Shown in pieces: positions 1 through 42,880 of a DNA stretch of 42,880 nucleotides. Positions within the stretch are counted from its first letter, which is position 1. Every line of letters starts with the position of its first letter. This stretch comes from a virus (lineage: Duplodnaviria > Caudoviricetes), in the IMG/VR virus record IMGVR_UViG_3300032280_000880, positions 1-42,880 of that record. One strand, written 5' to 3'. The position numbers were made by a program, and so were the translations under genes. The notes under the pieces are model-generated. The model searched no databases. It saw only the letters and a program-made list of their open reading frames with translations, and was not told where the DNA came from.

Positions 1-278
1 GTAAACTTTTCAAATTCTGCCATGAACCACTCAAAGTGACCTTCGTTCAAGTCCGGCACTCGACTCAGCTGTATTCCTGTGGCAGCCGAGATCACTTCCA
101 CTGTGGGCAGGGTCTTGTGATCTCGGCTGTGTTGTTGGATAAATTCAGCCACAGGACGCAGCTTGCGATCAAAGTTTTCGGGATTGTAGATGTTCTGCAC
201 ACGCACATAGCTGCCGGCATCTTCCAACATCATTTCCAGAAAAATTTTCTGAACATCAATTGAGTAGTCTTTTAGCAA
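1..278 (-). CDS. Replicative DNA helicase (DnaB/gp41-like), N-terminal part, truncated by window edge
   Basis: Not in the ORF track. Manual translation from TTG at 278 gives MLKDYSIDVQKIFLEMMLEDAGSYVRVQNIYNPENFDRKLRPVAEFIQQHS...HFEWFMAEFEKFT, open to base 1. It overlaps the primase end and resembles gp41 N-termini of T4-like phages. ATPase motifs would lie outside the window. Confidence 0.7.
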   Translation of the reverse strand, partial: MLKDYSIDVQKIFLEMMLEDAGSYVRVQNIYNPENFDRKLRPVAEFIQQHSRDHKTLPTVEVISAATGIQLSRVPDLNEGHFEWFMAEFEKF

Positions 279-1245
279 GTTGCTTCCTTTTCATTTCAAT
301 CTTTATACGCGATGTTTCTCGGGCCTGGAATATAGTTAGCAAGGCTCCTACTCGACCCAGGCAAATCACAGCATCATTTACATCCTTGCAACCCTCGGGC
401 CACTCAGGCATGCTCACGGCCCAGCCCAGTTCTAGGGCACGATCCACCAGGTCCATGCCAGCTCGATCTTGATCTGGCACCACTGTGACTTCTCTGCCCA
501 AACTTCTTATCAGTCGAGCCTGAGCGTCACTTACGGTGTTGTGCATCAAGGCCAAGCCACCTATGCTGAGTGCGTCAAATATGCCTTCGGTCACAATCAC
601 ATGCTGCCACCCTGGCCGCTGCAGGTCTGTGCCAAACACATAGCCCGGTTGTGAGTGATTGATGTACCGGGGTTGCCGGTTGTCTAAAAATCTAGCACAC
701 CACCCTACCACTTGATCATGATGCATGAACGGAATGATCACTTGTGGCCTGACCCAGTGAACGCCGTCATTTTCAATTGCAGTCATCACAGGATAATCTT
801 CCGGAACGCCACGCTGTCTCAAGTATTGCCACTGTGCCAAATGCTCGGCAGTGACCAATTCACTAAATGGTGGAAATTCGTCACACTCGTCGAACTTAAT
901 GTCAGTGATAGCATTGGCCACTCGTTGCCGATCATCAATGATGCCATACACGCTGCGATGTCTCAAGCTGTCAAGATTGAGTTGATCAATATCACTATCA
1001 CTCACACCCAACCAAGTCAACAGTTGTCTAGCTCGAAATCCCAAGGCACGACCCATCACAAAACTGGCAGTGAACTGGCAGTTGAAGCAGTGGTAAGAAA
1101 ACCCCAAATCAGTGATTTTGATCCCGCCACGCTGTCGACGGTCAGGCGATTGCCCACGATGGGCACAGCACACAGCATTGAAGCTGATCCAGCCCGAAGG
1201 CGTTGACTTGCGTTTGCCCGGCAGTAAACTCACCACATCAATCAT
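256..1245 (-). CDS. DNA primase (gp61/DnaG-like)
   Basis: N-terminal Zn finger (CCAH...HCFNC) and TOPRIM motifs VIVTEGIFDALSI, VPDQDRAG, GCKDVNDAV. Start placed at ATG 1245, just downstream of a promoter. Confidence 0.9.
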   Translation of the reverse strand: MIDVVSLLPGKRKSTPSGWISFNAVCCAHRGQSPDRRQRGGIKITDLGFSYHCFNCQFTASFVMGRALGFRARQLLTWLGVSDSDIDQLNLDSLRHRSVYGIIDDRQRVANAITDIKFDECDEFPPFSELVTAEHLAQWQYLRQRGVPEDYPVMTAIENDGVHWVRPQVIIPFMHHDQVVGWCARFLDNRQPRYINHSQPGYVFGTDLQRPGWQHVIVTEGIFDALSIGGLALMHNTVSDAQARLIRSLGREVTVVPDQDRAGMDLVDRALELGWAVSMPEWPEGCKDVNDAVICLGRVGALLTIFQARETSRIKIEMKRKQLAKRLLN

Positions 1246-1250
1246 GCTAT

Positions 1251-1280
1251 ATTGTAGCACAATTGCAACTGAGAGATCAA
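1251..1280 (-). promoter_or_regulatory. Sigma70-like promoter (TTGATC-N18-TACAAT, extended -10 TG) for primase
   Basis: The -10 element ends 5 nt before the ATG at 1245; no Shine-Dalgarno. Confidence 0.55.
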
Positions 1281-1293
1281 CAGTTCCGGCAAT

Positions 1294-2403
1294 TTATCGA
1301 TATAGGAGATTGGTCACAAAGCCTGTGGTAACAATCACCACTGCTGGGTTCATGGTAGGGGGACTTGGTCTATAACCTGAACCACCTGACACAACCTCAA
1401 TGCTGCTCACAGTGCCCTGGCTGCCCAAATATGCTCGCGCCACTGCACCGGCGCCTGTGCCCACAATGCTGATGTGCGGCGGTGCCATGTAGCCCAGACC
1501 AGGATTGGTCACTGTGATGCCAGTGATCACTCCCTCAGTGGCCTGTACTGTGGCCTGTGCAGGTTGTGCTGGCTGGTCTAGACTGCTGAAAATGCTGTTG
1601 TTGAACGCCACTCTCAACAGGGGATGCCAGCCCATGACCGTGATGTAAATGGTACCAGTGTGATTGAGATAGCTGACAGATTCAGTCACATTGTACCAAA
1701 TGCTTTGATAGTTTTGGGCAGCTTGAGTTTTGATAGTACCAGTATAGCCCACAAGATCCATTTGTATGGTTGTGACCGAACTGGAGGGCTCAATGAAACT
1801 GCTGTAGTATTCCAAATTCTGATAAGGGTTTTGCGAGTATCCACCTGCATATGCACCCTGCAGACTCCAGTCTGGATAATCGCCTGGCGAAGCTGCACCG
1901 TAGTCGTTTTGTGCCACGGTGCGGGTGGTGGGTATGGTGAGCTCTGTGCTGGGCAGGCTCACAGGCCAGACCGAATTCACAATGTCCACTGCGGCTCGGG
2001 CACCTGCTTGTGCGTCCACAAACACAGCTTCCACCAAGTTGCCACTGGCTCGAGTGATACTGTAGCTGGCAGGCTGTGCTGTGAGTTCCACTAGATCTTG
2101 TGCCTCCAGTGTGACTCGGGCTCGGCCTGCGGTGGCGTTGATAATGGTCATGGGTTTTTCCAACAACAGTTCAACACCGTCTTGGCTGACCATGCGGAAT
2201 GTCAACACACTGCCTGTGATGTTGAAGGGCTTTTGATCTTGATTGATGAACTCAAACAACAGCACATTGTCAACACCTAGATTAACGGTCAATCGTTTTG
2301 CGTACACTGGGTCATACCTATAGGGAAAAGTTGAACCACCGCTGGCATCCATCATTAACACTCGTGTGACCTGCTGGTAGATATAAGCTGTGGTAGAATA
2401 CAT
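1294..2403 (-). CDS. Virion structural protein (baseplate/tail-associated)
   Basis: BppU-like beta-rich N-terminus (LLFEFINQDQKPFNITG...GRARVTL). C-terminal GVITGITVTNPGLGY...VSSIEVVSGGSGY repeats are typical of T4-like tail/baseplate proteins. TAAATA upstream. Confidence 0.6.
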   Translation of the reverse strand: MYSTTAYIYQQVTRVLMMDASGGSTFPYRYDPVYAKRLTVNLGVDNVLLFEFINQDQKPFNITGSVLTFRMVSQDGVELLLEKPMTIINATAGRARVTLEAQDLVELTAQPASYSITRASGNLVEAVFVDAQAGARAAVDIVNSVWPVSLPSTELTIPTTRTVAQNDYGAASPGDYPDWSLQGAYAGGYSQNPYQNLEYYSSFIEPSSSVTTIQMDLVGYTGTIKTQAAQNYQSIWYNVTESVSYLNHTGTIYITVMGWHPLLRVAFNNSIFSSLDQPAQPAQATVQATEGVITGITVTNPGLGYMAPPHISIVGTGAGAVARAYLGSQGTVSSIEVVSGGSGYRPSPPTMNPAVVIVTTGFVTNLLYR

Positions 2404-2409
2404 ACATGT

Positions 2410-2450
2410 TATTTATCGATATTTGCCGGATGATTTTGGTTGTATAAATA
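2410..2450. promoter_or_regulatory. Divergent pair of T4-type late promoters (TAAATA on minus strand 2410-2415; TATAAATA on plus strand 2443-2450)
   Basis: The plus-strand site matches the T4 late consensus TATAAATA. Each motif sits 6 nt before an ATG (2403 and 2457). Confidence 0.7.
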
Positions 2451-2456
2451 TCATCA

Positions 2457-2834
2457 ATGAGCCCTGATATCTTTGCCAAATTGGCCGAAAAATACCCGTT
2501 TATCACTCTTTGCACTTATGCTGCCAACGAGTATGTGGGTATCATACAAAATAGAGACGACTTTATCACCACCATCTACGACTTTGGCAGCATTGTGGAA
2601 GCAGAACAAAAACGACTGTTTTTAGAATTGGCCAATGTGTGGTGGTGGGAAAGCAATCGCAGCATACCCATCAACATATTTCTCAAACATGAGTGGGAGC
2701 CATTTCGACCCTATCTGCGTACATTCACCAATCGAGATCTCGAAATACTACACGGACCGGTTTGCAGCCTGTCAGAAATCAGCCGCAAAAAAACCAAGCG
2801 GAAATCAATCACCCTGGTTCGACGTGTGGAGTAG
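2457..2834 (+). CDS. Hypothetical phage protein (125 aa)
   Basis: Clean ORF behind TATAAATA, with a WWWESNR motif and a basic C-terminus. Confidence 0.75.
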   Translation: MSPDIFAKLAEKYPFITLCTYAANEYVGIIQNRDDFITTIYDFGSIVEAEQKRLFLELANVWWWESNRSIPINIFLKHEWEPFRPYLRTFTNRDLEILHGPVCSLSEISRKKTKRKSITLVRRVE

Positions 2835-3383
2835 GTTCATGTGCAGCGATACCAAGGCTGCATAGCCAATGGCGTGAGCATGCTTGAACACAAACCCCCG
2901 ACTGTCATCTCCGTCCCACACTGATTCAAACACCTGTTCCCAGGGTTGGTTTTGCAAGTGAGTCTTGCCCGGACGAATGATACTGATGAATGCTGCCATT
3001 CTTGGCACAGAATCTGGCCTCATGCTTTTCAACAACTCAGTATAGTTGCCCACATGTACCAGTTGAGCAGCCCAGGTGGAATCTTGCCACAATCGAGACC
3101 AAGGTGGCTCCTGAGACAGCAATTGATTGTAGTGATCTTGATCACGAATCAACTGGTACACACTCATGTTCAGCAAATCAATCTTGAAGTAGCCCCGAGA
3201 CTCGGCCTCTTGATAGTCTATGGCAGCACAGCCCAACACAGGATCTCTGGGTATGTTGGTCACATACACGCCTGAATTGTGCCGGCGTGCCTGATCATTT
3301 ACCGTTTGTCTTGCTGGAGTATGACGTATCAATGCCAGCAATTGATCCCGATTGGCCAGGTCAATGTCAATGTCGGCGCTCAT
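2805..3383 (-). CDS. Miniature DNA polymerase III alpha (DnaE)-like protein, palm motifs only
   Basis: DIDID, HNSGVYV, GYFKIDLL, ISIIRPG and FKHAHAIGYA match DnaE motifs PDFDVD, HAGGVVI, KFDFLG, ALFRPG and FNKSHAAAY. The start is coupled to the upstream stop (TAATG). Confidence 0.75.
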   Translation of the reverse strand: MSADIDIDLANRDQLLALIRHTPARQTVNDQARRHNSGVYVTNIPRDPVLGCAAIDYQEAESRGYFKIDLLNMSVYQLIRDQDHYNQLLSQEPPWSRLWQDSTWAAQLVHVGNYTELLKSMRPDSVPRMAAFISIIRPGKTHLQNQPWEQVFESVWDGDDSRGFVFKHAHAIGYAALVSLHMNLLHTSNQGD

Positions 3384-4057
3384 TACCAACCTGCTTTCTT
3401 TAATATATCTCGAGCATACTCAACATCAGCTGGGTAGTCCCGGAATCGTTTTTGCCAGGCATCAGCATCAATGTAGGGCCAGATCACAGACACCAAGTCT
3501 GGTGTGAGGTCGCTGAGAAACTGTTGTCCAGAATCAGAATTGTAAATGGCCCAGGCACTGATTCTACCCGCTGTGATGGCATGACAGATCACATTGGCGT
3601 TGCCGTATCGCATGCAATCCTGTGCCGGACTGCCAGTGGTTTCTTGCCAGGCGATACCAAACTCCATGGCTCGCGCCAGAGCATCGTCCACAGTTTCCAT
3701 GCGCAGGTACTGTATCAAGAACTCGGTGTACATGCTGTCACGACACCAGTGATCTATCTTTTTGTTTTGCTTCAGCAACCAGATCATGAATTGTTCGGGA
3801 TTGATCACTCGTGTGTTCACACAATAACGACCAAATCGCACAAATGCTCGATAGTAAGGAGATTCAGCAAAATCCTCAAATGTCTTGAGCTGTGCAGAAC
3901 CCTGACACAGTTCGTAGAATTTGAGATAGCCATACATGGCCAGTCTCACACCGGGTTCGTTTTGCTCCAGTCGTCGACGTCGAGGTTCGCAGGCATGCAC
4001 TGCAAGACTGCTTTCTCGCACAAAGTCTCTTTTGCAAAACTCACACCGATGTGTCAT
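3383..4057 (-). CDS. Hypothetical protein with N-terminal zinc finger
   Basis: CEFC-x12-HAC motif; translationally coupled to both neighbours. Confidence 0.7.
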   Translation of the reverse strand: MTHRCEFCKRDFVRESSLAVHACEPRRRRLEQNEPGVRLAMYGYLKFYELCQGSAQLKTFEDFAESPYYRAFVRFGRYCVNTRVINPEQFMIWLLKQNKKIDHWCRDSMYTEFLIQYLRMETVDDALARAMEFGIAWQETTGSPAQDCMRYGNANVICHAITAGRISAWAIYNSDSGQQFLSDLTPDLVSVIWPYIDADAWQKRFRDYPADVEYARDILKKAGW

Positions 4058-4497
4058 TGTTCCTGACCGTGCTGCCGGATATACTCGGCTAGTTCTTTTT
4101 TGGTGGTGATCTCGGCCAGCAAATCAATTTCGTCACCGTTGAAATGCGGAAACAAGTTGCTCAATTGTTTTTTCACAGAACTGGCACCGGGTTCTCGTTT
4201 ACGTGGCGAAATCCACTGATGCCGCTGTGCGCCTAGATCTGGACTCACTGTGGTGGCACACAACCACTGCAAGTCTGGCAACTTGCCCAAGGAGAAAAAA
4301 TGTTTGTTCAATCGCTCGTTGGTGGCAATCACATAGAATTCCTGCAGTTCTCGGGAACCTTGTACACCACTGGCCCAGCGTATCATGAGATAGTTGGAAA
4401 ACTTCTTGCGTTCTTCTGGGGTAAGGTCACGATAAAAATCACGGTTCTTGCGATCCAACTGGGACATTTCGTTGGCAATATTTAATTTGTCACTCAT
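4054..4497 (-). CDS. Clamp-loader small subunit-like protein (gp62-like)
   Basis: FSNYLMIRWAS...N..HF..L..LQW......HQWI pattern and size resemble the gp62 family; replication gene context. Confidence 0.5.
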   Translation of the reverse strand: MSDKLNIANEMSQLDRKNRDFYRDLTPEERKKFSNYLMIRWASGVQGSRELQEFYVIATNERLNKHFFSLGKLPDLQWLCATTVSPDLGAQRHQWISPRKREPGASSVKKQLSNLFPHFNGDEIDLLAEITTKKELAEYIRQHGQEQ

Positions 4498-4744
4498 TTT
4501 TTTTGCTCAGGTGATATATCACTATAGCACGATCCAGGGCATCCCGTAAAGCAGGATTGGTTTCGGCGGCTCGACGAATGTTGCCCCACAAAAGGTTTTG
4601 TTCAAGATCTTTTACCAGTCCCGCTGCCTTTAGACTTTGTCCAATCATGCGACGCTCTGTAGAGCCCGACTCTCTGGCATACACAGTTTCTCCCCCATCA
4701 GGGCTTTCGTAGATGTAGGTGGCACCAGATTTAAGACTTCCCAT
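4490..4744 (-). CDS. Hypothetical protein (84 aa)
   Basis: YIYESPDGGETVYARE motif common in T4-like phage small proteins. Start moved to ATG 4744 because the upstream region holds another small ORF. Confidence 0.7.
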   Translation of the reverse strand: MGSLKSGATYIYESPDGGETVYARESGSTERRMIGQSLKAAGLVKDLEQNLLWGNIRRAAETNPALRDALDRAIVIYHLSKKNE

Positions 4745-4877
4745 GTTCATAACCCCATTCCAACAACACCCAGTCAAGGAATCGTTGCACAGCATCATGA
4801 TCTTGAGGATAGCTGGCACCGTACAATTCTGCCATGCGTGTGATTGCTCGAATAAGTTCGGGTTCGGTGTATGGCAT
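4731..4877 (-). CDS. Small hypothetical protein (48 aa, MPYTEPELIRAITRMAELYG...WGYEHGKS)
   Basis: Manual translation; fills the gap between two minus-strand genes and is below the ORF-track size cutoff. Confidence 0.55.
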   Translation of the reverse strand: MPYTEPELIRAITRMAELYGASYPQDHDAVQRFLDWVLLEWGYEHGKS

Positions 4878-4878
4878 G

Positions 4879-5379
4879 TTACCAGGCTCGGTTGTAGTCC
4901 ACAATCTCACAGTTGCGGCTAATGTCTTTCACAAAGTACACACAGGGTGGTGTCTCTCCAGAAGCCAATGGCACACACAACATCTGTCCGTTCTTGAGTT
5001 TGGGTGCATGCCAAGTGACTTCATGGTACACATCCAGGATTTCGATGTCGGGGAAACTAGGACGGAAACTGGACAGTGGATTGAATTCAAACACACGGAA
5101 TCCTCGATCATTGATGGATGTGAGTGGCAGTGCTTCCAGGTCACCCAGATCAGGTTCTCCAATCAGGATCTGCCAGTCAATGGGCATCTTGATGCGATGC
5201 TCGCCAATTCTCAGCACCAAGGCTGGGCTCACAAAGCTCTCTAAAAAGATTAACGGAATATAAAAATAATCCGGGTCCTTGGGGTCGCTGTTGTCCAGGA
5301 TGGCAAAGCGCATGTCGTCCACTTCGTCGGGCAAGTGGTTCAAATCAAATGTGGCGTTGTCAAGAGTTAGTATTTGCAT
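4879..5379 (-). CDS. Hypothetical protein, possibly a degenerate Hint-fold protein (166 aa)
   Basis: Start at ATG 5379 behind a sigma70 promoter. The beta-strand pattern resembles Hint blocks but lacks the catalytic residues. Confidence 0.65.
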   Translation of the reverse strand: MQILTLDNATFDLNHLPDEVDDMRFAILDNSDPKDPDYFYIPLIFLESFVSPALVLRIGEHRIKMPIDWQILIGEPDLGDLEALPLTSINDRGFRVFEFNPLSSFRPSFPDIEILDVYHEVTWHAPKLKNGQMLCVPLASGETPPCVYFVKDISRNCEIVDYNRAW

Positions 5380-5386
5380 TGCTATA

Positions 5387-5415
5387 ATAGTACAGGACTT
5401 TGTATCAAAAGTCAA
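5387..5415 (-). promoter_or_regulatory. Sigma70-like promoter TTGACT-N17-TACTAT
   Basis: Near-consensus elements with 17 bp spacing, 7 nt before ATG 5379. Confidence 0.65.
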
Positions 5416-6002
5416 TATTTTTTTCTCATAATCATTCCACAATCTGTGGTCCACTCTAACACTTCATATCCATGACACAGTAAATAGACTACGCACGGAC
5501 CGCATTTTCCCACCCAACATCCATTTAGTTGGTAGGTATCATCAAAAATTATCAAGGTGTCAGGGTTAAACGCTGGCATTAAATTTATGAGCTGCTGCAT
5601 GTGTTCGACTTGACAATTGACATTGTTCATTTCGACTCCCTGCCTGGCATAACTAGCTATTTGTTGTTTTATTCTTGTGTCGGTTTTTGCATCATTGATA
5701 TCATATAAGTAATCAAAATTGTCCAAATACAACACAGCAATATTGATACCGAGCTTGACATATTTGTTGGCCCATTTGCTGCCAGATTCTACTACAAATT
5801 CTACATTGTCAAATTCATGTTGTAATCGTTCCTGCGTCTCATTTGACACATCAACTGAAATTAATTTTGTTCCACATTTTTTTGCCAGCTTTGCCAATAC
5901 ATGTGTACTACCTTCATATCGATCACTGCCAATTTCTACAACAATACCACTGGGGTCAACTGGCATATATTTGTCAAGAAACTCAAATATTTTTATTCCC
6001 AT
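5412..6002 (-). CDS. Class I SAM-dependent methyltransferase
   Basis: VVEIGS...ST, ISVD, LYLD, IIFDD motifs (Methyltransf_24-like); more AT-rich than its flanks. Confidence 0.65.
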   Translation of the reverse strand: MGIKIFEFLDKYMPVDPSGIVVEIGSDRYEGSTHVLAKLAKKCGTKLISVDVSNETQERLQHEFDNVEFVVESGSKWANKYVKLGINIAVLYLDNFDYLYDINDAKTDTRIKQQIASYARQGVEMNNVNCQVEHMQQLINLMPAFNPDTLIIFDDTYQLNGCWVGKCGPCVVYLLCHGYEVLEWTTDCGMIMRKKY

Positions 6003-6006
6003 AATT

Positions 6007-7470
6007 TTATTTCATCCAGTCTAGTTTTTCTTGTGTGAAGGGATAGTTGGCCTCTTTGTAGAACTGTTTGCGCTTGGTCAAGTGACGTTTGGCAAATTTG
6101 CATGTTGATGTTATGTCCCAGATTTCCACATGGTCCTTGTCTTCTGCTTTCCTAATACCACGTCCAATAGATTGGATAACTCGCACAAAGCTCTTTCCGG
6201 GTTCCACAAGAACCAAATTAAAAATCCGAGGAATATTAATACCCACAGCGGCCACACCATAAGTCGCCACAATAATCTTGTCAGAGCTTTCAGCCACTTG
6301 ATCATATTCATCCTGTCTTGCCTTTGCTTTGGTAGCGCCCGATACAAACACAGCTCGATCACCTAGGCGTTCTACCAAGGCATGACCTGCTGCCACACGA
6401 TCCACCAAGACCAAAGTGTTGCCGGTGGCATTCACACGCTGTATTAGTGCAGCCACGGTGTCCAATCGTCCAGACTCTTCCAGCAAGTACTTGAGCTCGC
6501 TTTGATAATCCTTGTATTCTACCAAGTCCACCAACTGCACAATGTTCACATGGCACTGAGCCAGCACACCACGATCCTGCAGTTCACTGGCCGACAAGTG
6601 ACTGATCACAGGACCGATGCTCACAGTAAGTGGCACACTCTCAAACTTTTCCTTGGGCACGGTTCCTGTGAGTCCCCAGCGAATGGGCACACGACTCATG
6701 ACTCCTGTGAGCAAGGTCTTGAGTGCATCGGCTTTGGCCATATGCACTTCATCCACAATCACAGCCACTACATCTTGCAAAAAATCCTGTATGGTATACT
6801 CAGCCACGCCCGATTGTGTGTTCTTCATCAACACATTGAGACTCTGCCAGGTGCAAATGGTGTGAGTGAGTCCCAGTTCTTTTCTATCGCCAAAGTACAC
6901 ACCCACATCCAGGCCCAGTGCACGATAGTCCTTTTCAGTTTGAGTTACCAGGCTCTTGTTGGGCACAATCACTATGGTGCGACCATGTGCTTCACAGCGT
7001 TGGCTCAGTGCAGCAGTCATGATGGTCTTGCCTGCACCCGTGGCCACTTCTTGCAGGCACTGTGGATTGCTCAAAAAGTCATTGACAATGCGAACCTGAT
7101 AGTCTCGCAACTGAATAGGTTGGCCCACTAGCGGATGTCCGGTGCCCCAGGCAATGTGGGCAAAACTGTCTTCTTGCACACTTGCAAATTCAAACTGGGT
7201 GGCATAATCTCGCTGATCATCTAGGTCAATGTCGTAATCATAGCGTTCCAGGATGGGCACAATCTCGGGCAAGAGATTCACGTAGGTGCTGCCACCCAAC
7301 TGAAAGAATCCCACTTTGCCGTCCCAGCGACCCAGTCTGTAGGCCGGACGAAATCGTGCAGTGGGGTCTTCGTACTTGAAGGCTTTAACCAAGGCCTTGC
7401 GAGTGTCAAGATCCAAGCCCTCGATTTTGATGTTTACTTCATCACGAATTACTATCGTTGCTTGTTTCAC
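6007..7470 (-). CDS. uvsW: UvsW-like SF2 DNA helicase
   Basis: LRDYQ, ATGAGKT, IVDEVH, GLTGT, GINIP and QSIGRGIR motifs. Confidence 0.92.
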   Translation of the reverse strand: MKQATIVIRDEVNIKIEGLDLDTRKALVKAFKYEDPTARFRPAYRLGRWDGKVGFFQLGGSTYVNLLPEIVPILERYDYDIDLDDQRDYATQFEFASVQEDSFAHIAWGTGHPLVGQPIQLRDYQVRIVNDFLSNPQCLQEVATGAGKTIMTAALSQRCEAHGRTIVIVPNKSLVTQTEKDYRALGLDVGVYFGDRKELGLTHTICTWQSLNVLMKNTQSGVAEYTIQDFLQDVVAVIVDEVHMAKADALKTLLTGVMSRVPIRWGLTGTVPKEKFESVPLTVSIGPVISHLSASELQDRGVLAQCHVNIVQLVDLVEYKDYQSELKYLLEESGRLDTVAALIQRVNATGNTLVLVDRVAAGHALVERLGDRAVFVSGATKAKARQDEYDQVAESSDKIIVATYGVAAVGINIPRIFNLVLVEPGKSFVRVIQSIGRGIRKAEDKDHVEIWDITSTCKFAKRHLTKRKQFYKEANYPFTQEKLDWMK

Positions 7471-8344
7471 AAATGGTTACCAGTTTTACAAATTGTCTTT
7501 CACGAATATCTGCTAGTAATTGATCTCTTGGCACAGTTTCTATCAGTTGTGCCACAGGAAATTTCAACGGAGCAAGTGCAACATTGCCGATGCTGCTGTA
7601 CCCGCGACTGTGAAAAAACTCTTGATGTTGATCAAAGTAGTTGATCATACCCATGGCTTTTTCAAGCACTTCACTTTCAGTTAATTCAAAAAATCTTGCC
7701 ACAAAATCTGCACTGTAAAAATCAAACGGCTTGAACGCATCGTCTGCAATGTACTGATCTTGATCCTGTGTCAAATCTTCAAGAGTTTTGCCAATCTCCA
7801 CATAGTTCAAACAAACTGATCCCCAGGCAGGATTTACTTCACCGTATTGTTGCATCAGTTCCCGGGGAAGCTGGTGGGTCTTGGGCATGCCAAACCAAGT
7901 GCACACAAATCTAGGTTGTCTAGATCTACCTACAGCCTCACATCTGTGCACAGCCAAATTCAATTCGGCCAAGGCCCTGCGAACAGTATCTGGTGCTGAT
8001 TGCCAAAATTCATGTGTTTGCTGATCTAGCAGTCCGTGATACATTTCAAATATATGATGCAGATAATTCAAATAATCTTGGTCATCAATGCTGGTAAATT
8101 CACGCTCCACAATAGGTCGGTGGGCATTGATTGTGGCCACACAATCCTGTATCATGTCGGCTGCACGATTTCGCTCTTGTGATTCAGAATCAAAATTGTA
8201 AAATCTGTTGGGATGATCCAAGCACCAGGAATCACGCAGGCTCATGCGCTCAAGCCAGAGATCAGCCAAAGGAGTGTCCAATATGCGAAACTTCAACTCA
8301 TAGTTGTCCTCGCCTAGTTCAATCTTCAAGAATCTTTGACTCAT
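7442..8344 (-). CDS. Hypothetical protein (300 aa), paralog of 18130..19023
   Basis: Long ORF with its own promoter; shares LN.LH, LNL.[VI]H..E and [IL]G[KR]TL motifs with the 18 kb ORF. Confidence 0.75.
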   Translation of the reverse strand: MSQRFLKIELGEDNYELKFRILDTPLADLWLERMSLRDSWCLDHPNRFYNFDSESQERNRAADMIQDCVATINAHRPIVEREFTSIDDQDYLNYLHHIFEMYHGLLDQQTHEFWQSAPDTVRRALAELNLAVHRCEAVGRSRQPRFVCTWFGMPKTHQLPRELMQQYGEVNPAWGSVCLNYVEIGKTLEDLTQDQDQYIADDAFKPFDFYSADFVARFFELTESEVLEKAMGMINYFDQHQEFFHSRGYSSIGNVALAPLKFPVAQLIETVPRDQLLADIRERQFVKLVTICETSNDSNS

Positions 8345-8349
8345 AGTGT

Positions 8350-8378
8350 ATTATATACAAAACAAAACTAAAAGTCAA
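8350..8378 (-). promoter_or_regulatory. Sigma70 promoter TTGACT-N17-TATAAT
   Basis: Near-perfect consensus, 5 nt upstream of ATG 8344. Confidence 0.8.
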
Positions 8379-8403
8379 AAAAACAGGCTCCAAAGAGCCT
8401 GTT
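8377..8403 (-). terminator. Rho-independent terminator after the AAA ATPase
   Basis: Stem AACAGGCTC/GAGCCTGTT with a 4-nt loop followed by a T-run on the minus strand. A second perfect inverted repeat, TGAACTGTGA-A-TCACAGTTCA, lies at 8409-8429. Confidence 0.8.
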
Positions 8404-8442
8404 GTAAATGAACTGTGAATCACAGTTCAGGAGCTAACTTGT

Positions 8443-9471
8443 TCAAGCCGTTTTCATGCATGTGGTCTCTGCCAGACGCTTCCAGTTCAGCACACTCAAC
8501 TTGCGCAGGTCTGCAATCTTCAAGGCCATGCGCAGGCTCATCTCACGCAGGCGATTCTGGTTGGCGTTCATGAACTCAATAATCTCGTCCTGCACACACT
8601 CGTCAAATTCATAGTCCTGGAACAACACACCGTCCCGAGCAATCTGTTTGATGCGCAGGATCTTGTCACGCATGGTGTCCAAGGTCAAGTCCAGATAGTG
8701 ACAACGACTTTGCAGTGCATCCAAGTGGTCACGCAGTTTCTGGCTCTTCATTTGATCAAACTTCAAGTTGGTAATAAAGATCACACTACCCTTGAACTCA
8801 AAACGGTCTGGAATGCCTTCTCTGCGCAAGGCACTGGATTCGCTCAACCACGAAATAGTGCGTTTCTTGCCTGAGTCTAGTGCACCTTTCAGCAAGTTCA
8901 AGGCCACATCGTCCAGCAAGATTGAGTCACAGTCGTCAAACACAATCACACAATTGGCGTCAGAAAACTTGTACAAGGTCTGGAACAGGCCAATTGGAGT
9001 AGCTGAACCTTTGACCACTTCGGCACGGAGTCGTTTGCCGGCCAGTTTGTCAAACAAACAGGCTTTTTCGATTTCGGTCTCTACGCCAAAGCTCTTGCCC
9101 ACGCCAGGAGGGCCACTCACGATCATGGCGCGAATGTCACCAGTCACTGTGGCCTTGGTCATTTCGGTAAGAATTTCAAAACGCTCGCGAATACGAGCCA
9201 TGGCTTGGTCTTCGGTTTCCACCTGTGCCACAGGTTTAAATTCTACCACTGTATTTTCTTTTGTCACGCTGGTTCCTTCCACATATTCAATGTCTTCAAT
9301 TGAGTTCACACGCACACGCACTTGGCCAAATTCTGGCCCAAAGTAACCTTCGCTGTCCACTGTGACATAGCCGCCGCGGGCACCTGTTCTAAAACCCTGC
9401 ACCAAGGAGAAGGTGATGTTGCGTACAGGTTGGTTACGATACACACCGTTTTTGATACAAATTTTACTCAT
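8443..9471 (-). CDS. AAA+ family ATPase
   Basis: Walker A GPPGVGKS, Walker B IVFDDCD, IFITN, and ALQSR arginine finger; GGAG SD. Confidence 0.85.
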   Translation of the reverse strand: MSKICIKNGVYRNQPVRNITFSLVQGFRTGARGGYVTVDSEGYFGPEFGQVRVRVNSIEDIEYVEGTSVTKENTVVEFKPVAQVETEDQAMARIRERFEILTEMTKATVTGDIRAMIVSGPPGVGKSFGVETEIEKACLFDKLAGKRLRAEVVKGSATPIGLFQTLYKFSDANCVIVFDDCDSILLDDVALNLLKGALDSGKKRTISWLSESSALRREGIPDRFEFKGSVIFITNLKFDQMKSQKLRDHLDALQSRCHYLDLTLDTMRDKILRIKQIARDGVLFQDYEFDECVQDEIIEFMNANQNRLREMSLRMALKIADLRKLSVLNWKRLAETTCMKTA

Positions 9472-9500
9472 TTCTAGCTCCGTTTTGTTAATATATGTAT

Positions 9501-9529
9501 ATTGTACGATATTGTGAATTTGGTGTCAA
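9501..9529 (-). promoter_or_regulatory. Sigma70 promoter TTGACA-N17-TACAAT
   Basis: Consensus -35 with a 17 bp spacer, upstream of the ATPase. Confidence 0.8.
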
Positions 9530-9690
9530 CTCACCATGTCATGTGCCGATTTTGCACGATGCTTGGTGTTGCGTTGATACAACATGACATTTCGCTCGCT
9601 TCGGGCACGAAATGGCAAGTCACGGTCAAAAAGCACACGGTGCACACGGGGCTCCGGGCTTTTTTGTTGGGTGGTCTTTGTTTTGTTCAT
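9526..9690 (-). CDS. Small basic hypothetical protein (54 aa)
   Basis: ATG 9690 lies 6 nt after TATAAT; sequence MNKTKTTQQKSPEPRVHRVLFDRDLPF... Confidence 0.6.
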   Translation of the reverse strand: MNKTKTTQQKSPEPRVHRVLFDRDLPFRARSERNVMLYQRNTKHRAKSAHDMVS

Positions 9691-9696
9691 GCTGTA

Positions 9697-9726
9697 ATTA
9701 TACTCGATTTGGCCATTTTTGGTCAA
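9697..9726 (-). promoter_or_regulatory. Sigma70 promoter TTGACC-N18-TATAAT
   Basis: Shares CAGTTGACCAAAAAT with the promoter at 9850-9879. Confidence 0.7.
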
Positions 9727-9732
9727 CTGTTT

Positions 9733-9819
9733 TTACAGGCCAAACGCCAGCATGCACAGCACAAAACCTGCTGAAAATGCCAGAGTATAACCTAAAACGG
9801 TATGTGCCAATGTTGTCAT
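9733..9819 (-). CDS. 28-aa hydrophobic microprotein MTTLAHTVLGYTLAFSAGFVLCMLAFGL
   Basis: Manual translation; AGGAG SD and a dedicated promoter upstream; one TM-like segment. Confidence 0.6.
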   Translation of the reverse strand: MTTLAHTVLGYTLAFSAGFVLCMLAFGL

Positions 9820-9849
9820 ATCAAGCTCCTGTTTGTTTGCAATAGTGTT

Positions 9850-9906
9850 ATTGTAACCGAAAAAGGTATTTTTGGTCAACTGACAGTTTGTTGCAAAAAA
9901 ACAACA
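9850..9906 (-). promoter_or_regulatory. Sigma70 promoter TTGACC-N18-TACAAT with upstream inverted repeat TGTTG-N8-CAACA
   Basis: -10 at 9850-9855, -35 at 9874-9879, dyad at 9889-9906. Confidence 0.65.
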
Positions 9907-9921
9907 CTCAAACGAGTTGTG

Positions 9922-10641
9922 TCATTTCCAGTGTTGCACAATCACAGGATCAGAAACTTGATGTGGTTTGGGTTGTCCGTGGCACACCAGTACAGATACC
10001 CCAGGATCAATACAAGTTCCGGACCCGGGTTGGCAATGTTGTCTAGCTGCAGGATCATATCCACCATCTAGTGCTTGCCAGCGCCAGCTGACCACTCTTG
10101 TGTGATCCAATCGTGACTGTTGAGATTGGGGCAGTTGAGCAGTCACATAGTCTTGATCACCCGGATACTGGGCGGCTACTCGATCAGCACCTTGGCTATT
10201 GAATTCTGCCCACAGTGACTCGTACCGACTGGTATCCCACCACATCACACTGGTGTTGAGCCCAGGCCATGTTGACCGCCAAAGATACTTGAAGTCTCGC
10301 ACAGCCCAAAAACGATCCAAGGGCAGTTGCCAAATCCAGTCTATGGAATCCACAATGACCACATCTAGATCAAAATACAGCATGGGACCCGAATAGTGTG
10401 CGGGATCAAACAGTTGCATTTTGTACCACCAAGGCTTGTTCACCCTCCATGGTGTCAACACATGTTTGACCATGTGATCGGGAACCGGTCTGTCGTGTTC
10501 GGTGTACACATGCAGGGTCACCGGTCTTGAAACATGACGAGTCAACATGTTGTAAAGAGTGGTCACATACTGCCATGGGTATGCATCGCCCACAATCACA
10601 CAGGCACAGTCTAAAGGTAAGGTTCCAGACGCTGAATCCAC
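9922..10641 (-). CDS. Glycosyltransferase (GT-A, GT8-like)
   Basis: WWYKMQLF, LYFDLDVVI (DxD), NTSVM, GDQDY and HGQPKP motifs. Confidence 0.8.
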   Translation of the reverse strand: MDSASGTLPLDCACVIVGDAYPWQYVTTLYNMLTRHVSRPVTLHVYTEHDRPVPDHMVKHVLTPWRVNKPWWYKMQLFDPAHYSGPMLYFDLDVVIVDSIDWIWQLPLDRFWAVRDFKYLWRSTWPGLNTSVMWWDTSRYESLWAEFNSQGADRVAAQYPGDQDYVTAQLPQSQQSRLDHTRVVSWRWQALDGGYDPAARQHCQPGSGTCIDPGVSVLVCHGQPKPHQVSDPVIVQHWK

Positions 10642-11453
10642 AATCCTGCCTCCAGTTCTGGTATGGTATATTCAGTATGAGCTATTTCCACCAACCACTG
10701 CTCGCGATCTACCGCATAAGGCTGTTCGATGTTAGCAATGTCAATGCCCACAGGTGATGCCAAACTAGATCTATCCACTATGGGTCTAGCACCAGCTAAT
10801 GCTGCCTGGATACCAGGTCCGCTGTTGTGGTTTACCACAGCATGATAGTCGACGGTCATATCGTAACTGTCATAGGTATTAGCCAGGCGTTGTGCGGCTT
10901 GTATTTCAATTCCCAATGGCAGTTGACTGATATTCAAGGCACAGCGTGGATGAGAACGCACCACAATGGGTCGATTAGTCACTGATCTTATTTGTGCAAT
11001 CTGTTGTGTGATCCAGGCTTCTTGATCTGGCACTGCTGACATCTGCAGGCTTTGCTGGTGTTGTGCAGCTATTAATATTTCTGGGCGCAGAGTCTGATTC
11101 TCTAGAGCAATGCCCAGGAGCCGAGGCCGATCCCAGTCTAGATTGTGTTTATGTCCATAGTGTCCATCTGCAGTGATGTTGTTCACCGCCACTTTCCAGG
11201 TCACTCCACGGATCAAGGTGCCCACATCAATTACAATCACAGGACGGTCAAGACCACGATAGTGGTTGTAAACTTCACGATTTTCCAGCATGCGACCATG
11301 CCACAGCACAGACCATATGATCACAGCATCTGAATCCCAACTCTGTGCCTGAATTTCAATGCCGTGTTGATTGAGGCTGCCGCGAACCGCCGCCATGACT
11401 TCGCCGGAGTTGCGGGCACATTGTAAAGGAAAATAGGCTATGGTTTTGATCAC
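10611..11453 (-). CDS. Capsular-polysaccharide-type glycosyltransferase (KpsS-like, GT-B)
   Basis: IVVRSHP and VVNHNSGPGIQAALAG motifs; paralog of 12915..13865. Start uncertain (GTG 11453 chosen to avoid overlap with the divergent gene). Confidence 0.6.
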   Translation of the reverse strand: MIKTIAYFPLQCARNSGEVMAAVRGSLNQHGIEIQAQSWDSDAVIIWSVLWHGRMLENREVYNHYRGLDRPVIVIDVGTLIRGVTWKVAVNNITADGHYGHKHNLDWDRPRLLGIALENQTLRPEILIAAQHQQSLQMSAVPDQEAWITQQIAQIRSVTNRPIVVRSHPRCALNISQLPLGIEIQAAQRLANTYDSYDMTVDYHAVVNHNSGPGIQAALAGARPIVDRSSLASPVGIDIANIEQPYAVDREQWLVEIAHTEYTIPELEAGLWIQRLEPYL

Positions 11454-11465
11454 TAAATATCTCAC

Positions 11466-12269
11466 ATGAGCTATTGTGTAGTTACCACTTTTCACGACCC
11501 AGGCTACAACTTGTATGGTCAACGCATGATTCAAACCTTTTTGAACACCTGGCCTCGCGAGGTTGATCTAGTGGTCTATGCCGAATCTTGTGAAGTTCTG
11601 GAATCTGCACCAAATTTGGCTGTGTTGGACCTGGCACAGGCATCACCCGAATTGGTGGCATTCAAACAACAGTGGCAGTCGGTGCCCTGGGCCAATGGTG
11701 ATGTGAGTCAGGATCCTCAACGAAGCCGCCGTAGAGATCGCGGAAAAAAATTCAAGTGGGAAGCTGTGAGATTTGCCCACAAGGTGTATGCCATATGTCA
11801 TGCTGCTCAACACTCTCAAGCTCAGTGGTTGATCTGGATGGATGCTGACACTGTGTGCCACAGCTCAATCTCTCTGGCCAATTTAGACACATTGTGCCCC
11901 AATCAATACGATATCTGCTACCTGGGTCGCGAAAACAAGTACTCCGAATGTGGATTGTATGCCATGAATCTTGAAAGTACCGCAGCCCGAGAATTCTTAA
12001 CGCTGTTCCAGCACTACTATGATTCAGCCGAAACTGGCATATTCACCTTGGCCGAATGGCACGACAGTTTTGTGTTTGATGCTGTGCGAGCGCAAGTGCC
12101 ATTGAAGCAACTAAACTGGAGTGAGGGACTGATATCCGGAGAAGGTCATCCCTTGATCAATTCAGCATGGGGTGCATGGCTGGACCATCTCAAAGGTGCC
12201 AGAAAATCTCTGGGTCGCAGCAGAGCACAGGACCTGATCCGCCCACGCAGCGAATCTTACTGGCAATGA
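11466..12269 (+). CDS. Nucleotide-diphospho-sugar transferase (GT-A)
   Basis: RFAHKVYA, LIWMDAD, EWHDSFVFD and DHLKG motifs; TAAATA 6 nt upstream. Confidence 0.75.
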   Translation: MSYCVVTTFHDPGYNLYGQRMIQTFLNTWPREVDLVVYAESCEVLESAPNLAVLDLAQASPELVAFKQQWQSVPWANGDVSQDPQRSRRRDRGKKFKWEAVRFAHKVYAICHAAQHSQAQWLIWMDADTVCHSSISLANLDTLCPNQYDICYLGRENKYSECGLYAMNLESTAAREFLTLFQHYYDSAETGIFTLAEWHDSFVFDAVRAQVPLKQLNWSEGLISGEGHPLINSAWGAWLDHLKGARKSLGRSRAQDLIRPRSESYWQ

Positions 12270-13003
12270 ACTGTTACATTATCTATCTTTCTAGAGTGGC
12301 CAGCAGTGCCAGATCTGCTGAAACACTGGCGCAACAGTTAACCAACTACGGAATTTCTTGGCAACTGTTTGAAGGATCCTATGGCAATGTGACCAAGCAA
12401 CAGTATGAATCCCAGGGTCGAGGTTGCCATGCTTGGGGGCTCAAGGGCCCAGATCGACCCTTGAGTGACCATGAAAAATACGAAATGAGCCTGCCGGGAG
12501 TGATTGGCTGTTTTGACAGTCACTATCGACTGTGGCAACTGTGTGTGGAGCTGGGAGAACCCATCATGGTGTTCGAAGATGACACCCGACTGATCAGACC
12601 CTTGATACCCGTGGAGTTTGATCAGGTGTTGATTGTGGCCACCAGTCACGACAAAAAGCTGGCCAAATATCGGGACTACTTGACATCTCCGTCAGGTGAG
12701 GCTGTAGCGTGTGAATATCGACAGGCCAGCATGCCAGGCACTGCTGGTTACATCATAAAACCTGCTGCGGCCAAAATTTTGGTCGACGCATACCAACACT
12801 CATTTTTGCCCTCGGACAATGCCATGAATCAAACCTTGATCCGACTGGAGATTCACAATTATCTAATGGGTCAGGCTCAAGATCGAGATCCCACTGGGGG
12901 CAAAAGTTCTTTGGTCAAGACTGACTACTGGAACGAACAAACTGTCGCATGTGACGCCAGCACTCACCGGACTCCAGTTCTTGAAAATTCCAGTGGCTCA
13001 TAG
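12266..13003 (+). CDS. Glycosyltransferase family 25
   Basis: YIIYL, GCFDSHYRLW, IMVFEDD and GTAGYII.P.AA motifs; ATGA overlap with the upstream gene. Confidence 0.8.
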   Translation: MNCYIIYLSRVASSARSAETLAQQLTNYGISWQLFEGSYGNVTKQQYESQGRGCHAWGLKGPDRPLSDHEKYEMSLPGVIGCFDSHYRLWQLCVELGEPIMVFEDDTRLIRPLIPVEFDQVLIVATSHDKKLAKYRDYLTSPSGEAVACEYRQASMPGTAGYIIKPAAAKILVDAYQHSFLPSDNAMNQTLIRLEIHNYLMGQAQDRDPTGGKSSLVKTDYWNEQTVACDASTHRTPVLENSSGS

Positions 13004-13865
13004 CCAAGCGTTGTACCCAGCTCAGTCGATCCGGCAATTCGGGTGATTCGATCTGGCTCAGGTCCCAGTTGGCAATTGCCCAGCACTGACTGCGATCAGG
13101 ATCGGTCACAAACACCGGATATCCTTCCACAGCCGCAGCCACAGCAGGACTTGAATTGTGGTTGACCACAGCCCAGCAATTGATCAAATCCTGGCCTAAA
13201 TCTCGGTGCTGACTCACCCGAATTGGGTTTGAGATTGCGACTCCGGGCAAGGGATTCACAAGATCCAAGTAGGTGTGAAGTTTTTTGTCTCCCGGATGTG
13301 GGCGTATCACAATGGGCCGATCGGTATATCGTGCCAGCGTTTGAACAGTTTGTGTCAACCAGGAGGTGACATCAAGATCGCCCATGCTCCAGCCGCCCTG
13401 TCGCTGCAGGCATATTAGCACATGATCCCCGGTGGTTCTGTAGTCACGCAACTCAATGCCCAATCGTTGACTGATGCTGCGCCATCTAGCAGGATCCACT
13501 GGGCGATCACAGTACTCGCCAGTGTTGGGGAATATGTCATCAAAGCTGTAACGTAGATAGTGGTGTGAATTGTCAGCGTCGGCGTACAGGAACAAGTTGC
13601 TATCCACAGCCAACACTCTGCGCTGCATGCGCCGCTGTGACATGATCACGCGATTTCTCAAATCAGCATGCGGTCTTGGCCGGGCAGTTGTGGTATACCA
13701 ACCTTGAATCACAGCCACATCAGTGTGACCAACTTGATAGTCCTCAACATCCACTACTGAGTCACCCGTGATTCTCACGCCCTGTGCAAACAGTCTTAAA
13801 AGATTGACCTTTTCCCAATTGCGGCCATTGGGCACAGATCTGTGATAAACTGCCACCGTGTTCAT
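12915..13865 (-). CDS. Capsular-polysaccharide-type glycosyltransferase (KpsS-like, GT-B)
   Basis: IVIRPHP and VVNHNSSPAVAAAVEGYPVF motifs. Confidence 0.6.
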   Translation of the reverse strand: MNTVAVYHRSVPNGRNWEKVNLLRLFAQGVRITGDSVVDVEDYQVGHTDVAVIQGWYTTTARPRPHADLRNRVIMSQRRMQRRVLAVDSNLFLYADADNSHHYLRYSFDDIFPNTGEYCDRPVDPARWRSISQRLGIELRDYRTTGDHVLICLQRQGGWSMGDLDVTSWLTQTVQTLARYTDRPIVIRPHPGDKKLHTYLDLVNPLPGVAISNPIRVSQHRDLGQDLINCWAVVNHNSSPAVAAAVEGYPVFVTDPDRSQCWAIANWDLSQIESPELPDRLSWVQRLAMSHWNFQELESGECWRHMRQFVRSSSQS

Positions 13866-14533
13866 GATGGGTGTTGTGCGAGTTGTCGTTCTCGATGCCA
13901 GACATCGGCTTGGGGCACCGACTGGTACTCAGCAAAGCAAGGTGTGCCCAGGGTGTAATGCAGCAGTTTGGCCTCAGGATTAGCACCCAATTCGTCGGGC
14001 AGCCAGTTCCATTCCCGGGGCAATTCTCCAATGTCTGAGTCATCCAACCAGCCAAAGCGATGCAGATAGGATCCGGTGCTGTGTTGCACCAAGTCAGGTG
14101 TGAGTACTTGATTTTTCGCATGACCACAGTTCCACACAATCACACTGGACCAATTCTTACGCGGATAGTTGTGATTGGCATTGCCCCGGTATTTGACTGC
14201 AGAACGAGTTTGATAGTCATGTTTGACCACAGACACAGCATGTTGATCGCTCAGAAGGTCAAACAGTTCTAGGATGTCGCTCTGCAACACCATGTCACCG
14301 TCAATGAATACAGCACGACCCTGATAGTCCATGAGATAAGGCACCAAGAAACGACTGTACACAAAGGTGTTGCTGCCGTCAGTATGTGTTTCTTGATAGT
14401 CAGTCATGAGATTGAGAGCCAAGGGCACAATGGCCACAGGGGCAGAGGCCAGTCTTATGATGCTGTTGCAACACACATGGTATGCCACTGCTTCGCGTGG
14501 ATCATAGCCCACAAACACCGGGACCGGCAGCAT
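13862..14533 (-). CDS. Glycosyltransferase (GT-A, GT8-related)
   Basis: VFVGYDPRE, SRFLVPYL, FIDGDM, YPRKNWSSV, EWNWL and LHYTLGTP motifs. Confidence 0.8.
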   Translation of the reverse strand: MLPVPVFVGYDPREAVAYHVCCNSIIRLASAPVAIVPLALNLMTDYQETHTDGSNTFVYSRFLVPYLMDYQGRAVFIDGDMVLQSDILELFDLLSDQHAVSVVKHDYQTRSAVKYRGNANHNYPRKNWSSVIVWNCGHAKNQVLTPDLVQHSTGSYLHRFGWLDDSDIGELPREWNWLPDELGANPEAKLLHYTLGTPCFAEYQSVPQADVWHRERQLAQHPS

Positions 14534-14536
14534 GCC

Positions 14537-15286
14537 TTATTCCCCGTAGTGGATGAAGTTTTTGTCCAGCCAGGGCAAGATCAAGTCCGAGTGTGCCAAG
14601 TGCCCGCGCTTTAGTATGCCTTCGGCTGCTGACTCGGGCAGCAGCTGACGATCTGCCAGATCATACCAGGTGGTGGTTCTGGGATCCATGGGCTGATGTG
14701 TGCTCTTGTATGCTATGGCATGCAGCCAAGGATCCGTGGGTCGCTTGAGAAAAAATCCATTTTGACAGTCCCAACCTGACACTGCCAGTTGGTGAATGAG
14801 ACTCACAAGACTGTGATGATGATAGCATCCGTTTTGCTGTGTGTGTATCAACTGGCGACGCACAATGCTGGCTGTTTGTGGCAGGATCAACACCAACATA
14901 CCGCCATCACTGGTGGCATGCCACCAACGGCTCAAGGCAGCTACGGGATTGATACAGTACTGAAAAGCATCATGACACCACAGCACATCGAATTTGGTAG
15001 GCGGAGCATCCACAGCTTGTTCAAAGTCGTTGCGCTGATAAACTATGTTGGGATACCGATGCGCCACTGGCAAGGAATCCAGGAGGTCGATACCGGTGCA
15101 CTTGATCTCAAGTGGTTGTGGCACATCATCTCGTGTGGTGCGTGTGGCCCACCATTCCAAGTCCAGGCCAGAACCACAACCCAGGTCAGCCAAGGTGCCC
15201 ACGCTTTCCATAAAGTCGTCGTATTCGTAGAACAAGTTTAGTGTTTCGAGACTGTGCTCGTGGCTTTCATCGTGATTTTTAAACAT
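14537..15286 (-). CDS. Class I SAM-dependent methyltransferase
   Basis: LADLGCGSG, TGID, FDVLWCH and GGML motifs; start at ATG 15286. Confidence 0.8.
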   Translation of the reverse strand: MFKNHDESHEHSLETLNLFYEYDDFMESVGTLADLGCGSGLDLEWWATRTTRDDVPQPLEIKCTGIDLLDSLPVAHRYPNIVYQRNDFEQAVDAPPTKFDVLWCHDAFQYCINPVAALSRWWHATSDGGMLVLILPQTASIVRRQLIHTQQNGCYHHHSLVSLIHQLAVSGWDCQNGFFLKRPTDPWLHAIAYKSTHQPMDPRTTTWYDLADRQLLPESAAEGILKRGHLAHSDLILPWLDKNFIHYGE

Positions 15287-16331
15287 GTGACCGTTGCTCC
15301 AGTTGCGTGATTTTTTGATAACTATGCATTGGATAGTTGTCATATACCTGTTGTAGATGACGTGAATTTTGCACAAGTATTGGCCAGTATTGACATTTCA
15401 TTTCGGCCAAGTCCAGAGTCATGAGTTTTGCCACCAAGTCTACCACAACCTGTTTGCGTTGATCAGCATCCTGGATGTTGTCATAAACATGGCCATCAAA
15501 CAAGTCATCAAACATGTCAAAACCCTGGCTTCGTACCAATGCCACGGTGCCTGGGACCGAATACCAGATTGGAAATTGATGCCAGGCAAATGGTTTGAAT
15601 GATTTTTCTGTCAGAAATACACTTTTCCAGCACTGCTCGTCCTGTTGATTGGATGATTCTACCACAAGGTTGATGTATGCACGATAAAATATATCAGTGT
15701 CGGGTGCACCAGTTACTCGTTGTGCCGATGAAGAATTTCTCTCTTGTGCAATCACAATGGGAAAAGGATATGGATGCATGATGTCTTGCATGAGTTGTTG
15801 TCTGGCCTGGATCCCTGCATCGTCAGGATTTGAACCCAGGGTCAACAATACCTGATTTTGATCAAAACGCTCCAACAGCAAGCGAGCAAATCTAGCACGA
15901 TCTACACTGTCTCTACGCATGAGACACAGCAGAGCATGATCACATGATAAATTTTGCCAGTCAACTGATTGAGCTACTCGAGGCAAGTCCCCCCATCGCA
16001 CCATTCGATCAGTCAAACAAATGGCCGGATACGGTAACTGCTCAACGGATTCTTGCACAGTAAAAATCACTCTAAAATTGCAGTCTGGTACACCTTGTGC
16101 TCGGAACCAGGTGAACAGCACCCAAAGATGGCTAGAATCCAGTCCCTCCGGACCGCAGTCAATGATCCAAACATAGTGCTTGATCTGTTCCGGCAAGATA
16201 CCTTGTTGAGCACATTCTTGTACAAATTTTTCAATTACTGGTTGCCCAAAGTAGTCATAATAACTGTGTTGATACCATATGTCATAATAGATAACTCCAT
16301 GGTCACGAATGTGTATGCGCGAAACTGTCAT
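15279..16331 (-). CDS. Hypothetical protein, possible GT-B sugar transferase
   Basis: INLVVES...FLTEKSFKPF...GFDMFDD motif resembles TEK-motif GT10-like phage proteins; located in the glycosylation island. Confidence 0.5.
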   Translation of the reverse strand: MTVSRIHIRDHGVIYYDIWYQHSYYDYFGQPVIEKFVQECAQQGILPEQIKHYVWIIDCGPEGLDSSHLWVLFTWFRAQGVPDCNFRVIFTVQESVEQLPYPAICLTDRMVRWGDLPRVAQSVDWQNLSCDHALLCLMRRDSVDRARFARLLLERFDQNQVLLTLGSNPDDAGIQARQQLMQDIMHPYPFPIVIAQERNSSSAQRVTGAPDTDIFYRAYINLVVESSNQQDEQCWKSVFLTEKSFKPFAWHQFPIWYSVPGTVALVRSQGFDMFDDLFDGHVYDNIQDADQRKQVVVDLVAKLMTLDLAEMKCQYWPILVQNSRHLQQVYDNYPMHSYQKITQLEQRSHV

Positions 16332-16334
16332 GGG

Positions 16335-16787
16335 TTATACCTGTATGTCTTCCATTCCGGCTGTGCGTAGCCTTACAATGTGACCCATTTGCCACTGTTT
16401 GGTATCCAAGCCTTTGAGAATGCCCAACCAACGATTACGTAGGAACGCCACTTCGTTGATTATGGTTTCAAAGTCAATCACTTCGTCTTCTCCATCCACG
16501 TACTTTTCGGCATCTCTTGATGTCAGTGCTCGCGCATAGCCCTCAAGATACTTTTGAAAATGGCGTCGACGAATTTTTCTCAACTGTATGTTGAGCAGGT
16601 TCAGCACAGCTTCGATTTCCTGCAGCTGATTGAAACGATGTTCGGTGATGCCAGGCAGAGCGGTGATGTTTTTTTCTACCAGTCCCCCAATCTTGCAGTC
16701 GCGCTTGGCCGCTTCCAGTTCACCCTCATAGTGAGCTATAAAGTCCGGAATTGCACCTAGATCGGCAGTGACTCGACTATACCACAT
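16335..16787 (-). CDS. uvsY: UvsY-like recombination mediator
   Basis: Helical, about 150 aa, with Y..AL.SRDAEKYVDGE...KGLD.KQWQ; next to UvsX. Confidence 0.75.
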   Translation of the reverse strand: MWYSRVTADLGAIPDFIAHYEGELEAAKRDCKIGGLVEKNITALPGITEHRFNQLQEIEAVLNLLNIQLRKIRRRHFQKYLEGYARALTSRDAEKYVDGEDEVIDFETIINEVAFLRNRWLGILKGLDTKQWQMGHIVRLRTAGMEDIQV

Positions 16788-17059
16788 TAATCCCAGTTGT
16801 CCTCGTCGTCCTCATCCAGGTCGTCGTTTTCTTCTGTATCTTCTTCAAACATGTCATCCGAATCGGCATCGGTGGCCAAGTAATCACTCAAGGCTGTTTT
16901 GATGTCACTATCGCCTTTGAACCAGGTACGTATTTCGTCGGCGTCAATGTCATGATCTATCAAGATAGCTACAATGGATTCGGCTGCGTCACCGCGATCA
17001 ACCACATTGACGTATCTCTTGAGCTCGGCCCAAATTTCGCTAATAACATCTACACTCAT
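16787..17059 (-). CDS. Acidic hypothetical protein (90 aa)
   Basis: Coupled to UvsX and UvsY; D/E-rich tail. Confidence 0.7.
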   Translation of the reverse strand: MSVDVISEIWAELKRYVNVVDRGDAAESIVAILIDHDIDADEIRTWFKGDSDIKTALSDYLATDADSDDMFEEDTEENDDLDEDDEDNWD

Positions 17060-18120
17060 TCTGCATCCTCCTGCGATTCCTCTACTGTTTCGTTTGTGAT
17101 CTTTTGATTTTTAAAGTCAGCCATGAGTCGATCCAACGACCCATTCTCGTTTGATTCCCATTTTTTACGAAACTGTTTGATAATCTCACCATCACTAGTG
17201 ACAAATACCAAACTGTTGCCTTCTTTCTTGAGAAGATTTTTCTTTTCGGCTAGATCAACCAGCCCAGAGTGGGGACTCATGCCAGTGGTGTAGGGAATCT
17301 TGACCTGCACTCCCTCAAAGGGTTTGGCATAACGTGTTTTCATTACCTTGCAGGCTGAACGAATGCCCATGACGTCCGAAATCTTGTTGCCGTCTTCGTC
17401 CTCTTTGAGTTTGAGTTTTTTCATGGCCACCACAATGGAGCTGGCATAGATAAAGCCTTGACCGCCCGAAATCTTGTCATCGGGATCAAACATGTCCTGG
17501 CTAGCATAGGTGTGATTGGTACATACCAAGCCCACGTTGTATGATCCAAACATGTTTACGCAGTTTCTTACCAGGGCTGTGAGTGCCTTGGGCTTGCGAC
17601 CCAGATCACCTTTGAGGTCTCCGGAATCAAACTGGTTGATGTCGGTGGGTGTGAGCAACATGCCCAGGCTGTCGATCACAAACAGCACCTTGGGACGCTC
17701 GCCATCGGGCAAGGCCTTGTAGTCGCTCATGAAAGTTGAAATGGTTTTGGCCACATCATCAATCATGGCCATGCTCAGTTTCAGCAACTTGCTCTCACTG
17801 GTATCCACACCCAGTGCCTTGAGCCAATCCTCGTCCAAGGCGTTTTCTGAGTCAATCAGCACCACAAAGATGCCTTGCTGTTGAGCATTTTTAATGATGT
17901 TGCCTGAACAGATGTAGCTTTTGCCAGCACCAGATTCACCAGCAAACACCGTGACCTTGCCCAAGGGAATGCCTCGGTGGAAGTCTCCGGATATGAGATA
18001 GTTCAAGGCATAGTTGCCTGTGGAGATCCAATCAGTGGGATCGTTGAATCCAATGCTGAGTCCGTCAATTGATTTGGTAATTTCTTTTCGAAATTTTGAT
18101 ACGTCAAAGGGTTTGGCCAT
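17056..18120 (-). CDS. uvsX: UvsX/RecA-like recombinase
   Basis: GESGAGKS, IDSENALD, VIDSLG, TNHTY and SGGQGFIYASS motifs. Confidence 0.93.
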   Translation of the reverse strand: MAKPFDVSKFRKEITKSIDGLSIGFNDPTDWISTGNYALNYLISGDFHRGIPLGKVTVFAGESGAGKSYICSGNIIKNAQQQGIFVVLIDSENALDEDWLKALGVDTSESKLLKLSMAMIDDVAKTISTFMSDYKALPDGERPKVLFVIDSLGMLLTPTDINQFDSGDLKGDLGRKPKALTALVRNCVNMFGSYNVGLVCTNHTYASQDMFDPDDKISGGQGFIYASSIVVAMKKLKLKEDEDGNKISDVMGIRSACKVMKTRYAKPFEGVQVKIPYTTGMSPHSGLVDLAEKKNLLKKEGNSLVFVTSDGEIIKQFRKKWESNENGSLDRLMADFKNQKITNETVEESQEDAE

Positions 18121-18129
18121 TGTTTTTCC

Positions 18130-19023
18130 TTAGTTTATGTGTATAGAAAAGTTATTGTTACTTTTGAGATTTTTATAAATCAGTTGTCGGTAGAGAGTTA
18201 TTCGACTAGACAAATCAGGTATGTTACCTAAATTCAAATTGTCTCCAATAGGAGCACGACCATGAGATTGACACCAGGTTTGATATTCTTTACTTAGTGG
18301 AATAGTCTGACTTGGCACAAGACTCACCGTGACAAATCCCAACAACTCGTTATAAGAATTTTCATCATCATGCGTTAGCTCAAAATCAAAATGTACAAAT
18401 TTATTGTATAATGTTCTTCCCAGGTGATTGAAGGTCAAGCTAAAATTTGCAACATCGTTGGCCAATATAGAATTATCAAACACATTTGGAAATTGTTGCC
18501 ACGAACCATCTGACATGCCAAATCTTATTTGATTAAAACTATCTTCTAATTCGTGTATTTTCAGATTGATGTCATCGTACTGTTGAGTATGATTCAATTT
18601 TGACAGCAAATTGGCAATAGTGACAAATCTTTCCGAATCAGGAAATATATCATGTATGCGTTCTGCTGTGCCTGAAAAATTGTGTTGCCGACGCTTTGCA
18701 TCTATGTCATAAATTTGACCTTGACTACGCACCCAGTCAGCATGAAGTTTATTTAGATTGTGTTGATCTAGATATTGTTCCAACTCGAACGCATCATGCT
18801 GCCAATCAGTTAATTCTTCAATCCAGGTGTTAACACTTTCAAGAGTCTGATGTAACCGTTCGATTCGTTGGGATACTATATCAGGATATGTTTTATTTTG
18901 AATCGAAAAAGAATTTTGTTTGCATCGATTCAGCTGATCTACATAATACTCGAGTACTTCAGCATTGACTGATACAAAATCAATTGCATCGCCTGAATTG
19001 TCAAAAACAATTTGAAATTTCAT
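18130..19023 (-). CDS. Hypothetical protein (AT-rich), paralog of 7442..8344
   Basis: LNKLHADW, INLKIHELE and LTFNHLGRTLY motifs; ATG 19023 preferred as the start. Confidence 0.7.
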   Translation of the reverse strand: MKFQIVFDNSGDAIDFVSVNAEVLEYYVDQLNRCKQNSFSIQNKTYPDIVSQRIERLHQTLESVNTWIEELTDWQHDAFELEQYLDQHNLNKLHADWVRSQGQIYDIDAKRRQHNFSGTAERIHDIFPDSERFVTIANLLSKLNHTQQYDDINLKIHELEDSFNQIRFGMSDGSWQQFPNVFDNSILANDVANFSLTFNHLGRTLYNKFVHFDFELTHDDENSYNELLGFVTVSLVPSQTIPLSKEYQTWCQSHGRAPIGDNLNLGNIPDLSSRITLYRQLIYKNLKSNNNFSIHIN

Positions 19024-19029
19024 AGAGGT

Positions 19030-19055
19030 TGTACAAGGGCTCACACCCTTGTACA
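19030..19055 (-). promoter_or_regulatory. Perfect 10-bp hairpin between an SD-like AAGGAA and ATG 19023
   Basis: TGTACAAGGG-N6-CCCTTGTACA, with no T-run after it on the coding strand. Confidence 0.5.
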
Positions 19056-19065
19056 GTTCCTTTAT

Positions 19066-20076
19066 TTACTTCTGCTGACGTGCACGAATCATGGCCAGTA
19101 TGTCTTCGGCCTTTTGCGGAGATTTAGATGCGGCCACAGGTGCTGCTGCAACTGCGACTTCTTCATCTTCGTCGTCGAAGCTGGAGGTTGCAGGTGCGGG
19201 CTTGGCCACCACAGGTTTGGCTGCAGGGCGAGCAGGAGCATCCTCGTCCACATCTGCTGTGGATGCAGCTGATGCAGCGCCAGCAGGTGCCTGCACACCA
19301 GCAGGACGGTAGTAGCTGCCCCAACGCTCGGTGTCGTATGGCTGGCCGTCTACTGAAGCTTCAAACATTTCTTTGATCACTTTCAACTCAACGTCAGAGG
19401 GCTTCTTGGGCAAGAATGTGCTCAGGTCAAACAAGCCATGTTGCTCAATAGCAGCAGATTCAGCTTCGGTCAATGCCGACTCTTTTCTAGCCCACTTTGA
19501 TCCGTTGTAGTCAGCAAAACCTCCCTTGGCACCTTTGCTGATGCGGAAGTCCAAGCCACGCAGATAGTCTGTTGGTAATTCTTCCAGTTCAGGATCCATG
19601 AGTGCGCCCTTGATTGTGGTAAAGATTTGCGGGCCAATGATAAAGCGACGGATTGGATTCTCAGGGGACTTGTCATCGGCCAAGGGATTCTCGCGCACAA
19701 AACCTTGGAAAATATAACTGCGCTTTTTCCAGTATTTGCGACCCATTTCTTCAAGACTCTTGTCCTTGAACCAGCCACGTACTTCGGCCAAGATTGGGCA
19801 AGCATCGCCCCACATTTCCACACATGGCACTTGTACCATGACTTGTTTGGATTCCATTTCTCCACGGATGCCAGCGAATGGCAAGCGAATCATGGCTCGT
19901 TCCTGCCAGAAGAATGTGTTTTTGGTGTTACCGTCGGGCAAGAAACGCAGAGTGGCACTTTGGCCTTCTTCCATGTTCCAGTGAGGGTAAATTGAGTTGT
20001 CACCGCGTTCAGATGACTGTGAACCTTTGTTTTCTGCGGCTGCCAAACGAGCCCGAATTTCTGCTAGAGATGCCAT
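19066..20076 (-). CDS. Single-stranded DNA-binding protein (gp32-like)
   Basis: LRFLPD, C...GDACPI, YWKKRSY and DY..S.W motifs, plus an acidic Ala-rich tail. Confidence 0.88.
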   Translation of the reverse strand: MASLAEIRARLAAAENKGSQSSERGDNSIYPHWNMEEGQSATLRFLPDGNTKNTFFWQERAMIRLPFAGIRGEMESKQVMVQVPCVEMWGDACPILAEVRGWFKDKSLEEMGRKYWKKRSYIFQGFVRENPLADDKSPENPIRRFIIGPQIFTTIKGALMDPELEELPTDYLRGLDFRISKGAKGGFADYNGSKWARKESALTEAESAAIEQHGLFDLSTFLPKKPSDVELKVIKEMFEASVDGQPYDTERWGSYYRPAGVQAPAGAASAASTADVDEDAPARPAAKPVVAKPAPATSSFDDEDEEVAVAAAPVAASKSPQKAEDILAMIRARQQK

Positions 20077-20223
20077 ATTGTGTTGCCTTTCTGTATGCGT
20101 TAATATGATTTTAAAAGTTGCCTTTTAGAGTGCCTGTGTATGCACTGTTGCTAGTGTATACGACTTTACTTAGCATCACAACAGAATTTTTGACTTTTTT
20201 TTGCCAGACCAGTAAATACTGGC

Positions 20224-20793
20224 ATGACTACTCACAGAATTCACAGCAGCGACGCCCAAGTTGTACCAGCAGCTTTCCCTAATCTCTGGCAGGTCTCCAA
20301 TTGTTTTGATTCCCCCACTTTTAGTTGGCTGAGCCAACGATTCCTTGATCATGACGAACAGTGGCATCGGCATAGTGATTGTTTAGAATATCGACTGCAA
20401 CTCATGCCCGAAAGCAAATCGCAAAAACAACTCACTTACATGGGACATTTGCTGACAGAACCCATGCAAGAAATTGTGGGCAAACAATTAACACCTGTCA
20501 TGAGCAAACTTTGGATGGACTTGCCATACTTTCACTGCCCATATCATCCAGATGCTGAGTACTTGACTGTAACCTATCAAGTGTACCTATGGTGTTATGG
20601 CGGCTCGGTGCATGGCACCTCTTTTTGCAAAGAACCAGGAACAACCGGACCTGGGCAAAGCGAAGAACTCGAAATACCGTTTGTACCCAACACTGGTTAT
20701 ATCAATTTAAATGTAGACCAAAAAGTACACCATGCCAAACGGGCCGATGGGTTAAGGGTGAGCGTGTGCTGGCAATGGACTGCAAAAATGTAA
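20224..20793 (+). CDS. 2OG-Fe(II) oxygenase-like protein
   Basis: HPD (HxD), QVYL, GT, PNTGYI, a distal H and RVS; TAAATA upstream. Confidence 0.7.
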   Translation: MTTHRIHSSDAQVVPAAFPNLWQVSNCFDSPTFSWLSQRFLDHDEQWHRHSDCLEYRLQLMPESKSQKQLTYMGHLLTEPMQEIVGKQLTPVMSKLWMDLPYFHCPYHPDAEYLTVTYQVYLWCYGGSVHGTSFCKEPGTTGPGQSEELEIPFVPNTGYINLNVDQKVHHAKRADGLRVSVCWQWTAKM

Positions 20794-21330
20794 ATTAAAA
20801 GTCTCGCGCTGAGTGTTGGCCGGAACTACACAGCGTGTGCCCATGAATACTCTGGGCTGATTCAGGAACACATAGGCAGTGTTGGGACGATAGCTCACAG
20901 CCTGTAGCTGTTCAGGTCTAAAACAGCTGATATCCTCGTAGTCCTGTGAATGGGTTTCATTCACTGCGTGGTCAGTGCAAAAGTGTGTGGCCAAATCCGG
21001 CTGTTCTTGATCGGCCATGCACACCTGCACAAAGCAGCGGATGTCCGGGTGCAGTCTATGCATCATGATTCTGCAACCCGATAGGTCTAGACTCACATAG
21101 GCCACTTGTGGGCTCAGGGCTTGACTCACAATGCGTTCAATTTCAGGTTGCAGTGCCCGCATGCGACTCTGCAGGTCGGGAGTTTGATCCCAAGGTGTGA
21201 GCAAGCGATTGGGATACTCGGCCCGCCAGGCAGTTTGATTGCCACGGTAACTTTGTTTCAGTTGCTCAAAGTCGTCGAAAAAATCTTCAATTTCCCATAC
21301 GCCGGGCATGACTTCATGTGCTATGTTCAT
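20752..21330 (-). CDS. Degenerate 2OG-Fe(II) oxygenase-like protein
   Basis: Same layout as its neighbour (W.I.D.F, DL.G..I..H, QV, PNTAY, R..) but without a clear HxD...H triad. Confidence 0.5.
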   Translation of the reverse strand: MNIAHEVMPGVWEIEDFFDDFEQLKQSYRGNQTAWRAEYPNRLLTPWDQTPDLQSRMRALQPEIERIVSQALSPQVAYVSLDLSGCRIMMHRLHPDIRCFVQVCMADQEQPDLATHFCTDHAVNETHSQDYEDISCFRPEQLQAVSYRPNTAYVFLNQPRVFMGTRCVVPANTQRETFNLHFCSPLPAHAHP

Positions 21331-21336
21331 GTGGTA

Positions 21337-23529
21337 TTATCTACCCAGTAACCCACGCAGGCGTGCCAATTCCAGGTCAAAGCTGGCGCTTTCAGACATG
21401 CCTTGCTCGGCTAAGCCTATCTTACGCATTACCGCTGGGGAGGCGATTGAGGAGATTGTTTTCGCTGTATTTCTTTTTTTTGCTTTCTCTGCTCCGCGGT
21501 CGAATTTTTGTGACAGGGAGTCATAATGTCGGGCCAATGGATTCTTATAGCCGCCGCCCAATGCATCATGTATCTCGGGATCCATTGCCTGCTTACTTTT
21601 GTGTTTGGCAACTTGTGCAGATCTTTGCAGCAGATCAGTACTGAGTTCATTTAGAGAATCTTCCGCCAGGCCTTTTTTCATTTTTGCCATTGCAGCCTGA
21701 GTCTTTTCACCAGAATCAATGTAGGCATCAGCATCAACTTCTTGGCCTATGCTTCTACGTTTTTCCAGGCCAGGCATCATGTCCAGACCTTTGTTGTCAT
21801 GAGTGTCCACGATATTCCAGAGTTTCTTTTGAAGTTGTTTGTCATCATAGAACAAAGAACCAATTGCATTAGCAATAGGTCCATCGGGTGCTGGATCATC
21901 TTTGGTCCAACTTTCTGTTTGACCAGTTTGTAAATCTCTTACATCCATGGTTTCTATGTCCAGTGTTAGGCCCATAGATATCATGTCAACAGGTCGGATG
22001 ATAAAATTTGCTGATTCTTTTGACCTGGCATTTGTTACTTTAACTTCAAATGTATTGTAATTTATTTCATTCACAAACTCTGCTCGCCAGCCGCTGTCCT
22101 TTTCGGCTTCGTCTTGTGCCAGGCCTTCCGCCACACCCGACTCGTCCAGCCCACGGGCCTTGCGCCATTTGCGAATACTTTTGCCCTGATCGCGTCTGCT
22201 GCCTAGTTTGGGCCTAAGATCGCCCAAGGCTTCCGCCATGCCAGGCTGATCATCTTCGGGGCCTGTGGGAGTACCAATCTGTGTCAATGCGTCGGCTAAT
22301 TCCGGGCTGGCGTCAGCCAGTTCCCACATGCGATCCATCACAGCCGAGTCATCCCATGCATTGGCATTGGGATCACGATCAGCCAGGTCAGTCAAGCGAT
22401 CAAACAGCTCGTCGTCGCCCACTAGACCCCCCAGTTGTTCCGTGGCATCCATGGCATCCACACCCACAGTCAAGGGCTGGCTCAGCAGCTGACGCAGTTG
22501 ATTTAGTTGTTCTGGAGTTTCAGGCAATTCCCATGTACCTTCCATTACACGGTCAGTCCAGGCTTCAAATATTTTAAGTTCTTTCATGCTGTTTTCCTTC
22601 TGTTGTATGCGTGCCAGCAAGGGCAAGGCTGATTCTATTCTGGCATCCAGAGTCTGTTCCACAAACAGTTGTCGGATGTCTTCTACCAATTCTTCGTGAC
22701 TGCCAATGTCAGCCGGCGTCCAAGATTCAAAATAATCAGCATAGCCACGACTGGAACCCAAGCGACGAATGCTTTCACGCAGGGCATCATAGTAGTGAGC
22801 CGCAGATTCTACCACTTGTTGGCTTATGCCTTCCAGCACACGGCCAGCACTGGCTCGGCGAAATCTTGACAGCACAGCCAGTTCTGACACCATTTCTGTG
22901 ATATGCACCCCGCGCACATCCCAGGGACGGCCTCCCGCACGCACATGTTCCAACATGGCACGACCACCTGCCAATTGTCGAAATGGCAGTCTGTAGCGTT
23001 CACCATCCGCAGTTTCCAAGAACAAGCTGTCGATTTGTCGATGGCGTGCATCACCTTCGCCCAAGGGGCGTTTGTGTCGGATCATGAGTCTGGCTTGAGT
23101 GGCTTCGCCCACATAGCTGATGTGTCGTGTGCCATAGTAGCCTTCAAACAGGCCCTCGCGAATGGCTGCCATGCCAGCTTGATGATGGCGCAGCTTTGCA
23201 ATGTTTTCAATGCTGAAATTTCTAAATCCTGTACCGGGACTCACGGCCCACTGCTTGAGCTGGTTCAAAAACCCAAACCACACATCGGCATCGGCATCTT
23301 CCATGCCCCGGGCCATGTTGTTGGACGCCAACAACAGGAATGTGTCATCTTCCTGGAACATGATCACCACAGTGCCGTAGTTGCGTCCAGATGCACCCAC
23401 ATAATCAAACGAAAACATGTCAGCATCCTGTGCTGTGGTCACTGCACGGCCTGCTTTGAAATATTCGGGCTCGAAGTTGCGAGTCACCAGCAGGTCAGCC
23501 AATTCTTGGGATCGTGTTTCAATACTCAT
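21337..23529 (-). CDS. Large head-associated hypothetical protein (730 aa)
   Basis: Directly downstream of the terminase, with a TAAATA promoter. Many [LMV]-x-E motifs and a terminal LARLRGLLG segment, as in T4-like head-internal proteins. Confidence 0.6.
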   Translation of the reverse strand: MSIETRSQELADLLVTRNFEPEYFKAGRAVTTAQDADMFSFDYVGASGRNYGTVVIMFQEDDTFLLLASNNMARGMEDADADVWFGFLNQLKQWAVSPGTGFRNFSIENIAKLRHHQAGMAAIREGLFEGYYGTRHISYVGEATQARLMIRHKRPLGEGDARHRQIDSLFLETADGERYRLPFRQLAGGRAMLEHVRAGGRPWDVRGVHITEMVSELAVLSRFRRASAGRVLEGISQQVVESAAHYYDALRESIRRLGSSRGYADYFESWTPADIGSHEELVEDIRQLFVEQTLDARIESALPLLARIQQKENSMKELKIFEAWTDRVMEGTWELPETPEQLNQLRQLLSQPLTVGVDAMDATEQLGGLVGDDELFDRLTDLADRDPNANAWDDSAVMDRMWELADASPELADALTQIGTPTGPEDDQPGMAEALGDLRPKLGSRRDQGKSIRKWRKARGLDESGVAEGLAQDEAEKDSGWRAEFVNEINYNTFEVKVTNARSKESANFIIRPVDMISMGLTLDIETMDVRDLQTGQTESWTKDDPAPDGPIANAIGSLFYDDKQLQKKLWNIVDTHDNKGLDMMPGLEKRRSIGQEVDADAYIDSGEKTQAAMAKMKKGLAEDSLNELSTDLLQRSAQVAKHKSKQAMDPEIHDALGGGYKNPLARHYDSLSQKFDRGAEKAKKRNTAKTISSIASPAVMRKIGLAEQGMSESASFDLELARLRGLLGR

Positions 23530-23539
23530 AGTAGCTTAT

Positions 23540-25114
23540 TTAGCGCATTATTGATATAAATGGCATGGGATCAATGCGCTGATCTCCGTGATCCTTCATT
23601 TGTGCATCCATTTCTGGGTGATAGGTCTGCAGCAGTTGCATCATGCGCACAGCCAAGATAGTGGCCATCACAAGGTCATCATGCTCGCCGGGCTTGGCTG
23701 CATAGCTGACTCCGTGAGCAATGAATGTTTTGAGCTCAGAGATTAGTGGTTGGCTGGCAATGCGCAAGCGACCCGATTCCACTAGAATTTTCAGCTTGTT
23801 GCAGGCCGTGAGCTTGGCTCTAGGTGTGGTATTGAATCCCTTGCGGAACCTGCGCCCAGTGGTGCCCACAACCGAATTGTCGCTGAGAAAATAGCCCGGG
23901 ATGTTTTCTTCCCCATAGTCAGCAATGCTGATCAAAGCAGCTTCGCCAATGGTGTTGTTTTCAATGCTGTAGTAGATGCTGTTTTGATCCTGTGTGTGTT
24001 CGTGCAGATGTTTCACTATGTCGGCCAGGATTCTGATTTGTGTGGGAATATCGGTGCGGTTGTGGCGCCACTCGCCGATTTGCCTGGTAGAGTTGGCCTC
24101 AAAGATCTGGATAGCAGCAGGATCACCCCCAGTGCCCAGACTGGGATCCAAAGACACTACATAGATTCGGCCGCGTTCGGGACGCTGATACCATCGCACC
24201 TGGCCAGTGTGATAGAGAGGTTCTTGGCCTTGTAAATCAATCAAGGTGGTGGCGGCAATTAGTGTCTCTTCCCAGATGATGAATTCGCAATCCATTTCTC
24301 TGCGGAATCGTTCATCGCCCAGTTGTGCTCGCTGTTCCGCAGCCCATGTTTCGTCTCGATCTGGGTGCTCGTGCCAGTAGCTGCGATAGGCTTTGAATCC
24401 ATTTTGTCCAATGGGTGTGGGATTGCCATAGGCATCCTCGCAACGATTGGCACCTTTCCACAACTGAGCAAACTGATCCTCGTCTGAGTTGGGAGTTGAT
24501 GTGATAATGGCTTTACCACCAGTGGCCAAGGTGGGCGAAATCGAAGTCCAAAACTCTTTGGCAATGGTGGGGCGCACAAACGCAAACTCGTCGGCGTACA
24601 GCAGGGAAATACTCATACCCCGGCCGGTGTTTTCGGTTGTGGTAGCTGACACTATGCGACTGCCGTTTTCAAAGTCCAGGTTGCCTTTGTTGTAGCTGGT
24701 GACACCGGCTCTGATGTGATCCGGGCACAGTTCATAAGCGTATCGAATACGCTGCATGATCTCTTGAGAGCCGGTGTACTTGTGCGCAGCTATCAATATG
24801 GTCGAATCAGGCACAAACATGGCATACCATAGTAGATAACCCGCAGCCGATGTCGACTTGCCAGTCTGCCTGGGCATCATGCTGATGCTGAATCTGTAGT
24901 TGTGGTAAGTGTCTATCAGCTTTTTTTGATAGTCAAACGGCTGATACAGCATCTTGCCCCGAGTGGGGTGCTGTATGTGAAAAAAGTTGTCAAGAAAATA
25001 CCTGGGGCCGTCCACAGGATCTGCACAGGCCACAAACTCTGCCAGCTGTGATTCGGTATAGGCCTGGCGTCGATGCGGGGCCTTGACTAAGTTGTCTGCG
25101 TCCTTAGCAGCCAT
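23540..25114 (-). CDS. Terminase large subunit (gp17)
   Basis: YQ motif, PRQTGKST, LYADEFAF, ITSTPN, SLDPSLG and HDDLVMA motifs. Confidence 0.95.
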   Translation of the reverse strand: MAAKDADNLVKAPHRRQAYTESQLAEFVACADPVDGPRYFLDNFFHIQHPTRGKMLYQPFDYQKKLIDTYHNYRFSISMMPRQTGKSTSAAGYLLWYAMFVPDSTILIAAHKYTGSQEIMQRIRYAYELCPDHIRAGVTSYNKGNLDFENGSRIVSATTTENTGRGMSISLLYADEFAFVRPTIAKEFWTSISPTLATGGKAIITSTPNSDEDQFAQLWKGANRCEDAYGNPTPIGQNGFKAYRSYWHEHPDRDETWAAEQRAQLGDERFRREMDCEFIIWEETLIAATTLIDLQGQEPLYHTGQVRWYQRPERGRIYVVSLDPSLGTGGDPAAIQIFEANSTRQIGEWRHNRTDIPTQIRILADIVKHLHEHTQDQNSIYYSIENNTIGEAALISIADYGEENIPGYFLSDNSVVGTTGRRFRKGFNTTPRAKLTACNKLKILVESGRLRIASQPLISELKTFIAHGVSYAAKPGEHDDLVMATILAVRMMQLLQTYHPEMDAQMKDHGDQRIDPMPFISIMR

Positions 25115-25118
25115 GGCA

Positions 25119-26258
25119 TCAACTCACCAAGTGAGCAAGCTCGGGCCAAAGCTTCACAAATGCACCCAGGTCATGGCGATGATACTTAGTTTCGATCAAG
25201 TGCACATGATCTCTGAGATTGGCACCAATGGTCATCCAGTCCGGCTCAATGGTTTCCATTCTGCTCAAAATAGATGCAAAGAAATCTCGTTCTTGATCTC
25301 GTTGCTCAAAATCCTGTTGATACTGCTGTATGTGTTGCTTGGCCAGGTCGCGAATTTCGGGACTCAACATGGCTGGATCAAGGTAATCAGGCTGATACAA
25401 GGTCTGCCACAAGATATCCAGGCCCACACTGTCAGCATATTCTCGCAATTCATGCAATCGGGTACAGTTGTAGAGATTGTAAATGGCATGTATGCCGCCC
25501 CAATGTTGTCCAGACTTGGTCAATTCAGCAACCTGCTGCACATTCTGGTCGAGTTGTGTCCAATTGGCACCCGATCTCACATATTCAAATCTTGACTCCG
25601 TATTGTCAAAACTCATGCTCCAGCCTACTCGAGTTCTGGTTGCCAATTTCTGAAAAATCTTGTTGGTTGCAAAATCCACACTCATGTTTGAAATCAGTGT
25701 CACGCGAGTGTTTTTGCCAATCACATCCAGCAGTCGTTCATTTTCGGGCAGCAACAATGGCTCGCCTCCCACAAGTGCCACTTCCCGAATGCGATCGCTG
25801 TGTTGTTCAAGATAGTCACACACCTGTTCATAATAGGGTCTAGCCCCGGATCGAAACGGTATGTGTTTGAGACCGGCCCATTTGCTGCTGCACTTGTCCC
25901 CACAGTAGTTGCAGCTGAGATTGCAGGTGATATTCCAGCGCACATCAATCAAGGTGGGCAAATGTTCAGTATCTCCAGCTGTTTGTGCATCGAATTCTGA
26001 GCTGACATCATTGTGCCAAGCACGCTCGCTGCGTCCATAGCGTTCGGCTTGCACACAGTTGTAACAGTAAGCATGTGGTTCGCCGCGGCGTATGCTTTGG
26101 CGAATTTCCTGCATGACAGGGCCGTGAAGAATTTCCTCAATGGTGTTGTTGTTGAGATTGCCCAGCATGTTGGGATCACCTGCACAGCAGGTTTTGACAT
26201 CGCCACGAGGGTTGATATGCAGACCACGCCAGGGTGCTGCGCAAAAGAAATCGCTCAT
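25119..26258 (-). CDS. Radical SAM enzyme with N-terminal SPASM/twitch domain
   Basis: CAAPW...GDVKTCC...CYNC, CNLSCNYC and GGEP motifs. Confidence 0.88.
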   Translation of the reverse strand: MSDFFCAAPWRGLHINPRGDVKTCCAGDPNMLGNLNNNTIEEILHGPVMQEIRQSIRRGEPHAYCYNCVQAERYGRSERAWHNDVSSEFDAQTAGDTEHLPTLIDVRWNITCNLSCNYCGDKCSSKWAGLKHIPFRSGARPYYEQVCDYLEQHSDRIREVALVGGEPLLLPENERLLDVIGKNTRVTLISNMSVDFATNKIFQKLATRTRVGWSMSFDNTESRFEYVRSGANWTQLDQNVQQVAELTKSGQHWGGIHAIYNLYNCTRLHELREYADSVGLDILWQTLYQPDYLDPAMLSPEIRDLAKQHIQQYQQDFEQRDQERDFFASILSRMETIEPDWMTIGANLRDHVHLIETKYHRHDLGAFVKLWPELAHLVS

Positions 26259-26265
26259 GCAGTAA

Positions 26266-26991
26266 TTATCGATGTGTGAGTTTGTTGAAATTAAATTGAA
26301 ATCCTGTAGCCTGTTCCACTTCGGCCACAGTGGTCTGATAACGGGGCAAGTCTGTTACTGGCAAGGCAGTGTTGGGCATGAGATAGGCCATGACCTGACC
26401 CGAAGTTTTTTCCACAATGATCTTGTACAAGCGGGTGGGTATGCCCAGGCCTGCACCTGTTACTGCATGGCCAGCATCATAGATTCCGCCCGACACAATG
26501 TAAAAATCCCCGCCTCGGGAGGCCCAGTCTCGGGTCCAGGTTTCCAACTGTTTCCATATTCCGCGGTTGTTGTTGGCCACTTGTGCCACCATGTTTGACA
26601 ACAGGAAACTCTCGCTCATGATCTGATCCGACTGTGTGTTGTTGGCCGCCGGACTCATGTGTCCACGGTCATGTGTGCGGCCCACAGTGGCATAGTCGGC
26701 CAAGGTAGCACGGCACTGTGGCGCAACATCGGGATCAGCTCGAAAGTTGTCTTTTCTCTTGGCCGGACCTGACATGGCAGCTGGTGTCAAGTGCTCAAAC
26801 ACTGCCACTGGTGCTCGAACATCACAGCGATGTATCACAGCATAGTTGTTTCTGCACAGTTCCTGATCACCAGGTCTTGGCTGATATTGCGGTGCGCCTG
26901 TGGCTGTGAACTGTGGACAGTCTCGGTTGATGTCAGCTGCAGCGGTGCTGGCCATGATAGCCAGCACAATGGCATAAAAGATATGTTTCAT
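26266..26991 (-). CDS. Secreted DNA/RNA non-specific endonuclease (NucA/EndoG family)
   Basis: Signal peptide MKHIFYAIVLAIMASTAAA; DRGH, SNM..Q...NRGIW..LE and IPT..YK motifs. Confidence 0.9.
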   Translation of the reverse strand: MKHIFYAIVLAIMASTAAADINRDCPQFTATGAPQYQPRPGDQELCRNNYAVIHRCDVRAPVAVFEHLTPAAMSGPAKRKDNFRADPDVAPQCRATLADYATVGRTHDRGHMSPAANNTQSDQIMSESFLLSNMVAQVANNNRGIWKQLETWTRDWASRGGDFYIVSGGIYDAGHAVTGAGLGIPTRLYKIIVEKTSGQVMAYLMPNTALPVTDLPRYQTTVAEVEQATGFQFNFNKLTHR

Positions 26992-27246
26992 ATATACACG
27001 CCTTGAATAATGTGTGCAACTATTTATTCAACTGTGATTTACCAACAAAGTTCAGTTTGGCAACATTGAGGCACAACTAGTACATGCGTGGGATAGACCA
27101 GTAATTCCAGGTCACTTACATTAGTAGTGTAGACAGCAAATACACAACATAGTGTATGGATTTACTGAAGTACTACTAATACTTTGTCTGGCCCAACTTG
27201 TGTCGAAGTACCTAGTAAGTATTACAGAGATCCTGGAGGATTGAAC

Positions 27247-28014
27247 TTGAACTCGATTAAAATTGCCGAAGATTTAAAAATATATCAACTGTACCAGCCC
27301 GAGCATGGTGACGATATTCCAGTCACTGCTGACCCCCGGGATCCCAGACCCTTGCATTTGGGATATGTAAACAACATTGCAACCCCACTGCCAATGGAAT
27401 ATTTGACCGGCAGTGATGCGCTGTTCCGTTATATGAGAACCACAAACTGGGAGGAGTTTTCCCAGATTTTGGGCCAACAGCAGCCCGACTCTATTGCCCT
27501 GCATGTGAGTGTGTTTGAACAGTCCGGAATCACTGCAGCGGAATTTGTCAACATGGTGGAAAGCATGGCCAGACTTGCCACACCAGGGCATCGGCCACGC
27601 ATTGCAGTTGCAATCGAAAACAACACCCGCCTGGGCACAGTGAAAGATTTAAAGGCAGCCGGAGTGTTTGGTATCATACCCTGCAACAACACATTTTCAG
27701 CAGAAGAAACTCAAGCGGGCATGACAGCCGTGGCCACAGGTGTGCCTTACTGGCCCCCACATATCCTGGATCACTTGCCGGGCAATCGCACCACTGTGAC
27801 ACAGCCCATAGACCACAACATCCGCCTGACCGATCGTCAACAACAGGTGTGTGATCTTATTTGCAATCGTGGACTCAGCAACAAACAAATTGCCCGAGCA
27901 CTCAGTCTCAGTGAGAGCACAGTAAAGATACATGTGAGTGCCATCATGCGAGCACATGGTGTGAGAAACCGAACACAACTGGCCCTGTCAGGTGGCAGTG
28001 GACTCCGGGCTTGA
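27247..28014 (+). CDS. LuxR/NarL (GerE-type HTH) transcriptional regulator with pseudo-receiver domain
   Basis: C-terminal LTDRQQQV...GLSNKQIARALSLSESTVKIHVSAIMRAHGVRNRTQL. GGAGGA SD at 27235-27240 favours TTG 27247 as the start. Confidence 0.88.
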   Translation: MNSIKIAEDLKIYQLYQPEHGDDIPVTADPRDPRPLHLGYVNNIATPLPMEYLTGSDALFRYMRTTNWEEFSQILGQQQPDSIALHVSVFEQSGITAAEFVNMVESMARLATPGHRPRIAVAIENNTRLGTVKDLKAAGVFGIIPCNNTFSAEETQAGMTAVATGVPYWPPHILDHLPGNRTTVTQPIDHNIRLTDRQQQVCDLICNRGLSNKQIARALSLSESTVKIHVSAIMRAHGVRNRTQLALSGGSGLRA

Positions 28015-28020
28015 CCCGTT

Positions 28021-28082
28021 CTAGTACAACAGTTGTGGTCATACTGAAGCCTAAACGCTCTAGGTGGTTCCGCATCTAAGTA
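28021..28082 (+). promoter_or_regulatory. Conserved upstream element, copy 1: CTAGTAC-N12-CATACTGAAGC-N25-CTAAGTA
   Basis: Same boxes and near-identical spacing as copy 2, while the spacer sequences are unrelated. Confidence 0.65.
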
Positions 28083-28129
28083 ATAGTGTAACCTAGAGTT
28101 ACCATATTTACAAGAAAAGGAAACCTATC

Positions 28130-28675
28130 ATGCTCACAACCGATCCGTTTTTTGCCCTGTTGCAAAATGTACAAGACACCAAGACCAAAGTGTCTGACAG
28201 CATATTCGAAAACTACAAGCTGCAAGTAGCACAAACCAACGACATCAACAATCGTGCCATGCAAGTGGCCTTAAACAATACATCTTCCTTTGCTGACCTC
28301 AAAGCTGCTGTGAACAAAGGCACATTGGAAACCATGTTGGCTGCACAGCGTACTGATGCTGCTATTGGCAGAGTTGCCTCTGAAACTCAACGCATGATCA
28401 TGGAACAAGGCGAAGCCACTCGTGGTTTGATCAACGCACTCAACACACAAAACTTGAACACTGCCTTGATCAACATCAATACTGCTCTCACTGGCCTCAA
28501 CGGTCAATACGGCGGTCTGGGCCTGGCCTACGGTGGTGCAGCAGCAGCCGCACAAACTGCAAGCACCAACAGTGTAATCAATGCACTCAGCAGCGCCACC
28601 AGTGGTCAGAGATTTATCAACACTGGCGTGGCCAACGCCACAGTGCAATCTTCCGAAGCCACGTCAATTGGCTGA
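28130..28675 (+). CDS. Hendecad coiled-coil protein A (N/Q/T/A-rich)
   Basis: AAGGA SD; highly similar to 28908..29468; 11-residue periodicity. Confidence 0.85.
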   Translation: MLTTDPFFALLQNVQDTKTKVSDSIFENYKLQVAQTNDINNRAMQVALNNTSSFADLKAAVNKGTLETMLAAQRTDAAIGRVASETQRMIMEQGEATRGLINALNTQNLNTALININTALTGLNGQYGGLGLAYGGAAAAAQTASTNSVINALSSATSGQRFINTGVANATVQSSEATSIG

Positions 28676-28703
28676 TCGATTTAGCTGTATACAAGCAGCC
28701 TTT

Positions 28704-28735
28704 AAAGACACTGTCACCCGCAGTGTCTTTTTTTT
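28704..28735 (+). terminator. Rho-independent terminator
   Basis: AAAGACACTG-N7-CAGTGTCTTT followed by a T-run. Confidence 0.85.
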
Positions 28736-28757
28736 GACCATGCCAGTGCTACTACCA

Positions 28758-28820
28758 CTAGTACTGGTGTGCGATCCATACTGAAGCAGGTGGGTCAACT
28801 GCCTTAGAAAGTTCTAAGTA
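28758..28820 (+). promoter_or_regulatory. Conserved upstream element, copy 2: CTAGTAC-N12-CATACTGAAGC-N26-CTAAGTA
   Basis: Matches copy 1 at 28021-28082. Confidence 0.65.
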
Positions 28821-28907
28821 TTAATGTGGCAAAGCGGAATGGTTCTGTTTTGCGCTCACATCCGGGACCAATAACCTGGAAATTTTATAATTTAAGGAAT
28901 TAATAAA

Positions 28908-29468
28908 ATGGCTGACATGACTACACTCACAACTGATCCGTTCTTTTCATTGCTGCAAAACATTCAAGACACCAAGACCAAGGTGTCCGACAGTATTTTT
29001 GAAAACTACAAACTGCAAGTGGCACAAACCAACGACATCAACAACCGCGCCATGCAAGTGGCCCTGCACGATGCAACTGCACTGGCTGACCTCAAGCAAG
29101 CCACCAGCGAAGGTGTGTTGCAAACCATGTTGGCTGCTGGTCGCACAGACGCTGCCATTGGTGCCACATCCGCTGCTCAACAACGCTTGATCATGGAACA
29201 AGGCGAAGCCACTCGTGGTCTGATCAATGGTTTGAACACACAAAACTTGAACACAGCCCTGATCAACACCAACACAGCTCTCACAGGCTTGAATGGTTTG
29301 TATGGTGGCTTGGGTCTGGCCTACGGTGGTGCTGTGGCTGCTTATCAAAGCGCCAGCACTAACAGTGCACTGAATGCGTTAAACAGCGCCATCAGCACAC
29401 AAGGCTTGGTCAACACAGGCACCATGACAGGTACTACACAGACTTCTACTCCTACCAGTATCAACTAA
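28908..29468 (+). CDS. Hendecad coiled-coil protein B
   Basis: TAAGGA SD; shares the identical block QDTKTKVSDSIFENYKLQVAQTNDINNRAMQVAL with protein A. Confidence 0.85.
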   Translation: MADMTTLTTDPFFSLLQNIQDTKTKVSDSIFENYKLQVAQTNDINNRAMQVALHDATALADLKQATSEGVLQTMLAAGRTDAAIGATSAAQQRLIMEQGEATRGLINGLNTQNLNTALINTNTALTGLNGLYGGLGLAYGGAVAAYQSASTNSALNALNSAISTQGLVNTGTMTGTTQTSTPTSIN

Positions 29469-29483
29469 TCAAGGAGTATCTCT

Positions 29484-29663
29484 ATGTATAGATCTACATG
29501 GGGTTACGGCGGCTGGGGAGGTTGGGGAGGCTACGGCGGCTACGGCGGCTGGGGCTACCCTAGAGGATACTTGGCAGCTGGCATAGGTTATCCCTATCAA
29601 GGCGGCTGGGGTTCTTTTTATCCCTACTATAGCTACGGCTATGGTGGCTATCCGTTAATCTAA
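29484..29663 (+). CDS. Gly/Tyr/Trp-rich microprotein (59 aa)
   Basis: Missed by the ORF track. AAGGAG SD at 29471. Sequence MYRSTWGYGGWGGWGGYGGYGGWGYPRGYLAAGIGYPYQGGWGSFYPYYSYGYGGYPLI. Confidence 0.8.
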   Translation: MYRSTWGYGGWGGWGGYGGYGGWGYPRGYLAAGIGYPYQGGWGSFYPYYSYGYGGYPLI

Positions 29664-29674
29664 GCAAATCAACC

Positions 29675-29706
29675 AGTGAGTTGGGTAACACCAACTCACT
29701 TTTATT
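29675..29706 (+). terminator. Hairpin, probable terminator or attenuator
   Basis: AGTGAGTTGG-N6-CCAACTCACT followed by TTTATT. Confidence 0.7.
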
Positions 29707-29729
29707 ATAACAACAAAAAGGGGCACAAC

Positions 29730-29948
29730 ATGTACACAGGTTATTTGTATCCATATTATAGAAGTTTTCCTTATCCCTATCCAGCCTATGGCTATCCCGC
29801 ATGGGGCTACGGCGGTGTTTGGGGTGGTTATGGCAATTATTCTGCCAACAACATAATTGGCAGTGCCGTGGCCAATCAAAGTCTCATCAACACCGGCACA
29901 GCAGCCGGTATCAATCAAATTGCCACGCCCACAGTAATTGGCTGGTAA
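29730..29948 (+). CDS. Tyr/Pro/Gly-rich small protein (72 aa)
   Basis: AAGGGG SD; MYTGYLYPYYRSFPYPYPAYGYPAWGYGG...; C-terminal motif shared with the two coiled-coil proteins. Confidence 0.8.
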   Translation: MYTGYLYPYYRSFPYPYPAYGYPAWGYGGVWGGYGNYSANNIIGSAVANQSLINTGTAAGINQIATPTVIGW

Positions 29949-29963
29949 ACCGGGAATACCAAC

Positions 29964-30662
29964 ATGTATAAAAAAGTCACACACAGTATTGTGGAAGAGC
30001 ACTTTGACCATCCCATGGCTCAAGAGATCAAGAAGATGGTGGATTCTGGTAAAAAGGTGGAAGCGGCATGGCCACCAACACCAAAGTCACAGGAACTCTT
30101 TAATCAATTGAGATTGCAGTTTGATCAATTTAACACAGCCTTGCGCAATGTGATTGTAGGATCTGGTACTAATGATCCTGCTCTGACTTACAACAAACAA
30201 CAGTTGTCGGCGCTGACTGCTCAATTTGGTTCATTTTTTGAACCCTACTACGGACAATCAGCTGCTGAAGCTGCGGTAGGGCACATTGCTGAATTTGCCA
30301 AGGCCATTGAAGACACTATCTCTGTTGCTGCAGCTAAAGGAGACTGGAATACTCCTGCCGCTGCTGCACTCGATCATTTGAATGCCTTGGCTGCTTTGTT
30401 GACTTCATGGAATCCTGCATATTGGAACAATCGATATCCCAGTCTTGTCACATATTTTTTGCAGTACTACCAAGCTGTTGTGAATCAAATCAGTGCGCGA
30501 GCTGATCAAGATTGGACCAAGGATGCAGTGCAGGCATTTTCTGCCAGGCAAATTGTTGCCAACGGTCCATTGACATTTGCACCATTTAACGGAGCACCAG
30601 ATTTGTCTGGCCAGTTATCAACCATGATAATTCAACAGTTTCCTGACAAGATTAAACCATAA
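29964..30662 (+). CDS. Helical-bundle hypothetical protein with MYKK...EEH N-terminal tag
   Basis: FFEPYYG, WNPAYW, ARADQDW.KD and IIQQFP motifs; paralog of the next gene. Confidence 0.8.
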   Translation: MYKKVTHSIVEEHFDHPMAQEIKKMVDSGKKVEAAWPPTPKSQELFNQLRLQFDQFNTALRNVIVGSGTNDPALTYNKQQLSALTAQFGSFFEPYYGQSAAEAAVGHIAEFAKAIEDTISVAAAKGDWNTPAAAALDHLNALAALLTSWNPAYWNNRYPSLVTYFLQYYQAVVNQISARADQDWTKDAVQAFSARQIVANGPLTFAPFNGAPDLSGQLSTMIIQQFPDKIKP

Positions 30663-30668
30663 ATCATC

Positions 30669-31346
30669 ATGTACAAAAAAATCACTCGCGACATTCAGGA
30701 AGAACACTACGGTGCTGCCATGATATCGCCTAACCCAGGTGTTCTTCCTCCGCTACCGAGTGCAGTGATTAATGAACGTACCCTGGTGTTTAGGATGGAT
30801 TCTCGCACCCATTGGACCAGATATTCCTTGGGCATGATCAACTACTCGGTCAGTAGACTGGGCAATCTTGACAGCACACCTGCTGTGGAACGAAATCTCA
30901 GCAGAAATGCCAACTTCATTGGTGACTTCTTTGTGCCCTACTATGGCATCACTTCGGGTACCAAGATTGGCAATCTGTTGAATGTGATCACGCTCAACGG
31001 TGTCAAGGTGGTAGAAGCCTTGGTGGATAAAAAAGACATTGAAGTGTATCGAACCATCTGGGACAAGCAGATCTATGAGTGGGCTGACTATCTCAATCAG
31101 CAAAATCCCTCCTACTATCCACGAGACCTGCTGATAGAAATGATGACCAATCTCACTGCGTTCTGGGTGGAGGATTTCCAGGCCAGAATAGACAGCGACT
31201 TTGCTGCTGACTCAGTGGCCTTGGACAACATACTCAAGGTGGCTGTGACTGGCATACCCAATCATGTGAACCGTGGTTACTCCAGCATAGCCGACATACT
31301 CAGTCGAGGCATAGTGGCACAGTTTCCACTGTCGTTTACTGAATAG
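30669..31346 (+). CDS. Helical-bundle hypothetical protein with MYKK...EEH N-terminal tag
   Basis: FFVPYYG, QNPSYY, ARIDSDFAAD and GIVAQFP motifs. Confidence 0.8.
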   Translation: MYKKITRDIQEEHYGAAMISPNPGVLPPLPSAVINERTLVFRMDSRTHWTRYSLGMINYSVSRLGNLDSTPAVERNLSRNANFIGDFFVPYYGITSGTKIGNLLNVITLNGVKVVEALVDKKDIEVYRTIWDKQIYEWADYLNQQNPSYYPRDLLIEMMTNLTAFWVEDFQARIDSDFAADSVALDNILKVAVTGIPNHVNRGYSSIADILSRGIVAQFPLSFTE

Positions 31347-31360
31347 TCCAGGAGCCAGCC

Positions 31361-31597
31361 ATGTCAGTAATCACCATTGATAAAGGCAAAAACATTGAGT
31401 TTGTGGACCTGGAAGCACATGTTGTGATGGCCCAGCAACGATATCGTGCCTTGGAAGATCGTATTGCTCGCAGCGAAGTTGAAATTGCCAAAATCAACGA
31501 TCGCAATCGAATGTTCATGAGAATTTTGCTGGGTGCAGCGGCCAGTCTGGTAACAGGCACTGCACTCAGCGTGCTGAGCATGATCTTGGGAAAATAA
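31361..31597 (+). CDS. Small coiled-coil protein with C-terminal transmembrane anchor
   Basis: AGGAG SD; LEAHV..AQQRYRALEDRI coiled coil followed by hydrophobic ILLGAAASLVTGTALSVLSMIL. Confidence 0.75.
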   Translation: MSVITIDKGKNIEFVDLEAHVVMAQQRYRALEDRIARSEVEIAKINDRNRMFMRILLGAAASLVTGTALSVLSMILGK

Positions 31598-31598
31598 C

Positions 31599-32336
31599 AT
31601 GACCACCGAAGCTGAATTTGTGGAAATACGCCGGCGCATGGAAATGTTGAAGCTGGCTAGACATCTGCTAAACGAAGACTATCTCAAACAACGAGCCGCT
31701 GCCTACACCCAGTGGACCACTGACAGTGACCATGCCTGGAAAACTCGGGGTGTGAAATTGCCGTTCCCGCCGGTGCCCGCCATGCCATCCGAAGCAGATG
31801 TGGTGGCTCGTGCTCTACAGTTGTACAATCATGTGAATGCCCAGGCTGCACCAGCATCGCCACCAGCACCTGCTGCAGCGCCTGCAGTATCAACACTACA
31901 GCCAGAGCCAGTTGCAGCCACTTCTGTGCCTGCAGCAGAGCCTGAGCCTGTGATCGAACCCGAACTCATGGCCGAACCTGAACCGGAGCCAACTCCCGAA
32001 CCTGTAGTGGCGCCAGAACCAACTCCAGAACCAACTCCAGAACCAACTCCAGAACCAACTCCCGAGCCAGTGTCTGTGCCAGTGCCTGCAATTGAAACGG
32101 TGTTGCCCGTGAGCAGACCCGAAACTGTGTACACTGAACAAGTGAAGAAAATTTTCGAAACACCCTCACCTGCAATTGATCCACCCCTGGATCAGGCCGT
32201 GGAGAGCTTGGTGCAAGCCGAAACTGAGAACAATCGAGCTCTGGTGCCCATGATTCGTGGCTTGATTGAAAAGGGATTTTTGCAACTGGGACACCGACTG
32301 GGGCAAAACAAAACCAACAAAAAGGAAACTGACTAA
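31599..32336 (+). CDS. Hypothetical protein with Pro/Glu-rich linker
   Basis: Helical N-domain (RMEMLKLAR...PSEADVVARA.QLY) followed by (PEPT)n repeats. Confidence 0.75.
   Translation: MTTEAEFVEIRRRMEMLKLARHLLNEDYLKQRAAAYTQWTTDSDHAWKTRGVKLPFPPVPAMPSEADVVARALQLYNHVNAQAAPASPPAPAAAPAVSTLQPEPVAATSVPAAEPEPVIEPELMAEPEPEPTPEPVVAPEPTPEPTPEPTPEPTPEPVSVPVPAIETVLPVSRPETVYTEQVKKIFETPSPAIDPPLDQAVESLVQAETENNRALVPMIRGLIEKGFLQLGHRLGQNKTNKKETD
32013..32060 (+). repeat. Tandem repeat (CCAGAACCAACT)x4 encoding PEPT
   Basis: Four perfect 12-bp units with degenerate flanking copies. Confidence 0.9.
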
Positions 32337-32806
32337 TGTTTAACAATTTTTTAATGTATCGCTCGTTTGGTCCCAGAAGACCCCTGGCACGCAGACCCTT
32401 GGCACGCAGACCAGCGTTTCCAGTGATAGCACAGTTCGGCGGCGGGGGATCAGACTTTTTTGTCAATGGTGGATCAGGACCACCCGGCCCACCCGGCCCA
32501 CCCGGCCCACCCGGTAATCCCAGTCCAGTAGCAGTAACGGATGTGGTTACCGCAACCTACACAGCACTGGCCACTGATTACTTTTTGTGTGTGCTAACCA
32601 ATGGTTTGGTCACTATCACCTTGCCTGCAGGCACACTGGGCCGAGTCTACATGGTGAAAGATTGCTTTGGTGCTGCGGCCACAAATCCAATTACCATACA
32701 AGGCACTGGGGGGCAACTGGTTGATGGTGCTGCCTCGGCCACCATCAACACCAATTTTGGTAGCTTGCAGTTTGTGTTCAATGGCACCGGTTGGAGCATT
32801 GTGTAA
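32336..32806 (+). CDS. Short collagen-like protein with C-terminal beta domain
   Basis: RRPLA-type repeats and (GPP)4, then YTA..TDY...TITLPAG..GRVY.VKD...DGA...IN..FGSL...W. Confidence 0.8.
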   Translation: MFNNFLMYRSFGPRRPLARRPLARRPAFPVIAQFGGGGSDFFVNGGSGPPGPPGPPGPPGNPSPVAVTDVVTATYTALATDYFLCVLTNGLVTITLPAGTLGRVYMVKDCFGAAATNPITIQGTGGQLVDGAASATINTNFGSLQFVFNGTGWSIV

Positions 32807-33360
32807 TGAGTTACAAGTCACCCTTGGCCACCAATGCTACACCTGGCATTGTGACACCGGGCACCAATCTCACAGTCAGTAGTGGTGTGATTGATGTCAC
32901 ACCAGTGGCATTGTTCAACCAAGCATATTTCTTCAGCACAGTGACTCAGACCAACCCTGTGGCCAATGCTGTCAATATCGCAACCTTCAACAATAGTGCC
33001 ATCAATGTGGGCATCACCCTGGTGGCAGGTTCACAGATCACAGTGAGTCGCAATGCCAACTATAACTTTCAATTTGTCATCCAGGGTGACAAGACCGATG
33101 CTGGCACTGATCTAGCTGATATTTGGATTCGCCGTAATGGCGTGGATTATCCCGACACCAACAGTCAAATTTCCATCACAGGTGGAGCAGGAGTGTTGGT
33201 GGCATCATGGAATTTTACTCTGGCATTGACTGCCGGAGACACAGTACAAATTGTCTGGCAGAGTTCTGACACTGCCTTGCGATTTTTGTCAGTACCCGCA
33301 CAGGTTGGTCCTGTGCGACCTGTGACACCTAGTGTGAGATGCACTATTATTCAACTATAA
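32806..33360 (+). CDS. BclA-C/C1q-like jelly-roll domain protein
   Basis: TAATG-coupled start; F.STVTQ...F......GI......ITV....YN.QF..Q...IW.R.NG...L.AGD.VQI.W pattern. Confidence 0.6.
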   Translation: MSYKSPLATNATPGIVTPGTNLTVSSGVIDVTPVALFNQAYFFSTVTQTNPVANAVNIATFNNSAINVGITLVAGSQITVSRNANYNFQFVIQGDKTDAGTDLADIWIRRNGVDYPDTNSQISITGGAGVLVASWNFTLALTAGDTVQIVWQSSDTALRFLSVPAQVGPVRPVTPSVRCTIIQL

Positions 33361-33371
33361 AAGGAAACAAA

Positions 33372-33770
33372 ATGTCATATACCAACAATCCAAGAAGCAT
33401 ACTGGCAGGAGCCGGTATTGCCATTACCCCCACTACAGGCACCGGTGCCGAAGTTGTGACCATCAGCACCAGCGGTGTTCAAACTGTGGCTGTGAGAATT
33501 GCTGTGGCCACTCCGGTCACTGTGGTCAACACCGATGACTTGGTCAGCGTACAAGTACCCGGTCCAGTGGCAGTGGCAGTCAACTTGCCTGCAGGTGTCA
33601 CGGGTCGTCAATTCACCATCAAGGATGGCTTGGGATTGGCTGCTCCGGCAACCCCCATCACAATCACGCCAGCAGCTGGCACAATTGACGGTGCTGCCAC
33701 AGCCACAATCAATGCCCCTTATGGTTCGCTCACTCTGGTGTACACTGGTGTTGAGTGGCAGTTGATCTAA
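33372..33770 (+). CDS. Fibre-like beta-domain protein, paralog of the 32336 C-domain
   Basis: AAGGA SD; VNLPAG..GRQF.IKD..G.A....ITI......IDGA...IN.PYGSL.LVY.G.EW. Confidence 0.8.
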   Translation: MSYTNNPRSILAGAGIAITPTTGTGAEVVTISTSGVQTVAVRIAVATPVTVVNTDDLVSVQVPGPVAVAVNLPAGVTGRQFTIKDGLGLAAPATPITITPAAGTIDGAATATINAPYGSLTLVYTGVEWQLI

Positions 33771-33779
33771 GGCACTGAC

Positions 33780-34253
33780 ATGGCCTACAATAGACCACCA
33801 CAAGTGACCTTGGCCGGAGTGGCCTTACGACAAAATCCCCCGCCCACGGTGGTGCAGCCTGCTGGCATTGTGCCTGTCACACTGGATGCCGAAATTGCCA
33901 CTACCACCAGCTTGGGCGTGGTGCAGGTGGGCAATGGTCTTGCTATCACACCAGCGGGTGTGCTATCGGCCACTGGCGGCGGCGACTGTTGCCAGGTCAA
34001 TACAAAAATCACTCGCAATAGTTACACCGCTACTGCGAGCGATTGCTTTATTGGTGCCACTGAAAAAAACATTACCATAACACTGCCAAAAGGCGTGGAT
34101 GGCAAAGTTTACTATATCAAAAATCGAGCAAATGGCAGCATCACAGTCAAAGCAGCCAGTGGCGAAGGTATAGATGGTAGTTCATCTAAAACACTAGGAA
34201 CCAGCGGCAGTCTCATACTGATATTTGCCGATGATTGCTGGAACATCATGTAA
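33780..34253 (+). CDS. Fibre-like beta-domain protein, third paralog
   Basis: ATTTSLGVVQVGNGLAITPAGVLS tail-fibre-type repeat, then DCC and ITITLPKG..GKVYYIKN...IDG...W. Confidence 0.8.
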   Translation: MAYNRPPQVTLAGVALRQNPPPTVVQPAGIVPVTLDAEIATTTSLGVVQVGNGLAITPAGVLSATGGGDCCQVNTKITRNSYTATASDCFIGATEKNITITLPKGVDGKVYYIKNRANGSITVKAASGEGIDGSSSKTLGTSGSLILIFADDCWNIM

Positions 34254-34262
34254 GGTAAAATC

Positions 34263-34793
34263 ATGTACAAAAAAGTCACACACAATATCACAGAAGAACA
34301 TTTTGAGCATCCCATGGCTGCTCAAGTATTTGGTGCCGCTGCGGCCTACACTAGACCTGCCAAGTACCCGGATGGCACTGCCATTCCAGAGTCATTGCCG
34401 CCCAGCTATCAACCAGCCTGGCGTGGGCAAGCACCAAGTGGGCAAAAATGCCGCAACTGCAAGAACTATGATGCTGCCACAAGTATTTGCCTTGGCTGGA
34501 ATGCCCCTGTGAGACCGGGTTGGTGGTGCGCAGCCTGGGACAGTACCATGCCGAAAACAGCCAGCAGTGCTTGGATGATATATGACCAAGATGAAGACAT
34601 GATTGTGCTGGATGTGCCACTCATGATCAGAATCATGGAATATGCTCGAGAACAAGCAGCCACGGACCAAGAACTGCACACAATTGCAAAAAAGATGATC
34701 CGGTTGGTCAACCAAGAGGGTGAGTTGACCATGGATCACTACCGGGACATAGTGGGTGAGACTACACCTGCGTATGTGCCCGAAGCCAAGTGA
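34263..34793 (+). CDS. MYKK...EEH-tagged protein with HiPIP-like Cys4 domain
   Basis: Y...QKCRNC-x9-C-x12-CAAW with V.PGWWC; C-terminal LDVPLMIRIMEYARE helical domain. Confidence 0.7.
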   Translation: MYKKVTHNITEEHFEHPMAAQVFGAAAAYTRPAKYPDGTAIPESLPPSYQPAWRGQAPSGQKCRNCKNYDAATSICLGWNAPVRPGWWCAAWDSTMPKTASSAWMIYDQDEDMIVLDVPLMIRIMEYAREQAATDQELHTIAKKMIRLVNQEGELTMDHYRDIVGETTPAYVPEAK

Positions 34794-35542
34794 GACAGTT
34801 CCTTCTAAAATCCAGTCCCCGAGATGATCGGGACTGGATCTATCAAAGATCTGATCTAACTCCGCAACCCAAGGTAGATTTGCGAGAGTGGGACAGTGCT
34901 GTGGACAGTCAATTGGATCTAGGCAGTTGTGCCGGCAATGCCATGGCCAATGCCTACGAGCTGCAGGTTCGGAGACAAGCACCCGAAAACTTTGTGGAAC
35001 TGAGTCGCCTGTTCATCTACTACAATGCACGAGCAATTGACAACAGCATCGATCAAGATACCGGAGCCTATCTCAGAGATGTGATCAAGGCCGTGCGAGA
35101 CCATGGCATCTGCAGTGAAGCGTTGTGGCCGTACAATGTAGAAAACTTTGCAGTGAGACCCAGTGACGAAAGTTTTGAGGATGCCCGGTCAAGATCCTTG
35201 CGCAACTACCGCAAACTAGACACCATCGATGACACTGTGGACGCCTTGAGTCAACTGCGTCCTGTGATATTTGGCATGGAAATTTATGCCAGTTTCATGC
35301 GAGTAAACGCCGAGAATCCTGTGGTACCCATGCCCGAGCCCGATGAACAGGGTCGAGGTGGACATGCCATGTGCATGGTGGGATATAGACTGCCCGAGCG
35401 ACAATTCTTGGCCAAAAACAGTTTTGGCACTGCCTGGGGAGATCAGGGCTACTGTTGGATTCCGTTTGAATATCTAGAACAGCAAGGTTACGACCGCTGG
35501 GTGTTTGATATTTGGAATCCGGTGCTGGATCGTGTCAGTTAA
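34790..35542 (+). CDS. Papain-like cysteine peptidase (C1A)
   Basis: VDLR, Q..LGSC, SRLFIYY, GGHAMCMVGY and KNSFGTAWGDQGY motifs (catalytic Q/C/H/N present). Confidence 0.92.
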   Translation: MRQFLLKSSPRDDRDWIYQRSDLTPQPKVDLREWDSAVDSQLDLGSCAGNAMANAYELQVRRQAPENFVELSRLFIYYNARAIDNSIDQDTGAYLRDVIKAVRDHGICSEALWPYNVENFAVRPSDESFEDARSRSLRNYRKLDTIDDTVDALSQLRPVIFGMEIYASFMRVNAENPVVPMPEPDEQGRGGHAMCMVGYRLPERQFLAKNSFGTAWGDQGYCWIPFEYLEQQGYDRWVFDIWNPVLDRVS

Positions 35543-35925
35543 AAGCCCCGGAACGGTGTTACAGGACTGGTGACGCTCACATCCTCAGCTTCGTCACTGG
35601 TCATGGTGCCAATTCGAACTGCACTGCTGGCGGGCATGCCCATGGCATGCAGCGCATCATGAATGTAGTCGACCACATGCGGATCATAGCTGATCACAAT
35701 TTCGTTTTCGCCAAACACTGATTCCCGACCCGCAAAGTCAGGAACGCTGTCTTGGGCACGCTGGGCAGCACCTTTGGCTCCGGCAATGGCCACACCAAAA
35801 CGATACTGCAGGTAAGGGTCTTGATTTTTCAGTGCCGGTATCTTGAACGCACCGGGCAAGGCACGGCCCACATCCGGGGCAATTGACCCCACACGGCTTT
35901 CCGACACAAATTCTCTAGCTCTCAC
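35539..35925 (-). CDS. Probable head-internal protein (MRAREFVSE N-terminus)
   Basis: Paralog of the next ORF (shared Y...R...A.A.A and S.E...V...SPV..F.GF motifs). Confidence 0.65.
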   Translation of the reverse strand: MRAREFVSESRVGSIAPDVGRALPGAFKIPALKNQDPYLQYRFGVAIAGAKGAAQRAQDSVPDFAGRESVFGENEIVISYDPHVVDYIHDALHAMGMPASSAVRIGTMTSDEAEDVSVTSPVTPFRGF

Positions 35926-36296
35926 CGGAATCCACCAAATCCTTGAACTGGGCTTTGTTTATTGGTAGATTTCACTTCCTCACTGTCCAGATCACCGCTG
36001 TTGAGATCTTCCCAGTTGGCACCTGCTGCCTTGAATGCTTGTTTGAGCATGTTTTGTTCAACCCGGGTATAGGGATGTGCAGTTCGATTTTTACCAACCC
36101 AGGATTCAGAATCCATTTCAACTGGTGTGTCGGTGCCGTCAGCACAGGCCACAGCCATCATGACTCGATTGAGAGTGTAGTCATTGTTGATGTTTTTGTG
36201 GCCGTCGGTAAAGGTGTCAAGACCAACTGTGGCATAGCGATTGCGTGCCGAGAGTTTGCCCATTTTTTCTTCGGCCACAAACTCCCGGGCTCGCAT
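35922..36296 (-). CDS. Probable head-internal protein (MRAREFVAE N-terminus)
   Basis: N-terminus resembles a capsid-targeting sequence; paralog of the previous ORF. Confidence 0.65.
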   Translation of the reverse strand: MRAREFVAEEKMGKLSARNRYATVGLDTFTDGHKNINNDYTLNRVMMAVACADGTDTPVEMDSESWVGKNRTAHPYTRVEQNMLKQAFKAAGANWEDLNSGDLDSEEVKSTNKQSPVQGFGGFR

Positions 36297-36301
36297 GTTG
36301 A

Positions 36302-39300
36302 TCAACCCTTGAACTGTTGCAGTTCGCGGAACAAACGACCAGCGTGAGACTCAACACTTTCGGCCATTGCCGGCTGTGGTGCCACAGCAGACATGCTGGC
36401 TGTTACCATTGCGCCTGGCACTCGAGAAAAAGCATTCAAGAAATCTCGGAAGTACATGGGGTTGCTGGCTTGACTCATGTCTGGACCACGATAGTTGTCA
36501 AATGACTTGAATCCCTTGGCTGGGTCATCTAGACCAAGACCAGTGGCTTGCAATGAGGTAACTTGTGTTTCCAGTCTGGGATCTCTCAACCACTCAGCTG
36601 CTGATTTTTTCTCGGTTTGGCCAGCGCCTTCTGCCATGGCTGGCTGTGTGCTAGCTGGTGACATAAAAGCAGTTACCATTGCACCAGGAACTCGAGCAAA
36701 AGCGTTCAAGAACTCTTCAAAGTGAGCCGGGTCACTGGCTTGACTCATGTCTGGACCACGGAAGTTGTCAAATGACTTGAATCCTTTGGCTGGGTCATCT
36801 AGACCAAGACCAGTGGCCTGCAATGACTTGGCCTGTTTCAGAGCAGGATCTCGCAACCACTCAGCTGGTGCTTTTTTCACAGCTTGATCTGCGCCTTCGG
36901 CTAGGTCTGCCTCTGCCAACTCATCAAGACGGCCCAGCATGGAAGCCATGCTTTCAGGCAAGTTGGGTTCAGCGTGTTTGCCCAAGGATGCTTTGATACT
37001 GTGTTTGAGACGCTCAGGTTGACTGCTACGATACTCGTCCGAATATTTGTGTTTGCTACGGGGATGATTGCCAGCAGGAATTTCACTGTAATCGGTTTGG
37101 CCAGGGCGAGCAAATTTGTTGACACTGTTGATACCTGTTCTTGCCATCAGTCGATCATCTTCCAGCATGGTCATGTCGTAGTTGCCATATCCGCTGGTCA
37201 TGCTTTCATCATCAAATTCCCAGGACATCACGCACTTGCCATTGATATAACCACGAATTTCCCGACCTGCTGAGTGCTCTTCTACATCATCAAAAGAATC
37301 TGCATCAAACTTGCCAATAAAATCATCAAAACTGTCATAGTGTTCGCCGTCATCGGCCTGCAGGTCTTCTGCCATGATTTGCTCATTCATGTCGTCCTTG
37401 TACATGCCTTTGCCCAAGCCAGCCAGTTCAGACAGTCGACCCAGGCCAACTTCTTCCAGTTGATCGCCGGAGTCGCAAGTGCAACCGGACTCGTCTTCTT
37501 GGTTGGGCAATGCATAGTATCCATGAACTGGGCACTCGTCGTCTTGATCTTCTTTCATGACACCTTGACGCGGTTCTTGAAGATTTGGCGGAGCATCCAC
37601 AGTTTGACCCGAGCTCTTGTTGCGATTCAAATCATTGCTGATGGGATCAGTTGACAGTTTCATGTCCTGGTATTCAGGCTCAGTGGGCCAGTCGGCTGCG
37701 TTTTCGTCCACAACTTCGGCGCAACCACAGGGTGCCTGACCACAGGCAGCACAGGCATGTGCACCGGTATCGGCACCCATGTTTACACCTGCACGGCTCA
37801 ACATCATGGCCAATTCTGCTGCATCATCGTCAGTGGCTGTGACTGTGACGCTTTTTTGAGGGCCACCGTGTGGATCAGTGCTCATGGACACATTGATGTT
37901 CATGCTTTCGGAAATCATGCTTTCCAGTTCACGGTTCAGGCTGTCATAAATGCCCTTGCCCACCACAGAGGAGCCACTGGACTTTTTCTTGCCCTCTGGC
38001 TTGCTGTCAGAGGCCTCTGAACTGGTGGCCACTGAGCCTGCTGTGGTACCAGATTCTTCCACATCCTTTGATTTTTTCTTGCCTTCGGATTTCTTTTTCT
38101 CAGGCAGGCCTTCATGCTTGGTACTGGCAAAATCTTCTGCGTCTTTCTTGCCCATTGACCGAGCTGTTTTGGCAACTTCTTTTGACGCAGGCTTTTCACC
38201 CTTTTGAGCAGCATGTACCATGCCCATGAACTTTTGTTGCTTTTTGCTCACAGCTTTTTCTTCCAAGGGAGTCACAGTGTAGCCACATTCTTCCAGGGCT
38301 GCAATTGCTTCTTCGATCTCTTCGGGATTCAACAACTTGCTGTTGCCGCTAGGGCCTTTGGCACCTGTACTTTTGCCAGTGCCCTTGGGTCGACCGCGAC
38401 CACGCGGGCCACTTGAGGATGCAGCATCACCGTCGGCACCCACTGACATGCCTTCGGGATCCACCCTGCGTGTTACCATGCGACCAGTTGAGGTATGCTT
38501 GATATCATGCTTGGCGCCGTGTTGGGTATCGCCCTTTTTTGCCATGCCAGCTCTGCGCTTGACATCGTTCAACATATCGTCCCAGTTTTCTTCAACTGGT
38601 TCACCGTGACCGCCCAAGGCAGCTTTCATGGCTTCAGCAGCAACATCGCCCAGCATTTCGTCTACTTCTTTTTTGGCACCGGCAATCTTGTCGGCAAAAG
38701 TAACTTTGTCTCGGGGTTCAGCCAAGGCAGCAAATGACTTTTGCTTGGCTGTCATTGGCATACCACCTTCTTCTTTAACTGGGAATTCTTCGTCGCCCAA
38801 TTTGAAACTGTCTTGGCCACGGGCTTTGGCTTGTTGTGCTTTGAAGTGCATGACTCCAGAGCCTTCTTCCATGTCGCCCTCGGGCAAATTGGGCTCTGCA
38901 TGTGTTCCATGCGCATCTTTGATACTGCCTTTGAGACTGGTTATTTGATCTCTTGATGGCATACCTTTTCTTTTGCCGGCTGTGTTGATGTTGTGTTTGA
39001 TGCCTGTACGACCAATACCGGATCCTGTGGTCAAGGGATCAGTTGACGGAAACTCACTTTGAACTCCACCTGTTCTACGCTTTTGTCCAGGATCATTTTT
39101 GGGTCTCAGTGGAATTTCGTAACCATAGCCGATGTTGTCATATTCATCACTGTCCCCGGGTTCTTGAGTGTACAGTTGATCTTTGTACTTGGGATCACGC
39201 CACTTGGCTGCTTCTTCTATATCAGCTTCTTCCAGCTGACCAGCTTTTTTCATCTTTTGAAACTGAGCACCTGCCACACGCTCGCCAGCGGCCTTTGAGC

Positions 39301-39448
39301 CATATTTTTTGGCAGCTTTGTTAGCCAAGGCCTTGAAGCCAGTGGTGGCATTGTTGTGCTTGCCCATGTCACGCTCGGTGAGCTGAGTGGGTTCGGCGCG
39401 GTTTTCAACTGCATCGAGACGTTTAAAGAGATCGTAGAAAAAAGTCAT
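36302..39448 (-). CDS. Large low-complexity modular protein (1048 aa), probable protease-processed head protein
   Basis: Alternating basic and acidic modules separated by [LMIV]-x-E sites; DUF3008-like KAVSKKQQKFMG...FASTKHEGLPEK module; internal duplications. Confidence 0.65.
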   Translation of the reverse strand: MTFFYDLFKRLDAVENRAEPTQLTERDMGKHNNATTGFKALANKAAKKYGSKAAGERVAGAQFQKMKKAGQLEEADIEEAAKWRDPKYKDQLYTQEPGDSDEYDNIGYGYEIPLRPKNDPGQKRRTGGVQSEFPSTDPLTTGSGIGRTGIKHNINTAGKRKGMPSRDQITSLKGSIKDAHGTHAEPNLPEGDMEEGSGVMHFKAQQAKARGQDSFKLGDEEFPVKEEGGMPMTAKQKSFAALAEPRDKVTFADKIAGAKKEVDEMLGDVAAEAMKAALGGHGEPVEENWDDMLNDVKRRAGMAKKGDTQHGAKHDIKHTSTGRMVTRRVDPEGMSVGADGDAASSSGPRGRGRPKGTGKSTGAKGPSGNSKLLNPEEIEEAIAALEECGYTVTPLEEKAVSKKQQKFMGMVHAAQKGEKPASKEVAKTARSMGKKDAEDFASTKHEGLPEKKKSEGKKKSKDVEESGTTAGSVATSSEASDSKPEGKKKSSGSSVVGKGIYDSLNRELESMISESMNINVSMSTDPHGGPQKSVTVTATDDDAAELAMMLSRAGVNMGADTGAHACAACGQAPCGCAEVVDENAADWPTEPEYQDMKLSTDPISNDLNRNKSSGQTVDAPPNLQEPRQGVMKEDQDDECPVHGYYALPNQEDESGCTCDSGDQLEEVGLGRLSELAGLGKGMYKDDMNEQIMAEDLQADDGEHYDSFDDFIGKFDADSFDDVEEHSAGREIRGYINGKCVMSWEFDDESMTSGYGNYDMTMLEDDRLMARTGINSVNKFARPGQTDYSEIPAGNHPRSKHKYSDEYRSSQPERLKHSIKASLGKHAEPNLPESMASMLGRLDELAEADLAEGADQAVKKAPAEWLRDPALKQAKSLQATGLGLDDPAKGFKSFDNFRGPDMSQASDPAHFEEFLNAFARVPGAMVTAFMSPASTQPAMAEGAGQTEKKSAAEWLRDPRLETQVTSLQATGLGLDDPAKGFKSFDNYRGPDMSQASNPMYFRDFLNAFSRVPGAMVTASMSAVAPQPAMAESVESHAGRLFRELQQFKG
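36359..36897 (-). repeat. Imperfect tandem duplication with about 270 bp period inside the 1048-aa ORF
   Basis: GGCTTGACTCATGTCTGGACCACG at about 36467 and 36737; EWLRDP...SLQATGLGLDDPAKGFKSFDN.RGPDMSQAS occurs twice in the protein. Confidence 0.9.
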
Positions 39449-39454
39449 GTTATA

Positions 39455-40063
39455 TTATCCTCGGGGATGTGCGCCAGTAGGCGGCTTGGGGGGACGCTTG
39501 ATTGTGCTCATGGGGCTTTTCACACCCTGTGGCAAATCATTTGTGGTCTTGGCTGCGGGTGTTTTACCACCAGCCACAGTGAAATCACTGCGATAGGCAT
39601 TTTTCAACACCACATGATCGTGGGGTTCAGCTGAGTAATCCTGACTCAGGGCCTTTTGTTCAGCATCAGGAGCAGGAAAGTCTGTGTGTTTCAACAGGTC
39701 TTTATTTTGTGCAGCCACACGGGCAGCTTCTTGAGCGAGACTGTCATCATGCGATTGAGTTACCAATTGAATACGATTGGGATCCATGCCCAACAAATTG
39801 GCCAACTGCTGAATCTGGGGCTCAATGGCTGGGTAGCGCAGTTCTAGATCAAAACTGGAAACTGATTCATTGGAGAACTTGGCAAATCCAGCGGGCTGGG
39901 CCTGCACTGGTGTTGACTTGATGTTGCCCAAGCGAACAGGATCAAACTGATCCAGACGCTGTTTGAGCCGGCTGACAAAATCTGCAGGTACATCACCCAC
40001 CATGCGTATGCGATACAAGTAGGTTTTTTCTGATTCTGCCAGGTATTCTTTGAATAATTTCAT
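39455..40063 (-). CDS. Hypothetical head-region protein (MKLFKEYLAE N-terminus)
   Basis: GAGGA SD, TAAATA upstream, capsid-targeting-like start. Confidence 0.7.
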   Translation of the reverse strand: MKLFKEYLAESEKTYLYRIRMVGDVPADFVSRLKQRLDQFDPVRLGNIKSTPVQAQPAGFAKFSNESVSSFDLELRYPAIEPQIQQLANLLGMDPNRIQLVTQSHDDSLAQEAARVAAQNKDLLKHTDFPAPDAEQKALSQDYSAEPHDHVVLKNAYRSDFTVAGGKTPAAKTTNDLPQGVKSPMSTIKRPPKPPTGAHPRG

Positions 40064-40083
40064 TGGTATATTCCTCTACATAT

Positions 40084-40569
40084 TTATTCAGTTTTGTGGT
40101 TTTGTGACCGATTGCCTAGAATACGCTCCAGCAGATCATTGCGACTCAACACCTGACCTTGACCCTGAGCAGCGGGTTCATCTTCACCGCGATCCTGGTC
40201 CATGCGAGCCTTTTTCAACTGCAGATCTATCATTTTTAATTTTTTGTTCAGCTTGGCTGTTTTGGCTGTGAGCGCATGACCCAGCATGGTTCCAGCCACA
40301 GCAAATATTTCGGATGCATAGCGACTGTCTATATTCATGCCTAGATCGGTGAGATCACGATAGCTGTCCACAGCCAGGCGGGCCAGCTCGTCCAGTTCTT
40401 CGTCGCCAGTGTCCAGGCCACGAACTGTGGGCAGGGCAGCTTCAATCTTGTCCACCACATGATTGATTTCTTCCAGTGCTGTTTGTGTTTCAGTCACTGT
40501 GAGTGGCACATCCACAGGTGGCGCTTCATCACCGGTGGGCAGATCAAAAAGTTCTTCGAGTTTTCGCAT
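40084..40569 (-). CDS. Probable terminase small subunit (gp16-like)
   Basis: Helical 161 aa with DL.DLGMN.DSR.ASEIF.VA..ML and a C-terminal SRNDLL motif resembling gp16; head-gene context. Confidence 0.5.
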   Translation of the reverse strand: MRKLEELFDLPTGDEAPPVDVPLTVTETQTALEEINHVVDKIEAALPTVRGLDTGDEELDELARLAVDSYRDLTDLGMNIDSRYASEIFAVAGTMLGHALTAKTAKLNKKLKMIDLQLKKARMDQDRGEDEPAAQGQGQVLSRNDLLERILGNRSQNHKTE

Positions 40570-40576
40570 ACCTTAT

Positions 40577-41326
40577 TTATTGGGTTAATTTATATGTCTC
40601 AAAGTCTGTTCGGTGTAGCAAAGAGTATTTTACTTTGTCCCAAGTGATGTTTAATTGTTTAGAAATTTGTAGATTGTTTAACCCCGAATCGTGTAATGCA
40701 ATAATTTTTAGCGCCAAATCTAAATTTTTTTCTAAGTAAGTATTTAAAGTTGTTTTTCTCTTCTTATCTGACCAAGGTTTTCCTTTTCTTGCTGCTGCGT
40801 TTTTACGGCAGTTATCTAGTCTAGACTGTATGGCTTTTTCTGTCCATACTCTATTTCGCATTTTTTCTTTCATCGACTCTGACCTTTTGGCCCCTTTAAC
40901 AGCGGTTGGGCCTCTTCGATCTACTCCAATTTGATGCTTTAGTTTATTATCTTTATTTTTCAATGGATGATTTAGCTTCATGTTTTCAGAATGATGTTCT
41001 GAAAACATTTTCTTAGCAATTTCATATATTTTACTGTTTGGTCTGTATCGTTGCTGTTGCATTAAGTTCTTTTGATTGGATAGTTGCCAAAATGCATAGA
41101 TCATTTTTCTCTTTTTGTCGCCAGTTAACATCTTTGTTAATAACAGATGACAAATAAAGTGTTCTCTAGCTGTAAGAACTACTAAATTTTCTTTACCGTT
41201 TAAGCCACCGATTGATTTTGGAATAATATGATGCTTTTCGACATAGGAAGGAATTACTGTCCTATTCTTAGCATTATCAATAATCAAGTAGTACCACTTA
41301 GAATATTTGTTGTTTTCAAATAACAT
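40577..41326 (-). mobile_element. Free-standing HNH homing endonuclease
   Basis: YVEKHHIIPKSIGG....NLVVLTAREHFICHLLL with a basic NUMOD-like tail; markedly AT-rich relative to its flanks. Confidence 0.85.
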
Positions 41327-41349
41327 TGCAAAATCTCCTGCATTGTTAT

Positions 41350-41781
41350 TTATCTTTTTCCATTTACAAAAATGTCTTCTTCAGTGACCACTCTAAATCC
41401 CAAGCCGGCTCGTTGGCAAAACTTGGAGGCGGCCTGCCATTTGGCGTAGTTCACTGCTACCACGGCACGGTCACGCGATGATGCCTTGCTTTCAATTAAA
41501 CTTTGTTTTTTGGGTTTGATTTCGATCACTTCGGCATGAGTAGTGCCAGCTTTGTCTTGATAAGTGATAAAAAAGTCCGGCACATAGATACTGCCTTTGC
41601 CCGTGATGGGATTCACATAGGGTATGCGTATGCTTTCACTGGCCCAGCTCAAGATGTGTTGATTGTTGTCGCAAAATGTCATAAAGGCCAGCTCCCATGA
41701 GCTACGATATTTTGGCTGGCCACGACCCACATACTTGTCAGCATTTTTGACAGTGTATGTGCCTTGAGCAAATCGTGTCAT
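41350..41781 (-). CDS. Head completion nuclease (gp4, TnsA-like PD-(D/E)xK)
   Basis: YRSSWE..FM..CD, WASE...IPY, YVPDF, IEIKP, N.AKW.AA and F.VVTE motifs. Confidence 0.88.
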   Translation of the reverse strand: MTRFAQGTYTVKNADKYVGRGQPKYRSSWELAFMTFCDNNQHILSWASESIRIPYVNPITGKGSIYVPDFFITYQDKAGTTHAEVIEIKPKKQSLIESKASSRDRAVVAVNYAKWQAASKFCQRAGLGFRVVTEEDIFVNGKR

Positions 41782-42137
41782 GATCTCACGTTTCTGGCCA
41801 CATAAAAATTGGGCTGCGTGGGAGAAGCAATGCCCAACAAAGTGGATGAACTGCGGATGCTGTTGACATAGTAGGTCAAGGTCAAGTTGAGTTCAGCACC
41901 ATCCACTGACTGCAGTTGTGCCAGCAGGTCCAGCACAGGCAGTCCGCTTTGAGCAGCAATTCTAAACAGGGTCACAGAAAAGTTGCCAGCAGCTTCTCGA
42001 GTGGTGTAGATGCTGGAAAAGTAGCTGTTGACAATGTCCCACTCGGCTGCATCTACTGAATAGGAAAAACTGTAGAATTCATCAAAAATTCTCACAGTTT
42101 GATCCAGCTGACGATTGGTGTAGTTTACTGATGCCAT
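41778..42137 (-). CDS. Hypothetical phage protein (119 aa)
   Basis: ATGA-coupled to gp4; clean ORF. Confidence 0.7.
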   Translation of the reverse strand: MASVNYTNRQLDQTVRIFDEFYSFSYSVDAAEWDIVNSYFSSIYTTREAAGNFSVTLFRIAAQSGLPVLDLLAQLQSVDGAELNLTLTYYVNSIRSSSTLLGIASPTQPNFYVARNVRS

Positions 42138-42140
42138 GTG

Positions 42141-42880
42141 TTATGGTCGAGGTGGTTTAGGGAAAAGGATACCGTTGCCGGTGTTCACAGCTTGACGCAC
42201 TGCACCTGGCAACTGTGCCTGCAACACTTGATTCTTCACTACATTTGCATCGTTGCGCACAATGTTGCTGAGCGGTGTTCGCTTGAGTGTGTTCTGCACA
42301 TTGACTGATTTCTGCACAGCACCAATCACGTTCTGTAAACCACCGCGACCACTCATGATAGCTTCAAGATCTTCATAGATGCCCACGCCAGCATCCATCA
42401 ATCCGCCCTGTCCCAGCACAGTGGCTTGACTACCCGGACGAGCTAGTGCGCTGAGTGTTTGATCGTAGCGGTTGGGATCAGCAAAGCCTGTGACATTGGT
42501 GTCAGGCCTTGACTTGCCAATGGCACCCGAATAGTATTTTACTGTTTCATAGCGAATGGTCATGGTGTGAGACATGGTACCATTGCCTGAACTGTATTCA
42601 TAGGGTTCAGATGACCAGTCAGTGATCATGGGATTGATCAACACATAGGCTGCAAACTTGTGCTGGTTCAAGCCGTAGATCTTGATGTCGTTGAAGTAGG
42701 GCGGCTTGCCCGAAGTGTTGATGCCGGTGCTGTTGGCCGGTGTGCCATCGGCAGCACTTTCACCAATGTAACCCCAATCAGCCACTGGTCGATTACCAGC
42801 ATAGATGTCACTGGTGTTGTAGCCAAAGCCTGCTGGTGTGTTGTTCAAGTTGCCGCTGGTGCCATTGGTGTTGGCCACAC
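42141..42880 (-). CDS. Tail-tube-fold (gp19/gp48/gp54-like) protein, C-terminal part, truncated by window edge
   Basis: IKIY....YVLINPMITDW....Y.Y......TMTIRYE strand pattern; the frame is open to the window end. Confidence 0.55.
   Translation of the reverse strand, partial: VANTNGTSGNLNNTPAGFGYNTSDIYAGNRPVADWGYIGESAADGTPANSTGINTSGKPPYFNDIKIYGLNQHKFAAYVLINPMITDWSSEPYEYSSGNGTMSHTMTIRYETVKYYSGAIGKSRPDTNVTGFADPNRYDQTLSALARPGSQATVLGQGGLMDAGVGIYEDLEAIMSGRGGLQNVIGAVQKSVNVQNTLKRTPLSNIVRNDANVVKNQVLQAQLPGAVRQAVNTGNGILFPKPPRP

Follow-up and report, generated by a model that had tools for sequence, protein, structure and literature searches.

The 15 genes described here, from a giant freshwater phage, form a mobile cassette of uncultured large phages. 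We tentatively read the cassette as a conserved module that is likely self-switched late in infection and likely provides accessory fibres, forming a coat or hair that most probably belongs to the virion. The window, the whole stretch of DNA analysed, comprises positions 1-42,880 (42,880 nucleotides) of IMG/VR record IMGVR_UViG_3300032280_000880 (Caudoviricetes), and the cassette occupies 27247..35542. All 15 open reading frames are present and co-oriented, as a preliminary description had observed, with nuclease, radical SAM and TerL genes of the - strand to their left and virion and head-closure genes of the - strand to their right. The features are as follows.

27163..27221, + strand: g01 promoter, TACT at -53 and -36, variant late core TAAGTA at 27216, from sequence
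27247..28014, + strand: g01, NarL/CsgD-type LuxR regulator, 255 aa, diverged N-terminal domain and C-terminal HTH
28040..28082, + strand: g02 promoter, CATACTGAAGC box (TACT at -35), TAAGTA core at 28077
28130..28675, + strand: g02, rod paralog, 181 aa, uncharged C-terminal tail
28704..28738, + strand: terminator-like hairpin 3' of g02, z -5.8
28762..28820, + strand: g03 promoter, TACT at -53, CATACTGAAGC box (TACT at -36), TAAGTA core at 28815
28908..29468, + strand: g03, main rod subunit, 186 aa, Q/N/S/T/G-rich tail
29484..29663, + strand: g04, Gly/Tyr microprotein, 59 aa, 24% Y and 36% G
29675..29708, + strand: terminator-like hairpin 3' of g04, z -4.9
29730..29948, + strand: g05, Tyr-rich microprotein, 72 aa, carrying the rod tail at its C-terminal end
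29964..30662, + strand: g06, helical bundle with MYKK tag
30669..31346, + strand: g07, helical bundle with MYKK tag, all-helical model, pLDDT 89.8
31361..31597, + strand: g08, coiled coil with C-terminal hydrophobic helix (predicted membrane anchor)
31599..32336, + strand: g09, conserved N-terminal domain of ~80 aa and variable Pro/Glu/Thr tail
32336..32806, + strand: g10, basic Arg/Pro leader, short collagen and gp9/gp10 XD-type domain
32806..33360, + strand: g11, short shaft and C1q/TNF-fold knob
33372..33770, + strand: g12, XD-type adaptor, T4 gp10 E 6e-5
33780..34253, + strand: g13, shaft repeat and XD-type domain
34263..34793, + strand: g14, MYKK tag, HiPIP-like four-Cys domain and small helical domain
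34790..35542, + strand: g15, papain-family (C1A) cysteine protease with Cys, His and Asn motifs

None of the cassette proteins showed a signal peptide or an N-terminal hydrophobic segment. Portions of g01-g05, g07, g09, g11 and g14 are represented in the RNA-library contigs of two lake metatranscriptomes; contigs cannot show transcription or its level.

A synteny search of IMG/VR found the genes co-conserved at 42 close and 58 distant loci (duplicates included). The 24 set-1 loci with both flanks contained the rod in 24 cases, g05, the bundle and g10 in 23 each, g09 in 21, the LuxR gene in 18 and the papain gene in 16, and at the 58 distant loci a g10-like gene stood beside the rod in 53, with papain in 30 and LuxR in 18. 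The wider rod family is large: the 8000 candidates scored contain 1037 clusters of it at 90% identity. Its minimal core is a rod plus a collagen/gp10-type XD protein, often with papain. The location among head and packaging genes that the preliminary description had pointed out holds for this genome but is not general, a structural PHROG being the best hit of 4 of 91 flanking proteins at 21 other loci. The rod belongs to no PHROG family and no convincing Pfam family; its alignments against both gave merely scattered coiled-coil matches, with the Reb, gas-vesicle and polyhedron-envelope families absent from the matches listed (best 25 of 65 families). There was no match in INPHARED for g03, P0209, g12 or the L004 bundle, none on plasmids for P0209 and none in a metagenome scan with P0230. 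A literature search whose coverage stopped short of subscription journals and supplements found no description of such a cassette. The nearest TerL relatives are those of PA5oct, Paride, Atu_ph07 and GAP32, and the host probably lies among the Proteobacteria, since the cultured TerL relatives infect Proteobacteria.

The gene at the head of the cassette, g01, has a possible TTG start at 27247, 7 nt downstream of GGAGG. It had been described as a GerE/LuxR regulator, and the LuxR HTH is indeed present (Pfam GerE, E 1e-13), but the protein is no bare GerE: it is of the NarL/CsgD type, with a long N-terminal domain in which no Pfam receiver domain was matched, and only 6 of 55 distinct homologs are shorter than 100 aa. 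NarL is its best solved relative (E 5e-7; recognition helix ESTVKIHV versus ESTVKVHV), and its match to the CsgD model (E 2e-10) fell under the cut-off. Close upstream of the - strand structural genes in the window stands the late-type core TAAATA; the cassette promoters carry TAAGTA instead. At the rod promoter this variant core (TAAGTA/TTAACTA), accompanied by tandem TACT boxes at about -35 and -53, occurs almost only where a LuxR gene is present. It was found at 23 of 27 loci with LuxR versus 1 of 7 without, and at 16 of 17 versus 0 of 24, over a background of 3%, comparisons whose p-values are inflated because the two kinds of loci are partly separate lineages. New metagenome loci carried the variant core in 24 of 27 cases, and TACT at -37..-32 was found at 19 of 38 loci and at 20 of 27 new metagenome loci, compared with 34 of 575 control sites. 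The exact pattern TACYnnnGC was not replicated in the distant family (1/17 vs 0/26), where a looser TACT/AGTA enrichment was replicated by a post hoc test; a scan for sigma-70 promoters gave chance level (13 vs 10.4±3.2). We propose that g01 would bind the tandem TACT boxes and activate a weak, altered form of the phage late promoter, and that the module would therefore be optional and conditional. The gene g01 is likely the on-switch of its own cassette, and it probably also regulates itself through its own promoter. A structured 5' leader lies 3' of the g03 promoter (z -3.6), and the hairpin in the g02 leader is no more stable than shuffles.

The coiled-coil paralogs of the preliminary description, g02 and g03, are 78% identical as DNA, and their codon use is more biased than that of any other of the 27 window genes tested. 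The Gly/Tyr microprotein g04 is real, since a Tyr-rich microprotein lies 3' of the rod in 33 of 34 loci, and most of these share the motif RGYL(A/G)AGIG(Y/F)PY. The hairpin 3' of g04 would reduce expression of g05-g15; g02, g03 and g04, upstream of this internal terminator, would be made in bulk, and g05-g15 would be minor read-through products. Peptide tags shared between different members had also been reported, and they are borne out by the tail of g02, g03 and g05 and the MYKK start of the bundles and g14. The tails of rod and g05 co-vary across 33 loci (own-locus score 82 vs 60±2.7 permuted; partial r 0.50), with the same codon at merely 5 of 14 shared residues. Judged from composition alone, the tail may be amyloid in character. 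The rods would polymerise via this uncharged stretch of ~30 residues, and g05, with the same tail, would co-assemble and bring Tyr/Gly-rich segments into the rod polymer. We consider it likely that the bulk rods co-polymerise with Tyr-rich peptides in this way and are decorated with short trimeric knobs.

The proteins proposed as knobs had been described as four collagen-, BclA-C- or fibre-like proteins. The C1q/BclA-C fold stands for g11, but collagen is confined to g10 (four GPP triplets, more in some relatives), and the C-terminal ends of g10, g12 and g13 are XD-type domains of the T4 gp9/gp10 kind. Profile A6 matched T4 gp10 (E 6e-5), a tail-fibre connector (E 0.029) and a tailspike (E 0.15), and the PHROG scan also gave baseplate matches. 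For g11 the top VIA rows are BxpB, ExsF, F-BclA and BclA and the top profile matches are also spore proteins; its fold is the C1q fold of BxpB/BclA, and its nearest sequence relatives are phage proteins. In Acinetobacter phage phiAC-1 a g11 homolog lies directly 3' of the major head gene. As trimers, g10-g13 (XD adaptors, collagen, C1q knob) would form branches and adhesive tips. The same domains might instead belong to one more tail or baseplate fibre set of the ordinary kind, a branched receptor-binding complex in which the rods serve as fibritin-like whiskers or chaperones and form no higher-order polymer. Three XD domains resembling T4 gp9/gp10 and tailspike TSP4, a C1q knob resembling the fibres of cyanophages A4 and A-1(L) and a late-type promoter are consistent with such a set, yet we regard it as unlikely: the proteins are very short, there is no large receptor-binding or enzymatic spike, the rod has no PHROG counterpart, and the regulator, the Tyr/Gly peptides, the co-varying tail, the cassette-private tag and the protease are left unexplained. 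Compared with T4 gp9/gp10, the branched TSP4 complexes and phage C1q knobs (cyanophage A4, A-1(L), phi812), the cassette proteins are stand-alone and miniature, are encoded on a mobile element away from baseplate genes, and come with a regulator, a protease, rods, Tyr/Gly peptides and private tags; the XD homology to gp9/gp10 is not accompanied by encoding in a baseplate or tail module, as the flanking proteins at the 21 loci indicate.

The trimeric C1q/BclA-C-fold domain also occurs in the exosporium nap and endospore appendages of Bacillus (BclA-BxpB/ExsF; F-ENA). Unlike these, the cassette is phage-encoded, has a helical rod as main subunit, T4-type XD domains and a NarL-type instead of a GerE regulator, and lacks both a Cys-rich basal-layer protein of the ExsY/CotY/CsxA type (no family match) and a DUF4183 fibre subunit. 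A long collagen stalk with leader is absent, g10 having its few triplets and no NCBIfam or Pfam match to the exosporium leader peptide, and in place of control by a stand-alone GerE and a sporulation sigma factor the cassette has phage late-type promoters. The preliminary description had inferred a shell or fibre layer enclosing virions or the infected cell. The corresponding alternative is a bulk matrix or shell embedding many virions or encasing the infected cell in occlusion-body- or cyst-like persistence, matured or dissolved by the protease. Bulk-expression signals on g02 and g03, an own activator with variant promoter, Tyr/Gly-rich peptides, the predicted anchor of g08, the spore-protein matches of g11 and mobile placement apart from structural genes all suit a matrix, as does tag-linked assembly like that of F-ENA, F-Anchor and F-BclA (PMC12357932). 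Against it, there is no Cys-rich lattice protein (rods, microproteins and bundles contain 0 Cys), the XD domains and nearest g11 relatives are of virion type, spore and phage proteins are separated by just 1-2 Z in C1q score, and the nearest bundle homologs are stand-alone proteins of secreted type. The preliminary interpretation is partly supported, and a matrix is possible, if doubtful. Doubtful too, and slightly more so, is an optional developmental programme in which the activator would launch bulk production of an amyloid-tailed rod polymer with cross-linkable Tyr peptides and exosporium-like knobs; a resistant body would then enclose progeny virions or the dying cell until opened by the protease.

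Among the remaining proteins, g07 has a model without a specific PDB match. Over their full length g06 and g07 are homologous to a bacterial four-His helical family (hhalign 99.94%, E 8.6e-37) annotated variously as 'acetylglutamate kinase', as 'glycosyltransferase' or as hypothetical. The four His are kept in 74 of 79 bacterial copies, which are mostly secreted and stand-alone; among 62 phage copies 48 have no His and 4 keep three. The pair descends from the bacterial family, with its histidines mostly lost. A spore context for that family was rejected, the best 80 of 589 loci, biased to Bacillota by a Paenibacillus lead sequence, showing neither a conserved neighbour nor any further gene of the cassette; on plasmids one of two examined had a spore-looking context. 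The N-terminal tag MYKKITHxIVEE (basic, then I-x-E-E) is carried by unrelated proteins, some of them little more than the tag itself, and would recruit the helical bundles and the Fe-S-like protein. It could alternatively be a capsid-targeting propeptide by which the head would take up the tagged bundles and Fe-S protein for ejection into the next host, much as T4 capsid-targeting sequences precede unrelated bodies (PMC9026906). This we consider highly improbable, as all 38 of 38 tagged proteins lie within cassettes and none elsewhere, neighbouring non-cassette genes show another N-terminal pattern (MRAREF.., MKLFKEY..), and rods and knobs would be unexplained. The HiPIP-like four-Cys motif noted in g14 finds weak support (PioC E 0.042; HiPIP E 0.1; Pfam HIPIP in 3 of 11 members); the four Cys are invariant in 11 sequences of this candidate cluster domain, which lacks an export signal. 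The papain assignment of g15 holds (Peptidase_C1 E 1.5e-10; alignment to 3OIS, E 1.6e-35, with all three catalytic-type motifs present), and its 34 distinct homologs show GSC in 33, NSxG in 33 and, by a narrow pattern, His in 25. Papain-type proteases have a preference consistent with Tyr-Arg and Tyr-Lys starts, so the starts MYRS, YRS and MYKK would suit g15, which may trim leaders.

The hydrophobic helix of g08 is the strongest hydrophobic stretch in the cassette, and g08 would likely initiate assembly at the inner membrane. A common uncharged, co-varying tail, a predicted anchor, a conditional regulator and the export signals not seen would also suit a scaffold remodelling the infected cell or its envelope, or an amyloid signalling pair, formed by the tails of rod and g05 and directed at host defence, rather than a part of the particle. 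We judge this very unlikely, since adhesin-type knobs and XD adaptors, which make little sense in the cytoplasm, accompany the rod at 53 of the 58 distant loci, and no NLR or effector domain was found in the cassette. Curli (csg) and Fap operons combine a dedicated regulator (CsgD), major and minor subunits with a common Q/N/G/S motif and a cysteine peptidase, FapD (PMC5135000). The cassette likewise has a dedicated regulator, a cysteine peptidase and subunits sharing a polar motif (the g02/g03/g05 tail), but it has one terminal motif rather than 3-5 repeats, a mostly helical subunit and a C1A rather than C39 peptidase, lacks signal peptides and a gene for an outer-membrane secretion pore, and its amyloid is a putative one. 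The cassette is organised like an exosporium or curli operon and is a member of neither.

The analysis shows co-conservation, the promoter pattern, the g07 and g11 folds, tail co-variation and the cassette-only tag. A virion coat or hair is further suggested by synteny, the late-type core, the codon bias of g02 and g03, the XD match to T4 gp10, the phiAC-1 arrangement and the hairy TerL relatives. Atu_ph07 and CBB are reported to bear hair-like fibres, the whisker genes of CBB not being identified in the passages concerned (PMC7824862, PMC5259590). By TerL the cassette phages share a broad lineage with whiskered jumbo phages (CBB, 121Q, Atu_ph07), but the cassette rod is unmatched in any INPHARED record. 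Counting against a virion coat, fibres of virions do not usually come with a dedicated activator or a membrane anchor, the cassette is rarely beside structural genes (4/91 flanking proteins), and neither rod nor g12 matched INPHARED, hairy cultured phages of the group included. The likely benefit of such a coat would be attachment, clumping or persistence in dilute water.

The structure of a tailed-phage virion is usually viewed as the product of an invariant late programme. A mobile cassette that is widespread and brings its own activator and a variant late promoter would mean optional morphogenesis of particle or matrix, with two product forms per genome. If the genes were merely an extra baseplate fibre set, the novelty would be lesser. 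On a modest reading they would supply concrete genes for jumbo-phage accessory fibres and add a protein system that is new and self-assembles; on a bold one, if true, they would encode a bacteriophage occlusion or persistence body, or a viral spore.

The preliminary description had placed fifteen co-oriented genes on the strand opposite to their surroundings, and all 15 (g01–g15) were indeed found:

27247..35542, plus strand: cassette of 15 open reading frames

On one side of the cassette lie minus-strand nuclease, radical SAM and TerL genes, and on the other minus-strand virion, head-closure and tail-tube-like genes. The record is 42,880 bases long, and the window covers all of it. The TerL of the window is 51% identical to those of Pseudomonas phages PA5oct and Paride and 49% identical to that of Atu_ph07, and all habitat-naming runs that contain the stretch are freshwater or lake metagenomes. 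Family-library matches within the cassette are few (LuxR HTH for g01 and Peptidase_C1 for g15), with weak gp9/gp10-type matches for g10, g12 and g13. We note that positions 36302-39448 encode an acidic mosaic protein of 1048 aa, which includes a DUF3008-like segment and a repeat duplicated at the C terminus; products of the adjoining genes at 35539-36305 start MRAREF, as in capsid-targeting propeptides. A separate cluster on both strands at 9922-16331, with glycosyltransferase and 2OG-Fe(II) oxygenase matches and several unannotated genes, possibly serves DNA or surface modification.

Searching IMG/VR with the rod protein g03 recovered 42 loci that keep the gene order of the cassette, bearing out the suspected co-conservation. 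Among the 24 loci that extend 1.2 kb or more beyond both ends of the cassette (near-duplicates included, and with overlapping labels for g10, g12 and g13), we counted the rod in 24, g05, bundle and g10 in 23 each, g09 in 21, g13 in 19, LuxR, g08 and g12 in 18 each, papain in 16, g11 in 15 and g14 in 12; a Tyr-rich microprotein follows the rod in 33/34 loci. In 17 further metagenome loci with sufficient downstream DNA, bundle, g05 and g09 were present in 17/17, g08 and g13 in 16, g10 in 14 and papain in 13. The flanks vary between loci, a structural PHROG being the best match for 4 of 91 flanking proteins tested from 21 loci (of 109 listed, 18, mostly short or overlapping open reading frames, were omitted). 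Because gene order is kept while flanks differ, the cassette moves as a unit; it is real and widespread, and its function is a proposal. One locus (L027:2643-3440) holds a collapsed cassette of LuxR, rod and an in-frame fusion of g04 with the end of the papain gene, either a natural deletion, which if real would make the cassette dispensable, or an assembly artefact. Nucleotide-sugar epimerase genes adjoin the cassette in three loci (L002, L011 and L042), possibly a glycosylation link or chance, and an extra gene of ~385-426 aa (cluster c70) lies among the fibre genes at approximately L004:12240-13480 and L033:6600-7780. At L164:7250-14795, read by eye, the cassette sits between phosphate-binding, P-II and ammonium-transporter-like genes, a hint of nutrient-linked regions.

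g02, g03 and g05 each terminate in ~30 residues that carry almost no charge and abound in Q, N, S, T and G. Across 33 loci the microprotein tail is similar to that of the rod from the same locus (82 versus 60±2.7 in 20,000 permutations), with a partial r of 0.50 once rod-body identity is accounted for, and the two tails have a one-residue insertion in common. In the window the g05 and rod tails use the same codon at only 5/14 identical residues, favouring protein-level selection over recent DNA copying. A DNA-level scan of IMG/VR for the N-terminal tag MYKKITHxIVEEHF (37 stretches) yielded 38 different tagged proteins: 33 bundles, 3 of g14 type and 2 near tag-only. Each of them has other cassette genes within 2.5 kb.

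Directly upstream of the minus-strand structural genes is ATAAATA/TAAATA, which resembles the T4 late promoter core. At the cassette promoters of g01, g02 and g03, TAAGTA replaces TAAATA, and beyond these there is no other core on the plus strand as far as g15. TACT words lie upstream of the cassette cores at about -35 and -53, and CATACTGAAGC is common to the g02 and g03 upstream regions. Specifically, TACT falls at -37..-32 in 19/38 cassette promoters versus 34/575 other cores, and in 20/27 new LuxR-bearing metagenome loci. The variant core accompanies LuxR (23/27 with versus 1/7 without in close loci, 16/17 versus 0/24 in distant ones, background 3%). Counting against the link, the exact box pattern, present in 17/27 versus 0/7 in the set used to derive it, was found in 1/17 versus 0/26 in the distant set, and these contrasts are confounded by lineage. 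The nearest solved relative of g01 is NarL, with an almost identical recognition helix. NarL binding sites start TAC. Terminator-like hairpins follow g02 and g04, codon bias is strongest for g02/g03 among 27 window genes tested, and the g03 5′ leader (28822-28910) forms stable hairpins (z -3.6); similar leaders are present in relatives. We infer that g01 acts as activator both of a weak late promoter and of its own gene, and that the products of g02–g04 would be abundant and those of g05–g15 minor. Such predicted bulk expression and conditional control, together with the Tyr/Gly peptides, the g08 anchor and the mobile placement, lead us to keep a matrix or occlusion-like body as an alternative, albeit a rather unlikely one.

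The g11 protein is a C1q/TNF domain, for which structure ranking by VIA placed BxpB (17.7), ExsF (17.0), F-BclA (16.9) and BclA (16.7) ahead of the phage entries cyanophage A4 (16.0) and A-1(L) fibre (15.6). The top Foldseek entry is cyanophage A4, and the nearest annotated sequence relatives are 13 phage records, including phiAC-1 gp44, whose gene is directly 3′ of the major head gene. T4 gp10-type domains are found at the ends of g10, g12 and g13. Plain extra fibres would explain fewer of the cassette parts and are improbable. The g14 protein has a weakly matching HiPIP-like motif, and g15 is a C1A protease nearest to PDB 3OIS. A strong hydrophobic helix is confined to g08 among the cassette proteins, none of which showed a signal peptide. 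Given the phage-fibre-like adaptors and knob, the late-type promoter and the lack of export, we tentatively favour a hair or coat attached to the virion. In its assembly, all steps of which we infer, g02/g03 would be the helical subunit made in bulk and polymerising through its tail, and g05 a minor subunit in which the same tail is joined to an arm rich in Tyr. Further parts would be trimeric adaptors and knobs, accessory proteins recruited through their tag, an anchor in the membrane and a protease for maturation, with the whole cassette under its own activator. An intracellular scaffold or signalling pair accounts for fewer of these parts and is very unlikely, and head-internal cargo, which likewise leaves more of them unexplained, we rank last.

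A rod profile search reached 105 representatives, many of them longer (200-450 aa) with the C-terminal part in common, and distant and close rods align by hhalign at 99.65% (E 4.7e-25). This wider family comprises at least 1037 clusters and 58 viral loci on contigs of up to 400 kb, with a g10-like collagen/XD gene beside the rod in 53/58, papain in 30/58 and LuxR in 18/58 (duplicates included); Tyr-rich microproteins with and without the tail were read by eye. The minimal core of these loci is a rod and a collagen/XD protein, usually also with a second XD protein, a protease and a Tyr-rich peptide. A rod-family gene occurs alone, with no further genes of the cassette, at L189:9971-10615 and L190:9860-10520; the L189 copy is close to tail-fibre genes, of which one has a g11-like match.

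The cassette is organised like exosporium/ENA and curli/Fap operons, yet by their membership tests belongs to neither, and it has gp10-type domains but is no baseplate module. No description was found in the literature searched, including PMC12357932, PMC5259590, PMC7824862, PMC9026906 and PMC5135000, whose supplements could list such genes; within the literature and databases searched the cassette is undescribed. New here are the promoter logic, the wider rod family, the restriction of the tag to cassettes and a bacterial ancestry for the bundles.

That ancestry rests on full-length homology of g06/g07 to a nameless bacterial family (hhalign 99.94%). Four His are present in 74/79 bacterial copies, which are mostly secreted and stand-alone (best 80 of at least 589 loci), whereas His are absent from 48/62 phage copies and three are retained in 4. 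A B. mycoides plasmid encodes a cytoplasmic Tyr/Cys-rich copy near DUF1657 and sugar-transfer genes. The predicted g07 structure is an all-helical bundle (pLDDT 89.8) with no specific match among solved structures. The bacterial four-His family, for which our searches returned neither a convincing Pfam family nor a solved relative and whose members database records name acetylglutamate kinase or glycosyltransferase, is widespread (at least 589 confirmed among 600 stretches listed); it is likely a metal- or cofactor-binding protein and merits study for its own sake.
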